Shown here piece after piece: positions 1 through 57,753 of a DNA stretch of 57,753 nucleotides (position 1 is the stretch's first letter; each line of letters opens with the position of its first letter). Origin of the DNA: Candidatus Uhrbacteria bacterium. Lineage in GTDB: Bacteria; Patescibacteriota; Patescibacteriia; UBA9934; CAZDDW01. A model generated the notes under the pieces. That model made no database searches and had not been told where the DNA came from. It saw only the letters and a program-made list of their open reading frames with translations. The position numbers were made by a program, and so were the translations under genes. The stretch spans positions 1 through 57,753 of the forward strand of contig JBDRNK010000015.1 in the NCBI GenBank assembly GCA_043811105.1, written 5' to 3'.

Positions 1-1472
1 TCCTTGACCTGCGTCTGGTAACCGTCGGGCAGGCTCTGGATGAAAGCATCTATACAGGCCAGCTGTGCCGCATGTTTGATCTCGGCCATGGTCGCGTCCG
101 GTTTGCCAAAGGCGATGTTCTCAGCCACGGTCCCAGTGAACAGGTCCACAGTCTGTGAAACAAAGCCAATTTGGGCTCGGAAAGCAGTCAGGTCGATTTT
201 GCGGATATTCTGGCCATCGATCAGGATGCTCCCAGCATCGGCATCGAAAGCACGTAAGGCCAACTTGACCAAGGTGCTTTTTCCACCACCAGATGGACCA
301 ACAATAGCCAGCATCTTGCCAGGTTCAGCCGCGAAGCTGACTTGATGCAAGGCCTCTCGTCCCGAATCCGGATAGCCAAAGCTGACGTTCTCGAAGGTTA
401 TCGCACCACGCAGGCCGTCAACTGGAATCGGATCACTCGGAACTGAAATGTCTGTATGTGATTTTAACAGCTTGAACAGACGCGAGGCTCCTTCTTGCTG
501 CATGGCAATCCGCCCGTAGTGTTCAACAGCTTGGTTGATCGAACCGAGCAGCTGACCACATAGTGCAATCATTAGCAAAGGTGTGCCAATACTCGTTGTG
601 CCTTCACGCACCTGCCAGAGGCTGATGGCGATGACAACTAAGCTGGCCATGGTCCGGAGCATGCGTTGTTGCCAACTCATCCTGTGAAACTGATTTGCCT
701 CATTCCAAGAGGACTTGAGCAGTGACTCTTGGATCCGTCCAAACTTGTTGCGGATGTTTCGTTCTTGTCCGAACAGAAGCACGGTTGACATGTTAGCCAG
801 AATCTCGTGCAACAAGGATGTTGATTCCTCGTAGCTGTCGAGTTTGTTCTTTCGATCTCGATCTGTCTGTTGAACCGTGCGTTGAGTCAGCCAAGTACTG
901 ATTGGGATCAAAACCAGGAAGATCAGACCGACCCGCCACTCGAAGTAGAAGGCCATGGCTGTAATCAATGGAATGACCACCAACTGTGGGAGCAAGCTGT
1001 AGAAACCGAAATCGGTAATTGCACCGATTGCGTTCGTGCCCTCGTCGACCTGCTTGATGCTAGCCCCAGTCTTGCGATGTTGATGCCAGCCGATCGATTG
1101 TCTGAGCAGAATATCCAGACTGTGGTTTTGCAGCCAGAGATTCAACTTCAAGGTCAGACGCATCGAGGCCCTTCGGGACTTGAACTCGACACCGCCGATG
1201 ATCACGTTAGCACTGAGGAAGGTGACCAACACAACGGCAGCGCAGAGAGCAGTTGCCTGGGAGTCAGTGTCAACGAACTGACGTGCATAATCGAGCGGGA
1301 TGGCCCCGCTGTTCTCTGTACCAGCAAGGATTCCGATTAGATCGAAGATTGTCTTGTACAGAAATTGATTGAACAGTTGCACTAGCTGGGTCAGGATGAT
1401 CAAACCGAATGCGACAGCGATTAGAAATTTGAAAGGACGAACTAGCGCCCAGTACTGTTTCCAGAATTGCAC
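1..1472 (-). CDS. ABC exporter, fused transmembrane + ATP-binding protein (MsbA-like); C-terminal end lies beyond the window
   Basis: The minus strand is open from the window edge to GTG at 1472-1470, with GGAGGA 4 nt upstream. My translation gives a multi-helix TMD (QFWKQYWALVRPFKFLIAVAFGLIIL...) followed by Walker A 'FAAEPGKMLAIVGPSGGGKSTL' around 260-330. It is absent from the ORF track only because no stop lies inside the window. Confidence 0.85.
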   Translation of the reverse strand, partial: MQFWKQYWALVRPFKFLIAVAFGLIILTQLVQLFNQFLYKTIFDLIGILAGTENSGAIPLDYARQFVDTDSQATALCAAVVLVTFLSANVIIGGVEFKSRRASMRLTLKLNLWLQNHSLDILLRQSIGWHQHRKTGASIKQVDEGTNAIGAITDFGFYSLLPQLVVIPLITAMAFYFEWRVGLIFLVLIPISTWLTQRTVQQTDRDRKNKLDSYEESTSLLHEILANMSTVLLFGQERNIRNKFGRIQESLLKSSWNEANQFHRMSWQQRMLRTMASLVVIAISLWQVREGTTSIGTPLLMIALCGQLLGSINQAVEHYGRIAMQQEGASRLFKLLKSHTDISVPSDPIPVDGLRGAITFENVSFGYPDSGREALHQVSFAAEPGKMLAIVGPSGGGKSTLVKLALRAFDADAGSILIDGQNIRKIDLTAFRAQIGFVSQTVDLFTGTVAENIAFGKPDATMAEIKHAAQLACIDAFIQSLPDGYQTQVK

Positions 1473-1530
1473 AGGTTCCTCCGGTTTTGGTGTTTCGAAA
1501 TTGGTTTTCCAGATGTACCGAGAACGCTGA

Positions 1531-1559
1531 ATAATAGCATAAATTAGCACTTTTGTCAA
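1531..1559 (-). promoter_or_regulatory. sigma70-type promoter of the ABC exporter gene
   Basis: On the minus strand: TTGACA (1559-1554), 17 nt, TATTAT (1536-1531). A TAA stop lies just upstream in the gene frame, so the GTG at 1472 is the start. Confidence 0.6.
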
Positions 1560-1601
1560 TTATAGGGGTTGATGATTGGGCTAATTTTAGTTAAGATGTG
1601 T

Positions 1602-1657
1602 GGGAAAGACGCCTGTTAGGGCATCACTAAGATGACACCCTTACGGGTGTCGGTCCC
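1602..1657. repeat. REP doublet (forward + inverted copy)
   Basis: GGGAAAGACGCCTGTTAGGGCATC (1602-1625) and GACACCCTTACGGGTGTCGGTCCC (1634-1657). Same architecture as the REPs flanking the RAYT gene at 32004. Confidence 0.8.
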
Positions 1658-1661
1658 ACGC

Positions 1662-2570
1662 ATGTCTAAAATTGAAAACAATGGAATCTGGAAATTTGAA
1701 GGGGCTCAGGCCGGCCCTTGTATTGGTGTGCTCGGAGGAATTCATGGGAATGAGTTAACCGGGATTGAAGTGGTCAAGCGTTTACGAGATCAATTTGAAT
1801 CTGGGATATTACAATTACAGGCTGGCACGTTGTATCTGATTTTAGGAAACCTAGAAGCCATTGAAAAAAATCAACGGGCCACTGCAATTGAAAATGATCT
1901 GAATAGAATGTTCTCGGAAACGAATTTATCTGGTCAAGGACGTGATTGTTACGAAGCTGAACGGGCACGTGAATTGGCACCGATCTTACGTCAGCTAGAT
2001 ATCAGTCTTGATTTACATGCCACCAATAAACCTAGTGATCCGTTTTTGTGTGTTGTCCATGATCCGCCAGGGACAAGAGAGATTATGTCTTTCTTTTCCG
2101 CTGACCAGGTGATCACAGATCCAAATTATATTTTAGCCGGTGAGCCGGCAACTACAGATGAGCTAGTCTTTTCTTCCGGTGGTCTTGGATTGTGTTATGA
2201 AACCGGTTGGGCAAAAGATACTAGTCGCGCTGATCAGGTGTTAGAGAATGTTTTGAATATTTTGTCTTCGAAGGGAATGACAAGTGGAAGCTTGTCATCT
2301 GTTCCTGAGTTTGATAAAACCGTTTACGAAATAACCAAGCGGATTAATCTAACCGAAGCCGGCTGGAGTTTTGCTGATAATTTCGGACAAAAAAATTTTG
2401 AACCGTTTGAATCTGGTCAAACAATTGGATATCATGGTGAAGATCCAGAAACGCCAGACTATGATGGAGTAACCGTATTTCCAAAAATAAAAGAGCATTG
2501 GAAAATTGGCTTCCCAGTTTGCTTTCTGGCTAAAGAAAATCAAGACGGGGCTAAAGCCCCTGGGAAATAA
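1662..2570 (+). CDS. succinylglutamate desuccinylase/aspartoacylase (AstE/AspA, M14-like) family protein
   Basis: Motifs 'GVLGGIHGNELTG' and 'LDLHAT' are typical of the family. I moved the start from 1632 to ATG 1662 because 1632-1657 is a REP copy. Confidence 0.75.
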   Translation: MSKIENNGIWKFEGAQAGPCIGVLGGIHGNELTGIEVVKRLRDQFESGILQLQAGTLYLILGNLEAIEKNQRATAIENDLNRMFSETNLSGQGRDCYEAERARELAPILRQLDISLDLHATNKPSDPFLCVVHDPPGTREIMSFFSADQVITDPNYILAGEPATTDELVFSSGGLGLCYETGWAKDTSRADQVLENVLNILSSKGMTSGSLSSVPEFDKTVYEITKRINLTEAGWSFADNFGQKNFEPFESGQTIGYHGEDPETPDYDGVTVFPKIKEHWKIGFPVCFLAKENQDGAKAPGK

Positions 2571-2607
2571 AAGGCCACGTTCGAGAGAGCGTGGCTATTT
2601 TGTATTT
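2570..2607. terminator. bidirectional intrinsic terminator
   Basis: GCCACG (2574-2579) pairs with CGTGGC (2590-2595), with T-runs on both strands. It sits between convergent genes. Confidence 0.55.
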
Positions 2608-3098
2608 GATCCGTCTGATCGTTGTTGGGGTTCGATACCGACACGAACAACAGTCGTTTCCTTTGTCTTAGCCAACAGATGAAATCCGATTTGTTGGTCT
2701 TGAGTTGGTTGATTTTGGAAGGTGCTTGAGTCGATCGTTGGAAAGCTCATTGCTGGGCGAAGGCTTGAACGAGCCTGTTCGACCAGAATCAGGTTTCCAA
2801 TCGGTTGTATATCTAGTTCGTTTATCTGTTCGATTTCAACCTGAATCGACTCGACTTGTTCAGTTGCCAGTAGTTCCAGCCAGCATTCACCATTGTCATC
2901 AAGAACTAGTTCTAGATACCTTGGTTCAGAGCCGATCTGTTCGGTATTGAATTTTGGTTGTTCACTAAATGTTGATGGTGGTTGGCACTTGATCTGTTCA
3001 AATTCAGGAATGAACAGAGCCTGACATCCATAGATGCTAAAGCAGACGAACATGTAGCTAGAAAACGCGATGGCAGTGGTACGTATTAACTCTTGCAC
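2595..3098 (-). CDS. hypothetical membrane-anchored protein (GC-rich cassette class)
   Basis: ORF-track frame. I moved the start to GTG 3098, preceded by AGGAGG at 6 nt. N-terminal hydrophobic helix 'TAIAFSSYMFVCFSIYG'. Confidence 0.6.
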   Translation of the reverse strand: MQELIRTTAIAFSSYMFVCFSIYGCQALFIPEFEQIKCQPPSTFSEQPKFNTEQIGSEPRYLELVLDDNGECWLELLATEQVESIQVEIEQINELDIQPIGNLILVEQARSSLRPAMSFPTIDSSTFQNQPTQDQQIGFHLLAKTKETTVVRVGIEPQQRSDGSNTK

Positions 3099-3118
3099 AG
3101 CTTTCCTCCTGGTCAAAG

Positions 3119-3147
3119 AGGATAATACAAAAACAGCGTCGTGTCAA
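3119..3147 (-). promoter_or_regulatory. promoter of 2595-3098
   Basis: Minus strand: TTGACA (3147-3142), N17, TATCCT (3124-3119). It lies directly after a hairpin+T-run that ends the upstream gene 3192-3530. Confidence 0.5.
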
Positions 3148-3191
3148 TTAAAAAGGCCATGCTCAGATGAGTATGGCTGTTTTGTGTCTGG

Positions 3192-3530
3192 CTAAAGGGC
3201 AATCTTCCTGGTCAGGCAGAGAATTGAGAACCACTTCGGGACAACTGGGTTTTTGAAAATGCGATACATCAGCTGGCAGGTGGCCACTTCGGCTTGTTCT
3301 GGCCTGAGTTCCAGACACAGGGTAGCAAAGGCATCGCCCAGAGTCGGATTGAATTCGATTTTGCGTCCAACGATCTGGATCTGATCGAACAGCTCGTCCG
3401 GCAGGTTGAAACCGGGCATGCCGTCTTTTTGACGTTGCCTGAGCATCAACAGAAATGCCTGACGCACCGGTTGTTCCCATCCATTCAGATCAGCTTCGTC
3501 TAGTCCTTTGTTGTCTGATGCAGTGGTCAT
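3192..3530 (-). CDS. hypothetical protein (GC-rich cassette class)
   Basis: 112-aa ORF with 'GGGAGAAGACC' immediately before the ATG. Hairpin GCCAT..ATGGC plus T-run downstream. Confidence 0.6.
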   Translation of the reverse strand: MTTASDNKGLDEADLNGWEQPVRQAFLLMLRQRQKDGMPGFNLPDELFDQIQIVGRKIEFNPTLGDAFATLCLELRPEQAEVATCQLMYRIFKNPVVPKWFSILCLTRKIAL

Positions 3531-3559
3531 GGTCTTCTCCCTTGCAGTCCTGTTTTAGT

Positions 3560-4111
3560 TCACTCAAGCAACCATTCGGCGCAGTCCCAGGGTTTGAGAT
3601 AGAAAGTGATCAAGGCTTCGGCATAGCCACGACCAGGTGGGTCTTTGATCCAACCCTGGTCCAAACGAGTTTGCAAAATCTTACACAAGGTTTCCATCTT
3701 GACATCAGAAGAGCGAATGATCTCATGTGTTGCCCGGTTGAAGCGAAGGTGCCAGCTATGCATCCAGCGATTGTGATCATCTTGATCAGCACACTTACAC
3801 ACCAGGCACGAGCCTACAGTTGCATCTTGATCAGGAATATTCTGATCAGACGACACCCGAATATTTCCATCCAACAGCCACTTAACCATGATCAAAGCTT
3901 GGCGTTGCTCAGCATAGCCTTGCAGTTTGGTCAGTGCATTGATCGCCTGGGAAATATCTTTGGTGTTTTTTTCATGGACTGAAAGCGTTCGAGCCGTCCC
4001 ACTTCCAGGATACATTCTAGCTGTTCGTCTTTGACCGCGCGATGGTGGACGCACAGTCATGCCGTGGAACTGATTTTGAATCAAGGTCAGAGTCGGTGTT
4101 CGTTTTGACAT
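3560..4111 (-). CDS. hypothetical protein (GC-rich cassette class)
   Basis: 183-aa ORF with GGAGAC 7 nt before the ATG and TTGACT/TTGACG -35-like boxes upstream (about 4150-4165). I preferred it over the antisense + ORF 3455-3982, which lacks signals and has an odd Cys/Leu-rich composition. Confidence 0.6.
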   Translation of the reverse strand: MSKRTPTLTLIQNQFHGMTVRPPSRGQRRTARMYPGSGTARTLSVHEKNTKDISQAINALTKLQGYAEQRQALIMVKWLLDGNIRVSSDQNIPDQDATVGSCLVCKCADQDDHNRWMHSWHLRFNRATHEIIRSSDVKMETLCKILQTRLDQGWIKDPPGRGYAEALITFYLKPWDCAEWLLE

Positions 4112-4210
4112 TGTTTGTCTCCAAGGTACAAGATTGCAGAGTACTACTAAATCAGCTTTTCGTCAAGTCAATAGTGTCTAAATCAGATTTTTGGTATACT
4201 TGAATAACAT

Positions 4211-7200
4211 ATGACTCATGGTCAAATAAATAAAATAACCAGGATTCTGATCTTAGGACTGATTTTTGTATTTTGTTATTTTTTGTTTATAGTATTGTCT
4301 AGCGCTTTAACTCCTGCCGCTGATTATTCTGTTAATGACTTAGGAGATGGACAAGATAATTTGGCTGGCGATGGAATTTGTGCCACAGCTGAGGGGGTCT
4401 GTACTTTGCGTGCAGCGATTCAGGAGGCCAACGCTACCATAGGTGCAGAGGTGATTGATTTTGCCGGAATTGATACAACCACGCAGCAAACAATCGGTGT
4501 GATCTCGGATCTACCAAACATAAATGAGCAAGTTACAATTACAGCTGAAGAACAATGGGAGGTTGCAGGTAATCGTCCGGGAATTATATTAACAACCTCG
4601 GCCGGAGCAACTAAAGGTTTTTCAATTGCTGATTCAGCGGATGGAACTAGAATCAGTGGATTGAAAATTCAAGGTTTTTCACAATATGGAATTTATACAG
4701 CTGCTGAAAATGGTTTGTTGGGTATGGATTGTATAGGATCACCGGACGCAAATCAGCGGAATGTTGTGGTTGGTAATTTGGTTGCCGGTATATATCTTGG
4801 TCAGGCTGATAATAATATTATTGCCGGAAACTGGATAGGATTGGATGATGATGGAACAACTTCAAGCCCTAATGGTGGAGGCACTTTGACTCACGCTTAT
4901 GTTGATTTGAATCTTAATAGTTCTGATAACAATGTTATTGGTTATGAGGATGGTGATGATTTTCCGGCTTTTGTTTGTACTGCAGAACAGGCTCGAAATG
5001 TGATTGGCGTTGGTGCATATAATGCAATAAATATTGAAAACAGCTCAACCAAGAATAAGTTTTCCGGAAATTATGTGAATGTTTTACCGGACGGTAGCAA
5101 TTCTGTAGCTTATTCTGCTCGCTGGGGTGTTTTCTTGTTTGAAGCCAGTTATAATTGGATCGGTACAGATGGTGATGGTTCAAATGATGATTTGGAAGGT
5201 AATGTTTTTGGTCCTTTTGCTCTAGGCGGGGTTTATGGAAACAGTAATGGAGCGACTTTTTCCGGAAATCGAATTTCCGGAAATATTTTTGGTGGTGATC
5301 CAACCGGAACTTCGGATTTGTACACAGGGGGCAATGCTGAAGTCGGTATTCGTTTAAGTAATGATGCCCAGAATCATATCATCGGTTTTTGTGATAACAA
5401 TGAGGACGGTTTAATTGGTGATGTTGATATGTGTAGCAACGGTGGAATTGTTGCAGATCAGGCAAATTATTTTATCGGTTTAGCTGGGACTACCGGTGGA
5501 ACCTCAAATGGTGTCATTTTGAGCATTTGGAAAAACAACACCAATAACTATGTTTATGGTAATTACTTTGGTGTAGGAACCGACAGTTCTGCAATCGGGA
5601 ACCATTATGGTATTTCTCTTTTTTATAATCTGTTTGGAACCGGCAACTACTTTACTGTCGGAGATCAAGGAGATCGAGCAAACATTTTCATGAATAATCA
5701 GGTTGGTGTAAATATTGAAAACTCAACTGCTGATGCGGCTCTAATGCAATATGTTAAGGTTCAGTATAATACAATTTCTGAAAACATATCGCACGGTGTT
5801 CAGGTTGTGCGTGGAAAACAAGCTCAGACCGTTGATTCCGCGCATGATATCTTAATCGAAAACAACACGATTACTGACAATGGCGGTTCCGGGGTGTATC
5901 TGAGTGGTAGTACTGCCGATATTATCAATAATACAATCACCGGAAATACCGAATATGGAATCTACGCTGTTAGTACATACGATAATCTGGTATCTACTTA
6001 TGGAAAACAGACTGCGCTTGGTGTGGCATCTGATCTTGTACCGGAACCGTTTAATATAGGGGGCAGTGGCTTAGAGAATACTATTTCCGGAAATCTGCTT
6101 GGCGGAATCTATTTTATGGACACTGAGCCGTCTGATCCGGAGACATTGTACACAAACAATATCTTTGCAGACAATAATTCAGGGCCAGCTATTCGTACAG
6201 CTTGGTGGGGAGCCGTTGAATTGCTTGATACAAGTTTAGATCCAGTAATTCTTGGTTCACATACTATTACTTTAACCCCAGACACCGGTTCAGCCTCGAC
6301 AGGGGCCGTAGCTGATACCGGCGAGTTTGTTGGTGAAAATGATACTGAAAGTGCTTGGGGATCTGATGGTTTTGATTATGATGATCAAACGACATGGTTT
6401 ACTTTGGTTGATTATGAATATGCCACAGATGGTATTTTAACCAATTATAATCCATATACGATTTCGGTTAGCGGTGATAATGCCAACGATGATGTTGTTG
6501 CCAGCTTTATTTTTGATGGTAGCGGTTCAGATATCAGTCAAGGTGGATTACCAGTAGGAATTTCTACAGGATCAGGAATCTATCGTTATCAAATAGCCGA
6601 AGCAGTGGTTTCTTCAATTCCTGATCAGCCAATCAATTTATTGCCAAACAATGGAAAAATAAATGAAGTAACGGTTCCAACTCTTTCCACTTCCGCTTTT
6701 TCCGATAGCTCAGAAACACACAGTTCTACTGCTTGGCGAGTTTATTCAAGCGAAGCGCTTTGTCAAGCGGGTGGAACAGGAGACTTTTATGATTCAGGGT
6801 TCATCTCTGATTTGACTTCGCATCAAGTAACCAGTTATTTGTTGCGAGCCCAAGATTTATGGTGGTCAGTGCAATATAAAAATTCATACGGCAATCTTTC
6901 CACGGCTTCAACTTGTACCTCCTTTAGGATTAGAGCCGGGTCAAATACACCGGTACAGTCAAATACCGGGGAATTTTTGGATGAAGAAAGCCTGCAGGAA
7001 GTGATGGAAGATGTGGAGATAATTGAGGTGAACGGAGAAGATACTGATGAAATTACGATTGATATCGAACCAGAACCCCAGCCAGAATTAAAAGAAGAAT
7101 CAATATTAAGTTTCACTTCCGGCAAATATGTAACTAATCAAGATTATTCTGTGGTATATTATCAAAGTCAAGACAATATTTTGTATCCTTTTTATGATCT

Positions 7201-7567
7201 TACAATTTTTTTCACCTGGGCGAACAAGGATACTTTGATTACTGTTTTGCCAAACAATATCTTACAGACAATGCCTGTTGCCAGTTGGATGTTGCCAAAA
7301 CCGGGTGTGGTATGGGTAAAGACTACAAGTAGTGCCAATGTGTATACTATTCAAGAAAATTCAGATGACCCATTTCATCCGATTTTACGTTGGATCAGTT
7401 CCGAATCTGTGGCCATGAATTTGCTTGGTTCGGAATGGGCTGATTATATAATTGATATACCCTTTCGTTTGTTAAAACATTTTATTTCCGGTGACGTTGT
7501 TGATCAAACCAATGACCATCAGATAAATATTGAAAATTTGAAAAAACGTGAAGAATTAATTCCTTAG
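4211..7567 (+). CDS. large secreted/surface protein with right-handed parallel beta-helix (NosD/CASH-like) repeats
   Basis: 1118 aa with an N-terminal TM/signal anchor. Repeated 'ITDNGGSGVYLSGS..INNTITGNTEYGIYA' type beta-helix turns. Extended -10 TGGTATACT (4192-4200) lies 10 nt before the ATG, and there is no SD. Confidence 0.75.
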   Translation: MTHGQINKITRILILGLIFVFCYFLFIVLSSALTPAADYSVNDLGDGQDNLAGDGICATAEGVCTLRAAIQEANATIGAEVIDFAGIDTTTQQTIGVISDLPNINEQVTITAEEQWEVAGNRPGIILTTSAGATKGFSIADSADGTRISGLKIQGFSQYGIYTAAENGLLGMDCIGSPDANQRNVVVGNLVAGIYLGQADNNIIAGNWIGLDDDGTTSSPNGGGTLTHAYVDLNLNSSDNNVIGYEDGDDFPAFVCTAEQARNVIGVGAYNAINIENSSTKNKFSGNYVNVLPDGSNSVAYSARWGVFLFEASYNWIGTDGDGSNDDLEGNVFGPFALGGVYGNSNGATFSGNRISGNIFGGDPTGTSDLYTGGNAEVGIRLSNDAQNHIIGFCDNNEDGLIGDVDMCSNGGIVADQANYFIGLAGTTGGTSNGVILSIWKNNTNNYVYGNYFGVGTDSSAIGNHYGISLFYNLFGTGNYFTVGDQGDRANIFMNNQVGVNIENSTADAALMQYVKVQYNTISENISHGVQVVRGKQAQTVDSAHDILIENNTITDNGGSGVYLSGSTADIINNTITGNTEYGIYAVSTYDNLVSTYGKQTALGVASDLVPEPFNIGGSGLENTISGNLLGGIYFMDTEPSDPETLYTNNIFADNNSGPAIRTAWWGAVELLDTSLDPVILGSHTITLTPDTGSASTGAVADTGEFVGENDTESAWGSDGFDYDDQTTWFTLVDYEYATDGILTNYNPYTISVSGDNANDDVVASFIFDGSGSDISQGGLPVGISTGSGIYRYQIAEAVVSSIPDQPINLLPNNGKINEVTVPTLSTSAFSDSSETHSSTAWRVYSSEALCQAGGTGDFYDSGFISDLTSHQVTSYLLRAQDLWWSVQYKNSYGNLSTASTCTSFRIRAGSNTPVQSNTGEFLDEESLQEVMEDVEIIEVNGEDTDEITIDIEPEPQPELKEESILSFTSGKYVTNQDYSVVYYQSQDNILYPFYDLTIFFTWANKDTLITVLPNNILQTMPVASWMLPKPGVVWVKTTSSANVYTIQENSDDPFHPILRWISSESVAMNLLGSEWADYIIDIPFRLLKHFISGDVVDQTNDHQINIENLKKREELIP

Positions 7568-7571
7568 AAAT

Positions 7572-7916
7572 ATGCAATATATAATTATTTGGTTACCGCG
7601 AATTTTATCTGTGATTATGACTGTTCTTGTGTTTATGTTTGCTGAAGAAGCAGTAGCTGTTGACGGCGGTTCCTGGCTTTTACCCCTAGTTGCTGCTTTG
7701 CCTGGCTTGGTAATTTTAATTGCCACGGTTATTGCCTGGATTCGACCGTTTTTTGGTGGGGTTGTTTTTCTTGCTTTAGGCTTAAGCTATGCTTATCAAG
7801 CTTATCTTCAATCTGGTATGGATAATTCCACAGCCATGGTTGTGATGGTTGGAGTACCGATACTGGCCGGGATTTTGTTCTTGTTGCAGAAAGCAAATTC
7901 CAACTATTGCCAATAA
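7572..7916 (+). CDS. small integral membrane protein
   Basis: 114 aa, about 4 hydrophobic helices. It starts 4 nt after the stop of the upstream gene. Confidence 0.6.
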   Translation: MQYIIIWLPRILSVIMTVLVFMFAEEAVAVDGGSWLLPLVAALPGLVILIATVIAWIRPFFGGVVFLALGLSYAYQAYLQSGMDNSTAMVVMVGVPILAGILFLLQKANSNYCQ

Positions 7917-7996
7917 TCTGTTTTGATGCTAGGTTGAGTTATAGTGTTTTGTAAATTCAAACAAAACTACTCCTTAATGGAGAATGGAGGAGAGAG

Positions 7997-8755
7997 ATGA
8001 GGTTGTTCTTTTTGTTCACAAGCATGATTCTGGTTGTGGGGCTGGTTGTTCCAGTTCTGGCACAGGATGATGAAGATGAAAAGCGTCGAGATCACCTGGT
8101 GATCAGGATCGGTCAGGGTGGAGAGGTCGAACAGCTCGACGTCATCCTTCCTACAGCCACACCGCGACAGGTTCAGCGGACAATGGCCCAGCTGTTGGCC
8201 TACATGGCGTGTATGGACAACGGCGGTGAAGCCGGGTTCTGTTCAGCTCAGGCTGACTCGACCCTGACTCGCTCGCATCTTGAAATTACCACTGGTAGTC
8301 CAGTCTACGGAGGACCTTATCCAGCCGTGCCAGGTTACAGTCCAGGCTATGTTCCGGATACGAGTATCAATAATCCATTCAATATCCAACATGGATACTC
8401 GCGAACCGAGGAAGAGCTGTATCAGCAGTATGAATACAATCAGGCCCAACGTGAGGAAATGGAACGAGTTCGTGCTCGTGCAGTCGAAGATGCTCAGGTT
8501 GACATTCTGCGTGAGGTCGTCAGCGGTCAGGCCGTGCTCGAAGAGCGCGTTCAGGCCACAGATCAGCGGTTGGATCAAGCCGATCAACGACTTGAAGCGG
8601 TTGCCGGTCAAATTCACGAAACCACAGTCGGGTTAAGTGAAACTTTGCGAGAATTGGATGAAACCAGGGATGTTACTGAGGATGTGATCGAGGGTCAGCA
8701 GACCCAGATTGACCTGCTTCAGGAAGAACAGCAAAAGAAAAAGAAGAGGGAGTAG
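7997..8755 (+). CDS. secreted coiled-coil protein (GC-rich cassette class)
   Basis: Signal peptide 'MRLFFLFTSMILVVGLVVPVLAQ', an acidic/Gln-rich heptad C-terminal half, GGAGGAGAGAG directly before the ATG, and its own terminator. Confidence 0.65.
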   Translation: MRLFFLFTSMILVVGLVVPVLAQDDEDEKRRDHLVIRIGQGGEVEQLDVILPTATPRQVQRTMAQLLAYMACMDNGGEAGFCSAQADSTLTRSHLEITTGSPVYGGPYPAVPGYSPGYVPDTSINNPFNIQHGYSRTEEELYQQYEYNQAQREEMERVRARAVEDAQVDILREVVSGQAVLEERVQATDQRLDQADQRLEAVAGQIHETTVGLSETLRELDETRDVTEDVIEGQQTQIDLLQEEQQKKKKRE

Positions 8756-8759
8756 TCAA

Positions 8760-8796
8760 AGTACCTTGCCATGCGGGTAAGGTACTCTTTTTTTTG
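8760..8796 (+). terminator. intrinsic terminator
   Basis: AGTACCTT (8760-8767) pairs with AAGGTACT (8779-8786), followed by a T-run. Confidence 0.7.
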
Positions 8797-8836
8797 TAAA
8801 TTATGCTTAAAAAGTAGATTTTCCACTACCACTGGG

Positions 8837-8870
8837 TTGACAGAAAGAAATTACCAACCTTTAAGGTTGG
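8837..8870 (+). promoter_or_regulatory. promoter-like site overlapped by a 17-bp palindrome
   Basis: TTGACA (8837-8842), N17, TTTAAG (8860-8865). The perfect palindrome CCAACCTTTAAGGTTGG (8854-8870) covers the -10 region. Confidence 0.45.
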
Positions 8871-9557
8871 GAAAAGATAGGACTCGGTTCTCAGGGTGTC
8901 CGGGAAACTGCATGCGGCCTTTTCTTGTCTGGCCGAACCTGCATCCCCGGAATGGTCCCTGATTACCGTTGCCCGGCATACCGACGCTCCACTAGTTGGA
9001 CGCGACTGTAGCCTGGCGGGTCGGTACCGAGTTCTGGTTAAGTAGTGAGCAGCCTCAGAAAGCTCACCATGTGTCGTATACACGCACTTCTTTGTGCTCG
9101 GCCGGACAGGAGCGAATACCTGACCGGTGCGAGTTCTAGGGGGCGTGGCATCCCCTGGAAGCTCACGAGGAGTGTGATCCATGTTTGTTAGCAGCCAGGG
9201 TACGTACTCTGGATTCGCCTGCTGATGAATACTTAACCGTTCTGGAGTTGGATGGAGCCGGTGTATTTCGCCCAGCATAGCCGCGGCTTATAAAAGCCGG
9301 CTTGCGGGTTTCACCGCAGGCCTCCACGGCGTCGCGTTGCGACTGCACCGGCTCTGTCCACTCCTTCCTTTGATCAGGGATTTCCCCTGATCTCAACCCC
9401 GCTGCGAAAGGACGTAACTCCGCAGCATAACTCCTCGTGATCACACTGGACCCGAATCACGAGCACATCTCAGGGTCCCGTTGGGTTCACCTAGTCATCG
9501 CGACCTGGATTCCCAACGTACCACACCTCCCCGGCCACGTAGTCGGGGAGGTTTTTT
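8871..9557 (+). ncRNA. candidate large structured ncRNA, class unknown (5' end approximate)
   Basis: G+C is visibly far above the flanks. Only Arg/Pro/Thr-rich shadow ORFs are present. There are many GC-rich hairpins and two long-range complements (details in findings). It ends in a canonical intrinsic terminator on the + strand only. Confidence 0.55.
9526..9557 (+). terminator. intrinsic terminator closing the 8871-9557 unit
   Basis: CCTCCCCG (9526-9533) pairs with CGGGGAGG (9544-9551), followed by TTTTTT (9552-9557). There is no T-run on the opposite strand. Confidence 0.8.
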
Positions 9558-9562
9558 ATTTA

Positions 9563-9631
9563 GTTATGAGTTTTGAGTTATGAGTTATGAGTTTTTTGAA
9601 GACTCACAACTCAAAACTCCAAACTCAAAAC
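9563..9631. repeat. imperfect 30-bp inverted repeat built from GAGTT/AACTC words
   Basis: Left arm GTTATGAGTTTTGAGTTATGAGTTATGAGT (9563-9592); right arm ACTCACAACTCAAAACTCCAAACTCAAAAC (9602-9631). Four mismatches. Confidence 0.7.
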
Positions 9632-9714
9632 TTTTCCACAACCGGTGTCTGACACCAGTTGGGGATAACTTGTATAACAAGCCAGTATCTTCTCTTTTTG
9701 GTATAATGAAACAG

Positions 9715-11010
9715 ATGTCAAAGAAACATATTATCCAGAATTATCAAAAACTTGCCACAACTAAGTTGCGCAAGGATGCTTTGAATATTGTTGAAGCTGG
9801 ATTACAAGCGATCAACACTAAACAGGTTGTTAATCAAGCAGTCAAGCTCAAAGGTTCAATTCTTAAGGTTCAAGGCCAGCGATATGATTTAAAGAAATTT
9901 AATCGTGTTTTTATTATCGGCGTAGGAAAGGCCTCATATGATGCCACCAAAGAACTTGAACGCATACTTGGATCCAAAATCACTGGCGGAATTGTGATTG
10001 ACCTCAAACCTGGAAAATTAAAGCGGCTTGAGTATGTTCAAGGAACCCATCCTTTGCCATCTGCTAAAAACATTCAGGCCACAAAGAAGATAATCGAGCT
10101 TTTAAATTTTTGCACTTCTCTTGATCTAATTATCACTATTGTTTCTGGTGGCGGATCAGCTTTACTGGCGCAACCTGTTCATTTGAACAGCAATCATTTA
10201 ATCAAGATTAATGATTATTTACTTCGGTCAGGTGCTTCTATCCATGAGATCAATACTGTGCGCAAGCATTTTTCTTTGATTAAGGGCGGACAGTTTGCAC
10301 GCTTTGCTCATCCAGCCACTTTGGTCGGACTTATTTTTTCAGATGTGCCAGGCGATGATTTAAGTGTGATTGCTTCTGGTCCGACAGTTATGGATAAGAC
10401 AACAGTACTTGATGCACAACGGATAATAAAGAAGTACAAGATATTTGATAAGTGCAAGGTTCCATATTCTGAACTCATTGAAACTCCAAAAGAAAAAAAA
10501 TATTTTAAGCGGGTGCAAAACTATTTGCTGGTTAATAATCAGGTTGCCACAGAAGCGATGCAACGAAAAGCTAAAGAGCTGGGGTATCGTGTATGTTTAT
10601 TATCAAATGAACTTGAAGGCGAGGCTTCAAAAGTGGGGGCTGATCTGGCTAAGCAGGCTAAACCCGGTCAAGCTTTAATTGCAGCTGGCGAGACCACGGT
10701 AACAGTTCGTGGAAAAGGCAAGGGAGGTCGGAATCAAGAGTTGATTCTAGGCTCGATCGCAAAATTGCCACCAGATACTCTAGTTTGTTCAGTCGCAAGC
10801 GATGGGATCGACAACACACCAGTGGCCGGAGCTTTTATTGATGAACAAGTTTTAGAATCAATTAAAACACGCAAGTTGGATCCAAAAACGGCGCTGAAAA
10901 CCAATGATTCATATCCGTTTTTTCAGAAATTAGAGTGTCAAATCAAGACTGGAAAAACTGGAGCGAACGTGTCGGATTTGATGTTGGTGTTGCGGGATCG
11001 ACAAGCGTAA
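9715..11010 (+). CDS. glycerate 2-kinase / hydroxypyruvate reductase family (DUF4147 + MOFRL)
   Basis: Motifs 'GVGKASYDA', 'HPLPS', 'VSGGGSALL' and 'AGETTVTVRGKGKGGRNQEL'. I moved the start to ATG 9715, 7 nt after TATAAT (9702-9707); the 9580 extension runs through the inverted repeat. Confidence 0.8.
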   Translation: MSKKHIIQNYQKLATTKLRKDALNIVEAGLQAINTKQVVNQAVKLKGSILKVQGQRYDLKKFNRVFIIGVGKASYDATKELERILGSKITGGIVIDLKPGKLKRLEYVQGTHPLPSAKNIQATKKIIELLNFCTSLDLIITIVSGGGSALLAQPVHLNSNHLIKINDYLLRSGASIHEINTVRKHFSLIKGGQFARFAHPATLVGLIFSDVPGDDLSVIASGPTVMDKTTVLDAQRIIKKYKIFDKCKVPYSELIETPKEKKYFKRVQNYLLVNNQVATEAMQRKAKELGYRVCLLSNELEGEASKVGADLAKQAKPGQALIAAGETTVTVRGKGKGGRNQELILGSIAKLPPDTLVCSVASDGIDNTPVAGAFIDEQVLESIKTRKLDPKTALKTNDSYPFFQKLECQIKTGKTGANVSDLMLVLRDRQA

Positions 11011-11017
11011 GCTTGTC
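10994..11017 (+). repeat. REP copy (variant stem) overlapping the glycerate kinase stop codon
   Basis: GGGATCGACAAGCGTAAGCTTGTC. The TAA in the GTAAG loop (11008-11010) is the gene's stop codon. Confidence 0.75.
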
Positions 11018-11154
11018 ATTTAAATACACCTGTTGATAGCTTACTAGCCAATAAGCTTAAAATAAGCTAGACTATACTTGTGATAAGCTTGGCTTGTGGA
11101 TAACCAGGCTTAAGCACCCTTAAATACATAATAAATCACTTAAATAAGATAAAT

Positions 11155-11340
11155 ATGGGAGATGACAAGTACGCCGGCACAATCGGTTATTGTGTCAAAT
11201 GCAAAGAAAAAAGAGAGATGAAGGATGCAGAGAAAGTAGATATGCCAGCAAAGGGTGGTGGAACACGTCCAGCGTTGAAGGGAAAGTGTTCTGTCTGTGA
11301 CTGTGGAATGTTTAAGATTCTACCTAAGTCAGAGGCATAA
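11155..11340 (+). CDS. DUF5679-like zinc-ribbon mini-protein
   Basis: 61 aa with 'CVKCKEKREMKD...KGKCSVCDCGMFKIL', a four-Cys ribbon that resembles the DUF5679 family from memory. Confidence 0.65.
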   Translation: MGDDKYAGTIGYCVKCKEKREMKDAEKVDMPAKGGGTRPALKGKCSVCDCGMFKILPKSEA

Positions 11341-11346
11341 GAAGAA

Positions 11347-11379
11347 AGTTTCAAGTTTCAAGTAACAAGTTTCAAGTAA
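11347..11379. repeat. direct word repeat (AGTTTCAAGT x3)
   Basis: AGTTTCAAGTTTCAAGTAACAAGTTTCAAGTAA, read directly from the sequence. Confidence 0.7.
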
Positions 11380-11417
11380 AAAACAGCTCGGGTAAGCGCC
11401 TTGAGCTGTTTTTGTTT
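11380..11417. terminator. bidirectional intrinsic terminator
   Basis: ACAGCTC (11383-11389) pairs with GAGCTGT (11403-11409). An A-run precedes and a T-run follows. It sits between convergent genes. Confidence 0.7.
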
Positions 11418-12086
11418 TTAGAATCCTAGACCGGTTACCAAGCGCAAGCTGTGTGCACTGGTTTCTGGTACAAGATAGTATTGAAGTTCTGTGTGAAAAG
11501 GACCAAAGGTTGTTCCAATGTGTGGGCCAAGGATGATGCTCTGGTATACTTGCTCAGCTTGTAGACCAACGTTCAAGTATGGCTTGATCAGGTATGAAGC
11601 TTTGTAAAAACAGTAGAGTTCGGCTTGTTTAAGTTCGTGGTTAAAGTAACCATCGATTTGAGCCGAGATTTCCAGACGCTCTTGTTCAAACGAGAATTCG
11701 ATCCAAAGCGAGGCAATGAATCCAGGGGCTGGCTTTGTTTCGATTTCTCCGTTTACCTTGAACTCGTATTCAAACCAGCCGTTTACCAGACCGATCATTG
11801 GTGAGATCGTTACCCAGTCAGCTGGTAGGAACGAGGGTCCAAAGTAGGCGTAGCCGAGACTGTCTTTGCTTGAGCTGTTGCCAAAGTAGATCAGGGTAGC
11901 TGTGATAGCCAGACGGTCCTGAATCACAGGAACCTGAGTTGCCAAGTACGGCTGGATTTCGAACCCAGCCCAAGCCAACGGATTTTCACTGGCTGCAGAA
12001 ACTGAGACATTGTCTTCTTGAGCAGCAGTTACATTTGCAGAAATCACTAAAAGTGAAAGCACGAGGATGAGTATAGTAAACTTCAT
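11418..12086 (-). CDS. secreted hypothetical protein (beta-rich)
   Basis: Signal peptide 'MKFTILILVLSLLVISANVTAAQ'. AGGAGGAAACA lies directly before the ATG. TTGACA-N17-TAAGGT sits upstream on the minus strand (about 12104-12133). Confidence 0.65.
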   Translation of the reverse strand: MKFTILILVLSLLVISANVTAAQEDNVSVSAASENPLAWAGFEIQPYLATQVPVIQDRLAITATLIYFGNSSSKDSLGYAYFGPSFLPADWVTISPMIGLVNGWFEYEFKVNGEIETKPAPGFIASLWIEFSFEQERLEISAQIDGYFNHELKQAELYCFYKASYLIKPYLNVGLQAEQVYQSIILGPHIGTTFGPFHTELQYYLVPETSAHSLRLVTGLGF

Positions 12087-12153
12087 TGTTTCCTCCTTGT
12101 CAGCACCTTAGCTGTCTTTAAGCTTGTTGTCAAAATTATCCACAACAAAAAAT

Positions 12154-12170
12154 CCAACCTTAAAGGTTGG
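12154..12170. promoter_or_regulatory. second copy of the CCAACCTT(T/A)AAGGTTGG palindrome
   Basis: CCAACCTTAAAGGTTGG, in the divergent intergenic region between 12086 and 12419. Confidence 0.4.
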
Positions 12171-12241
12171 GTAATATTGAATCTACTCGGTTCGTGGTTT
12201 TTATATTGACAGAATCGATAAATCTGTTAATATATCCAGCC

Positions 12242-12270
12242 TCTACAGATTCTAGAAAATAAGCTATAAT
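12242..12270 (+). promoter_or_regulatory. promoter of leader copy 1
   Basis: TATAAT (12265-12270) with a weak -35 TCTACA at N17. A second candidate, TTGACA (12206-12211)-N16-TAATAT, lies further upstream. Confidence 0.5.
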
Positions 12271-12279
12271 ATACACGAT

Positions 12280-12312
12280 ATGCCCGGTAGTACAACTTTG
12301 AATATTAAGTAG
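12280..12312 (+). CDS. leaderless mini-ORF MPGSTTLNIK (copy 1)
   Basis: The ATG lies 9 nt after the -10 box. The peptide and nucleotides are conserved with the 17943 copy (MPGRKTLNFR...). Confidence 0.35.
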   Translation: MPGSTTLNIK

Positions 12313-12418
12313 CCGGGTGTAAATAAACAGGGTTGCTAAAAACCAACAAAGGCTTTTATTCTTAGCATCTATTATTAAGACAACTTGAGTCCAAAAATTC
12401 AAAGTTGTACTACCGGGT
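12280..12418 (+). promoter_or_regulatory. structured 5' leader, copy 1 (candidate cis-regulatory RNA)
   Basis: 12283-12302 is the perfect reverse complement of 12398-12417. The helix ends 1 nt before the main ATG 12419. A homologous copy lies at 17943-18079. Confidence 0.55.
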
Positions 12419-13987
12419 ATGAGCAAACAGCTCGAAAAACTTATTTCAGCTATTGCTGAAGGACACACAGACCCAACCCCGCCTAAAGGCGAGGTTATTT
12501 CAGTTGATGAAACCGTTTCCAAAGCCGCATCGATTTATGAATCTGTGCGCAACACCCTTGAGTATGACGAAGTACATCGCTTACGCAGTAATGCGATCCG
12601 TCGCATTCTTAAGCGTCATCTTGATGGTGAAGAAGATATGTATGAGGTGGCTCGAGATTTGCTTCATGAATTGATCTGGGCCGGGTATTTGCCAAACAAT
12701 CAGATCGCCACTTCTGTAATCAATGAGTTAGCCGATGTTTTGGGTAAATACAGAAAACTGTTTCAAGTAGCCGGAAAACAAAAAGCTGATCCTGAGGAAA
12801 TGTCAGCTTGGTTACTGGACCTGTTATCAACTGAGGTTGAATATTTGATCAATCCTCCGCTTGAAGCAGAGGGGCTGGCAACTTATGCCTATACCGTAGC
12901 CAAATCTAAGATTGAGTGGAAATCCAGCTTGATAAGAAAAGAGGATCGCGAGATGCAACTGTTTTTGGCTATATACCGAACGTTGCTTCGTTCAAATATT
13001 GCGAGTTTGCGATATCGGGTATTTTTGCTGTTTTATCCTGAATGGCCAAAAGCTAGTCAGGCTTTGATTGAAGATATTGCTGGTAATCTGAGCAAGGTTC
13101 ATGATCATGTAGAAACCCAAGTTAATCATCCGGCCGCTGATTCCCTTAATCGTTTAGTTCGTCGTTATGTGATCATGTTTAATGTTTTGCATGACGTTAT
13201 TGTTAAGGATCCGGAACAAGCAATTGATACCCTAAGTACTGAGGCAGGTCTGAAAAAGGCAGTTAATCAAGCAGCAGCAACTCGATATAAAGATTTTTAT
13301 TCCAGAACCCGGCGCGGAATTATTCGAGCAGTAATTTTCTTGTTTTTTACTAAAATGTTGCTGGCTCTAGTTATCGAGCTACCTTATGATGTGGTTGTGC
13401 TTCAGACTACAAATTATATCCCTTTAATTACCAATATTATCTTTTTCCCAATCTTGCTGGGAATAATTGGAATGACCGTGTCTATTCCACAAAAAAAGAA
13501 CACGGAAATGATTTTTTCAACTTTAAAGGCTGTGCTTTATGGAGAAGGGGATATGTCGCTGGTTTATCGAACCAAACGTCCTTGGCGTTCAACTGCTGGA
13601 CGGATTTTTGATATCTTGTACCTGCTGATGTTTATTGTCTCCTATGGGTTGATTGCCTATGCTTTATATAAGGTTGATTTTAACACTTTGTCGATTTTCA
13701 TTTTCTTGTTCTTCTTGTCCTTGGTTATGTTCTTTGGGGTGCGAATTCGTATGACCAAACGTGATTTGTTGATTGTTAAGGGTCGTGGAGGAATTGGTGC
13801 TGCTTTATTCGATTTTTACTTTTTACCGATTATTCGGGCTGGACGCTGGATGGCTTTACGAGCACCGCGGATTAATGTCTTTTTGTTCTTCTTAGATTAT
13901 ATTGTTGAAGCACCGTTTAAAATGGCAATTGCTTTAATTGAGGGTTGGTTAGCGTTTATTCGGGAAAAGAAAGAGGAGATTGAGTAA
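12419..13987 (+). CDS. hypothetical protein: soluble N-terminal half plus polytopic membrane C-terminal half
   Basis: 522 aa with several hydrophobic helices after about residue 300. I did not recognise a family motif. Confidence 0.7.
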   Translation: MSKQLEKLISAIAEGHTDPTPPKGEVISVDETVSKAASIYESVRNTLEYDEVHRLRSNAIRRILKRHLDGEEDMYEVARDLLHELIWAGYLPNNQIATSVINELADVLGKYRKLFQVAGKQKADPEEMSAWLLDLLSTEVEYLINPPLEAEGLATYAYTVAKSKIEWKSSLIRKEDREMQLFLAIYRTLLRSNIASLRYRVFLLFYPEWPKASQALIEDIAGNLSKVHDHVETQVNHPAADSLNRLVRRYVIMFNVLHDVIVKDPEQAIDTLSTEAGLKKAVNQAAATRYKDFYSRTRRGIIRAVIFLFFTKMLLALVIELPYDVVVLQTTNYIPLITNIIFFPILLGIIGMTVSIPQKKNTEMIFSTLKAVLYGEGDMSLVYRTKRPWRSTAGRIFDILYLLMFIVSYGLIAYALYKVDFNTLSIFIFLFFLSLVMFFGVRIRMTKRDLLIVKGRGGIGAALFDFYFLPIIRAGRWMALRAPRINVFLFFLDYIVEAPFKMAIALIEGWLAFIREKKEEIE

Positions 13988-14236
13988 TCTTACTGGTCAG
14001 CCATGGGACTCAGACATCCTTTTTGTTCAGAGCACTCGGCCAGGCCAGAGTTTATCCTGTAAGAAAGGTTTCTGGCCTTGTTCGAGTTCCGCTGGACCAC
14101 AACCTATTATTATCATCCTGATCATTGGGTAGTGGGTCCAGCTCCACATGTCGTCACAAAAAGGATATCTTCGTCCTTTATAATGGCTGGCCGTCAATTC
14201 AGACCCTTTCTACCCTCTACCTTCTACTTTCAACTT

Positions 14237-15226
14237 ATGCGTAAACTTCGTAAAACTGATTTTATATTCTTGGGGGCAATGCTGGTCGGCATTTTTTTTA
14301 TTGCTTTATTTGGTTTGTTACGAAATGATTCTGAACAAGAGCTTGGAGTAACTTTTAGTGTTGCCTATGCCGAAGAGCTTGGTTTGAATCCGGGCGATGT
14401 GTTTATTGGGTTGTTAGATGAGGTTGGAGTACGTAAGTTCCGATTCCCGGTTTACTGGGATCGGATTGAAATAGCTCGTGGTCAATATGACTGGGGAGAA
14501 TTAGATTGGTATCTTTGGCAAGCCTCGATGCGTGATGATGTTGAGATAACTCTTGCTATTGGACAAAAAGTTCCACGCTGGCCAGAGTGCTGGTTACCAG
14601 ACTGGTTTGGACAAATATCAGAATCTGGACAAGCACAGGCAGTGTTAGAAATGATATCAGCCGTGGTGTCTCACATTGGATCAAATCCGGTTGTGGTTCG
14701 TTGGCAAGTAGAAAACGAGCCGTTTTTAGCTTTTGGTGAAGGTTGTCCGGCAATTACTTCAGAACGGCTGAATCAAGAAATTGATCTGGTTCGATCGCTT
14801 GATGATCGACCAATTCAGTTAACAGCCAGCGGTGAACAAGAGCCTTGGTTGGATATGGCAGTCCGAGCCGATGTGCTAGGAGTATCAATGTATCGCTTGG
14901 TTTACGATCAAATTGCGGGATTTGCTTTTTATCCGCTTAGTCCGGAATATTATCGAACCAAAGCTGGAGCCGCAGAACTTTTAGCTGATCAAGTGATTGT
15001 TTCCGAACTCCAGGCCGAACCATGGTTTTATAAGCCGATTGAAGAATTTAGTCTTGAGGAACAATATCAATCATTTGATGTCCAGGCGTTTCAGGACAAT
15101 GTTAAGTTTTCAGAACAGACCGGTTTAGACGAATCATATCTTTGGGGAGCTGAGTGGTGGTATTTTATGAAACAAGCTGGAGACGATCGGCACTGGGAAG
15201 CTGCCAAAGAGTTGTTTTATGAGTGA
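14237..15226 (+). CDS. membrane-anchored glycoside hydrolase, clan GH-A (cellulase-like)
   Basis: 'VVRWQVENEPF' matches the acid/base NEP motif of (beta/alpha)8 glycosidases. N-terminal TM anchor. I moved the start to ATG 14237, downstream of TATAAT (14179-14184). Confidence 0.6.
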   Translation: MRKLRKTDFIFLGAMLVGIFFIALFGLLRNDSEQELGVTFSVAYAEELGLNPGDVFIGLLDEVGVRKFRFPVYWDRIEIARGQYDWGELDWYLWQASMRDDVEITLAIGQKVPRWPECWLPDWFGQISESGQAQAVLEMISAVVSHIGSNPVVVRWQVENEPFLAFGEGCPAITSERLNQEIDLVRSLDDRPIQLTASGEQEPWLDMAVRADVLGVSMYRLVYDQIAGFAFYPLSPEYYRTKAGAAELLADQVIVSELQAEPWFYKPIEEFSLEEQYQSFDVQAFQDNVKFSEQTGLDESYLWGAEWWYFMKQAGDDRHWEAAKELFYE

Positions 15227-17123
15227 GAAATATAAACCAGAAAATCCTGAACAAGACAAATCAATTCAGGCAGCCCAAGAACTGCAACAAGTTTTAGAGT
15301 CTCATAGAATGTTGCGTGAACGATTAGAAATTGAAATGCCAATAATAGAGCGCTCAGTCCGTATTTTAGCTGATGTAACAAATGATATGAGAACCGTTGA
15401 AGATTATTTTAATAACCCGCTTGGTTATGTCTTTTATCTAAAACTGTCTCGAGCCGGCTTTCCAAAGTCACCTAAATTGTTTCTTGATGCCATAAATTCA
15501 GAACTAGGAAAAGAGTTTGTTCAAGCAAGTGCGAAAGAGAAAAGAATAATGGTTGATCAAATGGGTGATCAGCAAAGACAAACAATAAGTGAAAAATATT
15601 GTTATCAGGGCAGGGAGATATATCAAGCAGCAGAGAGGCTAGGAAAAACACTACTTGGTAAATGGTTTAGTAATACTAATCATGACTGGGAACAACAATA
15701 TGGTTCTTACAATTGTTTTGTTCACAAAGAACCAGATGCGGAAACAAAAAGGGCTGTTATGGATATGCTTGATAATGTTAGCTTTGAAGGGTTGGAAATA
15801 GAACCGGCCCAAGTTGGACATTATTATGATACCTTCGTTCATGTTGAGCGAGGAATAAATACAGACGCCTTTCGTGCGTTATTGGGAGATGATTATCAAG
15901 AGAGATTACTGACTGTTATACCAGCAGATTTTAGGCAGGATCTAAACTCTTTGTCTGTTCTGGGACAATTACCATCAAGTAAGCTTTCTCAATCTTCTGC
16001 GGAACACCTGTATAAACTAAAAGTCGCGGCAACCTATAATCCAGAGGCGAAGGCTATTAGTCTTTTGGCTGATCCTGAGGCGGTTACGGTTTCAAGTATT
16101 CATCGAGATTTATTTCACGAAGCCCTTCATCATGTTAGTCATGACAAATTAACGGCTGAAATGTTACAGGCAAAAGCTGATTTTATTAAATCTGTGGCTC
16201 AATCTGCCAATCATTTTACATACTATATTCCATTAACCAACGCTCGATTTGATCATGTTTCTGGACTTGAAGAAGATTTTGTAGAAACCCTGGCCTGGTT
16301 TTTTACTAATCCGGAAATGCTTAAGAAAAAGAATCTGGAAAGATATCAAGCGGCTGAGCAAATATGTGCCAAGATATTTCCGAATCTTGATGTTCAAGAG
16401 GAGCGTCAGAAGATCAGAGTACGTAACAAAGAGGGGCGTAGGCGTTTTCTCAGTGACCCAACTTTGGTTAAACGTAGATTCGAGACTGAATTTGCTCGTG
16501 AACAGTCACTTTCGATTACTGCTATTTTTCCAACTATTAGTTATAGAACAATGGATTATCATACAATAAAAGGAAGACCAAATGAGTCTAGGGTCAGAAA
16601 AGTACCGCTATCTAATGACATAAGCAATACAATTGATTTGGTTTCCGAGTTTGATCAAAAAGGCCGTCTAAAGCAAGAATATTGTGCAAATGATCAGGTA
16701 AAAGTTTTTTGTGATCCTGAATACGATGAGCAAGGAAGGTTACTTTCCTTTACTTCTCAGGTAATGCAAACCCAAACCTTTTATGAGTATCAAGGCTCAG
16801 ATAAATATCCAAACAAAGCTACTTATGTTAGTAAGGGGGTGGCGGTTTATGAAAGTAACTTTGAGCACCAGGGCGACACTATTGTTGAAACACCGCAGGG
16901 TTTAGCCGGTCAATTACCAGAACAGAAATTAGTGTATAAGATAAAGTATGGGCGTATTAAATCTGTGCGCGGCCAGCTTCAGGGACAAGATGTTTTTCGT
17001 ATGGTTTGTGAATACGATCAACAAGGTAGAATTAGTAGCAAAACCTATGTAGATGAGTATGATCGAACGCTTTTAGAATATAATTATCCATACAAAGAAC
17101 AAAAACATGAACATGCAGCCTGA
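15219..17123 (+). CDS. hypothetical protein with an HExxH motif and C-terminal YD-type repeats
   Basis: 'FHEALHHVSHD' (HExxH). 'YDEQGRLLSF' and 'YDQQGRISSKTY' are YD/RHS-like repeats. Confidence 0.6.
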   Translation: MSEKYKPENPEQDKSIQAAQELQQVLESHRMLRERLEIEMPIIERSVRILADVTNDMRTVEDYFNNPLGYVFYLKLSRAGFPKSPKLFLDAINSELGKEFVQASAKEKRIMVDQMGDQQRQTISEKYCYQGREIYQAAERLGKTLLGKWFSNTNHDWEQQYGSYNCFVHKEPDAETKRAVMDMLDNVSFEGLEIEPAQVGHYYDTFVHVERGINTDAFRALLGDDYQERLLTVIPADFRQDLNSLSVLGQLPSSKLSQSSAEHLYKLKVAATYNPEAKAISLLADPEAVTVSSIHRDLFHEALHHVSHDKLTAEMLQAKADFIKSVAQSANHFTYYIPLTNARFDHVSGLEEDFVETLAWFFTNPEMLKKKNLERYQAAEQICAKIFPNLDVQEERQKIRVRNKEGRRRFLSDPTLVKRRFETEFAREQSLSITAIFPTISYRTMDYHTIKGRPNESRVRKVPLSNDISNTIDLVSEFDQKGRLKQEYCANDQVKVFCDPEYDEQGRLLSFTSQVMQTQTFYEYQGSDKYPNKATYVSKGVAVYESNFEHQGDTIVETPQGLAGQLPEQKLVYKIKYGRIKSVRGQLQGQDVFRMVCEYDQQGRISSKTYVDEYDRTLLEYNYPYKEQKHEHAA

Positions 17124-17379
17124 ATGTTACACAATTGAATTTTGTGATATGGATCGCGGTAAAGTGTGTTTTCGAAATAATGAGATGGACCTAACTGATG
17201 TTGAACCGGCTATTGGGCAAATTATGGAGCAGATTTGGAATCAGGTTACTTTGGTTGGAGTGACAAATTTGGCGAACGAAACATATCAACAACCAGTTAG
17301 AATTCCCAAAGAATATTGGGTAGTGACTTTTATTGATGAACTATCTCGTCGTTTTATTGATCTTAAACCGGTGTCATGA
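17107..17379 (+). CDS. small hypothetical protein
   Basis: 90-aa ORF that overlaps the upstream stop and the downstream start, so it appears to be operonic. Confidence 0.45.
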   Translation: MNMQPECYTIEFCDMDRGKVCFRNNEMDLTDVEPAIGQIMEQIWNQVTLVGVTNLANETYQQPVRIPKEYWVVTFIDELSRRFIDLKPVS

Positions 17380-17921
17380 TTGATTTGTTGATTTTAATAT
17401 TATTGTGTTTTTTTCTACTGGCATGTCTGTTTGCCTTATTTTTTGGTTTATCGGTTATTTATTCTTGTATTGGCGGTGTACCTTGGGTTCGAACCAAGCC
17501 AAAGATTTCTCAAGTCATGCTAGAAATGGCCGATGTTCAGCCCGGTCAAACCGTTCTTGATCTAGGGTGTGGCGAAGGTTCAATCTTGTTTGTGGCTGCT
17601 AAAAAGTTTAAAGCAAAAGGGATTGGATTTGATAATAATCTGGCCTTGGTTTTAATTGGGCGCTGGCGTGCATGCTTTGCCGGTCTTAGTGATCAGGTTC
17701 AGATTTATCATGGCAATGTATTAAAGAAACAATTACCAAAAGCCGATATTATCACTTGTTATTTGCTCCCGGAATTTCAAGTCAGACTTGAGTCGCACCT
17801 ACTCAAAACCATGCCTTCAGGCACAAAAATCGTCTGTCATGCCTTTAAATATCCTAATCTAAAATTACTCAAAACCAGTCAAGTTGATAAGACAAACCTA
17901 TATTTGTACCAAGTGCCATAA
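17376..17921 (+). CDS. class I SAM-dependent methyltransferase with an N-terminal TM helix
   Basis: Motif I 'VLDLGCGEGSI'. Confidence 0.7.
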   Translation: MIDLLILILLCFFLLACLFALFFGLSVIYSCIGGVPWVRTKPKISQVMLEMADVQPGQTVLDLGCGEGSILFVAAKKFKAKGIGFDNNLALVLIGRWRACFAGLSDQVQIYHGNVLKKQLPKADIITCYLLPEFQVRLESHLLKTMPSGTKIVCHAFKYPNLKLLKTSQVDKTNLYLYQVP

Positions 17922-17932
17922 TGTGTTATTAT
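17904..17932 (+). promoter_or_regulatory. promoter of leader copy 2
   Basis: TTGTAC (17904-17909), N17, TATTAT (17927-17932). ATG 17943 lies 10 nt downstream. Confidence 0.5.
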
Positions 17933-17942
17933 TGCCCCTGCT

Positions 17943-17993
17943 ATGCCCGGTAGGAAAACTTTGAATTTTAGGAAGCCGGATGCAGTTACCTAA
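17943..17993 (+). CDS. leaderless mini-ORF MPGRKTLNFRKPDAVT (copy 2)
   Basis: Same position and the same first 8-10 codons as the mini-ORF at 12280. Confidence 0.35.
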   Translation: MPGRKTLNFRKPDAVT

Positions 17994-18079
17994 TGTTGCT
18001 AAGAAAGAAAACCGTTTTTGGTTTTTAGTAACAGGCCTAATTCAATAACCACCTAAGGTTCAAAGTTTTACTACCGGGT
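17943..18079 (+). promoter_or_regulatory. structured 5' leader, copy 2
   Basis: 17946-17965 (CCCGGTAGGAAAACTTTGAA) pairs with 18059-18078 (TTCAAAGTTTTACTACCGGG) with one mismatch. The helix ends 1 nt before ATG 18080. Confidence 0.55.
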
Positions 18080-18661
18080 ATGAGCAAGGAAATTGTCTTT
18101 GATATTGAGACCCAGAATACCTTTGCCGATGTTGGTGGGTATAACACTAAAGCGCTTAAAATTTCAGTGATAGGCGTTTATTTTTATGAGACGGATACCT
18201 ATGAGGCCTTTGCCGTTGATGAGCTAAATAAACTTTGGCCTCGCCTTGAACAGACTGATCGCTTAATCGGTTTTAATAGCAAGCACTTTGATATTCCAGT
18301 AATGAATAACTATTATCCAGGAGACCTGTCGGTTCTGCCGCATCTGGATATTATGGAAGAAGTGGTTAATACTTTAGGACATCGCCTGAAGCTTGAATCA
18401 ATTGCCCAGGCCACACTTGGTTATGGTAAGAGTGGATCAGGTTTAATGGCGGTTGAATATTGGAAGCAAGGGCAGATGGATGAGTTAAAAGACTATTGTT
18501 TACAAGATGTTAAAGTGACCAAAGAGGTTTATGAGTATGGATTAAAGCACGGGGCTTTGGCTTACCCGGACTTTGGTGGAGAACGAAAGGGAATTAAGGT
18601 AGATTTCCGTCAGCAGTCGATAAAAAATCCAGCCTCGATTAATTTAACAATGCCATTCTAG
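18080..18661 (+). CDS. DnaQ-like DEDD 3'-5' exonuclease
   Basis: Exo I 'VFDIETQ', Exo II 'GFNSKHFDIPVM', Exo III 'YCLQDVKVT'. Confidence 0.7.
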   Translation: MSKEIVFDIETQNTFADVGGYNTKALKISVIGVYFYETDTYEAFAVDELNKLWPRLEQTDRLIGFNSKHFDIPVMNNYYPGDLSVLPHLDIMEEVVNTLGHRLKLESIAQATLGYGKSGSGLMAVEYWKQGQMDELKDYCLQDVKVTKEVYEYGLKHGALAYPDFGGERKGIKVDFRQQSIKNPASINLTMPF

Positions 18662-18726
18662 AAATATAGTGCTAAACAAAAATAAAAATTAGTGTCGCAC
18701 CTTTATCCACATTACATCATATTCCA

Positions 18727-18775
18727 ACACAATATGTTGTGGTATAATTACATTGCGAGACACAAGATCTAGTGG
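18727..18775. promoter_or_regulatory. two NrdR-box-like palindromes bracketing a TATAAT
   Basis: ACACAATATGTTGTGG (18727-18742) and ACACAAGATCTAGTGG (18760-18775) resemble the NrdR-box consensus acaCwAtATaTwGtgt. TATAAT lies at 18743-18748. Confidence 0.55.
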
Positions 18776-18790
18776 TTGCTACTCAGACTT

Positions 18791-18880
18791 AAGGTGGACC
18801 AGGGAGGAGAGATCGGTGAGCTCCTAATGGAAACGCTCGGCAAGGCCGAACGAAGCTCCTGTGGGGACCACCTTTTTTGA
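18791..18880 (+). promoter_or_regulatory. structured nrdJ leader with a terminator-like helix
   Basis: AAGGTGG (18791-18797) pairs with CCACCTT (18868-18874), followed by a T-run. AGGAG (18805-18809) can pair with either CTCCT 18821-18825 or CTCCT 18856-18860. Confidence 0.45.
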
Positions 18881-18929
18881 TCTGTAGAAAAAGCATAAAT
18901 AAGCCTTTAATATTTTTAAATCCCCATCT

Positions 18930-21900
18930 ATGCCCGAACAAAATGAGCTTGCGGTGAATCAGGTCGACACCAAAACAGCAGATACTGCTTCTGATGCAGT
19001 TTGGAATTTTATGACTTCACTGAAGTCTGTGTGTAAACGAGACAATCAAGAGCAGTCTTTTGATTTGGAAAAATTGAAAAAATCTATTGCTGCAGCCATG
19101 GATGCAGTTGGCAAAAAAGAATCTAATCGCGCTGAAGATATTGCCAATCAAGTGGTTTCTCGTTTAATCCACATTTATGATGGTCATACCGTACCAATGA
19201 CCGCAGACATCCGTGAGGTTGTAAATGTTACCTTGATTGATAACAACATGATTCATGTGGCCAAGCAGTATATCGAGCACCGTCAGCGTTCGCGCTCTGA
19301 TTTGGTTACTGAACCTACTTATGGAAATGGGATTGAATTTAGTCGTTTTTTTACCAAGGACAAGATTAAACCTTTTGATCAAATCACTTGGGAAAAGCGT
19401 GATGCCCGGATTACCAATGAAAAAGGAGAAATCGTTTTTGAACAAAAAGAAGTTGAAGTGCCGGTTGATTGGTCACAAACCGCGACTAATATTGTTGTTT
19501 CAAAGTACTTCCGCGGTCAGATTGGAAAAGATGATCGCGAAACCTCGGTTAAACAGATGATTGGTCGAGTTAGCTCAACAATTTCTGATTGGGGCAGTAA
19601 AGACGGATATTTTCAGTCAGCAACCGATGCTAAAGTTTTTGAGGAAGAACTAACTTATATTTTGGTCAATCAAATGGCTGCCTTTAATTCACCGGTTTGG
19701 TTTAACGTAGGAATTGTTCCACGCCCACAATGTTCGGCGTGTTTTATTAATTCCGTTTCTGATGACATGCGTTCGATTATGCATCTGGCAGCAACTGAGA
19801 CCATGCTTTTCAAAGGCGGTTCAGGCACTGGCACAAATTTGTCCAGCCTACGTTCTTCAAAGGAATTTCTTGGTGGTTCAAACGGCCGTTCTTCAGGTCC
19901 GGTTTCTTTTATGAAGGGTTTTGATGCTTTTGCCGGGGTAATCAAGTCTGGTGGAAAAACTCGTCGGGCTGCCAAGATGGTTATCCTTAATATCGATCAT
20001 CCGGATATTGAAGAATTTATTAATTGTAAGGATCAAGAAGAGAAAAAGGCCTGGGCTTTAATGGATGCCGGATATGATGGTTCAATAGATGGTCCGGCTT
20101 ATAGTTCAATTTTCTTCCAAAATGCCAACAACTCTGTTCGAGTAACTGATGATTTTATGAAAGCGGTTGAGAATGACGATGAATGGCAGACCTATGAGGT
20201 TACCACTGGCAATCCTTCGGTTAAGCATAAGGCACGAGATTTAATGGATCAGATTTGTCAGGCATCTTGGCAGTGTGGTGACCCGGGAATGCAGTATGAT
20301 ACTACAACTAACCGCTGGAATACTTGCAAGGGTTCAGGCAGAATTAATGCTTCTAATCCTTGTAGTGAGTATATGTTCCTGGATGATTCAGCTTGTAATT
20401 TGTCATCATTAAACTTGATGAAGTTTCGAAAAAAAGATCCGGCAACCGGGCAAATGGTCTTTGATCCAAAGGCTTTTAAAAAAGCAGCTGAGATAATGAT
20501 CACTGCCATGGAGATTGTTGTTGATCGTTCCAGTTACCCCACTCCGGCCATTGAACAAAATTCACATTTATATCGAGCTTTGGGTATTGGTTATGCAAAC
20601 TTAGGGGCACTGTTAATGAGTCAGGGTGTGGCTTATGATTCAGACCAGGGTCGGGATATGGCCGCAGCAATCTCTTCGCTGATGACCGCACACTGTTATT
20701 TACAGTCTGCCCGTATTGCCAAGCGAAAAGGGACTTTTTCAGCTTATGAAAAAAATCGGGAAAGTGTTTTAGATGTTTTGAAAATGCATCAAACAGCAAC
20801 CAAAGATATTGCAAAGGACGGTAGTCATCAGGAGGTTTTACTTGAGGCTTTGGCTGGCTGGGATAAAGTTATTGATAAAGCCGAGGTTTGTGGAGTGCGT
20901 AATGCCCAGATAAGTTTATTGGCCCCAACCGGTACTATTGCCTTTCTCATGGACTGCGATACTACTGGAATTGAGCCAGACATCGCTTTGGTCAAGTATA
21001 AGTGGCTGGTTGGTGGAGGAATGGTCAAGATCGTTAATCAATCCGTTGCTGAAGCCTTGGATCGAATCGGTTATTCCAAAGAAGAAATTGATGACATTAT
21101 TAAGTTTATTGATGAAAAAGACACTATTGAGGGTGCACCACATATTCAAGAAAAACATTTGTCAGTTTTTGACTGTGCTTTTAAAGCTAAGAATGGTTTG
21201 CGGACAATTCATTATATGGGTCACTTGCGAATGATGGGGGCAGTTCAGCCGTTTCTCTCAGGGGCAATTTCAAAAACCGTCAACATGCCAAATGATGCCA
21301 CACCGGCACAAGTAGCTGAGGTCTATACTGAAGGTTGGAAAATGGGACTAAAAGCAATTGCCATTTATCGTGACGGATCAAAGCGCCAACAGCCATTAAC
21401 CACTTCGCTTGATCAAGATCAATCTAAGACTAAAGTTGAGACTAAAATTGAGTACAAACCACGTCGTCGACCAATGCCGGATGAGCGTCGATCAATCACT
21501 CACAAGTTTGTTGTTGGCAATCATGTTGGGTATGCCACGGTTGGTTTGTATGATGATGGTACCCCAGGAGAAGTTTTTATCAGTATGAACAAAGAGGGTT
21601 CGGTGATTTCCGGACTTATGGATTCATTTGCTGTTTCAATTTCAATTGGTCTGCAATACGGAGTGCCTTTAAGCGTGCTGGTAAACAAGTTCGTTCACAT
21701 GCGCTTTGAGCCATCCGGTTACACTAATAATCCGAATATCCGTATTGCTAAGTCATTGGTTGACTATATTTTCCGTTGGATGGCGATGAAATTCTTGGCT
21801 CCGGAAGATGCCATTGCCGTTGGTGTTAATGTGACCATTACTGATAAAGAAGAGGCCTTGGCTGAAAAAGTTGTTAGCGAAGCAGTTGTGGTAAATCCAG

Positions 21901-22127
21901 ATGAAAACAGTAATCAAATAGCTGATGATAAAGCCGAACAATCTAAATTATTCGAAAACGGCACTAGTAAACCGGAAGATTCGGTTGACCTTTCAAATCA
22001 GAATTTAGGCGCCACTTTTGATAATCAATCAGATGCCCCGCCTTGTGACACTTGCGGATCAGTAATGGTTCGAAACGGAGCTTGCTACAAATGTTTGAAT
22101 TGCGGTGCAACCTCAGGCTGTAGTTGA
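18930..22127 (+). CDS. nrdJ: adenosylcobalamin-dependent (class II) ribonucleotide reductase
   Basis: 1065 aa. Active-site region 'NPCSEYMFLDDSACNLSSLNL' and C-terminal redox Cys tail 'CDTCGS..CYKCLNCGATSGCS'. Confidence 0.9.
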   Translation: MPEQNELAVNQVDTKTADTASDAVWNFMTSLKSVCKRDNQEQSFDLEKLKKSIAAAMDAVGKKESNRAEDIANQVVSRLIHIYDGHTVPMTADIREVVNVTLIDNNMIHVAKQYIEHRQRSRSDLVTEPTYGNGIEFSRFFTKDKIKPFDQITWEKRDARITNEKGEIVFEQKEVEVPVDWSQTATNIVVSKYFRGQIGKDDRETSVKQMIGRVSSTISDWGSKDGYFQSATDAKVFEEELTYILVNQMAAFNSPVWFNVGIVPRPQCSACFINSVSDDMRSIMHLAATETMLFKGGSGTGTNLSSLRSSKEFLGGSNGRSSGPVSFMKGFDAFAGVIKSGGKTRRAAKMVILNIDHPDIEEFINCKDQEEKKAWALMDAGYDGSIDGPAYSSIFFQNANNSVRVTDDFMKAVENDDEWQTYEVTTGNPSVKHKARDLMDQICQASWQCGDPGMQYDTTTNRWNTCKGSGRINASNPCSEYMFLDDSACNLSSLNLMKFRKKDPATGQMVFDPKAFKKAAEIMITAMEIVVDRSSYPTPAIEQNSHLYRALGIGYANLGALLMSQGVAYDSDQGRDMAAAISSLMTAHCYLQSARIAKRKGTFSAYEKNRESVLDVLKMHQTATKDIAKDGSHQEVLLEALAGWDKVIDKAEVCGVRNAQISLLAPTGTIAFLMDCDTTGIEPDIALVKYKWLVGGGMVKIVNQSVAEALDRIGYSKEEIDDIIKFIDEKDTIEGAPHIQEKHLSVFDCAFKAKNGLRTIHYMGHLRMMGAVQPFLSGAISKTVNMPNDATPAQVAEVYTEGWKMGLKAIAIYRDGSKRQQPLTTSLDQDQSKTKVETKIEYKPRRRPMPDERRSITHKFVVGNHVGYATVGLYDDGTPGEVFISMNKEGSVISGLMDSFAVSISIGLQYGVPLSVLVNKFVHMRFEPSGYTNNPNIRIAKSLVDYIFRWMAMKFLAPEDAIAVGVNVTITDKEEALAEKVVSEAVVVNPDENSNQIADDKAEQSKLFENGTSKPEDSVDLSNQNLGATFDNQSDAPPCDTCGSVMVRNGACYKCLNCGATSGCS

Positions 22128-22162
22128 GGGAAAGAAAAAAGAGACTCAGAATGAGTCTCGGA

Positions 22163-22915
22163 TTATCGGCTGACCATGCCACGAGCGATTTTGCTTTTGT
22201 CTCGCTTGGTAAAGGAAACGCAAGCAATTGAAGACTCAGCAGTTTGGTTACCTTTTGTGCTTAGGAACCAACGTTCTGCCTGGTCTGAATCATGTAAGGC
22301 ACAAAGGATCCCGATCCGTTTCATGGCCATTTGAACCTGTGAGGCCTTGATACCGTTATCACAGTGGCGTTGAATTACCCACCTGGATATGTGGGCCAAC
22401 AAAGCCTCACCGCGAAGATTTTGAGCTTCTTTATGATCAACCACGATTTGTTCCAGATCAATACTTCTCAGTATTGGTTCGCCTGATCTTGTTGGACCTG
22501 TTCCACCGCCACGACCGTGGTGTAAATCATCCGTTTCAACCAGCTCATTGGCAGGGATTTGACTGCAGGTTGTATAGTCGAAGATACGACCATTGTTTTG
22601 TTCCCAGCGTTGAGCAATTATTCCGGCAGTGTTGGGTGAAAAATCAAACTCAAATTCATCTTTACCAAAGAGCAAGCTTCGGTCATAACCACTTAAACGA
22701 ACCAGTTCTGCAGTTTCATTGACCTTTTTGATCAGCTTGATTTTGCTGAGGTAAACCAGAACGTTTCCGGTGTTGATCGAGACATGCTCATCAAAGATTT
22801 TGAAGAGCAGAACCCAAGGAATAACCGCCGGAGTGCCTAGTTTCTTACTGACAGCATAAGCCAGATTCAGCAGTTCAAAATCGCGCCAACTCAGTCCGGT
22901 TTTCAGAACATTCAT
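22163..22915 (-). CDS. hypothetical protein, paralog family A (member 1)
   Basis: 250 aa. The N-terminal ~110 aa align by eye with 22912-23625 and 24680-25468. C-terminal 'ERWFLS' motif. ATGA overlap with the upstream gene. Confidence 0.65.
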   Translation of the reverse strand: MNVLKTGLSWRDFELLNLAYAVSKKLGTPAVIPWVLLFKIFDEHVSINTGNVLVYLSKIKLIKKVNETAELVRLSGYDRSLLFGKDEFEFDFSPNTAGIIAQRWEQNNGRIFDYTTCSQIPANELVETDDLHHGRGGGTGPTRSGEPILRSIDLEQIVVDHKEAQNLRGEALLAHISRWVIQRHCDNGIKASQVQMAMKRIGILCALHDSDQAERWFLSTKGNQTAESSIACVSFTKRDKSKIARGMVSR

Positions 22916-23625
22916 GGTATTTCCTTGTTTTCTTGTTCTGGTTTAGCTACGTACCAGCGGCGCTGTTTATTTTTTTTGTCAGCTGAAAACCAATATTTCC
23001 AACGCAAAAGACCTTGCTTTTGCAACACTTTGTGAATATAGGTTGCACTGGCTTTGTTTTGGCCTCTTTTTCTAGCAATTACATTCTGGGAAATGTCTGT
23101 TGGCAGACTACCCCCAAATTTATTTTGCTTTACCCGGTGATCAGCCAAGACCTGGTCAATATCGATTCTGGCCAAAGCTTGTTGACCAGCTTTTTCCCTG
23201 GCCAAAATTCTGGCATAGTATTCTTTCTGTTTTTGTGCAGCCGCTTTTGTTTTGGCCTCGCTTTCCGTATCCTTGGCCGAGGTTCTGCAGAAAATATCAG
23301 CTTCTTTATTACGCCAGTTTTCAGCAATCTTGGTTGTCGAAATATCCGGCCAGATAGTGTCATCATCACCAAAAAGCAGTTGCTTGTCGTACTTGGTAAG
23401 ACTGGGAATGCGAACTGAAACTCGGGGATTTATCCAAACCATAAAACCTTGATCGAACAGCCTTCTGATCGCTGGACCAGGGTCAATGTAAAGAACATGT
23501 TGAAAGATCTGATGAATCAAACCGTATGGGATTGATTTCGGTTGCCTTAGCTTTTGACCAACATTTTGAGCCAAGATCAAGATCTTGTAGTCTCGTCGGC
23601 AAAGCGGTAAGTTTGGAGCCGGCAT
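22912..23625 (-). CDS. hypothetical protein, paralog family A (member 2)
   Basis: 237 aa. GCGGAGG lies 4 nt before the ATG. C-terminal 'RRWYVAKP'. Confidence 0.65.
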   Translation of the reverse strand: MPAPNLPLCRRDYKILILAQNVGQKLRQPKSIPYGLIHQIFQHVLYIDPGPAIRRLFDQGFMVWINPRVSVRIPSLTKYDKQLLFGDDDTIWPDISTTKIAENWRNKEADIFCRTSAKDTESEAKTKAAAQKQKEYYARILAREKAGQQALARIDIDQVLADHRVKQNKFGGSLPTDISQNVIARKRGQNKASATYIHKVLQKQGLLRWKYWFSADKKNKQRRWYVAKPEQENKEIP

Positions 23626-23677
23626 AGCACCTCCGCAAATGATTTATTCGATGCCGGGTATAATTTAACAGAAGCTT

Positions 23678-24220
23678 ATGGAAAATACAAATGGATACGG
23701 TTTAATTCAAATTTACACTGGAGATGGAAAAGGTAAGACTACGGCCGCACTTGGTCAGGTTGTTCGGGCTGTTGGTGCGAATAAGCGCGTGGCTGTCTTG
23801 TTTTTCGATAAAGGTGGGGAGCGATATTGTGAGCGGATTGTCTTAGATCGTCTGGGAGTTGATTGGTGGGCCTTTGGCCGTGACCGGCGGATAACTTCGG
23901 ATAAGTTCGATTTCACGATCACAGATCAAGATCGTGTTCAAGCAGCTCGTGGGCTAGATAAGTTGTCACAATTATTTGAATCGAAAAAATACGATTTGAT
24001 AGTACTGGACGAACTGAATACAACAACCAACCTTGGGATGATTAAGGTCGACGAAGTGCTATCAATCCTGAATGTTCGGCCAGACACGATTGAGCTGATT
24101 CTCACCGGCCGCAACGCCCTACAGGAGCTTCTCGACCGTGCTGATTTGGTCTCTGAAGTGCAGAACAAAAAGCATTACTTTGACCAAGGAATCCAGGCGC
24201 GACAAGGTTTAGATTTTTAG
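23678..24220 (+). CDS. cobO: cob(I)yrinic acid a,c-diamide / corrinoid adenosyltransferase (CobA/CobO/BtuR type)
   Basis: P-loop 'IYTGDGKGKTTAALG' and 'LIVLDELN'. Size of 180 aa is typical. Confidence 0.85.
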   Translation: MENTNGYGLIQIYTGDGKGKTTAALGQVVRAVGANKRVAVLFFDKGGERYCERIVLDRLGVDWWAFGRDRRITSDKFDFTITDQDRVQAARGLDKLSQLFESKKYDLIVLDELNTTTNLGMIKVDEVLSILNVRPDTIELILTGRNALQELLDRADLVSEVQNKKHYFDQGIQARQGLDF

Positions 24221-24513
24221 CCCCCCTTCGAAGGGGGGTTTGAGTGAAGGAACCGATACACTTCAGTGTGTCAAAGTTAAAATGTAGAAGAAGGCTTTCT
24301 TGCCGGCCATAGCTTTAGCGACGGCTGGTAAGTCTTTCAATTTGAGGAATGACAGCCGTTAGGTTGTTAGTGAACACGTTCTAGACATGACGGATTTGTT
24401 CGTACGTACGTACAAACACGTCGTTTTAAATAAATATATTCTAACGTAAAATACAAAAAATTTGATTCTTATGGGGTCAGGCGCTTGCCAGTCCTCGATA
24501 GCCTGTCTACATT

Positions 24514-24532
24514 CCCAACCTTTAACGTTGGG
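24514..24532. promoter_or_regulatory. third copy of the CCAACC..GGTTGG palindrome
   Basis: CCCAACCTTTAACGTTGGG (one arm mismatch), followed by ATAGTTTTT. Confidence 0.35.
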
Positions 24533-24540
24533 AATAGTTT

Positions 24541-24630
24541 TTGGATCGCGCAGATCTTATATCAGAAATCCAAAATAAAAAACACTACTTTAGTAGAGTG
24601 GTTCTGGCTCGAGAAGGTTTAGACTTTTAA
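24541..24630 (+). pseudogene. relic 3' end of a second cobO allele
   Basis: It translates to LDRADLISEIQNKKHYFSRVVLAREGLDF*, versus the live C-terminus LDRADLVSEVQNKKHYFDQGIQARQGLDF* (24131-24220). 21 of 29 residues are identical, and the relic keeps its own stop and a downstream terminator. Confidence 0.75.
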
Positions 24631-24679
24631 GAAACACAAATAAAAAAGCCCCCTGAAGATTTGTGGGGCTTTTCGTTTT

Positions 24680-25468
24680 TTATAGGTGAGGATTGTGTCT
24701 GGGTTTGACCGGGTTGTCCTTGATCTTTTTTTCAGCTTGGGCATTATCAATGGTGGGCTGTAAGCCGGAATCAGTAGCAAACTTGCGACCGTGTTCAGTC
24801 ACCCACCAGCGATGACCAGCTTCATTGCCGCGTCTTACTGAGTCAAATGATCCGTGACGTTTCCAGGATTGACGTCGACCAATCGGATTACCTTCGCCCT
24901 CAAAACCCAACAGAATAACCGCACAAGAAAGTTCGTGGTTGAGCTGGTCTTGGAAAATTGTCTCCATGAAAATGTGGTTGACCAGAGTTTGGGCTTGGAT
25001 AATGGCATTACGCTGGTTGCGTTTTTTTGCCTCTGCAAACCCATAGTCTCTTTTTCTGGTTGCATCTTTGTCGGTTTTGTAATCGTATTGAGTATCAGGG
25101 GTGTTTAAATGCGAAGCATTAAATGAGCGAACCCCAGCTTTCCAGTGATTAGCTAAGGATTGTAATGATCGATCAGGGAAGTTAATCGAGCCTTGTCCTG
25201 GTAGCGAGATCATAGAGAGTGCATCCAATTTGTCTCGGTCAATGTACAAACGTAATCCGGACTCGGTCTGTTTGGTGGTGATTAACCCGGAATTAATCAG
25301 ATGTCGAACAGTGATTTCCGCATGGCAGGAGAACAGGTGCTTTGCCAGGAAAACCAGAAGTGGCTGTGGGATTTGATTGCGTTTGTTTATCAACGACGCC
25401 AAACGAGATAGATATCTGAGAAATATGCGATGGTTCTTTGTTGTTGCTGGCAGAGATTGTCGACTCAT
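24680..25468 (-). CDS. hypothetical protein, paralog family A (member 3)
   Basis: 262 aa. GAGGAAAAACA lies directly before the ATG. TTGACT-N16-TAAGAT sits upstream on the minus strand. C-terminal 'HRWWVTEHG'. Confidence 0.65.
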   Translation of the reverse strand: MSRQSLPATTKNHRIFLRYLSRLASLINKRNQIPQPLLVFLAKHLFSCHAEITVRHLINSGLITTKQTESGLRLYIDRDKLDALSMISLPGQGSINFPDRSLQSLANHWKAGVRSFNASHLNTPDTQYDYKTDKDATRKRDYGFAEAKKRNQRNAIIQAQTLVNHIFMETIFQDQLNHELSCAVILLGFEGEGNPIGRRQSWKRHGSFDSVRRGNEAGHRWWVTEHGRKFATDSGLQPTIDNAQAEKKIKDNPVKPRHNPHL

Positions 25469-25540
25469 TGTTTTTCCTCACATAGCTACTGGTGTCATCT
25501 TAGCTAAATAATCTAAAAAGTCAAATCAACACCAAGTATA

Positions 25541-25575
25541 AAAACAAAAAATCTGACCACCGGGTCAGGTTTTTA
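25541..25575. terminator. bidirectional intrinsic terminator
   Basis: CTGACC (25553-25558) pairs with GGTCAG (25563-25568), flanked by an A-run and a T-run. Confidence 0.65.
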
Positions 25576-25579
25576 ATGT

Positions 25580-25603
25580 GACAAGCTTACGCTTGTCGAT
25601 CCC
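25580..25603 (-). repeat. REP copy (inverted orientation, AAGC/GCTT stem)
   Basis: GACAAGCTTACGCTTGTCGATCCC. Confidence 0.75.
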
Positions 25604-25636
25604 GTCTGGAACAAACTAAAGTTTGTTGATTCCATT

Positions 25637-26620
25637 TTACCCCAAGAATAAAGTCGCAATCGCAAAGTAAATGATAATCGATAAAAGATCCTGGACGGTT
25701 GTGGTAAACGGGCCAGCACCAAGGGCTGGGTCTTTTTTCATTTTCTGAAGTAAGAGCGGAATACCTAAAGCAATTGATCCGGCTTTAAAGATATTGATGA
25801 ACATGGTCAGGCCGATAATCATGGCGGCGACCGAGGAATCAAGCCAAACCTGAGCAAACATAATCAAACCAAGTGCCAGAATAATACCGATAATAAAATC
25901 TACAGCAACCTCTCGCAACACATAAGTTTTTAGATTAATCTCTTCATTGCCAAGCGATCTGATAAAGATTAACTGAGTTTGGTGGCCAACGGCATCGCCC
26001 ATATAAACGATTACTGGGATAAAAAATGCCAGAGCAATGATTTCTTCCAATGCACCTTCGAAATAACTGATCACAAAGGTAGCCACAATTCCGCCAGCCA
26101 GTCCAACTAGCAGCCAAGGCAAACGCATCCTAACCAATTTAGCAATGCCGGCCCTTAAGATTTCCTGGATCTGCATTTTTTCCGAAGTCAGACCAGAGTA
26201 GTAGATTATGTCTTCAACATGGGAAGAGTGCAAAGTATTAATTACATCGTCAGAACCGAAAACACCCATCAAGATCCCGTTCTTTTTGACAACAGGTAAC
26301 TGCTTAAGGTTTTGTCGAATAGCCAGCATAGCAGCACGTTCTTTGCGGGTGTAGGGATGAACCAGTACCAACTCCTGGCACATAAGGCTTTGAAGTTTCT
26401 GTCGCGGTGCAGCTTTTAGCAGTTCTTTAATCGAAATAACTCCAAGTGCCTTATTCTTGGAGTCAATCACATAAATATAATTCACAGTGTCCCATTCTGA
26501 AGCTCGTTCCATTAATTCTTTACGCATGGCTTCTACAGTTGTGTTTTGTCGACCGGTTGGAACTTGTTCGAGGATATGATGACCTATAGCATTTTTGGGA
26601 AAGCTTGGTTTTTGACTCAT
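25637..26620 (-). CDS. mgtE: magnesium transporter MgtE (CBS pair + MgtE membrane domain, short N-terminus)
   Basis: CBS-like 'VIDSKNKALGVISIKELL' and 'LPVVKKNGILMGVFGSDDV', followed by a 5-helix MgtE-type C-terminus. Confidence 0.8.
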   Translation of the reverse strand: MSQKPSFPKNAIGHHILEQVPTGRQNTTVEAMRKELMERASEWDTVNYIYVIDSKNKALGVISIKELLKAAPRQKLQSLMCQELVLVHPYTRKERAAMLAIRQNLKQLPVVKKNGILMGVFGSDDVINTLHSSHVEDIIYYSGLTSEKMQIQEILRAGIAKLVRMRLPWLLVGLAGGIVATFVISYFEGALEEIIALAFFIPVIVYMGDAVGHQTQLIFIRSLGNEEINLKTYVLREVAVDFIIGIILALGLIMFAQVWLDSSVAAMIIGLTMFINIFKAGSIALGIPLLLQKMKKDPALGAGPFTTTVQDLLSIIIYFAIATLFLG

Positions 26621-26622
26621 AT

Positions 26623-26835
26623 TTACCTCCAGTTTTTAAAGAATTCAATCACCCCATCAAAAAATGGGAACCAGCTTAGGGTCCAGATAAGCAATCCGGC
26701 AATTACAGTGATTCCGATAAAGTAACCAATGCCGCGGAAAATACCACCGGCTAAGTTAACTAAAGCAAAGCGCCAAAAAGGTTTTGGAACTTCAAAGTAT
26801 TTTGGTTTAAGTTTCTTATCCTTCCTCCAGAACAT
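26623..26835 (-). CDS. small membrane protein (DUF5665-like)
   Basis: I moved the start to ATG 26835, 9 nt after TATTAT (minus strand, 26850-26845). Two hydrophobic helices. The family name is from memory only. Confidence 0.5.
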   Translation of the reverse strand: MFWRKDKKLKPKYFEVPKPFWRFALVNLAGGIFRGIGYFIGITVIAGLLIWTLSWFPFFDGVIEFFKNWR

Positions 26836-26998
26836 ATTGTGTATATAATAGCATGAAACTAAAAAACCAAGAAACCAAGAAACTAAATACGGCACCTATT
26901 TTTTATTTTTTTACTTTCTTATTTTCTTATCCACGCTTGACTAAATTTTCAAAAAAGACTAGCGTTTAATTAATGGTAAGGTCATTATATTGGAGGAA

Positions 26999-27646
26999 AT
27001 GATGTACACGCCAGCCTTGGAAAAAGCCATTGTTCATGTGCTGGCTCTGCATCAAGGAGCTACGCGCAAAGGCAATGGTACGCCTTATGTAATTCACCCC
27101 TTGGCAGTCATGCTGATTCTGCTTCAGTATACACACGACGAGGACACCCTGATCGCTGCTTTGTATCATGATACCATCGAGGACGTAGAAGAGTTTTTGG
27201 CCGGACATCTGTTGTCTTGCACAAATGAACATGTGGTTCAGATCGTTCTTGATGTGACTGCTGACAAGGACACAAATGACACTCGTCAAGACAAGATTGA
27301 TAAGTGGCATCAACGGAAGCAAGACTACATGGATCATCTGCGTGACAGTGCTCGTCTTGAAGCTGTGGCTGTGTCTTGTACAGACAAGATTCACAACATG
27401 CTCAGCATGATCACCGGATTCCATACCTATGGTGAACCTTTTTGGACACGTTTCAATGCTTCCAGAGGAGACTTCTACTGGTACTACACCACTATCTGCG
27501 AAATCTTCCAACATCGTCTGGCTGATCAGTATCCAGGCCTGCTCGATGAGTTCGATCGCGTTCTCCTGGAACTCAGCCCTTTACTCATGGACGATGAGGA
27601 TTCCATGAATCTTGATGCCACTGACAGCGAACTGTCTCTGGCCTAA
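26999..27646 (+). CDS. HD-domain phosphohydrolase (SpoT/HD_4-like) (GC-rich cassette class)
   Basis: 'YVIHPLAV' and 'ALYHDTIEDV' match the His..HD..D motif. GGAGGAA lies immediately before the ATG. It has its own terminator. Confidence 0.7.
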   Translation: MMYTPALEKAIVHVLALHQGATRKGNGTPYVIHPLAVMLILLQYTHDEDTLIAALYHDTIEDVEEFLAGHLLSCTNEHVVQIVLDVTADKDTNDTRQDKIDKWHQRKQDYMDHLRDSARLEAVAVSCTDKIHNMLSMITGFHTYGEPFWTRFNASRGDFYWYYTTICEIFQHRLADQYPGLLDEFDRVLLELSPLLMDDEDSMNLDATDSELSLA

Positions 27647-27670
27647 CCCCGACACCTTCGGGGTTTTTTC
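27645..27670 (+). terminator. intrinsic terminator
   Basis: AACCCCG (27645-27651) pairs with CGGGGTT (27659-27665), followed by a T-run. Confidence 0.75.
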
Positions 27671-27709
27671 TTTGACAAAAGCCGGTAAATACAGCACAAT
27701 AAGAACAAT

Positions 27710-28453
27710 ATGTCACAATACTATAACGTTCCGCGGACTCGTAATTTATACATCCCTGGCCAGCCGTTTAAGGTTAGTCGATCCAAGATCGATCTATTCT
27801 TAGAATGTCAGCGCTGTTTTTATTTAGATCGAGTTAAAGGTGTTGGTCGACCTCCGGGATTTCCGTTTAATATCAATAGCACTGTTGATCATCTGCTGAA
27901 AAAAGAATTTGATTTACATCGAGCCAAGCAAAAGGCTCATCCGATGATGAAAGCATATGGACTTAAGGCCGTACCTTTTGAACATCAAAACATGGATCAG
28001 TGGCGAGAAAACTTTGTTGGAGTACAGTATTTTCATCAACCAACCAATCTAACCATTTTTGGCGCGGTTGATGATCTTTGGATGGATGTTTCCGGAGATT
28101 TGATCGTAGTTGATTACAAAGCCACGTCAAAGGATGGAAAAGTTTCGCTCGACGCTGACTGGCAGATTTGCTACAAGCGGCAGATGGAAGTGTATCAGTG
28201 GTTGATGCGACACAACGGGTTTGAGGTTTCAAATACCGGATACTTTGTCTACTGCAACGGTCGTCGTGATGCTCAGGCCTTTGATGGCAAACTTGAATTT
28301 GACGTTGATCTACTGCCATACGAAGGAAATGATGATTGGGTTGAAGGTACGGTTGTTGATTTGCACGCTTGCATGAATCAGCCTGAGATCCCGGCTTCGA
28401 ATCCTGGGTGCGATTATTGTTTGTATCGTCAAGCTGTAAGTAATGTTGAATAA
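27710..28453 (+). CDS. PD-(D/E)XK nuclease with Cas4/AddB-like four-Cys cluster
   Basis: N-terminal 'CQRCFY', core 'DLIVVDYKAT' (D..D-x-K), C-terminal 'CDYCLY'. Confidence 0.65.
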   Translation: MSQYYNVPRTRNLYIPGQPFKVSRSKIDLFLECQRCFYLDRVKGVGRPPGFPFNINSTVDHLLKKEFDLHRAKQKAHPMMKAYGLKAVPFEHQNMDQWRENFVGVQYFHQPTNLTIFGAVDDLWMDVSGDLIVVDYKATSKDGKVSLDADWQICYKRQMEVYQWLMRHNGFEVSNTGYFVYCNGRRDAQAFDGKLEFDVDLLPYEGNDDWVEGTVVDLHACMNQPEIPASNPGCDYCLYRQAVSNVE

Positions 28454-28455
28454 AT

Positions 28456-29202
28456 ATGACCGAGCTATCTAGAGAACATGGTCAAGAAGTAATGGCTGAA
28501 AAAAAGATTCTCGGCTCTGATTTTAAGTTTCCGGATTTACCGCCGTTGGAAAAGGGACAGTATTTTCATCAAGAAGTTGTTGAATATCCGGTTCAGGTTG
28601 GTGATCTAAAATTTGACGGTAAGTTTACTTTTGAACGAGCCGAAGATGTTCCAGAAGGCAAGCACGGTCAGGTTGCTCGGACAGATTTTGAGGCCTACGA
28701 CCCAGAGACAAAAGAACGTGTTTTAAGTTTCAAAGCGACCTTGACTCAAGGTGTTTATGATGCCGAATATCGGGAGGGTATTACCGGAACCCCGCGTCAT
28801 TGGCACATTTGGAATCGGCGAGTAGAGCCAGAGTATCGGAAAAAAGGTTTGGGCCAATTCAGTATGCAAGCGTTAGAAGAAGCGATTCAACGCTTTGGAC
28901 AAGAGCAGTCGGATTTAGCTGGGGAGTGGATTCAGTTAGATACACGTTTAGGATCGTTAACGAATTTGATTGTTGATCCGAATTGGTTAAAAGAGTGGTT
29001 AGCTGAAAATCCTGATCTGCCTTGGGTTAATTATCAGTTGTTGAATAAACGAGCAAAGAAAACCGATCGGAACTTGGGTTATCAACCACATCCAGTTGAT
29101 CAAGAGCGGGGAATTCGAGTATTACAATCTGGTACAGCCGAACGAAAAGATCTGGACGCCCTGCCTCCAGAAAAAGATGTACGGTTTGTGAAAAAGTTAT
29201 AG
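28456..29202 (+). CDS. hypothetical protein with a GNAT-like motif
   Basis: 'RRVEPEYRKKGLGQFSMQALEEAI' resembles acetyl-CoA-binding motif A (R/Q-x-x-G-x-G/A). Confidence 0.5.
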   Translation: MTELSREHGQEVMAEKKILGSDFKFPDLPPLEKGQYFHQEVVEYPVQVGDLKFDGKFTFERAEDVPEGKHGQVARTDFEAYDPETKERVLSFKATLTQGVYDAEYREGITGTPRHWHIWNRRVEPEYRKKGLGQFSMQALEEAIQRFGQEQSDLAGEWIQLDTRLGSLTNLIVDPNWLKEWLAENPDLPWVNYQLLNKRAKKTDRNLGYQPHPVDQERGIRVLQSGTAERKDLDALPPEKDVRFVKKL

Positions 29203-29249
29203 TTATGAATAAAAAACCGATACATCTCATGTATCGGCAAGGACCTGAC

Positions 29250-29759
29250 CTAGTCAGGTTTTGTTTTTGAAAAAAGGACGATGAGGTTGTTCTGGCCAGC
29301 AGAAATTGAAACTCTGTGGCCCTGCTGATCAAGTGTGGAAAAAAGTATTTGCCCAAGATCAGACTGAAGGTCGATCTTGCATTTGAATCCTCGGTAGGCC
29401 TTCGGTACGCAAGTCATCAAAGTTTCAACGAATTTCTTGATCAGTTCATCATCCTGATTCTCAGACAAAGCCAGGACCAGTTTTTCAGACAACCGCAATC
29501 TGGTTGCCTGAGCATAGCCCATGTCGCTTCGATCCAAGGGCTGCATGACAATCAGACCAGCAATATTGTCATGTTCGTCAGTAATGATCACGTGCATGCC
29601 ACGGTTTCCGAGAAACTGAATCTGAGTAGCAAACAGGTCGTTTGCGTTTTCAGGTCTGACTTCGCCAATCTCTTCAGACATCGGCGACCGACAAAATTGC
29701 TGTAGATCTCGTTGATCTTCGTGGCTGGAAATGCGAGCACTTAGCTGTGTAAGATCCAT
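29250..29759 (-). CDS. hypothetical protein (GC-rich cassette class)
   Basis: 169 aa. GGAGGACAAG lies directly before the ATG. TTGACT-N17-TAGGTT sits upstream. Terminator CCGATACAT..ATGTATCGG lies downstream. Confidence 0.6.
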   Translation of the reverse strand: MDLTQLSARISSHEDQRDLQQFCRSPMSEEIGEVRPENANDLFATQIQFLGNRGMHVIITDEHDNIAGLIVMQPLDRSDMGYAQATRLRLSEKLVLALSENQDDELIKKFVETLMTCVPKAYRGFKCKIDLQSDLGQILFSTLDQQGHRVSISAGQNNLIVLFSKTKPD

Positions 29760-29856
29760 CTTGTCCTCCAGAGCCTTAACCTATCATGATAATTCGCTTT
29801 AGTCAAGCCAAGGTGGATGTGGTAAAATATATCCAGAAAAAATTAATATTGATCTT

Positions 29857-31869
29857 ATGAAAAAAGAAATTTTATTTGCTTTGGCCAGTATCATGATTAT
29901 GTTGGCTATTGGGCTTTGGGTGCTGGCATATTTTTCTCTTAAATATGAGCAGAATTTAATTCCGGATATTCCGGACATTTTTGAGAACGTGACTGATGTG
30001 ATTGTTGGTCAGGGCGAGGTGGCAAAATTCGAGTCAGCTGAAGATTTTAAACAGTATTTGGCCGAAGTTCGCTCAACATATATGGATTCATATGGTTTTG
30101 GCGGTTTTGTTGAAACCAGTCAATTTCGAGGTGGAGATGTGATGGTTTTGGCTGAAGAAGCTACTGCTGTGGATAGTTCTGGTTTGAACGAAGTTTCAGG
30201 CATGGGGGCGGGCGCTGCACCGACAGCTGATCGAGTTTCTGAAACCAATGTCCAGGTGCAAGGTATTGATGAACCAGATATTGTTAAAACCGATGGCCAG
30301 GAAATTTACTATTCGCAAGAAGAGATTTATTACTATTGGCGCGAAACTCGGGGTTTTGACACAACCACTAAAATGATCAGTGCCTTACCAGTTGAAGAAA
30401 TGGATATTGACGGGGAGATTGAAGCGATCGGTGATTTGCTGTTGGTTGATGACATCTTGTTAATTCTTGATTATCAGGGCATTAATGCCTATGACGTTAG
30501 TGATCCAACCAGCGCGGTTGAGTTGTGGACCATGGAATATTCTGACTCTACTTATCACGACGCCCGTCTTTACAATGGCTTGTTATATCTGGTTACTTAT
30601 ACCTGGATTAGTGATTATAATCCTTGCCCGATTGAGCCGTTCTATATGGCTGACCAGCCGTTTGAAATCGCTTGTTCAGATATTTATCACCCGGTTGCCC
30701 CGGCACCCTCTGATGTAACTTTTAATGTGGCCAAGATTAATCCGACTTCAGGTCAGATTGAAGATCAAGTTTCTTTGGTTAGTTCATATTCTGAGGCTGT
30801 GGTTTACATGACCACTGGTAATCTGTATTTGACCTACACATATCCTGAAAGCTTTGTGAATTTGGTGGTTGAGTTTTTTAATGAGGAAGCATACAATTTG
30901 GTTTCCACAGAGGCTTTGCAAAGGATACGCAACCTTGAAGTCTATGAAATTTCCGATCAAGCCAAGATGGTTGAATTTCAAGTCATCCTTGATGATTATT
31001 TAAACTCGCTTGATGAAGACGATCGACTGATGTTTGAAAATGAGTTTGAGAATCGGATGGATACTTTTTTGGATGAACGCAAGCGCGAGCTAACACGCAC
31101 AGGAATTGTGCGCATTGATCCTGATAATTTATCCATTAAAGCCACCGGCGAGGTACCGGGGTATCCATTAAATCAATTTTCACTTGATGAGTGGGATGAT
31201 CATTTGCGAATTGCTACCACTGTTGGCGGTTCTGGTTTGTGGGGCTGGATGTTTAGTTCAAGTACTGAGTCTGAAAACGACCTTTATGTTTTGAATGATA
31301 ATTTGAAAGTTACTGGTCAGGTACAAGGTTTGGCTGAAGGTGAGCGGATTTATTCAGCGCGTTTCATTGAAGATAAAGGATATTTGGTAACCTTCCGTCA
31401 GACTGATCCGTTTTATGTATTTGATCTTTCTAATCATAAAAAACCGGCCATGGTCGGTGAGTTAAAGATCCCGGGATATTCTTCTTACCTGCATCCGTTA
31501 GCTGAGGATTTGATTCTCGGGGTTGGTATGGAGGATTCAAAGGTTAAATTATCCTTGTTTGATGTTTCTGATCCAACTGATCCAGTCGAGGTTAGTAAAT
31601 ACATGCTTGATGAATACTGGTCAGATGTTTTAGAAACTCATCACGCCTTCTTACACGATTCAAAGTTCGGTGTCTTCTTTATGCCGGGAAGTCAGGGCGG
31701 ATATATTTTTAGCTATGAAGATGATAATTTACAATTAGAAAAGGCAGTCGCCGGAATCAATGCTAAACGAGCCATCTATGTTAATGATAACTTGTACATC
31801 TTTGGTCAAGACGAGATCGTTGTTTTAGACGAGAACACTTGGGAAAGAGTCGGAGAATTAGATCTTTAA
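29857..31869 (+). CDS. secreted beta-propeller domain protein (PF09826-like)
   Basis: 670 aa with an N-terminal TM anchor. 'YSARFIEDKGYLVTFRQTDPFYVFDLSNHKKPAMVGELKIPGYSSYLHPL' resembles the Beta_propel family from memory. Confidence 0.65.
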   Translation: MKKEILFALASIMIMLAIGLWVLAYFSLKYEQNLIPDIPDIFENVTDVIVGQGEVAKFESAEDFKQYLAEVRSTYMDSYGFGGFVETSQFRGGDVMVLAEEATAVDSSGLNEVSGMGAGAAPTADRVSETNVQVQGIDEPDIVKTDGQEIYYSQEEIYYYWRETRGFDTTTKMISALPVEEMDIDGEIEAIGDLLLVDDILLILDYQGINAYDVSDPTSAVELWTMEYSDSTYHDARLYNGLLYLVTYTWISDYNPCPIEPFYMADQPFEIACSDIYHPVAPAPSDVTFNVAKINPTSGQIEDQVSLVSSYSEAVVYMTTGNLYLTYTYPESFVNLVVEFFNEEAYNLVSTEALQRIRNLEVYEISDQAKMVEFQVILDDYLNSLDEDDRLMFENEFENRMDTFLDERKRELTRTGIVRIDPDNLSIKATGEVPGYPLNQFSLDEWDDHLRIATTVGGSGLWGWMFSSSTESENDLYVLNDNLKVTGQVQGLAEGERIYSARFIEDKGYLVTFRQTDPFYVFDLSNHKKPAMVGELKIPGYSSYLHPLAEDLILGVGMEDSKVKLSLFDVSDPTDPVEVSKYMLDEYWSDVLETHHAFLHDSKFGVFFMPGSQGGYIFSYEDDNLQLEKAVAGINAKRAIYVNDNLYIFGQDEIVVLDENTWERVGELDL

Positions 31870-31871
31870 GC

Positions 31872-31997
31872 GGGAAAGACGCCCGTAAGGGCGTCAAGGT
31901 TGTGATCTACATTTAAGAAAGCTAATATGACGCCCTGACGGGCGTCTGTCCCACAAAGAAGATTGCTCTCGTGGGGAAAGACGCCCGTAAGGGCGTC
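31872..31997. repeat. REP cluster upstream of the RAYT gene
   Basis: GGGAAAGACGCCCGTAAGGGCGTC / GACGCCCTGACGGGCGTCTGTCCC / GGGGAAAGACGCCCGTAAGGGCGTC. Confidence 0.85.
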
Positions 31998-32003
31998 AAA
32001 GCT

Positions 32004-32543
32004 ATGGCAGTTCCAAGTATCCATCGCCCTTGTCATGATTCAATGAATGTTCCTGGTGAGTATTTTATAACCGGAAAGACAGTAGACGGACAAAAATTCA
32101 TTCAGGCCGGCGAAAGAAAATATGAGTTTCTTGATGTCGTAATCAATTTGTGTGAGCGGCATGCCTTTGAACTGATTGCTTGGATGGTTGCTGATAATCA
32201 TTATCATATTAAAATTTATTCAGATCAAGTATTCAAAATTGGTCGCTTTGCAAACAGTTTACACAGCATCACGGCGAAGATATTTAATGATTTAGATCAG
32301 AAGCCTGGCCGAAAAGTTTGGAACCAATACTGGGATCGTCGAATTCGAGATGAGAAAGAATCCTGGACGGTCTTTAATTATATTCACTGGAATCCAATAA
32401 AGCACAGATACGCAAAGGATTTGTTAGAAGCAACAAAATACAGATACTGTAGTTTAGGAATTTGGCATGAATTGTTGGGTGAAGAGTTGATTGAGGTTTT
32501 TTATGAACAGTATCCGATTGACCAATTCAAACCATTTAAGTAA
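32004..32543 (+). CDS. REP-associated tyrosine transposase (RAYT; IS200/IS605-like Y1 HUH)
   Basis: HUH motif 'DNHYHIKI' and C-terminal 'WNQYWDRRIRDEKESWTVFNYIHWNPIKHRYA' (catalytic Tyr region). I moved the start to ATG 32004 because 31973-31997 is a REP. Confidence 0.8.
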   Translation: MAVPSIHRPCHDSMNVPGEYFITGKTVDGQKFIQAGERKYEFLDVVINLCERHAFELIAWMVADNHYHIKIYSDQVFKIGRFANSLHSITAKIFNDLDQKPGRKVWNQYWDRRIRDEKESWTVFNYIHWNPIKHRYAKDLLEATKYRYCSLGIWHELLGEELIEVFYEQYPIDQFKPFK

Positions 32544-32547
32544 CACT

Positions 32548-32605
32548 GACGCCCTTACGGGCGTCTATCCCCCGAATTAATGGGAGAGACGCCCGTAAGG
32601 GCGTC
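32548..32605. repeat. REP doublet downstream of the RAYT gene
   Basis: GACGCCCTTACGGGCGTCTATCCC and GGGAGAGACGCCCGTAAGGGCGTC. Confidence 0.85.
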
Positions 32606-32616
32606 ATCGTCAGAAT

Positions 32617-33306
32617 ATGCGAATAAACAAATACTTAACTCAAGCCAATTATTGTTCGCGACGGGAAGCCGATCGCTTGATTGGTGATGGCAAAGTTAGA
32701 ATTAATCAACGCAAAGCTAAGCTTGGCGATCAAGTTGGCCCGGCTGATAAAGTTTTTGTTGGGCGTAATCAGATCGAACTTGATCAGGAAGAAAAGATAT
32801 ATCTGGTTTTTAACAAACCGGTCGGGGTTATCTGCACTTCTGATCCAACCGCTCGACGCAATATTGTAAGCGCAGTAAATTCACCTGAGCGAGTCTATCC
32901 AGTTGGCCGGCTTGATGTGAACACCTCCGGCTTGATCTTAATGACCAATGACGGTGATCTGGTAAATATGATTCTCAAAGCTGAAAATCATGTAGAAAAA
33001 GAATATATTGTTGAAGTTGATCGTAAGATCAATCAGCACTTTATTGATAACTTACATAATGGTGTGAATATAGGAGGCAGGCGCAAAACAATGCCGGCGA
33101 TAGTAAAAAGAATCAATGATCGGAATTTTTCAATGACCATTATGGAAGGAAAAAAACGGCAGATTCGTCGAATGTGTCAGGTACTTGGTTATGAGGTGAC
33201 CGGTTTGATTCGAGTTCGTATCGGAAAGCTTGAGCTTGGCAAACTTCGTGCCGGAGAATCAAAGAAAATTTCTGAAAAAAAATTAAAGCAGGCTTTGAAT
33301 TTATAA
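32617..33306 (+). CDS. pseudouridine synthase, RsuA/RluB family (S4 domain + catalytic domain)
   Basis: 'RINKYLTQANYCSRREADRLI' (S4 domain) and 'VGRLDVNTSGLILMTNDG' (catalytic Asp motif). Confidence 0.85.
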   Translation: MRINKYLTQANYCSRREADRLIGDGKVRINQRKAKLGDQVGPADKVFVGRNQIELDQEEKIYLVFNKPVGVICTSDPTARRNIVSAVNSPERVYPVGRLDVNTSGLILMTNDGDLVNMILKAENHVEKEYIVEVDRKINQHFIDNLHNGVNIGGRRKTMPAIVKRINDRNFSMTIMEGKKRQIRRMCQVLGYEVTGLIRVRIGKLELGKLRAGESKKISEKKLKQALNL

Positions 33307-33307
33307 T

Positions 33308-34063
33308 ATGGATTTGAGTTTGGTTCTTCCGGCCTTTCTGGCTGGTTTGATTACATTTTTAGCCCCATGTACTTTACCGTTAGTGCCGGTTTATTTGGCG
33401 ATCATTAGTGGAGTATCATCAGAACAACTTCGTGATCCTGAAAAGTCCAGACATACTTGTCTGAAGATATTTTTTAACGGTCTTTGGTTTGTTATTGGTT
33501 TTAGTGCGATTTTTATTACTCTTGGAACAGTCGCCGGAGCACTTGGTCAAACCCTGGCTCAACATCGAGAATTGATCGTCCAGATCGGAGGAATTTTTGT
33601 GATCATTTTTGGTTTGTTCATGTTACAAGCGGTTAAGATTCCGGTGTTAGAAAAAACAGCCCGCTTGCGCACGCCAAAGATTTTCAAACAAGGAAGCGGA
33701 ATAAATGCTTTTGTTGTCGGAGCTATTTTTGCTTTTGGCTGGACACCGTGCATCGGACCTATTCTTGGAACGATCTTATTGCTAGCCTCTTTATCTTCAA
33801 CAGTATGGCAGGGTGCTTTTTTACTGTTAGTGTTTTCGATCGGACTAGCAATTCCATTCCTTGTTATCGCAACCGTGGCTAGTTCAGCCGTGCATTACGT
33901 TCGCCGTTTACTTAAGTATATGCCAATTATTTCAGTTATCGGCGGTGTGTTCTTAATTGTTCTTGGTGTTTTGCTCTTGATCGATAAAATGGAACTTCTT
34001 ATCGGTTGGGGATATCAACTGGGCCACTTGTTCAATTACGAAAGTTTGATGGATTATTTGTAA
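33308..34063 (+). CDS. ccdA: cytochrome c biogenesis/thiol-disulfide transporter CcdA (DsbD family)
   Basis: 'FLAPCTLPLVPVYL' and 'GWTPCIGPILG', the two conserved Cys-Pro helices. About 6 TM helices. Confidence 0.8.
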   Translation: MDLSLVLPAFLAGLITFLAPCTLPLVPVYLAIISGVSSEQLRDPEKSRHTCLKIFFNGLWFVIGFSAIFITLGTVAGALGQTLAQHRELIVQIGGIFVIIFGLFMLQAVKIPVLEKTARLRTPKIFKQGSGINAFVVGAIFAFGWTPCIGPILGTILLLASLSSTVWQGAFLLLVFSIGLAIPFLVIATVASSAVHYVRRLLKYMPIISVIGGVFLIVLGVLLLIDKMELLIGWGYQLGHLFNYESLMDYL

Positions 34064-34070
34064 TAAGTTT

Positions 34071-35011
34071 TTAATGTTGAAAATTTTTGCGTAAAAGAAA
34101 AAGTGCCAGTGTGTCCACAACCTCTGGATGAAACTTATACTTGGGAAAAGATCCGAACGGGTTAACATCTATTACAACGGGTTCGTCATTTTTCATAATA
34201 ATATCCATACATAAATATTTTAGACCTAATTTATCACTTAGGTTTTTAAAATTATCTTCGTAATTACTAAATAGGTTTTCAGGTGCTTTAACTAAGTCAG
34301 CCGAGCTTTTATCAAAGGAGTTTATTTTTTTCTTTTATAAGCAAAGATGTTTCCGTTTACAACAAATACTCTGTACTCTTCTCCTTCAATCATATTTTGC
34401 AAAAAGCAGGTTCCAAAATTGTCAGTATGTTTTTGAATGTCATCTGAGTTAGTAACAAGATGAGGTTTGTATATATAGGCTTTATCATTACCATCTTCTT
34501 CAAAAGATAATATATCTTTAAGAGCACACTCTTTTTTTGGTACTTGATTTGAAAAATAGCAATTACCAAGACTTTTTGTTATTTGTTTATTGTCAAGATT
34601 GAAATCAATATTTCCGTTTTTGATAATAATAGATTTAGGCGTCTTAAGTCCACACTCTCTTGCTTGAGATAACGAGTATAGTCTATTTCGTGCGAAATGA
34701 GCTTTTTGGATATCATTAATTCCCACCTCATTGAATAATAGAGCTATTGTTTTTAATAATTCTGTTTTTTCTCTTTTCTGATAGGTGTCTGTGTGAGGGT
34801 TAATTAAATCATAAGGATACCTAATAAATGACGCTGTGAAACTTTTTATGCTGTGTTTTTCTGCATTGTCTCCGATGTATATCGAATTGTCATCGATAGC
34901 TGTTACATCTTTATCACTAATAATTAAATCACCCTCAGACTTATTCTTATCAAGGGATTTATATAGGTCTTGGACTCTGTTGTATGGACAGCTAATTATT
35001 ATTTTATTCAT
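34071..35011 (-). pseudogene. ATP-grasp ligase (RimK-like) split by a -1 frameshift in an A7 run
   Basis: The ORF 35011-34322 ends '...EYRVFVVNGNIFAYKRKK*'. The -1 frame continues '(I)NSFDKSS...LGLKYLCMDIIMKNDEPVVIDVNPFGSF...' to TAA 34073-34071, which is the expected ATP-grasp C-terminal half. The junction is AGAAAAAAATAA (T-run 34325-34331 on the + strand). Confidence 0.65.
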
Positions 35012-35119
35012 ATGTAAACAAACAGGAGCGATAAACGCCCCTGTTGGCTTGTCAGTTTAGTCTTGCCAAATTGCCATAAAGGTCGTTATTAAAAATTATT
35101 TAATTCAAGGTATTGGGTG

Positions 35120-35488
35120 TTACAATTCTTTTTCCTTTGTGATTATATGTTCAATGTCTAAAATTGTAATTTCAGGGTCAGCCTTGATTTTTTTTATTTC
35201 AAGCATTGGTAAATAGTGGATTTCGTTGTTGTTAAAAATTATTTGGAAAAAACCATAAGGTAGGCGGACAATTTTATTAATGTCAGAAAATTGTTCCTCG
35301 ACCCCATCTTCACGGATAAAAGTTGCTGAAGATTTGCAATATTCAAAAGAGTTCACACCTTGCACTTTTTCCTGAGAACCATCGGCATAAATTATGGTTC
35401 CCTGGTCTTTGTTTGTGCTTTTATAGGTCTGCACGTTTTTGTAGATACGTTGATTATTGTCCTGAAATATGATTATCAATCGTTGCAT
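35120..35488 (-). CDS. hypothetical protein (very AT-rich)
   Basis: 122-aa ORF. No motif recognised. Confidence 0.5.
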   Translation of the reverse strand: MQRLIIIFQDNNQRIYKNVQTYKSTNKDQGTIIYADGSQEKVQGVNSFEYCKSSATFIREDGVEEQFSDINKIVRLPYGFFQIIFNNNEIHYLPMLEIKKIKADPEITILDIEHIITKEKEL

Positions 35489-35523
35489 AGAAAAAGGGAG
35501 GACGGACGGGAGTGTCCGTCCTC
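35489..35523 (-). terminator. intrinsic terminator of mini-gene A
   Basis: Minus strand: AGGACGGAC..GTCCGTCCT hairpin followed by CCCTTTTT. Confidence 0.75.
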
Positions 35524-35534
35524 AGAGATCTGGT

Positions 35535-35732
35535 CTAGCGACCGTAGCCGGCCGGACCAACCTGACCGTTCGGGCCGATCGGCAGGTTGACGCTGATGCC
35601 CTGGCCCTGACCCAGACCGGGAATCCGGCTGGCGATGTGGGCACCGCCACCGACCGTGGTGATGTGAGAGCCGCCGCTCTCCTTGAAGACGGTTCCGCCA
35701 GGGAACGTGTTAGCAACATTTCCATTGCTCAT
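35535..35732 (-). CDS. Gly-rich 65-aa protein (mini-gene A)
   Basis: MSNGNVANTFPGGTVFKESGGSHITTVGGGAHIASRIPGLGQGQGISVNLPIGPNGQVGPAGYGR. GGAGG lies 8 nt before ATG 35732. GC3-rich codons. Own terminator. Confidence 0.6.
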   Translation of the reverse strand: MSNGNVANTFPGGTVFKESGGSHITTVGGGAHIASRIPGLGQGQGISVNLPIGPNGQVGPAGYGR

Positions 35733-35784
35733 AACTTTGGCCTCCAAAGCCTTGATTCACAGGCCGGAATTGTTCCGGCGCGTG

Positions 35785-35818
35785 AGAAAAGGGAGGACGG
35801 ACGGGAATGTCCGTCCCC
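35785..35818 (-). terminator. intrinsic terminator of mini-gene B
   Basis: GGACGGAC..GTCCGTCC hairpin followed by TCCCTTTTCTC; near-identical to the terminator at 35489. Confidence 0.75.
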
Positions 35819-35840
35819 AAGAGCTAAGCCGATCGGCTCG

Positions 35841-36065
35841 CTAGTAGGTCCGGCCCGGGATGTTATCGTAGCAACGCCGGGGCGGCAGGTTGGACGGGTT
35901 GGCCACGTTGCCAAAGCCACGATCGAAGGCGTCACCACGGATGCCCAGGTTGCCCAGGGCATCGCGTTCACCCTGGTGAACCACCTGGTGGGTGAACCAG
36001 TCCATCTGGTCGCCAGGACGGTCATGCATTCGGTCAGGATGGTGGCCCAAAGAAGGGTAAGACAT
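35841..36065 (-). CDS. His/Asp/Gly-rich 74-aa protein (mini-gene B)
   Basis: MSYPSLGHHPDRMHDRPGDQMDWFTHQVVHQGERDALGNLGIRGDAFDRGFGNVANPSNLPPRRCYDNIPGRTY. GGAGAAGACC lies directly before ATG 36065. Confidence 0.6.
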   Translation of the reverse strand: MSYPSLGHHPDRMHDRPGDQMDWFTHQVVHQGERDALGNLGIRGDAFDRGFGNVANPSNLPPRRCYDNIPGRTY

Positions 36066-36300
36066 GGTCTTCTCCAAGTTGTGGTCTATTTTAGACCGGG
36101 GTTGTAGGGAACTCAGTTAATCTGAGATTAGGTCAGCCCCGAAAGTTATCGAGCTGGCTTTTTGCGAAAATTCGTAGCCGTTCGAATTGCTCGAAGCTGA
36201 TCTAATGTGTCCCTCACCACTGTATGGTCTAAGACCGATATGGCAGTGAGTTGAACAATTGAATCTCAGATTAACATCCTTTGATTCAGACCGCAGATGC
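36066..36300 (-). promoter_or_regulatory. structured ~190-nt leader of mini-gene B (candidate riboswitch-like element)
   Basis: A 13-bp closing helix: + strand 36262-36274 pairs with 36117-36130 (TTAATCTGAGATT / AATCTCAGATTAA on the RNA). It encloses several nested helices. Confidence 0.45.
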
Positions 36301-36311
36301 ATCAGCGGTCT

Positions 36312-36350
36312 GAGAAAAGGGAGGACGAGCCGAGCGTTAGCTCGTCCTCA
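36312..36350 (-). terminator. intrinsic terminator of mini-gene C
   Basis: GAGGACGAGC..GCTCGTCCTC hairpin followed by CCTTTTCTC. Confidence 0.75.
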
Positions 36351-36354
36351 AGGG

Positions 36355-36633
36355 TTAACAATGGATATGAAATCCAGGGTCAGGAAAGAACGTCGGATGC
36401 CGTGACGGGTACCAGTCTGAGTAGGGTCCCCGATATGGAGGGTGGGGCATGGGCGGTGGGAAAGGTCGCATCGGCGGCATGGGAGGCAGGGGATCAGGGT
36501 GGATCGGATTCGGATGCGGTCCATGGATGCAGCCCAAGCAGTTGTGACCAGAGCAATCAAACACAGGGCAACCCGTACCGAATGGTCGATGGTGAACAGT
36601 ACCGAAAGGTTGAAAAGGATCTCCGTGGCGCAT
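36355..36633 (-). CDS. Pro/His/Cys-rich 92-aa protein (mini-gene C)
   Basis: MRHGDPFQPFGTVHHRPFGTGCPVFDCSGHNCLGCIHGPHPNPIHPDPLPPMPPMRPFPPPMPHPPYRGPYSDWYPSRHPTFFPDPGFHIHC. GGAGGAGAAA lies directly before ATG 36633. Confidence 0.55.
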   Translation of the reverse strand: MRHGDPFQPFGTVHHRPFGTGCPVFDCSGHNCLGCIHGPHPNPIHPDPLPPMPPMRPFPPPMPHPPYRGPYSDWYPSRHPTFFPDPGFHIHC

Positions 36634-36749
36634 TTTCTCCTCCAAAAGCAATGCGTTGTTTTATCTTGTCTTCAGGATATAGAGAAACAAATATGAAAAC
36701 TACTGAAAAATTTAAGAAAAACAAAAAACCGCTCTGTTGAGCGGTTGAT

Positions 36750-36803
36750 GGGATCGACAAGCGTAAGCTTGTCAATGTTGACAGGCTGACGCCTGTCGGT
36801 CCC
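36750..36803. repeat. REP doublet
   Basis: GGGATCGACAAGCGTAAGCTTGTC (36750-36773) and GACAGGCTGACGCCTGTCGGTCCC (about 36779-36803). Confidence 0.8.
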
Positions 36804-36815
36804 ACCCAGGCTAAT

Positions 36816-38678
36816 TTATTTAATTCGATCCAAAATTCCTACTGTCAATCCATTCGGAGCAAAATTAATGTCAAAATTCATTAACTGACCATTAATCTTA
36901 AGATAAAGTTCTTGACTAATTTGTTCTTTTAATAGTCGATTTAAAGGAGTGATGATCTTTCCTTGCAGTTCATTTCGATATTCAGTGTATCCAGACTTAG
37001 GTAAATCTTTGTTACTCACTGTTTTGCCCAGGTTCTGCATTAAACATTCTAAGATTTCAATCGTGGCTTTTTGTGATGGAATTTCTTTAGAAGAAAATTC
37101 TTGTCCACGAATAGAAATCTTGCCGTTAACTTTATCTAAGAACAGATCAAAACCGTTTCGATTCATTTCATTGTTTTGCACAATTGTACTTCGGCATCGT
37201 CCAAGTGCGTCACAAGAAATCAGCTGTTTATCATTTTGGTCAATAAAGGTTGAGTATCTTCCTTGAGAAATAAATTGATCAACTTTAATTCCTTGAGAAC
37301 CCCAACCATCACGCCAGGAAGCAAATTCAATTTTAACTTTTGGGTCATGGACACTTTGGATTTCTTTAACAACTTCATGAATCTGATCGCGGAATCGACC
37401 GCGCTGTGAAAATACAAAAACTGTCCCATCCTCTTTTCCCCAATACATGGCACGTAATCCAATCTTAACTCCTTGTTCATGAGCTTTTTGTCGAACCTTA
37501 CTGAAAATAAAGCGCAAGTTACGAGAAGGGGTTTCTTCAAAAGGACCGTTTGAAGAAAGTGTGGTTTCCAGGATTTCTAAAAAGTTGGTGATTTCCGAAC
37601 TTTTTAGTCGATACATATAAGCTCTAATTAAACTGGCTAAAAGAAAAACTCGACTGATTGATTGGCCTTGGGCAAACTGAACCCAATAACGCCCACTCCG
37701 TTCGATCTTTTTCAAAAAGTTTGGTAAGTGATCCTGTTCTTCGCTAATTATTTCAGCAAAAATTTGTTTAACGTTTTCTTGTAGTTCATCAAAACCCGGG
37801 ATAACCACATTCTTTACATATTCTGATGGAGCACCGTAATTTTTCGTTGTTCCAGGATTTATTCCAACAACATCAAAAGGGAACTCTCCGTTGATATCAG
37901 CCAGCTCGTTTAAGCGATAGCACCAGGCTCGCATGTGATTAAGCTCGTCAACATTACTAGAGACATCAAGCGGTGGTAGGCCAGGAAAAGGATGCTCAAT
38001 TGATCCGGCTCGTTCTTCTGTAAAATGAACTATAGGAAAGCTTGAATTCAAAGTTGAGGTATATGATGTTGATCCAGAACTAACACCACAAAATGTCAGA
38101 GCAACAAATTTAATAATATTGCCTTGAATTTCTTTGTACAACAAAGAAATCGGGTCAGTGCCATAGTTAATCTGATGGCCTGTTAAATAAGGTACTTGTT
38201 CAATTTCGTTAATGGTTGCAAATTTATAATAGGCATAAACAGCAAACATTATTGCATTGCTGATGCCTGGATCCAGGCCTGTGTCAGCTGGTTTTTCCGC
38301 TAGAACGTTAATGGTAATTCCTTGAATTTCATTTTGCCCGGTTTTATTTTTTACTATTTTTTCTAAGAGAGGCAGACATTTGGCCCAATCATAAGGATCA
38401 TATTCAAGTGGAATAAAACGTTGTTTGTGTGGCGAATAACCCAAAAGATGATTGATTTGAATTTTACCAACCTGGTTTGGTTGAATTCCAATATAGGTTC
38501 GGAACGGAAGTTTTTGTCTAATCGTTGGTGCTCCAGAACGCCAAGCAATTCCAGTTGGTAGGGCAAAGGAGGTATCGCAAGAAACAACCAAGTCATTTTC
38601 AGCAAAAAAACGCTCGTAGATTTCTTTGTGTCTATCTTGAAGTGCCTCAGTATTTTCTTTTTGTTCAAAAGGCAGCAT
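36816..38678 (-). CDS. GHMP-kinase-like N-terminal region fused to a C-terminal OmpR/PhoB-type winged helix (paralog 2)
   Basis: 620 aa. Degenerate GHMP motif II 'KPADTGLDPGISNAIMFAVYAYY' and motif III-like 'GVSSGSTSY'. C-terminus 'ISIRGQEFSSKEIPSQKATIEILECLMQNLGKTVSNKDL' resembles trans_reg_C. The functional call is tentative. Confidence 0.55.
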   Translation of the reverse strand: MLPFEQKENTEALQDRHKEIYERFFAENDLVVSCDTSFALPTGIAWRSGAPTIRQKLPFRTYIGIQPNQVGKIQINHLLGYSPHKQRFIPLEYDPYDWAKCLPLLEKIVKNKTGQNEIQGITINVLAEKPADTGLDPGISNAIMFAVYAYYKFATINEIEQVPYLTGHQINYGTDPISLLYKEIQGNIIKFVALTFCGVSSGSTSYTSTLNSSFPIVHFTEERAGSIEHPFPGLPPLDVSSNVDELNHMRAWCYRLNELADINGEFPFDVVGINPGTTKNYGAPSEYVKNVVIPGFDELQENVKQIFAEIISEEQDHLPNFLKKIERSGRYWVQFAQGQSISRVFLLASLIRAYMYRLKSSEITNFLEILETTLSSNGPFEETPSRNLRFIFSKVRQKAHEQGVKIGLRAMYWGKEDGTVFVFSQRGRFRDQIHEVVKEIQSVHDPKVKIEFASWRDGWGSQGIKVDQFISQGRYSTFIDQNDKQLISCDALGRCRSTIVQNNEMNRNGFDLFLDKVNGKISIRGQEFSSKEIPSQKATIEILECLMQNLGKTVSNKDLPKSGYTEYRNELQGKIITPLNRLLKEQISQELYLKINGQLMNFDINFAPNGLTVGILDRIK

Positions 38679-38679
38679 A

Positions 38680-40545
38680 TTATTTTATTCGATCTAAAAT
38701 TCCCACGGTTAATCCGTTTGTAGCAAAGTTAATTTCAAAATTCATCAGCTGGCCGTTTATTTTCAGATCAACTTCTCGACCTAATTGTTCGTGAAGTAAT
38801 TTATTTAAAGGCGAGAAGATCTTTCCTTGTAATTCGTTGCGGTACTCTGTATATCCAGACTTAGGTAAGTCTTTGTTGCTCACTGTTTTGCCCAGGTTCT
38901 GCATTAAGAATTCCAAGATTTCAATCGTGGCTTTTTGTGACGGAATTTCTTTAGAACTAAACTCTTGCCCACGAACAGAAATCTTGCCATTTATTTTATC
39001 CAAGAACAGATCAAACTGATTGCGTTGAACTTCTGTGTCTTTGACCACAGTGTGAGAACATTCACCTTTTTCATTACATAATGTTAGTTGTTTTGAATTC
39101 TGTTCAATAAAATCCGAATAAATTCCTTGGGAAATAAACTGGTTAACTTCTAAGCCTTTATCAGCCCAGCCGTCACGCCAAGAGGCAAATTCAATATGAA
39201 TGTTTGGGTTGTACTCTTTTTGTATACTTTCAATCACTTCCATGATCTGATCACGAAATTTACCTTGCTGTGAGAAAACCATGATACTAGCGTCTTCTTT
39301 ACCCCAAAACATTGAACGAAAACTTATTTTTATTCCTGACTCATGAGCTCGTTCTCTGATTTTTCGTGTAATATATCGTAAGTTGCGAGAAGGTGCCTCT
39401 TCAAACGGTCGGTTGATAGTCATTAAAGCATCCTGAGCTTCAAGGAAACTATATACATTTGAGCTGCGCATTTTGTATTGATATAGGTGGATCAATTCTT
39501 GAAGAACATATAACCGAGACATGGCTTGGCCACGAAGATAACGTTGCCAGTAATTACCAGGTCGATCTATATATTTCCAAAAACTTGGAATACGATTTTG
39601 ATCTGAAAAATCAAATTTTGAAAACAGTTCTTTGGTATCAATTTGTAATTTATTAAAATCTGGAACAAGCACTTCTTGAACATGGGTCATGGCCGCAGCG
39701 TACTGTCTTGATGATCCAGGATAGATACTGACCACATCGAGTGGGATTGGCTCATCGTTGATTTTGGCCATTTCAGTTAATCGAAAGCACCAATGTTTGA
39801 TTGACTCAGCTCGATCAAGATCGTCACTGATATCAAGTGGTGGTTTATTTTCGTATGGTTCAGCAACACTACCAGCGCGTTCTTCCATTACATAGACGAA
39901 CGGGCTTTTACCGTCAAGAGTTCCAGGATAGGTGTCTCCACCAGTTGCTACTCCATGAAAGGTTTGTGAGAGAAGTTTAAGGGCAACACTAATAACATCT
40001 TCAAAATATTTTGCTGCACTAATTTCTTTTGTTTGTAGATCAATACCGGTCAATTTTGATATCTTATTGGCAGTATCCAAATCAATAATTCCATAATAAA
40101 GAAAACAGACCAAAGCGATAGAAAACGCACTTGGTGCGTCAAATCCAGTATTTTCCGGTTTTTCATAAAGAAGATCTAATGTGATACCTGGAAAATCTTT
40201 TGTTTTTAAACGTTTGCTAATTTCTTGATGAAGAATTGGAATACTTTTCTCAAGATTGATCGGCTCATATTCAAGTGGAATAATTTGTTGATCTCGACTC
40301 GAGTAGTATCTAGTTTTTTCAATTTTTATTGTTCCATTCTCATTATTTTTCTTTACACCTGCATACATTCGAAAAGGTATCTTGTGTTTGACTGCTGGTG
40401 CACCGGCTCGCCAAGTAAGACCAGTTGTTATATTAAAATTCATTCCACCAGAAATAACCAAATCATGCTCAGCAAAAAAACGTTCATAGGTTTCGTGAAA
40501 CCTTTCTTGGAGCGCTTGGGTGTTTTCGATCTGATTTTTATCCAT
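38680..40545 (-). CDS. GHMP-kinase-like + winged-helix fusion (paralog 1)
   Basis: 621 aa, collinear with 36816-38678 and separated from it by 1 nt. The C-terminal ~60 aa are almost identical to the paralog. Confidence 0.55.
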   Translation of the reverse strand: MDKNQIENTQALQERFHETYERFFAEHDLVISGGMNFNITTGLTWRAGAPAVKHKIPFRMYAGVKKNNENGTIKIEKTRYYSSRDQQIIPLEYEPINLEKSIPILHQEISKRLKTKDFPGITLDLLYEKPENTGFDAPSAFSIALVCFLYYGIIDLDTANKISKLTGIDLQTKEISAAKYFEDVISVALKLLSQTFHGVATGGDTYPGTLDGKSPFVYVMEERAGSVAEPYENKPPLDISDDLDRAESIKHWCFRLTEMAKINDEPIPLDVVSIYPGSSRQYAAAMTHVQEVLVPDFNKLQIDTKELFSKFDFSDQNRIPSFWKYIDRPGNYWQRYLRGQAMSRLYVLQELIHLYQYKMRSSNVYSFLEAQDALMTINRPFEEAPSRNLRYITRKIRERAHESGIKISFRSMFWGKEDASIMVFSQQGKFRDQIMEVIESIQKEYNPNIHIEFASWRDGWADKGLEVNQFISQGIYSDFIEQNSKQLTLCNEKGECSHTVVKDTEVQRNQFDLFLDKINGKISVRGQEFSSKEIPSQKATIEILEFLMQNLGKTVSNKDLPKSGYTEYRNELQGKIFSPLNKLLHEQLGREVDLKINGQLMNFEINFATNGLTVGILDRIK

Positions 40546-40609
40546 ATATATAAGATAGCAAATTAGCGCAGTTTTGCATATTTGTCAAGGAGTGGTAACA
40601 TTATTTAGT

Positions 40610-41368
40610 ATGGCAAAACCAGTAATTGGAATTGGTACAGATGTAACGCATATTGGCCAATTTGATCAATTGCGTTTGAATTTGCAGTATGTTGATGCGG
40701 TAGAGCGGGCTGGTGGAGTGCCGATTTTGTTGGCAGCGACAGGGAAGTCGGAGTTGGTGGCACAGCAATTGGACCGAGTTGATGCAGTTATCGGAATCGG
40801 CGGAGATGATTATCATTCTAATTTGTATGGATGTGAACGACATTATTCTGAAAAGCTGCTGCCTCAACGACGCCAGGATTATGACCTGGTTTTTTTGTCT
40901 CATGTTTGGCAACGTAAAATTCCGGCGTTAATGATTTGTGCTTCAGCTCAGGGGTTGAATATCATTCAGGGAGGTGGCTTGATTCAACATCTGGATGACC
41001 TGGTTGAGCAACATCAATACAACCATGGTCTTGATCTGGCACACATTGTTGATATTGAGACGGAAACTTTGTTGCATTATATTTTGAATCAAACTGAAAT
41101 TGAAGTTAATTCTTTTCACCATCAAGCGGTTGATAATTTGGGATCAGGTCTACGAGTTTCAGCACGTGCTCCTGATGGAACGGTTGAGGCGATCGAGCCG
41201 ATCGCTTTTGCCGAACATCCGTTGCTTGCAGTTCAGTGGCACCCGGAACGGATTCCTGATCAACCACACTCAAAACAAATATTCGGCTGGTTAATTGATC
41301 AAGCTGTTATTGCTCGGCCGTTTACAGCCACCGCAGTCAAGACTTCGAGTTTATCACCATTTGTATAA
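40610..41368 (+). CDS. class I glutamine amidotransferase-like, peptidase C26 (gamma-glutamyl hydrolase) family
   Basis: 'PALMICASAQGLN', 'NSFHHQAV' and 'AVQWHPE'. I moved the start to ATG 40610 (MAKPVIGIG). Confidence 0.7.
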   Translation: MAKPVIGIGTDVTHIGQFDQLRLNLQYVDAVERAGGVPILLAATGKSELVAQQLDRVDAVIGIGGDDYHSNLYGCERHYSEKLLPQRRQDYDLVFLSHVWQRKIPALMICASAQGLNIIQGGGLIQHLDDLVEQHQYNHGLDLAHIVDIETETLLHYILNQTEIEVNSFHHQAVDNLGSGLRVSARAPDGTVEAIEPIAFAEHPLLAVQWHPERIPDQPHSKQIFGWLIDQAVIARPFTATAVKTSSLSPFV

Positions 41369-41422
41369 AAACACCCCGGACCTTCGTAGATCCGGGGTGT
41401 GACGTTGTCGATTCAGATCGAC

Positions 41423-42145
41423 TTACCAGCGCAGGCGGGTGGCTCGCTCCTGCCTCTGGCGTTCCTGATGCAGACGCGCATTCATTGATCGGTGGTAAGC
41501 CATGGCTAACTTGGACACGTCGCGTGGCTGACCATCTTCCTCAGAAGCGATCCTTTCCCAAGTCATGTTCTGGTTCCAGTGCACCTGGCGGTCCTTGCCA
41601 GTGCCCTGGAAATGAACCTGGGATTCGACAAAGGTTTCGCCATCGACGTAGCGAAGTCGAATTACCGCAGTACCATGTTCGTCCTTGTACAAGGACATTC
41701 CATCGCAGATGATTGCGTCCGGACGACCCTCTGGATTGTCCCAGACAAAGGCAGCCGTTGCTACCCAACTCTGGTTATACAGTGATTCGAACTGTGTATT
41801 CACAGGCACAGACTCGTCCTTACGCATGTCCACAAGAACATCTTCGTCGCCGAGAACATTGGTGAAACCATAGGTGACGATCGGTTTGTCGCGATCTCGA
41901 CCACCCATGGCTAGTCCTGACCCGGTGTAGTGCAGGGTGTCCAGATCACGAGCTAGTTCGCTCAGGTCGAGCAGAACCTTGAACAGGCCAATCACCTGCA
42001 TGCCTGAGACGTCCTCGTCCTTACAAGACACAGTTTCCCGAGGCTTGTCTTCACGCCGCCGCATTTCCTCTAGGATCCCGGCAGCAAAGGTGACCACCTG
42101 TAGAATCACCGGTCGTCGAACCAGCCTTGCTTCGGCCATTGTCAT
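41423..42145 (-). CDS. hypothetical protein (GC-rich cassette class)
   Basis: I moved the start to ATG 42145, preceded by AAGGAGAGAAGAC. TTGACA-N17-TATAGT sits upstream on the minus strand. Terminator ACACCCCGGA..TCCGGGGTGT lies downstream. Confidence 0.6.
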   Translation of the reverse strand: MTMAEARLVRRPVILQVVTFAAGILEEMRRREDKPRETVSCKDEDVSGMQVIGLFKVLLDLSELARDLDTLHYTGSGLAMGGRDRDKPIVTYGFTNVLGDEDVLVDMRKDESVPVNTQFESLYNQSWVATAAFVWDNPEGRPDAIICDGMSLYKDEHGTAVIRLRYVDGETFVESQVHFQGTGKDRQVHWNQNMTWERIASEEDGQPRDVSKLAMAYHRSMNARLHQERQRQERATRLRW

Positions 42146-42412
42146 GTCTTCTCTCCTTTTCACCCTGTATTCAGGGTATTGTTTTTGTTCATTGAAAGAT
42201 CGTACGACCGATAACTATAGCACGAAATTAAGCTCCTGTCAACCCGGCAACAGCCCTACGGGCAACTGCCGGGTCAACCCTAAGACGCTTAATTTAGCCA
42301 AGAATGAGTTAAATAAGCAAAAGAAATTGATCCACAAGCAGGCATTGACAAAGCTTAGAATCCATGGTTATCTGATAATAGACTCCCAATTAAAAAGGGG
42401 AGTTTTGTGTTT

Positions 42413-42943
42413 ATGTCAGATACTAAAGAATTTTTTCTTGATATGCTACATTTATTCGGTGTTTTTCTAACATCGGGTTATTCTATTCCACCAGCTTATA
42501 TTTGTGATCGGGAACGATACTATGAATTTATGCGTGAACAGGAGAATTATAAGGTATGGAGGCAATCGCGTGAATTAGAGAAAAGAAAATATATTGAAAT
42601 AAGAGAAAAGGGTGACTTTGTTTTTTTCGAGCTTAAAAGAAAAGGTTATCTTGAAGCATTAAAACAGCAAGTGTTACATACAACAGATGAATTGCCAGAT
42701 GATTTGGTGTGTTTGGTTAGTTTCGATATACCAGAAAATGTAAAAAAGGTTAGGAACGTGTTTCGTGATTTTTTGAAAAAAGCTGGTTTTGAGCAAGTTC
42801 ATTTAAGTGTATGGCAGAGCAGATTGAACGTTATTGAAAAGCTGGCTGAATATGTGCGTTGTATGGGTATTGAGAAATGGGTTCAAATTTATAAAGCCGA
42901 ACGCATTTCACAATCTCATACAAACTTATTATTCAACTTATGA
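42413..42943 (+). CDS. hypothetical protein with a PaaX-C/Cas2-like ferredoxin-fold motif
   Basis: 'LVCLVSFDIPENVKKVRNVFRDFLKKAGFEQVHLSVWQS' follows the beta-alpha-beta pattern of PaaX C-terminal/Cas2-like domains. No CRISPR context. Confidence 0.5.
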   Translation: MSDTKEFFLDMLHLFGVFLTSGYSIPPAYICDRERYYEFMREQENYKVWRQSRELEKRKYIEIREKGDFVFFELKRKGYLEALKQQVLHTTDELPDDLVCLVSFDIPENVKKVRNVFRDFLKKAGFEQVHLSVWQSRLNVIEKLAEYVRCMGIEKWVQIYKAERISQSHTNLLFNL

Positions 42944-43051
42944 CTTTTCAGACGATCGCCTGAAAAGTTGACGGTCATTGTTTGTATAGAGTTTAAATAT
43001 AAGATAGTATACAAATTCGACAAATCAGTGTCTTTTCGTTAGTATCAACTT

Positions 43052-44338
43052 ATGTCTGACTTATTTTCGCACAAACAAGAACAAGAAAAAAAACGACATG
43101 CGCCGTTGGCTGAGCGGATGCGACCTTTGAGTTTGGAAGAGTTTGAGGGGCAAGAAGAATTGATTGGTTCGACAAGTATGTTGCGGCGCTTAGTGGAAGC
43201 AGATCGCATACCTTCAATGATCTTTTGGGGACCTCCGGGAACCGGAAAAACCACACTGGCCAGAATTATTGCCAAGTTAACCGCCTCGCGTTTTATTCAA
43301 CTTTCAGCTGTATCGTCCGGAGTTAAAGATGTTCGAACAGTTGTTCAAGAGGCTGATGAACAGCTTAAGTATTATAACAAACGAACGATTTTATTTATTG
43401 ATGAGATTCATCGTTTTAACAAAAGCCAGCAAGACGCATTTTTGCCGTACGTTGAATCAGGGACGATTATTTTAATCGGGGCCACAACTGAGAATCCAAG
43501 TTTTGAAGTCAATTCTGCTTTGCTTTCTCGAGCTCGGGTTTTTGTTTTAAACAAACTTGAAGCAGAACACATTCTAAGTGTTCTTCAGCGTAGCTTAAAA
43601 GACAAGGAGCGCGGGCTCGGTTATGAGTCAATCAAAGTCAATGATCAAACTTTAGCTTTGATCGCCAACATGGCTGACGGTGATGCTCGAGTAGCTTTGA
43701 ATACATTAGAGTACGCTGTGGATTCTTGTCGCCCACAGAACAAGAAAGATGTGATAGAATTGTCAGTGAACGCAGTTAAAGAAGCTTTTCAAAAATCACA
43801 CCTTCTTTATGATCGCGCTGGCGAAGAGCATTACAATATTATCAGTGCGCTACACAAGTCAATGCGCGGTTCTGATGCTGATGCTGCTTTGTATTGGTTG
43901 GGTCGGATGTTTGAAGCCGGGGAAGAACCTTTATATATTGCTCGTCGGTTAATCCGTTTCGCATCAGAAGATATTGGATTGGCTGATCCGCAAGCTTTGT
44001 CACAGGCCGTGGCCGCATATCAAGCGGCACATTTCATTGGCCCACCAGAATGCAATGTTAATTTGGCCCAAGCTGTGGTATATATGTCTTTGGCTAAGAA
44101 ATCAAACGCCCTATATCGGGCTTACAGTAAAGTACAAGAAACAATTCATGATCGACCAGCAGATCCGGTGCCACTTCATTTACGCAACGCCCCAACCAAG
44201 TTAATGAAAGAACTTGGTTATGGAAAAGATTATAAATATAACCCAAATTATAACAAACCCATTGATCAAGACTATCTTCCTGAGTCTTTGATCGGAACAA
44301 AGTTTTATGACAATACCAGAGATTCTGCAAGCAGCTAA
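43052..44338 (+). CDS. rarA: replication-associated recombination protein A (AAA+ ATPase)
   Basis: '[17 protein letters not shown]' and '[20 protein letters not shown]', with a MgsA C-terminal domain. Confidence 0.9.
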
Positions 44339-44753
44339 TCCAGAAAACAAGCTGCAAGTATTAAACAGCCCGTTTGTTTACACGGGAAAGACCACTTTGA
44401 ATCTTGAAGGTGGTGAAGATGTTTTTTGGATTTTTGCTGAAGATGAACGCATGCTTTCAGTTAATCCAACAACCGATGAAGTAGTTGCTTTTATGCCTTA
44501 TGAGGAGGAGCTAAGTGTTGAGGAAGATGCCATTGTTTATCGTGGCGAGGAATATGAATTGTCTTATGAAGACAAAGGATCAGTTACTTCCAGTGAAGAT
44601 GGCGCCGATTTTGATGATGACACTCAAGTTAGTTGGCGTGATTACGAAGCTGAGGATGGTGAAATTATTCGGATTATTCAAACCACCCAACACGAAGATC
44701 CGATCAGCTATATCGGTCAGGCCACACTTGAGGACGATATTTTGAAAGCCTAG
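44307..44753 (+). CDS. acidic hypothetical protein
   Basis: 148-aa ORF that overlaps the end of rarA. Confidence 0.5.
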   Translation: MTIPEILQAANPENKLQVLNSPFVYTGKTTLNLEGGEDVFWIFAEDERMLSVNPTTDEVVAFMPYEEELSVEEDAIVYRGEEYELSYEDKGSVTSSEDGADFDDDTQVSWRDYEAEDGEIIRIIQTTQHEDPISYIGQATLEDDILKA

Positions 44754-44756
44754 ATT

Positions 44757-45614
44757 ATGAAAAAAATTATATTAGCCATTTTTTTGCTCCTGGTAACTCT
44801 TGGGGTTGCTTGGTTTGTTTACAATCGTTTTTTTGATGTTGACTATCAGATAAGATCAATGGTTAAGGCAATGCAAGAGGTCGAGTCTGTCCAGGTTGAT
44901 ATCTCAGGAACAATTCAAGAAGAGTCTGTACAAGCTGGATTACGAATGATCGATGGTCAGACCTATGTTAGTTTTCCAGGAATGGAACAATTGGGTCTAG
45001 CTGAACAATGGGTAAAATTAGAAGATTTACAATCTGAAGAAATTGGTTTCTTTGATGAACTGGCTGATTTTGCCGAATTGATCATTGCCAGCAAAAGAGA
45101 CATTTCGGAGATTACTAATGGTCAAGCAACCAAAGTTTATGACATTGTGCCAAATCTTGAAATTATCAATCAGGATTATGCCAACCTGACCGGAGTTTTA
45201 TGGATCAATCCAAGAAGCCATTTGTTATCTCAGGCTAAAATAAACGGCACGATCATTTACCCAGAAGTTGGGGAGACAACGTATGATTTAGTTTTAGTTT
45301 TTAGTAAATATAATCAGGCTGATCAGATTGAGACACCAGAAGTAGGTGTTTTAGATCTTCCTCAAGGATCAGCGGAACGAGAACAGATTTTTACTGATCC
45401 TGAATCAAACGGCAAAGAAACAAATGGCAACACTTCAGCAGGAGCCAGAGATACTGATGGCGATGGATTACCTGATGCTGATGAAGGTTTTTGGGGAACA
45501 AATATGTATGATCCCGATTCTGATGATGATGGTGTTAGTGATGGAGAAGAAGTAAAAAACGGACAAGATCCAACAGGGTCCGGATCACTGTTTAATTTCG
45601 GCCTGCCTGAGTAA
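44757..45614 (+). CDS. secreted protein with C-terminal thrombospondin-type-3-like Ca-binding repeats
   Basis: N-terminal TM anchor. 'DTDGDGLPDADE' and 'DPDSDDDGVSDGEE'. Confidence 0.65.
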   Translation: MKKIILAIFLLLVTLGVAWFVYNRFFDVDYQIRSMVKAMQEVESVQVDISGTIQEESVQAGLRMIDGQTYVSFPGMEQLGLAEQWVKLEDLQSEEIGFFDELADFAELIIASKRDISEITNGQATKVYDIVPNLEIINQDYANLTGVLWINPRSHLLSQAKINGTIIYPEVGETTYDLVLVFSKYNQADQIETPEVGVLDLPQGSAEREQIFTDPESNGKETNGNTSAGARDTDGDGLPDADEGFWGTNMYDPDSDDDGVSDGEEVKNGQDPTGSGSLFNFGLPE

Positions 45615-45621
45615 TACAATT

Positions 45622-45755
45622 GGATACGAACTACGAAAATATACGAAAGTACGAAATCGATAAACCACGGCAGTAGAAATAGAAAGGAATGGTGATTATT
45701 GATAGACCTTCTTAGAAAACTTTCGTATTTTCGTACGCTTTCGTAGTTCGTATCC
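45622..45755. repeat. 134-bp element with 35-bp imperfect terminal inverted repeats built from TACGAA words
   Basis: Left arm GGATACGAACTACGAAAATATACGAAAGTACGAAA (45622-45656); right arm TTTCGTATTTTCGTACGCTTTCGTAGTTCGTATCC (45721-45755). Confidence 0.7.
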
Positions 45756-45767
45756 GAACTAGTTCTT

Positions 45768-47624
45768 ATGCCTAAACGACGAGACTGGAAAAAATCATCT
45801 CGAACAAGTTCTGATTTACACGACCCTTGGCGAGTCGGTCTTTTTCGGGTATCTGTTTGTCTGTTTGCTGGAATTATTATTCTTAGACTATTTATCTTAC
45901 AAGTAGTTGATCATGGATTTTATGAAGCCTTAGCTTCAGGCCAACACGAAATTTTTCAAGAATTATTTCCAGAGCGCGGGACAATTTATGCCCAGGATTT
46001 TATGACTGAAGAATTGGTGGCCATTGCTACAAACCAATTGCTCGGTTTTGTTTATGCTGATCCGCGTCGAGTTGAAGATCCATATAATACCGCAGCCGAG
46101 CTGGCTAATGTGTTGGGCTATGAGATAGAAGCTAAGATAGTTGAGCATGAGTTGATGATAGAGGGGGAATCCTCCTCCGCTGAAGCTTCGGAGGACAGGG
46201 AAGAGCAGGACAGTGAATTTCAGACCCTGTTAAATCGTTTATCAAAACAGGATGATCCTTACGAGCCGATCGCCCGCCAGGTCAGCGATTTGCAGTTGCA
46301 ACAGATCGATGTTCTTGATTTGTCTGGCATATATTATGTTCGTGAACAAGCTAGAATGTATCCGGAACAGGAGATCGGTGGACATCTGTTAGGATTTGTT
46401 GGTTCTGATGAAGCAGGGAATATGTCCGGACGATATGGTCTAGAAGGATATTTTGATCAGGTTTTGTCAGGAATAAATGGTTATTTGCAATCTGAGCGAG
46501 ATATTGCCGGTCGTTTAATCGCTGTTGGTGACCGATCGGTTGAACCGGCTGTTGATGGTGCTGATATTGTCCTGACCATTGATCGAACAATTCAATACAT
46601 GGCTTGCAGTCGTTTGCGCGACACGGTTTTTAAACACGGAGCTGACGGCGGTTCAGTGGTAATTCTTGATCCTAACGATGGTGCGGTCTTGGCCATGTGT
46701 TCTTATCCGGATTATGATCCAGCCACTTACAACGAAGTTGAAGATATTAACATCTACAACAACACAGCTATTTTTGGAGCCTATGAGCCTGGTTCGGTCT
46801 TTAAGCCAATTACCATGGCTGCGGCTTTGGACACCGGTTCGGTAACTCCGGGAACAACTTATGAAGATACCGGAGTGGCTGAGATTGCTGGCTATTCTAT
46901 TATGAACTCAGACGAAGAAGCTAACGGAATTCAAACCATGACTCAGGTTCTTGAAAAATCATTAAACACTGGAGTGATCTTTGCTATGTTGGAAACCGGA
47001 GCTGAGGTTTTTCGAGATTATATTGAGGATTTCGGATTTGGTGAGTTGACCGGAATCGAACTTGATAATGAAACCGCTGGTGATGTTTCCAGCCTTTATT
47101 TGGCTAGTGATATTTATCCGGCTACAGCTTCTTTTGGACAAGGAATTATGGTTACTCCTTTGCAAATGGTTAATGCCTTTGCCACGATTGCCAATGGTGG
47201 TACTTTATATAAACCGTATTTAGTTAAGGAAATTCGCTATCCTGACGGAACCGTTGAACAAACAAATCCGGAGCAAATCCGTCAGGTGATTACTGAAAAG
47301 ACTGCTCAATTTCTCTCAGCCATGCTGGTTTCAGTGGTTGAACGCGGACATGGTACGCAAGCCGGAGTTGATGGTTATTATGTTGCTGGAAAAACCGGTA
47401 CGGCACAAGTAGCCAAAAAAGACGGTTTAGGGTACGATCCAGATGTGACCATTGGTTCTTTTGCCGGGTTTGCCCCGGCAACCAATGCACGCTTTGCTAT
47501 GATTGTCCGTATTGATCGACCGCGAACCGTGCAATGGGCGGAATCAACCGCAGCACCGCTTTTTGGTGAACTAGCTGAGTTTTTACTTCAATATTTAGAA
47601 GTTCCTCCGGAAAGAGGAATATAA
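45768..47624 (+). CDS. ftsI: penicillin-binding protein 2 / FtsI-type transpeptidase
   Basis: SxxK 'GSVFKP', SxN 'KSLNTG' and 'KTGTA'. N-terminal TM anchor. Lies upstream of murF. Confidence 0.85.
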   Translation: MPKRRDWKKSSRTSSDLHDPWRVGLFRVSVCLFAGIIILRLFILQVVDHGFYEALASGQHEIFQELFPERGTIYAQDFMTEELVAIATNQLLGFVYADPRRVEDPYNTAAELANVLGYEIEAKIVEHELMIEGESSSAEASEDREEQDSEFQTLLNRLSKQDDPYEPIARQVSDLQLQQIDVLDLSGIYYVREQARMYPEQEIGGHLLGFVGSDEAGNMSGRYGLEGYFDQVLSGINGYLQSERDIAGRLIAVGDRSVEPAVDGADIVLTIDRTIQYMACSRLRDTVFKHGADGGSVVILDPNDGAVLAMCSYPDYDPATYNEVEDINIYNNTAIFGAYEPGSVFKPITMAAALDTGSVTPGTTYEDTGVAEIAGYSIMNSDEEANGIQTMTQVLEKSLNTGVIFAMLETGAEVFRDYIEDFGFGELTGIELDNETAGDVSSLYLASDIYPATASFGQGIMVTPLQMVNAFATIANGGTLYKPYLVKEIRYPDGTVEQTNPEQIRQVITEKTAQFLSAMLVSVVERGHGTQAGVDGYYVAGKTGTAQVAKKDGLGYDPDVTIGSFAGFAPATNARFAMIVRIDRPRTVQWAESTAAPLFGELAEFLLQYLEVPPERGI

Positions 47625-47632
47625 ATATATTT

Positions 47633-48937
47633 ATGAAATCATTTGTAGAAAAATTACTTGCCAGACTATCCCAACGGGTTGTTTCTCGATATCAGCCACG
47701 GATTATTGCTATTACTGGTTCCGTTGGCAAAACTTCAACTAAGAACGCTATTGTTGCTGTTTTGCACGATCATTTTAATTTGCGCACTTGTCGTGAAAAT
47801 TATAATTCAGAGTTTGGGGTGCCACTGACTATTATCGACGCCAAGTCTCCTGGACATTCTGCTGTTGGTTGGTTTCTGGTTTTGTTAAAGGGGTTTTTTC
47901 TTGCGTACGGTTCTAAACAAGATTATCCAGAGTTGTTGGTTCTTGAATTCGGGGTAGATCATCCAGGTGATATGGCCAAGCTTTGTCAGATCGCTCCGCC
48001 TGAGATTGGAGTAGTAACCAGAATTTCTCCGGTTCATGTTGAACATTTTGATGATCTAGAACACTTGGCTCAGGAAAAATCCGAGTTGATCAAGAGGCTG
48101 CCTGAATCAGGTTTATCAGTATTAAACGCTAATGATCAGTTGGTTGCTCGGATGAGTGAGCTGTCTAAGGCTCAAGTTCGAACCTATGGTTTTGATCTTG
48201 ATGCTAATGTGCAAGGTTCAGCCTTTTCTGACACAATGAAATTTGATGATAATTTTCAGCCTGGTGAAACTGTGGCCATGTCTATGTTCAGGGTTAATAC
48301 CGCTCTTGGCCAATTCGATCTTGAGTTAAAAAATATCGTTGGACAACCAGCCGCCTTTTCAGCACTTGCGGCGATTGCAGTTGGCTTACATCTTGGGCTT
48401 AGTCTTGATGATTTTCAATCCGGATTATCTAATTTTGTGCCAATGCCAGGACGAACCCGCTTGATTCCGGGAATTAAAGGTTCAATGATAATTGATGATT
48501 CTTACAACGCTGCTCCTGCTTCAACCTTGGCGGCCCTGGATATTTTGCATGAATTTTCACCGATCGAAGAGGCTCGACGGATTGCAGTGTTAGGTGATAT
48601 GCTTGAGCTTGGTTCAATGAGCGAGGATGAACATCGGCGTGTTGGCCGAGCTGTAGTAAAGTCTGATGTTGATTTACTGGTTACCGTTGGCGAGCGTTCA
48701 ATTTATATTGCTGAAGAAGCTAAGCAGGCCGGAATGAGTCAAGACAAGATACAAAGCTTTGGAACAGCAGAAGAGGCCGGGCGTTTTCTAGATCCGGATG
48801 TGCGTACAGGAGATATTATTTTAGTAAAAGGATCCCAAGGGATACGGACAGAAAAGATTGTTAAAGAGTTAATGGCCGAACCACTGCGAGCTAAAGAGCT
48901 CTTGGTCCGTCAGTATCCACCTTGGGTGACAGAATAA
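47633..48937 (+). CDS. murF: UDP-N-acetylmuramoyl-tripeptide--D-alanyl-D-alanine ligase
   Basis: Mur ligase P-loop 'ITGSVGKTSTKN' and a C-terminal Mur ligase domain. Confidence 0.85.
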   Translation: MKSFVEKLLARLSQRVVSRYQPRIIAITGSVGKTSTKNAIVAVLHDHFNLRTCRENYNSEFGVPLTIIDAKSPGHSAVGWFLVLLKGFFLAYGSKQDYPELLVLEFGVDHPGDMAKLCQIAPPEIGVVTRISPVHVEHFDDLEHLAQEKSELIKRLPESGLSVLNANDQLVARMSELSKAQVRTYGFDLDANVQGSAFSDTMKFDDNFQPGETVAMSMFRVNTALGQFDLELKNIVGQPAAFSALAAIAVGLHLGLSLDDFQSGLSNFVPMPGRTRLIPGIKGSMIIDDSYNAAPASTLAALDILHEFSPIEEARRIAVLGDMLELGSMSEDEHRRVGRAVVKSDVDLLVTVGERSIYIAEEAKQAGMSQDKIQSFGTAEEAGRFLDPDVRTGDIILVKGSQGIRTEKIVKELMAEPLRAKELLVRQYPPWVTE

Positions 48938-48956
48938 AAAATAGGAGGGTTGTACC

Positions 48957-49589
48957 TTGGAAGAACACAGGCTGATCGTGCTGATCGTTGAGCCGGACGC
49001 CAATCAACCATTGGTTGACGAGCTAATGGATTGCATTCGTATTGATCCACAACTGTCTCAGTTGATTGATTTTGTCAAAGCCGTGACCACTGACCAGGCA
49101 TTGGTCAGAAAGTATCCGAATTTGTTTTCGCCCATGACGACGCACATGTTTGCTGAGCGGGAACGTACCGGGTTGTTGCTTTGTCAGCGAAAGGTTGAGG
49201 GTCAGATACACGGGATTCTGTCCACAGAGGTTGGTTCAGCCCTGCTACATAACCACGCTATCATTCAGATCTCTTTGGCTGAGCTGGAACAAGTCCAAGC
49301 CAGTCAGTTCAGGGCCGATCTATTGATCATTGGGGTCACTCTTGATCCAGATGTGCGACGTGATAAGTTGACTGCTGGTATGAACACTATGTGCTATCTG
49401 TCAAATCAGGACGTGATTCGCTTTGTGCGCGGTTTGCCAGACGACCATCGCTTTGTGGCAAAAGATGATGAGATGGATCCGTTGAATCTTTTTTTACTGA
49501 TTCAGAATCTCGGTCTTTTCACCGGCGCTGGCCCTGACTACGTCCAGACTGAAGCAGTACGCAAACTGCCGATCAAATACAGAACCTAA
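48957..49589 (+). CDS. hypothetical protein (GC-rich cassette class)
   Basis: TTG start preceded by AGGAGG at 8 nt. Terminator ACCGCC..GGCGGT plus a T-run at 49588-49618. Confidence 0.55.
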   Translation: MEEHRLIVLIVEPDANQPLVDELMDCIRIDPQLSQLIDFVKAVTTDQALVRKYPNLFSPMTTHMFAERERTGLLLCQRKVEGQIHGILSTEVGSALLHNHAIIQISLAELEQVQASQFRADLLIIGVTLDPDVRRDKLTAGMNTMCYLSNQDVIRFVRGLPDDHRFVAKDDEMDPLNLFLLIQNLGLFTGAGPDYVQTEAVRKLPIKYRT

Positions 49590-49659
49590 CCGCCCTGAAC
49601 AAAGGCGGTTTTTTTTGTTGGCCAGCCAAAGTTCTGGTTAAGGCGGGTGGGGTCAGGGC

Positions 49660-49688
49660 TTGACAGCAAGGCTAATTTTAGCTACTAT
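49660..49688 (+). promoter_or_regulatory. cassette promoter
   Basis: TTGACA (49660-49665), N17, TACTAT (49683-49688). Confidence 0.6.
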
Positions 49689-49751
49689 TTATCTCTTCAC
49701 CAATCCTGGTGGAATGTACATACACAACCTCTAGCTAGGGGGAAAGATAAA

Positions 49752-50756
49752 ATGCAATTCGCTGATTACGCAGAGCTGGACAAGCTCGCACGCAGACATC
49801 TGTCCAATAAGGCTGTGAATGAACGGAAAAAGAAAAAGCGTCAGCTTCTAAAAAATGATCACAGGTTAACTTTGAAAACATGGGAGGCACAAGATCTAGG
49901 TGATGAGTTTTCCTGCCAACACGTTTCTGTATATTTTCTATTCTTCATCTTGTCCTTTGCTGCGTCTATTCCTGCCGGGATTGGGCTGGTCTGTGCCGAA
50001 CAGATTTGGGTTAAATTGCTTTGGTTGATGTTGCCAACAGTTATGTTTATACTGAATAGGGTCATTCGGGAAATTAAGGTCATACAGATTCTGAGAAAAG
50101 AATTCGATTTCAAACTACCCAATTTCGACGAATTGAAACCAGCCGAGTACGTAAACATTTACCTCAACGATGAGATTGGGCGATTGCGGGAAGATCTGCT
50201 TGGTAGGACAAGTCAGCTTTCACGAATCAAGGGTCGTTTGGCCAGAACCGACGAGCAAGCACGGACAGTCCGAGCGCAGCTCGAACGTCGTTGTGACGGT
50301 GAGAACACACCTGAATATCTGACCGATGCTCACGAACGTATCCAAGATACCTGTCAGCGGATCGCTGCTAAGCGTGAGACGCTCGACGAGTACACCGCCC
50401 GCATCGAAGCCTTTTTGCGAGAGTGCCAGGCTCAGGTCAAGCGTGTCCAACAGCCCTTGTCCGACCTCGAACTGATTCGTGAGACCAATCGTCTTTGCGA
50501 AGAGACTGAACAACTTGAAATTCGGGCAGCTGCAGTTGTGGTCAGAACGACCTCTGAGCTGACCAGCCGTATGCTCGAAACCAAGAACCGCCTCTACCGT
50601 CAGTTCGAAAGTGCTGGGGTCAGTCTGGCTCTGGCCAGCGCTGAGACAGGTGACGCTCTCAAGAACTTCCAACTTCTCGAATCCACGATCGGCAAGTTCG
50701 TTCCTGCCGATAAGGTTCTCGAAGCCGAATCCGAGGAGACCAGTGCAGCAGGCTGA
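49752..50756 (+). CDS. membrane-anchored coiled-coil protein (cassette 1)
   Basis: I moved the start to ATG 49752, after GGGGGAAAGATAAA. Two TM helices followed by a long heptad-rich C-terminus. Confidence 0.6.
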   Translation: MQFADYAELDKLARRHLSNKAVNERKKKKRQLLKNDHRLTLKTWEAQDLGDEFSCQHVSVYFLFFILSFAASIPAGIGLVCAEQIWVKLLWLMLPTVMFILNRVIREIKVIQILRKEFDFKLPNFDELKPAEYVNIYLNDEIGRLREDLLGRTSQLSRIKGRLARTDEQARTVRAQLERRCDGENTPEYLTDAHERIQDTCQRIAAKRETLDEYTARIEAFLRECQAQVKRVQQPLSDLELIRETNRLCEETEQLEIRAAAVVVRTTSELTSRMLETKNRLYRQFESAGVSLALASAETGDALKNFQLLESTIGKFVPADKVLEAESEETSAAG

Positions 50757-50978
50757 GTCAATCCCTTCCCACCTACCAACACTTCACACCCGCTCCGCCC
50801 GCAGTCCCCAGTAGCTCCATCAGGAGCGTAGGGGGGCAGTCGGTTCTCACCGAGAGTCGTCCATGGGCAGAGGGCGGTCTCACCCTGTACCGACGGCATA
50901 AGCCTTGACCGTCTGGTACAGGGCTTTTTTTATTTTTAACCTTTAGCGTTAAAACGAAGAAGTCGCTTGAAAAGGCGG

Positions 50979-51039
50979 TTTTGAGCAATTAACTCAAGGT
51001 GTTGAAGTCACGAGCCGTGAAGTTGTCAAAGCTCGTCAG
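50979..51039 (+). pseudogene. relic copy of the 3' end of a cassette-2-type gene
   Basis: 61 nt match 51958-52018 with 2 mismatches. It encodes FEQLTQGVEVTSREVVKARQ followed by TGA. Confidence 0.7.
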
Positions 51040-51136
51040 TGATTTGGGGTCAGGCCGGCCTGCCCTGTACCGACGAAGTGCAACGACGTCTGGTACAGGG
51101 GAAACGGGAATCGCTGATAAATTTGGTGACTTACGC

Positions 51137-51165
51137 TTGACGGATAGCCAACATTATGCAAGAAT
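51137..51165 (+). promoter_or_regulatory. cassette promoter
   Basis: TTGACG (51137-51142), N17, AAGAAT (51160-51165). Confidence 0.5.
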
Positions 51166-51208
51166 AAGTTACCGAACCGTAAACAACCAAACTCCACTGG
51201 AGGGAAAA

Positions 51209-52090
51209 ATGATCTGGTGGCCACTTATCACAGCACTGCTTTGCTCGGTATGCGCAATTGGTGGATTGGCTATATTTCGCCGTGCACGTCAAATATCTCT
51301 GAATTCTGTATTTTATAGTGAAGAAGACTTAAAAACTGCTGGAGTAACTATACCCGTTTTCGGACTCGGTATGTTTGGTGCATTACCGATGATAGAACTT
51401 GGGCTACCTTATCTTACCTTTGTTCTCCTCGTTCTCGGAGCTTCGTGCCTGACTCCAGCTACTATTTATGGTATGCGTCAAGCAGAATTGGAACAGAAGT
51501 TTAAGCAACTTCTAGGTGAACAAAGTGAAGCCATCAGAGCAAAGCTGAAAGCCTGGTATCAGAGCTGGCGGGAGCGGGAAAACAAGGTGCTGCGTGATGC
51601 CGGGAGAAAGGCAGATGAACTCTGCGATCTGATTCCTGATGTACCTTGGGAGGAGTTCCGAGGTTTTATCAGACAGGTGGCAAACAACTTTCTGCCCGAG
51701 CTGTACACCCAGGCTCAAGAACTACGAGACGAAGTTGCCCAGGTCGGTGAGATCATCGCCGAGTACAAAGACAAAAAACTCGATGACTTCTCTCGTGGCC
51801 TGCTCGGAAAAAGTGTGGCTGACAAGCAGGAGTTGGAAAAAGCTCTGGCAGAAATCGAGATTCAGATCACAGCCTGCCGTTCTTTCCTCGACCACATCAA
51901 GTCCGACCTGCTGGTGGCTCGCCGACGAGGTACTGGCCTGCCCGAACTTCGAGCTCGTTTTGAGCAATTAACTCAAGGTGTCGAAGCCACGAGCCGTGAA
52001 GTTGTCAAAGCTCGTCAGGAAGTTGATGACATTGGTGATCGACGTGTGGTTAACCTGCCGTCTCATCCTAGACAGCGCACGCCTCAGTGA
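51209..52090 (+). CDS. membrane-anchored coiled-coil protein (cassette 2)
   Basis: I moved the start to ATG 51209, after GGAGGGAAAA. TM helices followed by a coiled coil. Terminator at 52105-52139. Confidence 0.6.
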   Translation: MIWWPLITALLCSVCAIGGLAIFRRARQISLNSVFYSEEDLKTAGVTIPVFGLGMFGALPMIELGLPYLTFVLLVLGASCLTPATIYGMRQAELEQKFKQLLGEQSEAIRAKLKAWYQSWRERENKVLRDAGRKADELCDLIPDVPWEEFRGFIRQVANNFLPELYTQAQELRDEVAQVGEIIAEYKDKKLDDFSRGLLGKSVADKQELEKALAEIEIQITACRSFLDHIKSDLLVARRRGTGLPELRARFEQLTQGVEATSREVVKARQEVDDIGDRRVVNLPSHPRQRTPQ

Positions 52091-52147
52091 TTTATTTCAC
52101 ATCCGCCCCGACTTAATACCAAGTCCGGGGCCTTTTTTATTTATCTC

Positions 52148-52176
52148 TTGACAAAAGGGCTTATTATTGCTAAATT
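52148..52176 (+). promoter_or_regulatory. cassette promoter
   Basis: TTGACA (52148-52153), N17, TAAATT (52171-52176). Confidence 0.6.
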
Positions 52177-52234
52177 TGTATCTTCATCAATTCTGGTGGA
52201 ACGTACATATACAACTCCTAGCTAGGAGGGGAAG

Positions 52235-52834
52235 ATGGAACACACTTCTGTGATCAGTGTTCTCACCGGCTACCTTGCTGGGGGTATTCTCATCATTGGT
52301 TACCTAATATACAACTGGAAGATTTTTAAAGGCACAACAAGACCGAATACTGCCACATGGGCACTTTGGGCATTTATTGTTGGTCTTAACGCTCTAACAT
52401 ACGACAAGATGAGTGCTGACCACATCAAAGCAATTGTCTCTATTGCGAGTGGTGCCTTCTGTATATTCACCTTCCTTTTCTCCTTGTTCACTGGGAAATT
52501 CAAATCACTCGACAGCTGGGACAAGAGTATCTTGGTAATTGGGTTGATCGCTATTGGTGTTTGGTATTACTTTAAAAGTGCTACCTATGCCAATATGTTG
52601 CTCCAGGTGGCAATCGTTATTAGCTTTGTTCCAATCCTTCATAGTGTCTGGAAGGAACCTGATAGCGAGAACTGGCTTCCGTGGATGGTTTGGGTCATTG
52701 CTTACACAGTCTCGATCGTAACAGTCATCATGCGCTGGAACGTTGGTTGGGACATCGTTTATCCCATCAATGGTTTTATCATGCATGGGATCGTTGGCCT
52801 GTTCTCCATTCGACAGACTCGTACCCGCTCCTAA
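52235..52834 (+). CDS. polytopic membrane protein (cassette 3)
   Basis: 199 aa, about 6 TM helices. AGGAGGGGAAG lies directly before the ATG. Terminator CCGCTCCT..AGGAGCGG plus a T-run at 52825-52852. Confidence 0.65.
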   Translation: MEHTSVISVLTGYLAGGILIIGYLIYNWKIFKGTTRPNTATWALWAFIVGLNALTYDKMSADHIKAIVSIASGAFCIFTFLFSLFTGKFKSLDSWDKSILVIGLIAIGVWYYFKSATYANMLLQVAIVISFVPILHSVWKEPDSENWLPWMVWVIAYTVSIVTVIMRWNVGWDIVYPINGFIMHGIVGLFSIRQTRTRS

Positions 52835-52961
52835 ATAAGGAGCGGTTTTTTTATACCACAAAACTTATTTTTAACCCTTAGCGTTAAAACGAAGAACCTT
52901 TGGGGTCAGGCTGGGAAACGGGAATCGCCGCTAAATTTAGCCCAGAATAGACAAGTGTTCC

Positions 52962-52990
52962 TTGACAACAGCTTGTTTTTGTGTTATATT
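52962..52990 (+). promoter_or_regulatory. cassette promoter
   Basis: TTGACA (52962-52967), N17, TATATT (52985-52990). Confidence 0.6.
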
Positions 52991-53061
52991 TCCAAGTCAA
53001 TTCGACCCCGTGACTGGGAAAATGTCGAGATTAAAGTTCATGTACCTTGGAGGATTACAAC

Positions 53062-53373
53062 ATGAGTAGAACAGTTATCACTCTTCCGGATCGAGAAGAG
53101 ATGCTACAGCGTCTCATGCAAGTCAATGACAGGAATCATGTACAGCAGAAGCTCTATCCGATTCTCCTCAACCACGCAGGACAGGAAAAAGTGGCGCAAG
53201 GTATCCCCGTGATGCTTGCTCTGGCCATCAATGACTACACAACGGGTATGCCCGCAGTCGTAGCCGGAATGGTTTGGGATTACGTACCCGCCTGGATCGA
53301 TGCTCTGGTTGACGACCAGGACGTCGCTGCGGAAGCCAAGGCCTTCTTCGAGGCTGCCTTCGCTACTCAGTAG
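53062..53373 (+). CDS. small soluble hypothetical protein (cassette 4)
   Basis: I moved the start to ATG 53062, after GGAGGATTACAAC. Terminator at 53382-53437. Confidence 0.6.
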   Translation: MSRTVITLPDREEMLQRLMQVNDRNHVQQKLYPILLNHAGQEKVAQGIPVMLALAINDYTTGMPAVVAGMVWDYVPAWIDALVDDQDVAAEAKAFFEAAFATQ

Positions 53374-53616
53374 TTTCTCAACCGCCCCACCCATTCGGCC
53401 TTCGAAGCCGCACCTTGGGTAGAGGGCGGCTTTTTTATTTATAGACTAAAAACTAAAAATGGGGTCAGGTCTTGAGTTCGAACCTCAATAGACTAGATAG
53501 TACTGTGGTGCAGGTCTTTGGTTGACTAGTTGCCTCGATCGGACAATCGAACCCAGGGAGATTCTCATCCTCCCCGGGATCATAAAAACCGTCTAGAAAA
53601 ATCTAGCCGGTTTTTA

Positions 53617-53784
53617 TGGTGACCCCAGGGGGAATATAGTCGTGCCGACCATATTGAACTCCTCCGCTCGGAAGACGTTGAATGAATTCAGGTCTTCTCT
53701 CGCTCAGTCGTGCAATCGAACCCAGGGAGTTCTCATCCTCCCTAGGATCACAAAAACCGCCTGGAAGAATCCAGTCGGCTTTTG
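53617..53784. repeat. tRNA-3'-end-like repeat module, copy 1
   Basis: It starts TGGTGACCCCAGGGGGAAT. This is followed by a ~85-nt block almost identical to 55297-55383 (GTCGTGCCGACCATATTGAA...CGTTGAATGAATTCA..GTCTTCTCTCGCTCAGTCG..AATCGAAC). It ends in a bidirectional hairpin. Confidence 0.6.
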
Positions 53785-53993
53785 TGGTGACCTACTGTAT
53801 TGAGAATTGGAACACCATTATCCAACATCTCAAGCAATGGTCAGAAACCTTGCCGCATATTTTGGAAGAAAAAACTTTTGCAATAAATCAACTATAGCAA
53901 GCTCTTTTTGATGGAGATGATTTACAATTCTCTTCATTGGACATCTACTTGTTTTCCAAGGATATATCCCTATTTCTCCGTAACTATTCCAAT

Positions 53994-54620
53994 TTATTCA
54001 CCTTCCGCTAATTTTGCTTGTCGTGCGACGTGTTTCCATTCTTGTGAAGAGAATTTATTTACGATCTCTCCTCCCCAGTTATCTTTATTTTTTGGATCTT
54101 CGTATATTTGCACAGCTGTTTCTGCAAGAGCCGATATAACACCTGGACAATTTTCTTTCATGTAGGCCTGAAAGTTAAATCTCCACGCTTCTTGCAGATC
54201 ATCAGAGAGATCTCCGACAAACTTTGTTTCTTCCTTATCTGTAGCATCGCCCCCAAACTCCGAATCTAACATGCTAAAAACTTCTTTCTTTTCCCTTTGC
54301 ATTTCTTGTGCCTGTTTCCCCGTTGCCTTCCATTGATCTGGGATATCTAATGACTCAATGTTGAGTTCCAGAATTCCCCATTGATGTGCAAAGGCGACTA
54401 ATGGATACCTCTCTTGTATGTCTACCGAGTCGGGGATGCTCGCCGCCATTTCTCCTGTGACTGAATATCTGTTCAGGTCGATATTCATAACTGGATTGTC
54501 GTAACGGCTTGGGGAAGGCGCTATGATGACACCCTCTTGAAATGATGGATTGAACTCTCTATTGGTTTCACGTATCGCATCGGGCGGTGTTTCGCCACCT
54601 CTTCTTCCTTCTTTTGGCAT
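53994..54620 (-). CDS. hypothetical protein
   Basis: 208-aa ORF. No motif recognised. Confidence 0.5.
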   Translation of the reverse strand: MPKEGRRGGETPPDAIRETNREFNPSFQEGVIIAPSPSRYDNPVMNIDLNRYSVTGEMAASIPDSVDIQERYPLVAFAHQWGILELNIESLDIPDQWKATGKQAQEMQREKKEVFSMLDSEFGGDATDKEETKFVGDLSDDLQEAWRFNFQAYMKENCPGVISALAETAVQIYEDPKNKDNWGGEIVNKFSSQEWKHVARQAKLAEGE

Positions 54621-54696
54621 AATATAGAATGATTATGATTTATATGAACAAATTATATCAAATGGGGGGGGTGAAACAAGACTTTTTTGCAAAACG

Positions 54697-54930
54697 TCAA
54701 GAGTGACCTTTTTCCAGTAACTCCAAAATATCTTTCTTCTTATACCGACGATCACCTCGTGTTCCCAAGCGGACGGCAACAAGATTTCCATTCTTGTCCC
54801 AATTACGCAAGGTGTTCGGATGACAATGCAACAAACCAGCCGCCTCTTTGAGAGTCAACAACTCTGGGAGCTTTGTGTCTCGTTGAGTTGACTGATCTTG
54901 CATATTTGATAAGTTACCATAAGTATACAA
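54697..54930 (-). CDS. excisionase/MerR-type helix-turn-helix DNA-binding protein
   Basis: 'LTLKEAAGLLHCHPNTLRNWDKNGNLVAVRLGTRGDRRYKKKDILELL' matches the excisionase-family HTH pattern. Confidence 0.65.
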   Translation of the reverse strand: MYTYGNLSNMQDQSTQRDTKLPELLTLKEAAGLLHCHPNTLRNWDKNGNLVAVRLGTRGDRRYKKKDILELLEKGHS

Positions 54931-55079
54931 ATCTATGCAACCATGGCTGGTACAGGAAGTTTTGATCCAACATCACTATTGATGAAGTTTGACCCTTTGC
55001 TCCTTGGTAAGTTTGCCAAAAAGCAAGAGCTGGATTTTATTATACAGGATAGCGAGGAGGACGAAGACCGTGCCGACCG

Positions 55080-55262
55080 ACGAGGCAGTTGATTACGTGT
55101 TTGGATTCGTTGGAACACTCCCAGAGACATGGATTGACACCGACTTCACACAAAAACAACAGTTACAGAGTTTGATTTTCCCAGAAAAACCCGTGTACAC
55201 CTATTCAGGATTTGAAACACGAGTTTTGTCGCCAATGTTCGCAACAAAAAAGACTCATCATA
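55080..55262 (+). pseudogene. possible C-terminal fragment of a serine recombinase
   Basis: 'WIDTDFTQKQQLQSLIFPEKPVYTYSGFETRVLSPMF' resembles, from memory, the tail of large serine recombinases (..KQrlQklvFPeG..y....yRT..vn.vF). No catalytic domain lies upstream. Confidence 0.3.
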
Positions 55263-55277
55263 TAGATGAGTCCTCTT

Positions 55278-55445
55278 TGGTGACCTCACGGAGAATATGG
55301 TCGTGCCGACCATATTGAATTCCTTCGCTCGGGAGACGTTGAATGAATTCAAGTCTTCTCTCGCTCAGTCGAACAATCGAACTCGCCGAAGTGTCTCATC
55401 CCCATGGAAATCAAAAAGCCGCCGTCCATTTGGACGACGACTTTT
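55278..55445. repeat. tRNA-3'-end-like repeat module, copy 2
   Basis: The first 19 nt, TGGTGACCTCACGGAGAAT (55278-55296), are identical to the 3' end of the adjacent tRNA-Glu gene as read on the + strand. The conserved ~85-nt block follows. It ends in the hairpin GCCGCCGTCC..GGACGACG. Confidence 0.65.
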
Positions 55446-55520
55446 TGGTGACCTCACGGAGAATCGAACTCCGGTTCCAAGGATGAGAACCTTGTGTCCT
55501 AACCACTAGACGATGAGGCC
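55446..55520 (-). tRNA. tRNA-Glu (anticodon CUC), CCA encoded
   Basis: Minus strand: GGCCTCATCGTCTAGTGGTTAGGACACAAGGTTCTCATCCTTGGAACCGGAGTTCGATTCTCCGTGAGGTCACCA. I folded the cloverleaf by hand: 7-bp acceptor, anticodon loop TTCTCAT, T-loop TTCGATT. Confidence 0.9.
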
Positions 55521-55561
55521 ATTTTAGTTTTGTGAGGCAAGTATACTTGTTCATGACCAGT

Positions 55562-55590
55562 TTGTCAATCCTAATTTAAGGTGATACAAT
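55562..55590 (+). promoter_or_regulatory. promoter of a leaderless-type efflux operon
   Basis: TTGTCA (55562-55567), N17, TACAAT (55585-55590), then 9 nt to ATG 55600. No SD. Confidence 0.55.
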
Positions 55591-55599
55591 AATACCAAT

Positions 55600-57429
55600 A
55601 TGCGATTTTATAAGCGTAAATTATTTTGGGTAATTTTTGTAGTAGTTATCGTTGCGATTGGTGGCAGCGTTTATTATTTTACAAAAAGTCCAGAGCAAGA
55701 GATTGTTTCTGCTTTAGTTGAAAAGGGAACTTTGATCCAAACCGTTGAATCAACCGGTGTTGTTGAAGCTGATCGTGAGATCGAGCTAGCTTTTGAAACC
55801 ACTGGAACTGTGGCTGGAATTTTGGTTGAACCTGGCGATGAAGTTATGGCCGGACAACCGTTAATGACTCTTAGCAGTGCCAGTGCTTTGATCGGATTGT
55901 CTCAAGCTCAAGCCACTCTGGATAAAGCTCAAGCAAATCTAAACCAAACATTGGCCGGCGAGTCTGAGGAATCGGTTGGGGTAACTGAAGCACAGCTGGC
56001 TGAGGCCGAGACATTGCTGGCCAAATATCAGACTGATTTAGAAAATGCCAAAGCAGTTTATGCTGTGGCCACAAAGGCAGCTCAAGTAACTGTTGATACT
56101 GAATATGATGACTGGGTAAACACATTGGTTGATAATCAGCAAGATCTAAGCGAGGTTTATGATGATGCTTTGACAATTATGCAGGCGGCAGTGATTAGTG
56201 TTTCCTCAGGTTTAACCGAAGCTGATAATATTATTGGCGTTGAAAATGCTACGTTTAATACAGAGTTTAGAGACTACCTTAGCGTGCTCAATAGTCAATA
56301 TATCATTGATGCTAAAAATTCCTATCCGGTAGCTCGAGCAAAAATGCTTGAGGTTGAGGGCTTGCTTGAGAGTCTGTCTGTAAACTCTCTTGATGCAGAT
56401 ATCGCTGTTGCTGTTGCTGAGACTCGTGAGATGTTAAATCTTGCTTTTGAAACTTTGAATGATACTCGACATGTTCTTGATGCCACTCAGGCCGGAAACG
56501 CTGATTTGTCTGATGCCACATTGAATACTTATAAATCAAACATTGATACCGATCGGGATGCGGTAAATGCGGATCTAGTTGTTTTGAATAATCAAGAGCA
56601 GTTGATCAGCTCGACAACGATTGCTACACAGACTGCAGAGGATAATGCTGAGAATGCATACGAAGCAGCCTATGTTGCTTTAGAACAAGCCCAAGCAACT
56701 GAGGTGGATCAGGTCGCTAAAGCTACTGCTTTGGTAGCAACTCAGACAGCTGCCGTGGCCACAGCAACTGCAAATTTGGTTTACAAAGAAGCTACTCCTC
56801 GTTCAGTGGATACCGCCGCGCTTGAGGCTCAGGTAAAAGAAGCCGGTGCTGCAATGGCCTTGGCTCAGGAAGAATACAATAAGACAATAATTGTTGCTCC
56901 GTTTGCCGGACAAGTGACAGATATTAATTATCAGATTGGTGAACAAGTTTCTTTGAGTACTGTAGCGATTGGAATGCTGGCTATGAATGAATTTCAGATT
57001 GTTACAGATATTGACGAAGCGGATATTATTAAATTGACATTGGACGATCCGGTTGAGATTACTTTTGATGCTTTTGGTGATGATTTAGTTTTCAATGCTC
57101 GTGTAGCAAAAATTAATCCAGCTGAAAAATCTATCGAAGGTGTTGTTTACTATGAAGTAACCGTGTATTTAAACGAGCCGGTTGAACAAATTCGTTCCGG
57201 AATGTCTGCTGATATTATGATTATTACCGAACAGATTGAAGATGTTGTCTTGATTCCGAGTCGTGCCATCTTAACTGAAAATTTTGAAAAATATACTCGA
57301 GTATATGATGGGGATGAAGTTCGACAGCGAATGCTTGAGGTTGGAATTCGTGGAGACGGGGGAGTTACTCAAGTGATTAGTGGTGTAAATGAAGGTGAAG
57401 AGGTGGTGATCACGATTCGGGAGAAATAA
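55600..57429 (+). CDS. efflux transporter periplasmic adaptor (HlyD/MacA family) with an extended coiled coil
   Basis: N-terminal TM anchor, lipoyl-like 'VAGILVEPGDEVMAGQPLMTL', a long Ala/Gln-rich hairpin, and a beta-barrel C-terminus 'VAPFAGQVTDINYQIGEQV'. Confidence 0.8.
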   Translation: MRFYKRKLFWVIFVVVIVAIGGSVYYFTKSPEQEIVSALVEKGTLIQTVESTGVVEADREIELAFETTGTVAGILVEPGDEVMAGQPLMTLSSASALIGLSQAQATLDKAQANLNQTLAGESEESVGVTEAQLAEAETLLAKYQTDLENAKAVYAVATKAAQVTVDTEYDDWVNTLVDNQQDLSEVYDDALTIMQAAVISVSSGLTEADNIIGVENATFNTEFRDYLSVLNSQYIIDAKNSYPVARAKMLEVEGLLESLSVNSLDADIAVAVAETREMLNLAFETLNDTRHVLDATQAGNADLSDATLNTYKSNIDTDRDAVNADLVVLNNQEQLISSTTIATQTAEDNAENAYEAAYVALEQAQATEVDQVAKATALVATQTAAVATATANLVYKEATPRSVDTAALEAQVKEAGAAMALAQEEYNKTIIVAPFAGQVTDINYQIGEQVSLSTVAIGMLAMNEFQIVTDIDEADIIKLTLDDPVEITFDAFGDDLVFNARVAKINPAEKSIEGVVYYEVTVYLNEPVEQIRSGMSADIMIITEQIEDVVLIPSRAILTENFEKYTRVYDGDEVRQRMLEVGIRGDGGVTQVISGVNEGEEVVITIREK

Positions 57430-57430
57430 T

Positions 57431-57753
57431 ATGCCAGATTGCTTAATTGAGGCAAAAAATCTATATAAGGAATATCAGAATGATGAGGTCGTAACAAAGG
57501 TTTTGTTCGACCTCAGTTTTAAAGTTGAGTCAGGGGATTTTGTGGCTTTGATGGGGCCGTCCGGTTCTGGCAAATCAACCCTGATGCATATTTTAGGGTT
57601 TTTGGATCGATTGACTTCTGGTGAATATTTGTTTTTGGGAAAAAATGTGCACGCAATGAATAATGATGAATTAGCTCGAATGCGGCGCGAAGAAGTTGGT
57701 TTTGTTTTTCAATCTTTTAATTTATTAGCCAAAACTTCGGTTTTAGATAATGT
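57431..57753 (+). CDS. MacB/LolD-type ABC transporter ATP-binding protein (5' part only)
   Basis: 'GDFVALMGPSGSGKSTLMHILG' (Walker A) and 'VGFVFQSFNLL'. The frame is open to the window end. Confidence 0.85.
   Translation, partial: MPDCLIEAKNLYKEYQNDEVVTKVLFDLSFKVESGDFVALMGPSGSGKSTLMHILGFLDRLTSGEYLFLGKNVHAMNNDELARMRREEVGFVFQSFNLLAKTSVLDN

Follow-up and report, generated by a model that had tools for sequence, protein, structure and literature searches.

A hairpin "leader" on an exonuclease start codon of a Candidatus Uhrbacteria bacterium is very probably a young MITE insertion

RESULTS

Two copies of a hairpin element precede unrelated genes

The stretch of DNA that we analysed (the window, 57,753 nucleotides of a Candidatus Uhrbacteria contig) carries two copies of a hairpin element, copy 1 at the start of a membrane protein gene and copy 2 at the start of an exonuclease gene (Table 1). 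An earlier note on this DNA had described at copy 2 the hexamer TATTAT (17927-17932), an ATG at 17943 that opens a mini-ORF, and two arms whose helix ends 1 nt before the ATG at 18080, and we recovered all of them at these positions. The internal helix that it proposed (GUUGCUAAG/UUUAGUAAC) is seen in the minimum-free-energy fold, and the anatomy that it drew from these features (a possible 5'-terminal AUG, a long helix burying the real AUG and two copies before unrelated genes) was likewise borne out. A full sigma-70 scan found no -35/-10 pair at the TATTAT hexamer.

The two arms of copy 2 pair at 19 of 20 positions, with a G/A mismatch at 17954/18070. The RNA of this copy folds with an energy of -55.5 kcal/mol compared to a mean of -28.2 kcal/mol for shuffled sequences (z = -8.1), and none of the 200 shuffles was as stable. 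The 20-bp arms follow the terminal repeat pattern CCCGGTAG-N5-CTTTGAN, and the word CCCGGTAG occurs four times in the window (chance expectation 0.39), these four occurrences being the four arms of the two copies. Over its left 87 nt (arm and interior) copy 1 is 71% identical to copy 2, and the arms are the same.

Table 1. Positions of the two element copies, their flanks and the neighbouring genes in the window
Feature	Position	Strand	Remark
TATAAT box	12265..12270	+	9 nt 5' of the left ATG of copy 1; leaderless-type promoter TCTACA-17-TATAAT
Left target-site duplication (TSD) TATG, copy 1	12279..12282	+	
MITE body, copy 1 (135 bp)	12283..12417	+	Arms CCCGGTAGTACAACTTTGAA/TTCAAAGTTGTACTACCGGG perfectly paired
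Right TSD TATG, copy 1	12418..12421	+	ATG 12419 is the start of the gene for a 522-aa membrane protein (12419-13987)
Methyltransferase gene, upstream of copy 2	17376..17921	+	Stop ~20 nt from the exonuclease ATG before insertion
-10-like hexamer TATTAT, preceded by TGTGT	17927..17932	+	Host promoter-like sequence outside the element; 10 nt 5' of the left ATG
Left TSD TATG, copy 2	17942..17945	+	Its ATG (17943-17945) is the mini-ORF start
Mini-ORF MPGRKTLNFRKPDAVT with stop codon	17943..17993	+	Stop 17991-17993; arises from the duplicated ATG reading into the arm
MITE body, copy 2 (133 bp)	17946..18078	+	Without an ORF of its own
Left terminal inverted repeat CCCGGTAGGAAAACTTTGAA	17946..17965	+	Pairing in copy 2 extends to 17972
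Internal hairpin of the copy-2 subfamily (GUUGCUAAG...UUUAGUAAC)	17994..18033	+	Common to copy 1
Right terminal inverted repeat TTCAAAGTTTTACTACCGGG	18059..18078	+	
Right TSD TATG, copy 2	18079..18082	+	ATG 18080-18082 is the true exonuclease start codon
Target gene, 193-aa RNase_H_2 / DEDD-type 3'-5' exonuclease	18080..18661	+	

The flanks are duplicated and orthologous sites are empty

Both window copies are bounded by a direct repeat (TATG-CCCGG...CCGGG-TATG) that the earlier note does not mention, and TATG is also found on both flanks in ∼30 of the 39 distinct copies of the family described below. Variant flanks alter in step on both sides of the element (ATGA in L012, TTGA in L031, CATG in L025 and TAA in L013), and in a few copies the duplication comprises 3 bp, not 4 bp (L015, L023, L026 and L013). 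Such joint variation of a duplicated flank points to staggered cleavage of the target.

Three orthologous empty sites were found in total, each with a single TATG. In a syntenic relative whose proteins are 90-94% identical (L053), both window sites are empty: the copy-1 site retains TATAAT-actcttga-TATG, and the copy-2 site carries TGTGATATT at the position of the -10-like hexamer. The exonuclease site is empty in L043 as well, again with one TATG, and the element is likewise missing from the more distant orthologues L046, L047, L049 and L051. The third empty site concerns an insertion at ftsZ (L033), which is absent in a 95%-identical orthologue (L054). Relatives at 75-95% protein identity lack the element 5' of these genes, and among the loci compared we found no insertion that had been retained long-term across species. 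As the three tested insertions are missing from the nearest relatives, the copies are young. In the only diverged orthologous pair (L007/L024) we counted changes at 0 of 40 arm positions, 5 of 84 interior positions and 19 of 300 coding positions, numbers too small for a test.

The element is thus non-coding and shorter than 300 bp, with terminal inverted repeats, a target-site duplication with filled and empty sites, and dispersed copies, which are the hallmarks of a MITE. We conclude that the feature at copy 2 is very probably a non-autonomous DNA transposon of the foldback type (MITE) that inserted recently into a TATG spanning the start codon of the exonuclease gene. The "leader" is an unusually site-specific member of a known element type, not an evolved regulatory leader. 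The earlier note had called it a portable regulatory module, and portable it is, but because it is a transposable element, with a target-site duplication and empty sites, and not an evolved leader. The junction TATGAGCAA, by which both downstream proteins begin MSK and which the earlier note had listed as shared by the two copies, belongs to the host and predates the insertions: L053 has it at both of its empty sites, and the exonuclease orthologues all start TATGAGCAA. The note had also named target-site duplications and copies inside genes as the signs of a simple MITE; the duplication is there, whereas copies inside genes were not found and the copies lie on start codons.

The element belongs to a dispersed family in CPR bacteria

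We found ∼37 independent copies at unrelated loci in genome and metagenome contigs of CPR bacteria (4 loci in the genome scan, 36 in the metagenome scan), with Moranbacteria, Uhrbacteria and Doudnabacteria as hosts according to the source records. Viral contigs, phages and plasmids gave no match to the family by scan or blastn. The bodies are 111-141 bp long. The arms read CCCGGTAGYRAAACTTTGA; conservation at most arm positions reflects ascertainment, as the search patterns had fixed them. Beyond these copies, the arms turned up only in decayed form in L029 and L002 and singly at the edge of one contig (L034). In only ∼9 of the 37 copies, all of one subfamily, the arm motif (ACTTTGAN) occurs a third time, 11-18 nt 5' of the 3' arm. 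In ∼350 kb we found no other, unrelated hairpin family with the same ATG...ATG layout. Rfam, searched with gathering and E-value thresholds, has no family for the element; it returned a chance match to a miRNA hairpin (E = 0.076) and a tRNA-Glu elsewhere in the window.

The mini-ORF is a by-product of the duplicated start codon

We considered whether the element could nevertheless be an evolved cis-regulatory leader, in which a ribosome translating the mini-ORF from the 5'-terminal AUG would open the helix that hides the main AUG, a control that could be moved between genes. The architecture would suit such a role: the A and U of the main start codon are themselves paired in the helix, which ends 1 nt before this codon, a -10-like box lies 9-10 nt 5' of the first AUG, and the stem covaries (see below). 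Moreover, the canonical arm has no in-frame stop in the frame of TATG, so a ribosome starting from the first AUG would traverse the entire 5' arm. The mini-ORF itself, however, varies from 3 to >45 codons across the family with scattered stops, and its peptide is conserved only in the part encoded by the arm. The offset between the two ATGs occurs in all three frames (mod 3 = 0, 1 or 2). Three mini-ORFs are stop-free and cross the whole element; two of them share the frame of the gene, and the third passes over the main AUG in another frame. The ATG that the earlier note gives as the mini-ORF start comes from the duplication of the start codon, of which it is the left copy, and the ORF is not conserved. 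In addition, duplicated flanks and sites that are empty in 94-95% identical relatives indicate a recent insertion and not a conserved leader, no common regulatory logic is apparent among targets as unrelated in function as ribosomal proteins, ftsZ and an ABC transporter, and the element has no Rfam family. We therefore regard an evolved leader as improbable. As a side-effect, the hairpin may still influence the regulation of the gene that follows it.

Three more specific roles for the mini-ORF were rejected. An N-terminal extension of the target protein does not fit the offsets in all frames and the early end of most mini-ORFs, only L008 and L032 being both open and in frame. Re-initiation that requires a stop near the second AUG does not fit the scattered stop positions. 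A leader-peptide attenuator, which the lack of conservation of the mini-ORF does not support, or another known cis-regulatory RNA was rejected as there is no conserved peptide or Rfam family and the element is absent before orthologous genes.

Selection probably keeps the arms complementary

The earlier note had pointed to a compensatory change from C-G to A-T between the two window copies. This change falls on the least constrained position of the stem, where 25 of 39 members have an A.C mismatch, but other positions do covary. In the 39 copies, 94.2% of stem cells are paired compared to 90.7% in shuffles, double changes occur at 8 stem pairs, and none of 500 shuffles came up to these figures. 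At the innermost pair we counted CG in 14 copies, UA in 10, AU in 8 and GC in 6, and in L029b TAG>TGG is accompanied by CTA>CCA and TTTG>TTCG by CAAA>CGAA. As the arms are kept complementary by double substitutions, the formation of a hairpin by the arms is presumably what selection keeps. Such selection may act on the RNA, where the hairpin would allow the insert to be tolerated, or else on the single-stranded DNA in transposition.

We also compared the folds of the two strands. With the target-site duplication included, the sense strand folded more stably than the antisense strand by 4.8 kcal/mol (-4.8 kcal/mol, 28 of 33 copies, p = 3e-6), mostly because TATG pairs automatically with TATG by U.G. 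When the duplication was removed the difference faded to -1.4 kcal/mol (p = 0.06), and we therefore rejected the asymmetry as proof of selection at the RNA level; the conservation of the stem could equally be explained by a need for a DNA hairpin in transposition. Many copies carry a GC-rich subterminal hairpin beside one arm. When we looked for an outward promoter in the 3' part of the element, -10-like hexamers matched better in the sense than in the antisense orientation (means of 4.45 and 3.67 of 6, p = 0.007), at positions varying over 3-28 nt in a region that is simply AT-rich.

We also considered whether a different kind of enzyme moved the element. Instead of a MITE of the DDE cut-and-paste type, it could be a single-strand hairpin element (REP/REPIN-RAYT or an IS200/IS605-derived PATE), which an HUH tyrosine transposase would insert as a folded hairpin beside TATG. 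The whole element is one long hairpin with co-evolving arms, the subterminal hairpin by one arm and the strong tetranucleotide target would also fit, and the arms bear GTAG (GTGG in L029b), which in REP sequences is a conserved 5'-end motif. Moreover, no autonomous partner, that is, a DDE or other transposase between the same repeats, was found in ∼300 kb of family loci or among 20 window ORFs tested. To our knowledge, however, HUH elements insert without any target duplication, whereas here the flank is duplicated and varies jointly (ATGA, TTGA, CATG, TAA), as expected from staggered target cleavage. Single arms are not palindromic REP units, and no RAYT or TnpA gene was present among the window ORFs tested. 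An HUH-mobilised element is in our judgement very improbable, and we retain the MITE as the preferred reading.

Insertions fall mostly on the start codons of genes that look leaderless

About 90% of the family copies lie exactly on a start codon, and in ∼35 of 39 the right-hand ATG is the start of a real ORF. The target genes include rpsT, rpsG, rplC, rplQ, ftsZ, secF, dnaX-like and holB-like genes and an ABC transporter gene, and the Pfam profiles of S20 and S7 align from residue 1-2 in the target ORFs. We compared the targets with other genes, for which the background counts rest on crude gene calls made for this analysis: a TANNNT hexamer ending 5-12 nt 5' of the ATG was present in 25 of 31 targets compared to 34 of 128 other genes starting with TATG (Fisher p = 4e-8), while SD-like motifs were present in none of the 31 targets compared to 49 of 243 other genes (p = 0.002). 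Judged by these sequence signals, the targets resemble leaderless-type genes in which the insertion would lie at or beside the transcription start. Because essential genes are hit (ftsZ, rpsG, rplC, rplQ, rpsT, secF), we infer that the insertion must be compatible with expression of the target gene. Other surviving sites keep function as well: in L017 the original C-terminus Y-A-R-stop is preserved, in L013 the stop codon is duplicated and in L031 a -35 box is regenerated.

The location on start codons might result only from a transposase that prefers TATG and from the loss of harmful insertions, in which case the hairpin would have no role in expression and the element would be an ordinary, slightly deleterious and short-lived MITE. 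The three tested insertions are indeed young, being absent from the nearest relatives, the sites in L017, L013 and L031 show that function can be kept elsewhere too, and 53% of ordinary genes already begin with TATG. Start codons, however, make up 29-43% of the tolerated (non-coding) sites expected from TATG counts, whereas ∼90% of copies are found there, and TATG alone explains neither the link to a -10 box nor the lack of SD motifs. Furthermore, the insertions at ftsZ, rpsG and rplC could not have lasted even briefly without working translation. We hold this account to be rather unlikely, though it deserves some weight. Two sources, alone or together, could account for the site preference: selection, and a transposase that favours TATG where promoter DNA is melted.

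DISCUSSION

A possible adaptation to translation starts

In the explanation that we prefer for copy 2, the element integrated into the TATG holding the exonuclease start codon and the 4 bp were duplicated. The gene retains the intact right ATG (18080), the left ATG (17943) is a decoy that opens an accidental mini-ORF, and the helix of the earlier note is formed by the paired inverted repeats. There are three candidate routes by which the second AUG might be reached: ribosomes starting at the 5'-terminal AUG may open the stem, the hairpin may be clipped off with regeneration of a leaderless mRNA, or initiation may be shunted across the base of the stem. Tentatively, we suggest that the family is a transposon adapted to start codons, with integration aimed at the +1 position of leaderless promoters (TATG, melted DNA) and an RNA hairpin that would neutralise the insertion by clipping at the stem base or by a ribosome shunt from the decoy to the real AUG; we rate this as somewhat less likely than not.

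If this were true, the element would act at translation initiation in the manner of an intron or intein, and it would offer a natural handle on translation starts without Shine-Dalgarno sequences in CPR bacteria. How a gene without an SD sequence is translated when a 20-bp stem and a 130-nt insert separate its promoter from its AUG is a question that concerns leaderless and non-SD initiation in uncultivated bacteria. In practical terms, a "leader" architecture that recurs in CPR genomes is explained as mobile DNA, which averts its annotation as a riboswitch or attenuator, and gene starts can be corrected by recognising the element, since gene-calling programs lengthen or displace ORFs there. 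The element might also serve as a tool to locate where transcription of leaderless genes begins in organisms without transcript maps.

Comparison with known systems

Correia elements (NEMIS) are non-coding, ∼100-155 bp long, with long terminal inverted repeats that fold when co-transcribed and a short target-site duplication; they are inserted near genes, can alter their expression, and their hairpin is a substrate of RNase III. The window element is like them a small non-coding hairpin-forming element with a short duplication, close to genes. However, they duplicate TA (2 bp), while the window element duplicates TATG (4 bp) and has an unrelated repeat sequence; a duplication of TA only is incompatible with flanks such as ATGA or TTGA. 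The distance of Correia elements from genes also varies, and they bear IHF sites and promoter boxes and reside in Neisseria, whereas the window family sits on start codons in CPR bacteria. Membership was rejected on the 4-bp duplication and on the repeat, which differs from the 26-bp Correia repeat.

REPINs resemble the family in being ∼100-nt non-coding hairpin repeats with compensatory arm changes and a GTAG-like motif. They differ in that they are not known to make a target duplication, occur mainly at the 3' ends of genes or in extragenic DNA and have arms that are each a REP palindrome, whereas the window family has a variable 3-4-bp duplication and arms that are not self-complementary. 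Membership in REPIN or REP-RAYT was rejected on the presence of a target-site duplication and empty sites and on the non-palindromic arms, and no RAYT-like ORF was found among the window ORFs tested. The MIRUs of mycobacteria are dispersed intergenic repeats that preserve flanking translation, with small ORFs overlapping neighbouring stop and start codons. They are, however, minisatellites of direct repeats that are not known to have inverted repeats or a hairpin or to lie on leaderless starts, whereas the window family has both terminal inverted repeats and a hairpin; we know of no evidence for target-site duplication in MIRUs.

Insertion sequences with DDE transposases of the IS5, IS701 and IS1380 types make 4-bp (or 4-5-bp) duplications at short preferred target words, and the insertion hot spots of IS5 are in easily melted promoter DNA, which would fit the target of the window family at the transcription start. 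Unlike for these insertion sequences, no transposase gene with the repeats of the family was found in the loci and ORFs searched, and we can assign neither TATG as a target word nor the repeat CCCGGTAG... to an IS family described so far.

For the way in which the second AUG may be reached, hairpin-bridged or bypassed translation offers a possible analogy. In the split ribosome-binding sites of T4 genes 38 and 25, the bypass in T4 gene 60 and the ribosome shunt of CaMV, a stable mRNA hairpin is looped out, and ribosomes guided by signals 5' of the hairpin start or resume translation 3' of it. We draw this parallel purely as an analogy; in the T4 and CaMV cases no mobile DNA is known to create the hairpin, and the stems are much shorter than in the window element.

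A literature search on MITEs, start codons, CPR, leaderless genes and the repeat word returned nothing relevant. No other bacterial MITE family known to us is placed almost solely on start codons, and still less on start codons of essential genes such as ftsZ and those for ribosomal proteins. MITEs themselves are a known kind of element; what is new here is a MITE family located almost exclusively on start codons, including those of essential genes.

Empty orthologous sites identify the element as mobile DNA

The features that the earlier note had read as an evolved leader before the exonuclease gene are all present (see table): a TATTAT box, a left ATG (AUG1) opening the mini-ORF MPGRKTLNFRKPDAVT, and two 20-bp arms that pair at 19 of 20 positions and end 1 nt before the start codon of the gene (AUG2). 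The RNA of this region (copy 2) folds to -55.5 kcal/mol compared to a shuffle mean of -28.2 (z = -8.1, with 0 of 200 shuffles as good), and copy 1, which precedes the gene for a 522-aa membrane protein, folds in the same manner. The window contains CCCGGTAG four times, exactly at the four arms, against a chance expectation of 0.39 occurrences. Rfam gave no family match for the element, whether the gathering score or a permissive E-value served as the cutoff. Both copies are also flanked by a direct repeat that had been missed, TATG-CCCGG...CCGGG-TATG, of which the right TATG contains the gene start codon and the left one provides the ATG of the mini-ORF.

Close relatives of the exonuclease were found in Uhrbacteria-type CPR bacteria. 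Contig L053, which is syntenic with the window and encodes proteins 90-94% identical, has neither copy: its sequence is ccataaTGTGATATTattgtcggacTATGagcaagg at the copy-2 site, where the window has ...gcTATG[133 bp]TATGagcaagg, and gcTATAATactcttgaTATGagcaaacag at the copy-1 site, where the window has gcTATAATatacacgaTATG[135 bp]TATGagcaaacag. In four more distantly related orthologous loci (75-85% identity) the site is likewise empty. A third site is the ftsZ insertion of L033 (Doudnabacteria), whose 95%-identical orthologue L054 reads TATTATtcccatacaaTATGccg, with a single TATG. [quoted passage not shown] The MSK / TATGAGCAA junction shared by both copies is by the same comparison host sequence that predates the insertions. 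In the L053 orthologue of the 522-aa protein the gene caller added 13 codons upstream; the TATAAT 9 nt before the shorter, leaderless MSK start suggests that the latter is the real one.

Four more copies came from the genome scan (from MAGs of Moranbacteria and from one labelled Bdellovibrionales) and 36 further loci from the metagenome scan; the scan of viral contigs yielded none. After removal of duplicates and of a chance match (L022), ~37 independent insertions were left. Flanks were TATG/TATG in ~30 of these, and in the remainder they change on both sides together (see table), indicating that the flank is a duplicated target and not a fixed end of the element. The Bdellovibrionales copy (L001), the only one in a MAG not labelled CPR, lies in a stretch of ~1 kb that has no long ORFs; mis-binning or a genuine non-start insertion could explain it. 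On L029 (L002 and L028 are listed alongside) two consecutive small genes of one operon each carry a family member on the start codon; 120 nt separate these two, and a third, decayed copy precedes a membrane-protein gene. The contig pairs window/L005, L021/L042 and L002/L028 are identical through the element and one side and differ by 10-37% on the other; elements at these junctions may mark recombination or assembly breakpoints.

Insertions concentrate on leaderless-type start codons

The right ATG opens a real gene in ~35 of 39 distinct copies. Targets include rpsT, rplQ, rpsG, rplC, ftsZ, dnaX-like and holB-like genes, secF and an ABC ATPase, and the Pfam profiles for S20 and S7 align from residue 1-2. 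In a background of crude gene calls over 235 kb of the same contigs, 134 start codons stood in TATG context beside 180-329 other non-coding TATG/CATA sites, i.e. start codons were 29-43% of the harmless-looking sites compared to ~90% of the copies observed. A TANNNT hexamer ended 5-12 nt before the ATG in 25 of 31 targets versus 34 of 128 other TATG-start genes (Fisher p = 4e-8); it was often TATAAT, with a modal spacing of 6 nt. An SD-like motif preceded none of the 31 targets versus 49 of 243 other genes (p = 0.002). Copy 1 follows TCTACA-17-TATAAT and a further 9 nt, while copy 2 has only the -10-like TATTAT, its pre-insertion ATG being ~20 nt from the stop of the upstream gene. The element thus strongly prefers TATG and sits on the starts of genes, some of them essential, that are leaderless-type as judged by sequence, which would place it at or beside transcript position +1. 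The association with a -10 box could reflect a preference of the transposase for melted promoter DNA; alternatively, the insert could be tolerated in leaderless contexts only.

The few non-start insertions are function-preserving too. In L013 the stop codon of the upstream gene is duplicated, 5 nt before the next ATG, and in L031 the duplication of TTGA regenerates a -35 box. In L017 the element lies three codons before a stop, changing ...TAT GCC AGA TAA to TAC GCC CGG TAG, and its own CCCGGTAG leaves the C-terminus (Y-A-R-stop) unchanged.

The stem is maintained and the mini-ORF is not

The arms are conserved; the interior differs from genome to genome. Across 39 arm constructs, standard pairs made up 94.2% of stem cells, and slid registers were <50% paired. 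Eight stem pairs have changes on both sides, values attained by 0 of 500 shuffles; as most positions of the arms were preset by the search patterns, covariation is informative at the free positions only. All four Watson-Crick pairs occur at the innermost position (CG 14, UA 10, AU 8, GC 6), the outermost pair changes from C-G to U-A in L030, and the diverged upstream copy of the L029 pair has matched changes in both arms (TAG/CTA to TGG/CCA, TTTG/CAAA to TTCG/CGAA). At the position proposed earlier as compensatory (copy 1 C-G, copy 2 A-U), 25 of 39 copies have an A.C mismatch; it is the least constrained of the stem. The retained complementarity fits selection for hairpin formation. Such selection could operate on the mRNA, where a hairpin would render the insertion tolerable, or on single-stranded DNA when the element transposes. 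Folding favours the sense over the antisense strand by 4.8 kcal/mol, mostly through a UAUG-UAUG wobble, and by 1.4 kcal/mol (p = 0.06) once the TSD is excluded.

Most copies are polarised with respect to the gene: a GC-rich tetraloop hairpin lies directly inward of the 5' arm, and a tract rich in A/T precedes the 3' arm. In a count by eye over the listed arms, 22 of 29 copies have the asymmetric arm variant TGAAA/TAGAA in the same orientation. In a subfamily (L009, L010, L012, L016, L026, L032, L040, L041) a partial third arm motif, ACTTTGAN, lies 11-18 nt before the 3' arm and can pair with its inner half into a small alternative hairpin; the motif could serve as a subterminal site for the transposase or give rise to a competing RNA structure.

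The mini-ORF is conserved solely in its arm-encoded part (MPGSETL...); its length varies from 3 to >45 codons with scattered stops, and the second ATG can lie in any of the three frames relative to the first (offset mod 3 = 0, 1 or 2). A leader-peptide attenuator was rejected.

Possible routes of translation

Because CPR genomes are small and ftsZ and rpsG are needed, we infer that translation of the downstream ORF must still begin at AUG2; ftsZ has no alternative start. A ribosome starting at a 5'-terminal AUG1 might melt the 5' arm and free AUG2, as the earlier note had proposed, an idea that the unconstrained mini-ORF stop makes less likely. The hairpin might instead be cut at or near its base, restoring a leaderless or near-leaderless mRNA, or initiating or terminating ribosomes might be shunted over the stem base, where both AUGs adjoin. 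The element poses a testable question on translation initiation.

Other features of the window

Short GC-rich hairpins, GGGA..GACGCCC-GTAA-GGGCGTC(A), form a second repeat family, in both orientations and often clustered at gene ends; they look REP-like or terminator-like. Two adjacent paralogous genes share stretches of 74-83% DNA identity, and the 620-aa product, the one scanned, had no Pfam domain. A 35-nt inverted repeat with TACGAA-like units (89% complementary), directly upstream of an ORF, could be an operator or a structured leader. A ~170-nt unit occurs three times, once adjoining a tRNA-Glu gene, with a T-arm-like GGGTTCGATTG on its minus strand; ARAGORN and Rfam found only the tRNA-Glu.

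Positions and flanks of the element copies and other features
Feature	Contig	Position	Flanks or remark
Copy 1	window	12283-12417	TATG/TATG
522-aa membrane protein gene	window	12419-13987	
-10-like TATTAT	window	17927-17932	
AUG1 of copy 2	window	17943	
Copy 2	window	17946-18078	TATG/TATG
Arms of copy 2	window	17946-17965, 18059-18078	
Mini-ORF stop, copy 2	window	17991-17993	
Exonuclease ATG (AUG2)	window	18080	
Second repeat family	window	1602-1662, 2273-2297, 10994-11018, 25579-25606, 31872-32006, 32547-32614, 36750-36808	
Paralogous genes	window	36816-38678, 38680-40545	- strand; 620 and 621 aa
35-nt inverted repeat	window	45622-45656, 45721-45755	ORF starts 45768
~170-nt unit	window	53534-53624, 53703-53792, 55278-55417	
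tRNA-Glu	window	55446-55520	- strand
Orthologue of 522-aa protein	L053	2455-4062	
Element copy	L001	5601-5733	TATA/CATA
Element copies, paired	L029	11244-11376, 11496-11625	
Element copy, decayed	L029	1984-2113	
Element copy, non-start	L017	5882-6019	- orientation
Variant flank	L012		ATGA/ATGA
Variant flank	L031		TTGA/TTGA
Variant flank	L025		CATG/CATG
Variant flank	L013		TAA/TAA
Variant flank	L015, L023, L026		ATG/ATG

Comparison with known repeat families

The element passed every MITE criterion that could be tested; an autonomous partner was not found among the fetched loci (~300 kb) or 20 window ORFs. Of the earlier interpretation, the anatomy and the portability hold, and the evolved leader gives way to a transposon. 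Its target choice is unusual: to our knowledge no bacterial MITE with such site choice has been described, and a literature search returned nothing relevant on start-codon-specific MITEs, MITEs in CPR bacteria or the repeat word. Two known families were ruled out. Correia elements differ both in TSD and in repeat sequence, and, in contrast to REPINs, the element has a TSD and its arms are not REP palindromes.

Follow-up and report, generated by a model that had tools for sequence, protein, structure and literature searches.

In the puf operon of Rhodobacter and the pap and malEFG operons of E. coli, intercistronic hairpins or partial terminators set differential mRNA stability. A comparable arrangement was found in the window, a 57,753-nucleotide stretch of Candidatus Uhrbacteria DNA (contig JBDRNK010000015.1). 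As in operons of this type, short cistrons lie behind what appears to be one promoter, stable hairpins separate them, and the downstream gene would be reached via read-through only. We hold, with somewhat more confidence than doubt for the joint reading, that the GC-rich island in this window is the core of an expression unit conserved in a clade of Candidatus Uhrbacteria and relatives, with one main promoter and leaky terminators. In the proposed order, one or more ~600-aa genes would be followed by a terminator, a single promoter-like block, a variable array of small genes (here C, B and A) and a 122-aa gene (D). The genes of the locus and an adjoining repeat are as follows.

38680–40545, minus strand: 621-aa protein, second paralog of the ~600-aa family (51% identity to the 620-aa paralog)
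36816–38678, minus strand: 620-aa protein, first paralog, directly upstream of the small-gene array
36750–36803, minus strand: pair of REP-like palindromes (GGGAnnGAC...GTCA) of repeat families D3, D4 and D7, which are spread over the window
36355–36643 including the SD GGAGGAGAAA, minus strand: gene C (ORF 36355–36633), 92 aa, Cys/His/Pro-rich, read as an ORF
35841–36077 including the SD, minus strand: gene B (ORF 35841–36065), 74 aa, N-terminus HHPDRxHDRPGD, assigned by dN/dS
35535–35732, minus strand: gene A, 65 aa, Gly-rich with two invariant His, assigned by dN/dS and family profile
35120–35488, minus strand: gene D, 122 aa, AT-rich codons, no SD, assigned by homologues and dN/dS
34071–35011, minus strand: ATP-grasp gene with a frameshift in an A-run, assigned by Pfam on the merged product

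The order of C26 peptidase, ~620-aa gene, small genes, A and 122-aa gene, with DsbD further on, is shared with a 63-kb JGI contig and with L003–L011 (loci and lineages compared carry L-numbers, proteins P-numbers). The small genes of the array differ from lineage to lineage. An identical copy of the locus, L013, lies in a MAG labelled Pseudomonadota and was the sole match in a scan of genome contigs with the leader core described below. The pair of REP-like palindromes is missing from the syntenic site in L007 and is an insertion outside the unit. With regard to an integron-type gene-cassette array, which would have attC sites between its cassettes and an adjacent integrase, none of the neighbours in the syntenic contig matches an integrase or recombinase Pfam family, and the junctions between the small genes, which consist of a terminator and an SD on the coding strand, are not attC-like by eye.

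The initial annotation of this DNA had described three minus-strand ORFs of 65, 74 and 92 aa, each with its own SD and each followed by a hairpin with a common tail, two of the hairpins being nearly identical. All of these elements are present in the window. The SDs, read from the sequence, are GGAGG+8 nt for A, GGAGAAGACC (TTGGAG) for B and GGAGGAGAAA for C, and a terminator scan placed the hairpins 5, 22 and 11 nt past the stops of C, B and A, respectively. The tail GTCCTCCCTTTT occurs exactly three times in 57.7 kb against 0.31 expected, a number reached in none of 100 shuffles; the terminators of A and B are 94% identical over 33 nt. The small hairpin noticed around the SD of A (35735–35749) is also seen in the MFE fold, and the GGC...GCC pairing that flanks the GGAGG is kept in five lineages, where its variation is uninformative.

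The minus strand had been taken as coding, and the substitution patterns of A and B agree with this. The dN/dS ratio is 0.20–0.40 for A in comparison with relatives and 0.15 and 0.12 for B in comparison with L007 and L001; for D it is 0.14 (L006). By these values, purifying selection acts on A, B and the 122-aa gene, which indicates translated genes. A 212-aa ORF on the plus strand is disrupted in L007, the frame open antisense to A is disrupted in the AT-rich homologue L012, and a 61-aa ORF in the leader region is frameshifted by indels in L007. In the public annotation, B has 54 aa and starts 20 codons late; its first 20 residues are kept in P0002 and L007. In L001 the B homologue is found in an unrelated context, as a lone gene preceded by a separate copy of the promoter block, so single-gene units exist.

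Gene C is probably coding as well. It is apparently unannotated, since no self-match was found in the searched protein collection. At the same position, L007 has a 95-aa ORF with its own SD and the same conserved TAA as stop, and both products contain the motif [FW]xCx(1-3)NCxxC. For the two lineages, an open frame would be expected by chance with probabilities of 0.098 and 0.022. The DNA identity of C to this closest relative is just 43%, in contrast to 79–95% in the flanks; the probable gene appears to have been swapped, or to be hyper-divergent, between close relatives. Homology of C to small Cys/Pro ORFs elsewhere lacks statistical support, and the Cys/Pro ORF of L143 was rejected as a homologue for want of significance.

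Homologues of D are found behind the array in L006, L008, L010 and L003. Its start lies 0 nt (window) or 5 nt (L006) past the tail of the terminator of A; a terminator so placed would have to be read through, which argues that termination here is incomplete. The merged 313-aa product of the ATP-grasp gene passes the Pfam ATP-grasp_3 model (30.9 bits against a cut-off of 23.2). Its best NCBIfam matches are RiPP maturases (MvdC, MvdD and grasp-with-spasm), far below the cut-offs (34.8 against 230 bits for TIGR04192, 32.1 against 425 bits for TIGR04185). The gene is missing from the syntenic L006 and is a lineage-specific neighbour and no core part of the unit.

Elements with a likely role in transcription and its termination, together with the SD hairpin of A, are located as follows.

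36722–36746, minus strand: intrinsic terminator of the 620-aa gene, from the terminator scan, conserved in L007, L009 and L004
36690–36721, minus strand: conserved promoter-like block TTTTTCTTAAATTTTTCAGTAGTTTTCATATT upstream of C
36663–36680, minus strand: conserved segment ATATCCTGAAGACAAGAT downstream of the promoter block, from an alignment of seven lineages
36313–36349, minus strand: terminator hairpin after C with tail CCTTTTCT, from the terminator scan
36287–36312, minus strand: junction hairpin 2 after C (CAGACCGC...GCGGTCTG), with an analogous hairpin at the same position in L004 and L003
35785–35818, minus strand: terminator hairpin after B, from the terminator scan and repeat analysis
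35757–35785, minus strand: junction hairpin 2 after B, TCAC-GCG-CCGGAA..TTCCGG-CCT-GTGA, from covariation and the MFE fold
35735–35749, minus strand: small hairpin CTTTGG-AGG-CCAAAG holding the SD of A, from sequence and the MFE fold
35489–35523, minus strand: terminator hairpin after A, from the terminator scan

The core of the promoter-like block, TTTCAGTANTTTTCATA, has a single occurrence in the window and occurs once each, exactly and at the equivalent position, in L001, L002, L004, L007, L009 and L010; near-exact copies of the block are present in L014, L143 and L012. The block was seen in seven lineages, including the unrelated L001 locus, where it lies upstream of the B homologue. By eye it matches the sigma-70 hexamers weakly (TTCTTA-17-CATATT), and it could instead be an operator. 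The conserved segment downstream of it may be the transcript 5′ end, or an operator. Searched against viral contigs, the AT-rich core gave more than 120 chance matches and is therefore uninformative at that scale.

The three genes had been described as individually promoted, and this claim found no support. No promoter-like site was found within the island in a sigma-70 consensus scan, the space before B and A is occupied by GC-rich hairpins and the leader with no conserved AT-rich block, and the sole conserved promoter-like block is the one upstream of C. We infer that the array would be transcribed mainly from this single block. Three independent mini-operons, with their own promoters and efficient terminators and with unrelated, metal-regulated metal-binding proteins as products, were the model of the initial annotation. 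They would account for the SD and the well-formed hairpin with a U-run at each gene, for the abundance of His and Cys in the proteins and for the L001 homologue of B that stands alone behind its own block, yet the whole window holds one promoter block, neither a promoter-like site nor a conserved AT-rich block precedes B or A, and D, abutting the terminator of A, needs read-through. We consider this model unlikely.

The three terminators have stems of 10–11 bp with seven GC pairs and a CCTTTT(T)CT tail, as expected of intrinsic terminators; their short, C-interrupted U-run (4–5 U) is compatible with partial termination. The junction module comprises a GAGGAC...GTCCTC hairpin, a CCUUUUCU tail, a U-rich linker and a second, covarying hairpin, and is followed by the SD. 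It is repeated in every lineage, with at least four copies in L143. The outer stem of hairpin 2 is TCAC/GTGA in the window and L007, TAAC/GTTA in L009, TCGC/GCGA in L004 and TTGCG/CGCAA in L003. The terminator of C and its hairpin 2 together are 95% identical to L007. We rejected GAGGAC...GTCCTCCCTTTTCT as a special sequence: it is a generic stem plus tail that is found in phages too, and the terminator pattern scan matched six ordinary phage terminators.

We propose that the leaky terminators act as attenuators and/or 3′ stabilisers; cleavage in the U-rich linker may leave a 5′ end that hairpin 2 shields. The outcome would be stable, graded and largely monocistronic mRNAs.

The junction between C and B appears to be expanded into a highly structured leader RNA of ~220 nt, with the following parts.

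36066–36286, minus strand: structured leader RNA of B, ~220 nt, from the MFE z-score and pairwise covariation
36263–36275 and 36116–36128, minus strand: closing stem of the leader
36156–36179, minus strand: conserved core of the leader, GGCTACGAATTTTCGCAAAAAGCC
36098–36109, minus strand: CTACAAC motif of the leader

The predicted leader has an MFE of -92.8 kcal/mol (z = -6.84), and none of 200 shuffles was equally stable. In comparison with L007, none of its 62 pairs is broken and two are compensatory; the sequences differ in 8 of 124 paired and 37 of 101 unpaired columns. The two pairwise comparisons together gave no broken pairs and three compensatory ones, with differences in paired columns 5–6 times rarer, for a set of four sequences that form two close pairs and with a structure picked by RNAalifold from these same sequences. 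In the four-way MAFFT and RNAalifold alignment covariation is weak, and the close-pair analysis is more informative. L009 and L004 have the core too, and a similar fold of two hairpins. No Rfam family matches the leader at the gathering score; at E<=5 one match overlaps it, a chance match of mir-1822 on the plus strand (17.8 bits against a 73-bit threshold). The core was not found in viral contigs. An anti-SD role of the CCUCC tail was discarded: the tail pairs with the SD of B in one MFE fold, but a far more stable terminator hairpin must open. The leader might sense a signal that sets downstream expression.

On the whole, the initial annotation was confirmed in part as an observation and supported in part as an interpretation, with the exception of its independent transcription units. 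The leader RNA between C and B, the junction modules, the 122-aa gene as a member of the unit and the hyper-divergence of C are absent from it.

Co-occurrence of the small genes with the 620-aa paralogs, which the initial annotation had raised as a question, is real: the pair of a ~600-aa gene and A is found in three lineages. In the distant L014 and L143, a 620-aa homologue (31% identity, E=9e-112, and 40% identity, E=3e-178, respectively) lies directly upstream of an A-family gene, and in L007 and L009 it lies upstream of the entire small-gene array. In L015, L144 and L145 the A homologues lack a ~600-aa neighbour, so the two genes need not be paired. Neither the 620-aa and 621-aa proteins nor D match any family in Pfam, NCBIfam, PHROG or PADLOC. 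The remark that A, B and C belong to no described family is borne out by searches of the same four collections and, for the A family, of PDB profiles. PDB profile searches with the A family, the 620-aa family and the C-terminal domain of the latter gave nothing below E=0.35; for this C-terminus the sole PDB match was the response regulator 1kgs_A (E=0.69). An OmpR/PhoB-type winged helix seen there by eye is unsupported, with no Pfam match and an hhalign probability of 0.2% against a PhoB DNA-binding domain. A single-sequence AF2 model of the 620-aa protein has a pLDDT of 36.

Gene A founds an undescribed family of ~60–90-aa proteins with two invariant His. The family comprises 26 representative clusters among 1.84 billion proteins searched. 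Its alignment is conserved across residues 5–45, with H23 and H32 invariant and K17 and E18 not conserved. The L012 homologue has 55% protein identity and AT-rich codons (GC3 0.16). P0014 and P0027 combine the A domain with CxxC..H..C knuckles in one protein, P0020 and P0010 with Pro/aromatic-rich regions. No match to A was found in phage genomes by tblastn, nor in genome contigs with the A profile. The AF2 model of A from 26 homologues is weak (pLDDT 61), and Foldseek found nothing below E=4 for it in the PDB. We rejected A as a Gly-rich class II bacteriocin or microcin: GG13 is part of the conserved domain and not the end of a leader. Pfam families of ABC transporters and C39 peptidases had no match in the 10-kb surroundings examined in the syntenic JGI contig, nor in those flanking genes of the window that were scanned.

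Metal binding by the array proteins is plausible, given their composition, the two invariant His of the A family and the fusions of the A domain to knuckles. The products, small and rich in His/Cys ligands, could bind metal, one another or both; the ~600-aa protein might have A as its partner or act on it as a substrate. No paper was found on small, His-rich or Cys-rich proteins in Uhrbacteria or CPR. The locus might represent an undescribed CPR small-protein system that combines a ~600-aa enzyme or regulator with the two-His A protein, Cys/His/Pro-rich cassettes recombining at junction modules, and a new ligand-sensing, possibly metal-sensing, leader; in this full form the proposal is a long shot.

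Equally improbable in our view is a RiPP-like pathway in which A, and possibly B and C, would be precursors and the ~600-aa protein a new maturase, to which the ATP-grasp ligase may contribute in this lineage. In its favour, small genes directly follow the gene of a large conserved protein in three lineages, the array differs among lineages in its small genes, a divergently oriented neighbour resembling C26 gamma-glutamyl hydrolases is conserved, and graspetide maturases are the best matches of the merged ATP-grasp protein. Against it, A homologues are found without the ~600-aa gene, the ~600-aa protein has no match among known maturases, A is conserved nearly end to end with no leader/core split, no protease or transporter genes are nearby, and the ATP-grasp gene is frameshifted, far below the family cut-offs and missing in the closest relative. 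A graspetide RiPP cluster in the strict sense was rejected: there is no intact, family-scoring and conserved ATP-grasp maturase, and the A family has no conserved leader with a core that offers Thr/Ser/Lys and Asp/Glu for macrocyclisation.

The GC jump reported in the initial annotation is evident, with 58–67% in the island and 29–35% in the downstream neighbours. The GC3 bias reported with it is true of A (0.74) and B (0.73), the highest values in the window, and not of C, where GC3 is just 0.52, so the GC of C stems from its Pro/His/Gly/Cys content. In four close lineages, GC3 of A stays at 0.74–0.75 despite a dS of about 0.7, with S<->W codon changes in both directions and NNC preferred. 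The maintained NNC- and GC3-rich codons of A and B point to high expression. A recent foreign GC-rich fragment, or chance ORFs in a GC-rich region that is non-coding, for instance a large structured RNA, would fit the abrupt GC jump, the long chance ORFs that GC-rich DNA gives on both strands and transcript regions that fold better than shuffles, but is very improbable and for A and B largely refuted, given minus-strand frames under purifying selection, a protein homologue with AT-rich codons, high GC3 at equilibrium in four lineages, synteny kept among relatives and no Rfam family match.

CPR bacteria have many short genes that are unannotated or mis-annotated, and this locus gives concrete cases: one of three genes is apparently missing and another is 20 codons short. 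The locus defines a candidate cis-regulatory RNA and two protein families, the small one with two histidines and its ~600-aa partner, all undescribed. With its SDs, terminators and leader the mechanism is a conventional one; the re-used junction module between small genes is unusual. If the codon bias reflects high expression, few proteins of these poorly understood episymbionts may be more abundant than these products. For now the practical gain is modest, namely better annotation and a defined target for metatranscriptomics and proteomics.

Graspetide (microviridin-type) clusters resemble the locus in that small ORFs adjoin an ATP-grasp protein with MvdC, MvdD and grasp-with-spasm as best matches; here, in contrast, the ATP-grasp gene is frameshifted, scores about 10-fold under the cut-offs and is missing in relatives, and the small proteins have no leader/core pattern. 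C and its positional counterparts are similar to zinc-knuckle, zinc-ribbon and metallothionein-like proteins in having at least four Cys in CxxC-type spacing, plus His, and further array members in relatives are Cys-rich. Unlike such proteins, they reach the gathering score of no Pfam family, the nearest approach being zf-AN1 with the protein of one relative (E=0.0036), and C carries a long tail of Pro, His and aromatic residues. Like riboswitches and other structured 5′ leaders (among them the metal-sensing czcD/NiCo, yybP-ykoY and M-box families), the leader is a ~220-nt structured 5′ UTR with conserved sequence and pairing, and the SD of a His- or Cys-rich small protein follows it directly; in contrast to them, it has no Rfam match and no obvious terminator/anti-terminator platform, and is represented by four sequences. 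Compared with the puf, pap and malEFG operons, the predicted junction here is built from two hairpins and a conserved tail; this module is repeated and precedes different small genes in different lineages.

The contig comes from a metagenome-assembled genome (MAG) of Candidatus Uhrbacteria bacterium (57,753 bp; locus tags ABIH67_...). ORF reading of the GC-rich island at 35489-36650 recovered all three small minus-strand genes of the initial annotation, each with the expected SD read off the sequence:

35535-35732, minus strand, gene A, ORF of 65 aa
35841-36065, minus strand, gene B, ORF of 74 aa
36355-36633, minus strand, gene C, ORF of 92 aa

A terminator scan confirmed a hairpin after each of the three genes, with a 10-11-bp GC-rich stem and a CCTTTT(T)CT tail. 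The proposed common tail is borne out by the 12-mer GTCCTCCCTTTT, whose three copies in the window (0.31 expected) all lie in the island terminators, and the terminators of A and B, described as nearly identical, share 94% of positions. The GC content is 58-67% in the island versus 29-35% in the downstream neighbours. The strong GC3 bias claimed for the whole array holds for A (0.74) and B (0.73), which have the top values among all window ORFs, but not for C (0.52), where GC richness comes from the amino-acid content; in a window-wide screen for SD-led, GC3-rich small ORFs, A and B were the clear outliers.

Genes A and B are real. Near homologues of A (73-82% identity) are found in syntenic metagenome contigs, and its dN/dS is 0.20-0.40. 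Searched exhaustively with a profile, a set of 1.84 billion representative proteins yielded 26 A-family clusters at E<=1e-3, nearly all of 56-92 aa; the 20 clusters checked are all unnamed or 'hypothetical' and originate from metagenomes or MAGs. In the family alignment H23 and H32 are invariant, and G13, G20, T34, G39 and G43 near-invariant. The GC3 of A stays at 0.74-0.75 across four lineages separated by dS of about 0.7, and the synonymous differences among them are mainly G/C to A/T exchanges in both directions; the codon bias is hence maintained and is not a decaying trace of transfer. Gene A prefers NNC codons (GGC, AAC, ATC, CAC), a preference typical for highly expressed bacterial genes. 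Its homologue in the far lineage L143 has a GC3 of 0.67 versus 0.43 in the neighbouring genes; another, in contig L012 (55% identical), uses AT-rich codons (GC3 0.16), and there the frame antisense to A is broken. Similarly, a 212-aa plus-strand ORF across A and B is disrupted in the syntenic contig L007.

Gene B has a syntenic orthologue in L007 (86% identical) and a homologue (P0002, ~80% identical) in the unrelated contig L001, with dN/dS of 0.12-0.15. The public record begins B at an internal Met, giving 54 aa instead of 74 aa; since residues 1-20 (..LGHHPDRxHDRPGD..) are conserved, this start is too late. In L001, the gene directly upstream of the B homologue, at 6909-7313, encodes a 134-aa protein with an acyl-carrier-protein-like motif LESIDFLEF (identified by eye), and a U32 peptidase / radical-SAM-like gene is close by.

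Gene C is a probable gene; in our own estimate it is likely to be coding. It has no self-match in the protein collection searched, and thus apparently escaped gene calling. Between the window and the closest relative, L007, the flanks of C are well preserved (promoter block 79% identical, terminator 95%), whereas the ORF itself shows 43% identity with 50 gap columns. At this position L007 has a 95-aa ORF with an SD, and both ORFs share a conserved TAA as their stop; frames this long would stay open by chance with a probability of 0.098 (window) and 0.022 (L007). The pattern [FW]xCx(1-3)NCxxC followed by a Pro-rich segment is common to C, the L007 ORF and 42-43-aa ORFs of L009 and L004. Gene C would be either very fast-evolving or swapped as a cassette.

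The initial annotation regarded the three genes as individually promoted, a view that the transcription signals do not support. No sigma-70-like site was found inside the island. Only one block, TTTTTC.TAA.TTTTTCAGTAGTTTTCATAT, qualifies as a candidate promoter or operator for the array; it is located downstream of the terminator of the 620-aa gene, and GATATCCTGGGA follows ~9 nt further on. The core of the block has a single copy in the window. Exact single copies occur at the equivalent site in L004, L007, L009 and L010, L001 and L002 each have one exact copy ahead of the B homologue, and near-exact copies are present in L014, L143 and L012. Gene D, which encodes a 122-aa protein, starts 0 nt (window) or 5 nt (L006) past the tail of A's terminator, so this terminator must be read through. 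Judged from these sequence signals, one transcription unit with leaky terminators is more likely than three independent units.

The intergenic regions of such a unit have the same layout in every lineage, in which the terminator hairpin (GAGGAC...GTCCTC) and its tail CCTTTTCT lead into a second hairpin, and this into ..AATCAAAGG, the SD and ATG. One junction type fronts different genes: in every lineage it stands before A, and in L003 and L004 also before a 72-aa and a 71-aa gene, respectively. Covariation is seen in the outer stem of hairpin 2:

Window and L007: TCAC/GTGA
L009: TAAC/GTTA
L004: TCGC/GCGA
L003: TTGCG/CGCAA

In one case the terminator stem changes from GAGGAC/GTCCTC to GAGAAC/GTTCTC. 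A diverged junction is present at least four times in L143 (hairpin, CCTTTATNCC, covarying hairpin, then TTAGAGG). The terminator stem and tail alone are generic, and phages have similar ones.

The 289-nt spacer between C and B, unlike C, is 80-95% identical to L007, and its 61-aa ORF is frameshifted there by indels of 2, 1, 1 and 4 nt. The region from the tail of C's terminator to the start codon of B folds with z = -6.84 into a 13-bp closing stem around two long hairpins. The second hairpin carries the cap GGCUACGAAUUUUCGCAAAAAGCC (L009 and L004 read AUAUUCG, and L007 has one more change), the most conserved stretch of the leader over four lineages. In L009 and L004, a matching two-hairpin layout lies directly behind the promoter block, ahead of the C-like 42-43-aa gene.

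Base pairing and sequence differences in the leader RNA
Window versus L007: 62 pairs, 0 broken, 2 compensatory, 4 one-sided; differences in 8/124 paired and 37/101 unpaired columns
L009 versus L004: 39 pairs, 0 broken, 1 compensatory, 4 one-sided; differences in 6/78 paired and 38/113 unpaired columns

The short motif YTACAAC stands ahead of the SD of the first post-leader gene in the window, L007, L009, L004 and L143, and is placed earlier in the 5' UTR in L014. The leader has no Rfam match. These comparisons, which draw on few sequences, provide good evidence that the C-B spacer is a structured RNA.

The locus thus exceeds its first description: besides the small genes it has one promoter block, a leader RNA between C and B, repeated junction modules, a partner protein and gene D. 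Syntenic contigs have the order [C26 peptidase]<>[~620-aa protein]-small genes-[A]-[122-aa protein]...[DsbD/CcdA-like]<. The suggested co-occurrence with the 620-aa paralogs (620 and 621 aa in the window, 51% identity) was seen in these contigs and in two far lineages, where a ~600-aa homologue lies directly upstream of the A-family gene (L014, 31% identity, E=9e-112; L143, 40%, E=3e-178); it is absent beside three other A homologues. The small-gene set varies from lineage to lineage, the constant members among close relatives being A and D (dN/dS of D 0.14). The AT-rich ORFs of 229 and 45 aa at 34071-35011 (minus strand) are one ATP-grasp gene with a frameshift in the A-run AAAAGAAAAAAATAA; misassembly, pseudogenization or programmed slippage may account for it. 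The merged 313-aa product passes Pfam ATP-grasp_3; its top NCBIfam matches are RiPP ATP-grasp maturases, far under the cut-offs, and the RimK-like match is distant. This gene is missing from the syntenic contig L006 of the closest relative, and hence is not core to the unit.

Two database contigs deserve comment. L013 (JAZDKD010000716.1; 2,172 bp) appears identical on inspection to window positions ~35720-37890 and carries the MAG label Pseudomonadota, probably a binning error. In L015, which has an A-family gene, the source-called response regulator at 3915-4577 contains seven in-frame stops under genetic code 11, with no ORF of >=150 aa there; this contig may use an alternative genetic code.

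Several repeats occur elsewhere in the window. REP-like palindromes (GGGAnnGACnnnCGTAAGnnnGTCA and its complement; repeats D3, D4, D7, I4-I6, I10 and I13) are intergenic and often form inverted pairs:

1602-1662, 2273-2297, 10994-11018, 25579-25608: REP-like palindromes
31872-32006, 32547-32614, 36750-36808: further REP-like palindromes

The pair at 36750-36803 is missing at the syntenic site of L007, hence these elements appear mobile. Two copies of a ~90-150-nt element with terminal inverted repeats (ATGCCCGGTAGTACAACTTTGAATATT...), 71-89% identical, at 12279-12426 and 17942-18087 look MITE-like (repeats D5, D18, I2, I3, I7, I8). Direct repeats of 27-140 nt at 53534-53792 and 55259-55464 (D2, D10, D13, D17; 81-85% identical, spacing 168 and 1661 nt) adjoin the sole window tRNA gene, tRNA-Glu (55446-55520), and possibly represent duplicates of tRNA-flanking or tRNA-like segments. 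An inverted repeat (I1, 45622-45755) consists of ACGAA-type short repeats; its 35-nt arms are 89% complementary and lie 64 nt apart. The 69-nt direct repeat D8 (50978-51046 and 51957-52025; 93% identical, 979 nt apart) is found at the start and near the end of a 363-aa ORF (50999-52090), and the 32-nt repeat D20 (97% identical) at 50930 and 52865.

Neither A, B, C, D nor the ~600-aa proteins match Pfam, NCBIfam, PHROGs, PADLOC or PDB, in line with the original remark that no described family is known to combine the features of A, B and C. The all-beta fold that AF2 predicts for A is uncertain, and no structural neighbour was found for it. Besides the two invariant His of A, B carries the conserved HHPDRxHDRPGD motif and C a four-Cys knuckle; other array members of the relatives are Cys-rich. 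P0014 and P0027 carry an N-terminal CxxC..H..C knuckle fused to the A domain, and in P0020 and P0010 the domain is joined to Pro/aromatic-rich segments like C's tail. Membrane redox proteins are encoded nearby (DsbD/CcdA-like in the window, a Ferric_reduct protein in L015). These His/Cys motifs, fusions and redox neighbours are hints that fit, and prove nothing about, putatively metal-binding or mutually interacting small proteins. The locus belongs to no described family, yet it is made of conventional parts.

What the first reader, a model, noticed from the sequence alone, without database searches (positions are those of the whole stretch)
49649..53469. Modular array of self-contained gene cassettes bounded by the 10-mer TGGGGTCAGG
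**The bounding 10-mer.** TGGGGTCAGG occurs 5 times in the window; the 9-mer cores are at 24473, 49649, 51046, 52902 and 53461. Four of these delimit consecutive units in this region.

**Unit structure.** Each unit consists of the 10-mer, optional shared blocks, TTGAC(A/G)-N17 -10, a leader with GGAGG, one ORF and a terminator.

**Non-coding blocks are shuffled between units:**
- A ~55-nt leader is shared by cassettes 1 and 3: 49691-49751 versus 52180-52234 (..CAAT(C/T)CTGGTGGAA(T/C)GTACATA(C/T)ACAAC..CTAGCTAGG..).
- GGGAAACGGGAATCGC..TAAATTT occurs at about 51098-51127 and 52913-52940.
- The hairpin CCCTGTACCGACG..CGTCTGGTACAGGG occurs at 50883-50923 as a terminator, and again at 51063-51100 without a T-run.
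- A 31-nt block TATTTTTAACC(C)TTAGCGTTAAAACGAAGAA occurs at 50931-50961 and 52866-52897.
- A palindrome GCTAAATTTAGC lies near the promoters.

**Encoded proteins.** They are unrelated to each other: two TM + coiled-coil proteins, a 6-TM protein and a 104-aa soluble protein.

**Link to the tRNA-like repeat.** TGGGGTCA equals the 3' acceptor strand of the tRNA-like repeat at 53617-53635 when that repeat is read on the minus strand (..CTGGGGTCACCA).

**Inference.** This looks like a recombination-driven cassette system (integron-like in logic, but with promoter-bearing cassettes) that I cannot assign to a described type.
Basis: partly seen in the sequence, partly recalled or inferred. Interest (0 to 1): 0.75.

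Follow-up and report, generated by a model that had tools for sequence, protein, structure and literature searches.

The report
Shuffled gene units; IS110-targeted 10-mer
Next to a tRNA gene in an uncultured Uhrbacteria (CPR) genome lies a fast-changing block of small genes that each carry their own promoter and terminator and swap these non-coding parts, and the repeated 10-mer at its joints is the sequence an RNA-guided IS110 insertion element targets in a sister lineage.

Summary

The unit description needs correction:
- There is no 10-mer between genes 2 and 3.
- The last 10-mer precedes no ORF.
- Gene 3 has 7 TM helices (PQ-loop/SWEET-like fold), not 6.

Related contigs support cassette-like behaviour:
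- The same promoter + 5'UTR module (81-93% identical) drives three unrelated genes.
- One terminator module closes three different genes.
- Genes 1 and 2 lie in other contexts, or are absent, in relatives.
- A co-occurring strain diverges right after gene 4's terminator.

The 10-mer is not a universal cassette boundary. It is missing from the homologous units in relatives, and homology breakpoints also fall at -35 boxes and terminators.

The new finding concerns a sister lineage. There an IS110-family element is inserted inside a copy of the motif. The rebuilt empty site matches window 53461-53474 at 14/14 bases, has the canonical CT core, and the element's left end contains guide-like matches.

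The window holds no integrase and no attC sites, so this is not an integron.

Best reading: a tRNA-Glu-linked variable island of moron-like units shuffled through shared regulatory modules, with the 10-mer as a repeated junction motif that serves as an IS110 target. Interest is moderate.

The parts
24472..24481 (+). 10-mer copy 1. It lies inside a ~410-nt insertion after cobO/BtuR and is followed by a promoter-like site and a hairpin, with no gene.
24126..24630 (+). Duplicated cobO 3' end (24126-24220 vs 24536-24630, ~68% nt) bracketing the insertion. The insertion's right end is hairpin 24511-24535, whose core AACCTTTAACGTT is the same as in the D12 blocks.
49648..49657 (+). 10-mer copy 2, two bases upstream of the -35 of gene 1. 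Homology to module A in relatives starts right after it.
49660..49751 (+). Promoter + 5'UTR module A, copy 1 (TTGACA-17-TACTAT, then two leader hairpins, the second covering the Shine-Dalgarno sequence).
49752..50756 (+). Gene c1: 334 aa, 2-3 hydrophobic segments followed by a long charged helical C-terminal half. No family hit.
50883..50929 (+). c1 terminator hairpin + T-run (-26.7 kcal/mol, z -5.5).
50930..50961 (+). D12 block, copy 1 (weak hairpin TTTTAAC-CTTTAGC-GTTAAAA).
50978..51046 (+). Fragment copy (93%) of an internal 3' part of gene c2 (51957-52025). It is a rearrangement scar ending 5-7 nt before 10-mer copy 3.
51045..51054 (+). 10-mer copy 3.
51063..51100 (+). Second copy of the c1-terminator stem, without a T-run.
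51099..51124 (+). D15 upstream block, copy 1.
51137..52090 (+). c2 promoter (TTGACG-17-AAGAAT) and gene c2 (51209-52090; 293 aa; N-terminal TM segments plus a helical C-terminal half).
52105..52142 (+). c2 terminator. It abuts the -35 of module A copy 2, with no 10-mer between.
52148..52234 (+). Promoter + 5'UTR module A, copy 2.
52235..52834 (+). Gene c3: 199 aa, 7 TM, PQ-loop/SWEET/KDEL-receptor-like fold. It is a conserved resident of the MurF-to-tRNA-Glu interval in three lineages.
52865..52896 (+). D12 block, copy 2.
52901..52910 (+). 10-mer copy 4.
52913..52961 (+). D15 upstream block, copy 2, with palindrome GCTAAATTTAGC. A homologous block precedes c3 in the sister lineage.
52962..53373 (+). 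Promoter B (TTGACA-17-TATATT), leader, and gene c4 (53062-53373; 103 aa, helical, soluble).
53382..53436 (+). c4 terminator module (CCGCCCCACCCA...TGGGTAGAGGGCGG + T-run). The same module ends c1 homologues, a c2 homologue, and c3/c4 in relatives. Assemblies break or diverge right after it.
53460..53474 (+). 10-mer copy 5 plus GTCTTG. It is 14/14 identical to the rebuilt empty target of the sister-lineage IS110 element, and forms the minus-strand end of tRNA-like unit U3.
53470..53795 (-). tRNA-like repeat units U3 and U2, each with its own terminator hairpin. U2 ends in CTGGGGTCACCA.
53617..55417 (.). Window-specific ~1.66-kb segment between direct repeats U2 and U1 (140 nt, 81%). It carries a 208-aa ORF (53994-54620, minus) and an excisionase-like HTH_17 gene (54697-54930, minus). 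It is absent from the sister lineage L005.
55446..55520 (-). tRNA-Glu(CUC), the anchor of the island. Its last 19 nt are repeated at 55278-55296.

Best explanation
**What it is.** The block 49.6-55.5 kb is a tRNA-Glu-linked variable island in a Candidatus Uhrbacteria chromosome. It lies between the conserved dcw genes (PBP2, MurF, a 210-aa gene) and an HlyD/ABC exporter.

**How it is built.** It consists of moron-like units, each with its own sigma-70-type promoter, 5'UTR, one lineage-restricted gene and an intrinsic terminator. The genes encode a 7-TM PQ-loop-like protein, two TM + helical proteins and one small helical protein.

**How it most likely changes.** The units draw on a small pool of shared non-coding modules: promoter/leader A, promoter B, an upstream block with a GCTAAnnTTAGC palindrome, D12, and a long-stem terminator. 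Recombination within these modules, plus local duplication and deletion, re-associates modules with unrelated coding sequences and moves, adds or removes genes. The logic is that of PeSL-mediated shuffling in T4-type phages.

**What the 10-mer is.** It is not part of any of these modules. It is a short repeated intergenic motif sitting at joints between modules of different origin. In IS orientation it reads C-CT-GACCCCA, which is the CT core plus the right half of the target site of an IS110-family, bridge-RNA-type insertion sequence present in a sister lineage.

**Shown:**
- the repeats and the modules;
- their re-association with different genes;
- different gene content, order and context in relatives;
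- the IS inserted in the motif.

**Inferred:**
- that the promoters, leaders and terminators are active;
- that shuffling proceeds by homologous or illegitimate recombination at the modules;
- that the 10-mers in this genome are usable IS110 targets.
For: **Context**
- The window is a bacterial chromosome of Ca. Uhrbacteria.

**Modules**
- Module A, from the -35 to the ATG, is 81-93% identical in five copies. These drive c1 (window, L011), c3 (window, L005) and an unrelated gene in L013.
- Homology among the five copies starts exactly at the -35.
- Module A is more conserved (93%) than the neighbouring coding DNA (77-81%).
- The terminator GCACCTTGGGTAGAGGGCGG+T ends window c4, L005 c4, L011/L012 c1 and L016 c2.
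- The junctions c1->c2 and c3->c4 are paralogous (D12-10mer-D15-promoter), although the flanking genes are unrelated.
- The shared blocks are confined to this region of the window.

**Variation between lineages**
- L008 has MurF-150aa-c3-tRNA-Glu, without c1, c2 or c4.
- L005-7 have c3-c4-tRNA-Glu-HlyD, without the 1.66-kb segment.
- A c2 homologue lies next to an HD-domain gene and a toxin-antitoxin pair in L013.
- A c2 homologue lies between two tRNA-like repeat ends in L016.
- A c1 homologue lies next to a tRNA-like repeat end in L011.
- Strain L003 diverges after window position 53436.

**The IS110 element**
- L013 and L005 overlap by 160 nt inside a DEDD_Tnp_IS110 + Transposase_20 gene.
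- The junctions are AAAGGGGT[CAG]ACATC... and ...GACGTGA[CAG]GTCTTGGGG.
- The rebuilt empty site contains GGGGTCAGGTCTTG, which equals window 53461-53474.
- The core is CT, as in IS621 (PMC11208160).
- The left end contains GGGTCAG, the reverse complement of core + right target, and ATAGATGGCT, a 9/10 match to left donor + core.
- These lie in the order expected for target and donor loops. All three matches in order occurred in 0 of 3000 shuffles.
- The left end folds with z = -3.95.
Against: - Only about 29 kb of sequence from relatives could be retrieved, and none from the rest of this genome. The genome-wide count and placement of the 10-mer are therefore unknown.
- No IS110 copy lies in the window.
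- The IS evidence comes from one element in one sister lineage, joined across two contigs. If the IS is multi-copy, the two junctions may belong to different insertions. The target consensus would still hold.
- In the minimum-energy fold the left-target guide candidate lies in a stem, not in a loop.
- Alone, that guide candidate is not significant (34% of shuffles).
- Homologous recombination does not explain why five copies of a 10-mer are identical while both flanks differ.
- In 3 of 5 sites the motif abuts a -35-like CTTG. That pattern also fits a transcriptional role.
Confidence: 0.5

Rival explanations
1. **Dedicated cassette recombination.** The 10-mer would be the crossover site of a site-specific system that excises units as circles and re-inserts them at other 10-mers. 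This is integron-like in logic. The recombinase could be an IS110-type enzyme acting on half-matching sites.
For: - The 10-mers are identical, same-strand, and have unrelated sequence on both sides at five sites.
- The motif sits at every joint between pieces of different origin. In the sister lineage it also sits at the joint between a truncated HTH_17 gene and the D15-like block.
- An RNA-guided recombinase of the lineage recognises it.
- Bridge recombinases can insert, excise and invert between paired sites (PMC11208160).
- Copy 1 lies in an insertion at an unlinked locus, together with a D12-like hairpin.
Against: - No recombinase lies in the 57.7-kb window.
- c2 and c3 are not separated by a 10-mer.
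- Homologous units in relatives lack the 10-mer.
- Observed breakpoints between lineages lie at the -35 and at terminator ends, not at the 10-mer.
- The donor site of the IS is unrelated to the 10-mer.
- No circle or alternative 10-mer-to-10-mer junction has been seen.
Confidence: 0.15
2. **Transcriptional element.** The 10-mer would be an activator or repressor half-site, an UP-like element or an insulator lying just upstream of island promoters. It would be conserved by selection and copied along with the promoters.
For: - All five copies are intergenic and on the strand of the downstream promoters.
- In three sites the motif ends 1-2 nt before CTTGAC, CTTGCC or CTTGAG.
- A second palindromic motif, GCTAAnnTTAGC, also accompanies these promoters.
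Against: - Orthologous or paralogous promoters in relatives work from the same -35 without the 10-mer.
- In copies 3 and 4 the motif lies 82 and 51 nt from the -35.
- The c3 promoter has none.
- The sister-lineage copy is followed by no -35.
- Copy 5 faces the minus-strand tRNA-like repeats.
Confidence: 0.15
3. **Remnants of tRNA-Glu attachment sites.** Serial integration of islands by an integrase at the tRNA-Glu 3' end would leave copies of the acceptor end, which then decayed to TGGGGTCAGG.
For: - TGGGGTCA is the acceptor 3' strand plus discriminator base of tRNA-Glu in the sister lineage, and of the U2 repeat here.
- The island abuts tRNA-Glu.
- The last 19 nt of the tRNA are duplicated at 55278-55296, and the U repeats bracket a 1.66-kb segment carrying an excisionase-like gene.
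- In L011 and L016, c1 and c2 homologues are flanked by such repeat ends.
- tRNA-Glu has the opposite orientation in L008.
Against: - The 10-mers are inverted relative to the tRNA and to every U-repeat end in the window.
- Identity to the tRNA end is only 8 nt, whereas the five 10-mers agree with each other at 10/10.
- No T-arm sequence precedes any copy.
- No integrase was found in the window or the related loci.
Confidence: 0.1
4. **No function.** The 10-mer copies would be by-products of local duplication only.
For: - Copies 3 and 4 lie in paralogous junctions (D12-10mer-D15) and may share one duplication.
- Four of the five copies lie within 3.8 kb.
Against: - Copies 1, 2 and 5 share no flanking homology with the others.
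- The expected count is 0.08.
- The motif is conserved in a sister lineage and is targeted there by an IS.
Confidence: 0.05

Closest known systems
PeSL (promoter-early stem-loop) regulatory cassettes in hyperplastic regions of T4-type phages (Arbiol et al. 2010, PMC2839356; Comeau et al. 2014, PMC4122927)
   Same: - Arrays of small ORFan genes, each bracketed by a strong sigma-70-like promoter and a stem-loop terminator.
- The conserved non-coding pieces are shared by unrelated genes.
- Insertions, deletions and replacements between close relatives map to these pieces.
- No dedicated recombinase is required.
   Different: - This locus is in a cellular (CPR) chromosome next to a tRNA gene, not in a phage.
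- Several distinct modules are involved (two promoter types, a conserved 5'UTR, an upstream palindrome block, D12, a long-stem terminator) rather than one composite motif.
- Mini-circles have not been shown here.
- An extra 10-mer, independent of the promoter and terminator, sits at the joints.
Phage morons (autonomous promoter-gene-terminator units inserted between conserved genes; general knowledge, not tested here)
   Same: Each unit is transcriptionally self-contained, carries a gene of unrelated function, and is present or absent between otherwise collinear relatives.
   Different: There is no phage context: no PHROG hits apart from the HTH gene and no match in the phage or viral collections. 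The units here also share their regulatory flanks with each other.
Integron cassette arrays (IntI, attI, attC)
   Same: A tandem array of single-gene units of unrelated function, with a short conserved sequence at the boundaries. Some chromosomal integron cassettes also carry their own promoters (general knowledge).
   Different: - No IntI or any tyrosine recombinase is present.
- There are no attC-type imperfect inverted repeats of 55-140 nt. D12 is only a 21-nt weak hairpin.
- Every unit has its own promoter and terminator.
- One boundary lacks the motif.
IS110-family bridge-RNA elements that target repeated intergenic sequences, such as IS621 and ISPpu10 at REP elements (PMC11208160; bioRxiv 10.64898/2026.03.19.712850)
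   Same: - The sister-lineage element has DEDD_Tnp_IS110 + Transposase_20 domains.
- It has a ~270-nt structured left end, a CT core and guide-like matches to target and donor.
- Its target is a multi-copy intergenic motif.
   Different: - The target is not the genome's REP family, which is GACGCCC-N4-GGGCGTC next to a RAYT gene at 31971-32543.
- Only the core + right-target half is conserved among the window copies.
- Activity is untested, and no copy is in this window.
tRNA-linked genomic islands built by serial integration
   Same: The locus lies at the 3' side of tRNA-Glu, shows repeats of the tRNA 3' end, carries an excisionase-like HTH gene, and varies in content between strains.
   Different: No integrase is present, the units are only 0.5-1.8 kb, and the 10-mers are inverted relative to the tRNA-derived repeats.

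Membership tests
Integron | Adjacent IntI-type tyrosine recombinase | tested here: not met
   Pfam scans of about 57 window ORFs found no integrase or recombinase. The only transposase-like protein is a RAYT-like one at 31971-32543. Related loci carry only an IS110 transposase.
Integron | attC sites (imperfect inverted repeats R''-L''...L'-R', about 55-140 nt) at the 3' end of each cassette | tested here: not met
   The inverted-repeat search and folding show only terminator hairpins and the weak 21-nt D12 hairpin (-4.1 kcal/mol). No conserved RYYYAAC/GTTRRRY pair lies at every boundary.
Integron | Mostly promoterless cassettes expressed from a common Pc promoter | tested here: not met
   Each gene has its own sigma-70-like promoter and its own terminator.
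PeSL-type modular shuffling | Conserved promoter/terminator motifs shared by unrelated adjacent ORFan genes | tested here: met
   Module A occurs on c1, c3 and L013 gene x. The terminator module occurs on c1, c2, c3 and c4 homologues.
PeSL-type modular shuffling | Indels and replacements between close relatives whose end points lie in the motifs | tested here: met
   - Homology among module A copies begins at the -35.
- L003 diverges at the end of the c4 terminator.
- c1 + c2 sit between two module A copies, which is the pattern expected if a circle integrated through module A. This last point is an inference.
PeSL-type modular shuffling | Circular excision products (mini-circles) | not testable with these tools
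   This needs reads or PCR across predicted circle junctions.
PeSL-type modular shuffling | T4-type phage genome context | tested here: not met
   The context is a chromosome of a CPR bacterium, with no phage matches. The locus works like PeSL shuffling but is not a member of that family.
IS110 / bridge-RNA target site (claim about the 10-mer) | An IS110-family element (DEDD + Transposase_20 domains) inserted in the motif with a CT core | tested here: met
   Met in sister-lineage contigs L013 + L005. Pfam E-values are 1.9e-24 and 1.2e-17. The junctions share CAG, which is CTG in IS orientation, and the empty site equals window 53461-53474.
IS110 / bridge-RNA target site (claim about the 10-mer) | Left-end RNA with loops complementary to target and donor | tested here: inconclusive
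   - Sequence matches: GGGTCAG (7/7), ATAGATGGCT (9/10) and AAGACGT (6/7).
- They lie in the expected order; 0 of 3000 shuffles reproduce this.
- The left end is structured, z = -3.95.
- The loop architecture is not recovered in the minimum-energy fold, there is no Rfam match, and no orthologues are available for covariation.
IS110 / bridge-RNA target site (claim about the 10-mer) | Occupied and empty copies of the same site within one genome or population | not testable with these tools
   No IS110 is in the window.
tRNA-targeting integrative island | Integrase gene plus direct repeats of the tRNA 3' end flanking the island | tested here: inconclusive
   Direct repeats of the tRNA 3' end exist (55278-55296 and the U units), and an excisionase-like HTH gene is present. 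No integrase was found, and the 10-mers are in the opposite orientation to these repeats.
REP/RAYT system | Motif identical to the REP hairpins flanking the RAYT gene | tested here: not met
   The REP family is GACGCCC-N4-GGGCGTC. It is absent from 49.6-55.5 kb and unrelated to TGGGGTCAGG.

The most novel reading that the evidence does not exclude
The 10-mer (CT core + right-target half of an IS110 site) would be the working crossover site of an RNA-guided recombinase. That enzyme would excise and re-insert promoter-bearing gene units at half-matching sites. The tRNA-Glu island of these CPR bacteria would then be a bridge-recombinase-driven cassette array: an integron-like gene-exchange system built on an IS110-type enzyme instead of IntI/attC.
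Probability: 0.12. Interest if true: 0.85.

Novelty: new variant of a known kind. Interest (0 to 1): 0.55.

Why it matters
CPR bacteria have tiny genomes, and little is known about how they gain and exchange genes.

- **Gene turnover.** This locus shows PeSL/moron-style shuffling of self-contained gene units inside a CPR chromosome. A conserved promoter + 5'UTR module moves between unrelated membrane-protein genes. This is a concrete route for rapid turnover of envelope or transport proteins in an episymbiont lineage.
- **A natural IS110 target.** The locus supplies a natural target (GGGGTCAGGTCTT) and candidate guide segments for an uncharacterised IS110 bridge-type element from CPR.
- **A testable possibility.** Such elements, or their target motifs, may mark the joints of variable gene arrays.
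- **A candidate regulatory element.** The conserved leader, with two hairpins of which one covers the Shine-Dalgarno sequence, deserves testing.

Tried and rejected
**Searches that led nowhere**
- A genome-contig scan with MurF returned only an unrelated Moheibacter locus.
- Two metagenome contigs pattern scans, for the leader and the terminator module, gave 0 hits even though JGI contigs with these patterns exist.
- Two viral-contig scans gave 0 hits.
- blastn against phage genomes gave no match.
- Exact-protein look-ups for the 208-aa ORF and cobO found nothing.
- Rfam found only tRNA-Glu in the window and the region, and nothing in the IS left end.
- Pfam, PHROGs, NCBIfam and PADLOC gave no usable hit for c1-c4. 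There were only weak coiled-coil matches to SMC/JetC-type models.
- A PDB sequence search for c3 was empty.
- The c4 structure model was too poor to search with (pLDDT 60).

**Ideas rejected**
1. *The 10-mer belongs to promoter module A.* The alignment of five copies shows that homology begins at the -35.
2. *A first model of the IS ends, with GGGGT as the duplicated core.* Under it the 10-mer would resemble the IS circle junction. It was replaced by the CT-core model, which gives a 14/14 match to copy 5 and the guide matches.
3. *The 10-mers are direct att copies of the tRNA-Glu end.* They have the wrong orientation and share only 8 nt.
4. *The 10-mer is the genome's REP element.* The REP family next to the RAYT gene is different.
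5. *The site at 53460 is a tRNA 3' half.* A T-arm-like hairpin follows it, but ARAGORN and Rfam call nothing.

Full report
**1. Check of the observation**

TGGGGTCAGG occurs five times in the 57,753-nt window: at 24472, 49648, 51045, 52901 and 53460. All copies are on the + strand. Shuffles give a mean of 0.08 matches, and 0 of 100 shuffles reach five. All copies are intergenic.

- leader D5: 49687-49742 vs 52174-52229, 84%;
- block D12: 50930-50961 vs 52865-52896, 97%;
- block D15: 51099-51124 vs 52913-52938, 92%;
- the stem CCCTGTACCGACG/CGTCTGGTACAGGG at 50883-50923 (with a T-run) and at 51063-51100 (without one);
- the palindromes GCTAATTTTAGC at 49671 and GCTAAATTTAGC at 52930.

One block was missed. 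Positions 50978-51046 are a 93% copy of an internal 3' part of gene 2 (51957-52025). This is a rearrangement scar that stops 5-7 nt before the 10-mer at 51045.

Promoter-like sites precede all four genes (49660, 51137, 52148, 52962). Strong hairpins followed by T-runs follow all four. Outside this region the blocks have no other copy in the window. Independent assemblies carry the same sequence at 99.6-100% (L001-L004).

Three corrections are needed:
- There is no 10-mer between genes 2 and 3, so the 'unit' 51045-52901 holds two complete transcription units.
- The 10-mers at 53460 and 24472 head no ORF.
- Gene 3 has seven predicted TM helices, not six.

**2. Context**

The window is an NCBI MAG contig of Candidatus Uhrbacteria (locus tags ABIH67_01005 and ABIH67_01010). 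It is ordinary chromosomal DNA. It carries a class II ribonucleotide reductase, cobO/BtuR, MgtE, RarA/MgsA, PBP2 and MurF.

The four genes lie between MurF plus a 210-aa gene and tRNA-Glu(CUC) at 55446-55520 on the minus strand. An HlyD/ABC exporter follows the tRNA.

Between gene 4 and the tRNA lie these features:
- three tRNA-like repeat units on the minus strand (U3, U2, U1), each with its own terminator;
- a 19-nt copy of the tRNA 3' end at 55278-55296;
- a 1.66-kb segment with a 208-aa ORF and an excisionase-like HTH_17 gene.

No integrase or other recombinase is encoded in the window. The exception is a RAYT-like Y1 transposase at 31971-32543, which has its own unrelated REP hairpins.

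**3. The proteins**

c1 (334 aa) and c2 (293 aa) have N-terminal hydrophobic segments and charged helical C-terminal halves. They show no mutual similarity.

c3 (199 aa) models confidently (pLDDT 82). Its fold matches the 7-TM PQ-loop/SWEET/KDEL-receptor/cystinosin fold, with TM about 0.6 and probability 1.0.

c4 (103 aa) is helical, but the model is poor.

None of the four hits Pfam, PHROGs, NCBIfam or PADLOC above noise. Each of the three searched (c1, c2, c3) has only 2-4 homologue clusters among 5.8 billion proteins. They are lineage-restricted genes.

**4. Comparison with relatives**

| Locus | Relationship | Arrangement |
|---|---|---|
| L002 | same species | collinear; contig ends at window 53436 |
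| L003 (SRR27458548) | co-occurring strain | identical up to 53436, then a GCTAATCTTAGC block and a new TTGACA promoter instead of the 10-mer and U3 |
| L005-7 | sister lineage | c3-c4-tRNA-Glu-HlyD; no 1.66-kb segment; different DNA upstream of c3 |
| L008 | distant relative | PBP-MurF-150aa-c3-tRNA-Glu, tRNA on the other strand; no c1, c2 or c4 |
| L011 | c1 homologue, 70% aa | follows a tRNA-like repeat end, not the 210-aa gene |
| L013 | c2 homologue, 60% aa | between an HD-domain gene and a toxin-antitoxin pair |
| L016 | c2 homologue, 52% aa | between two tRNA-like repeat ends |

So c3, and to a lesser degree c4, are old residents of the MurF-to-tRNA-Glu interval. c1 and c2 are movable additions.

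**5. The non-coding modules travel independently of the genes**

Module A runs from the -35 to the ATG, about 90 nt. It is 81-93% identical in five copies, which drive c1 (window, L011), c3 (window, L005) and an unrelated gene in L013. The left edge of homology is the -35 itself.

The module A leader has two conserved hairpins. The second covers the Shine-Dalgarno sequence and shows one compensatory pair.

The D15-type upstream block precedes c2 and c4 in the window but c3 in L005. The terminator ...GCACCTTGGGTAGAGGGCGG+T ends window c4, L005 c4, L011 and L012 c1, and L016 c2. Module A is better conserved (93%) than the neighbouring coding DNA (77-81%).

In the window, c1 + c2 lie between two module A copies. 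The two junctions c1->c2 and c3->c4 are paralogous (D12-10mer-D15-promoter). This is the pattern expected if DNA enters and leaves by recombination within the shared modules. That is an inference. It is also the logic described for PeSL cassettes in T4-type phages (PMC2839356).

**6. What the 10-mer is**

It is not part of module A, promoter B or the terminator. It is absent as an exact copy from about 29 kb of related sequence.

A sister lineage gives direct evidence. Contigs L013 and L005 overlap by 160 nt inside an IS110-family transposase gene (DEDD_Tnp_IS110 1.9e-24, Transposase_20 1.2e-17). The + strand junctions are:
- ...CTCCAATAAAGGGGT[CAG]ACATCTATC...
- ...GAACGACGTGA[CAG]GTCTTGGGGTGTGAATCGC...

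Removing the ~1.3-kb element leaves AAAGGGGTCAGGTCTTGGGG. This contains GGGGTCAGGTCTTG, which is identical to window 53461-53474.

In IS orientation the target reads AAGAC-CT-GACCCC. Its core is the CT dinucleotide known for IS621. The window 10-mer reads C-CT-GACCCCA, which is the core plus the right-target half.

[quoted passage not shown] By that rule, the ~270-nt left end of the IS contains three matches:
- AAGACGT, a 6/7 match to left target + core;
- GGGTCAG, a 7/7 match to the reverse complement of CTGACCC;
- ATAGATGGCT, a 9/10 match to left donor + core.

These lie in the expected order. The individual frequencies in shuffles are 34%, 1.5% and 0.9%. All three in order occurred in 0 of 3000 shuffles. 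The left end is strongly structured (z = -3.95). The minimum-energy fold does not show the expected loop layout, and Rfam has no match.

If the IS is multi-copy, the two junctions could come from different insertions. The target consensus would be the same.

The rebuilt site sits at the joint between a truncated HTH_17 gene remnant and a D15-like block. So the motif marks a joint there as well. The 10-mer-D15 adjacency is shared with window copies 3 and 4.

**7. The other copies**

Copy 1 (24472) lies inside a ~410-nt insertion that duplicated the last ~95 nt of cobO (24126-24220 vs 24536-24630). The downstream fragment still translates to a cobO-like C-terminus. The insertion ends in a hairpin whose core AACCTTTAACGTT is the core of the D12 blocks. 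The 10-mer and a D12-like hairpin therefore travel together at an unlinked site.

Copy 5 is the minus-strand end of U3. The left-target half CAGGTCTT occurs three times within 53466-53696.

TGGGGTCA is the acceptor 3' end of tRNA-Glu in the sister lineage. The 10-mers are inverted relative to the tRNA and to all U-repeat ends, so simple att duplication does not explain them.

**8. Verdict**

The cassette-like reading is supported for the genes and their regulatory modules. The 10-mer is not the universal boundary, and the system is not an integron.

The best explanation (confidence about 0.5) is a tRNA-Glu-linked variable island of moron-like units, shuffled by recombination in shared promoter/leader/terminator modules. 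The 10-mer is a repeated junction motif that an IS110 bridge-type element of the lineage uses as its target.

The rivals are:
- true site-specific cassette exchange at the 10-mer, possibly by the IS110 enzyme (0.15);
- a transcriptional element (0.15);
- decayed tRNA-Glu att sites (0.10);
- a by-product of duplication (0.05).

The decisive data are the genome-wide distribution of the motif, all IS110 junctions, and read-level junctions in the source metagenomes.

Noticed in passing
window 31971-32543 and flanks 31872-32610; also 1608-1651: A RAYT-like Y1 transposase gene (Pfam Y1_Tnp 5.7e-7; NCBIfam REP-associated tyrosine transposase 6.5e-18, below the cut-off). It is flanked by five exact REP hairpins GACGCCC-N4-GGGCGTC with alternating loop orientation. 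Two diverged copies lie near 1608 and 1634. This looks like a REP/RAYT system in a CPR genome, and it is unrelated to the 10-mer.
   Followed up: partly
window 24126-24630: The last ~95 nt of cobO/BtuR are duplicated (24126-24220 vs 24536-24630, ~68% nt), and the downstream copy still reads as a cobO-like C-terminus. The ~410 nt between them look like the remnant of an element that inserted into the gene's 3' end and supplied a replacement end.
   Followed up: partly
window 53470-53795 and 55278-55417 (minus strand): Three tRNA-like units (U3, U2, U1) each follow a terminator hairpin. They carry a stem-loop with GGATGAGAAC, which is the exact complement of the tRNA-Glu anticodon loop GTTCTCATCC, followed by a GGTTCGATT T-loop-like stretch. 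U1 and U2 end in the tRNA-Glu acceptor end plus CCA. Rfam and ARAGORN do not recognise them. They could be att-site scars or a small RNA that pairs with tRNA-Glu.
   Followed up: partly
window 53617-55417: A 1.66-kb segment is bracketed by 140-nt direct repeats (81% identical). It carries an excisionase-like HTH_17 gene (54697-54930, minus) and a 208-aa ORF with no family hit (53994-54620, minus). It is absent from sister lineage L005. In L013 the HTH gene is truncated at the IS110 target site.
   Followed up: partly
L013 10988-11710 joined to L005 1-741: A ~1.3-kb IS110-family element from a CPR bacterium, with a structured ~270-nt left end, an outward TTGACA in the right end and candidate bridge-RNA guide segments. 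Its inferred target is AAGAC-CT-GACCCC.
   Followed up: yes
window 49689-49751 and 52176-52234; L005 822-883; L011 218-281; L013 7848-7909: A conserved 5'UTR with two hairpins: CUUCACCA-AUCC-UGGUGGAA, and a second that sequesters the Shine-Dalgarno sequence (one compensatory pair). It is shared by three unrelated genes and has no Rfam match. It may be a translational control element.
   Followed up: partly
L013 7235-7728: A RelE/HigB/ParE-like toxin (weak Pfam hits) with an upstream small partner gene lies in the sister-lineage island, next to the c2 homologue.
   Followed up: no
L008 5454-5531 vs window 55446-55520: tRNA-Glu(CUC) lies on the opposite strand, relative to the conserved c3 gene, in a distant relative. 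This indicates an inversion of the tRNA-proximal segment during the history of the locus.
   Followed up: no
window 53436: Two independent assemblies end (L002) or diverge (L003) at exactly this base, the end of the c4 terminator T-run. This marks a population-level structural polymorphism or a repeat boundary.
   Followed up: partly
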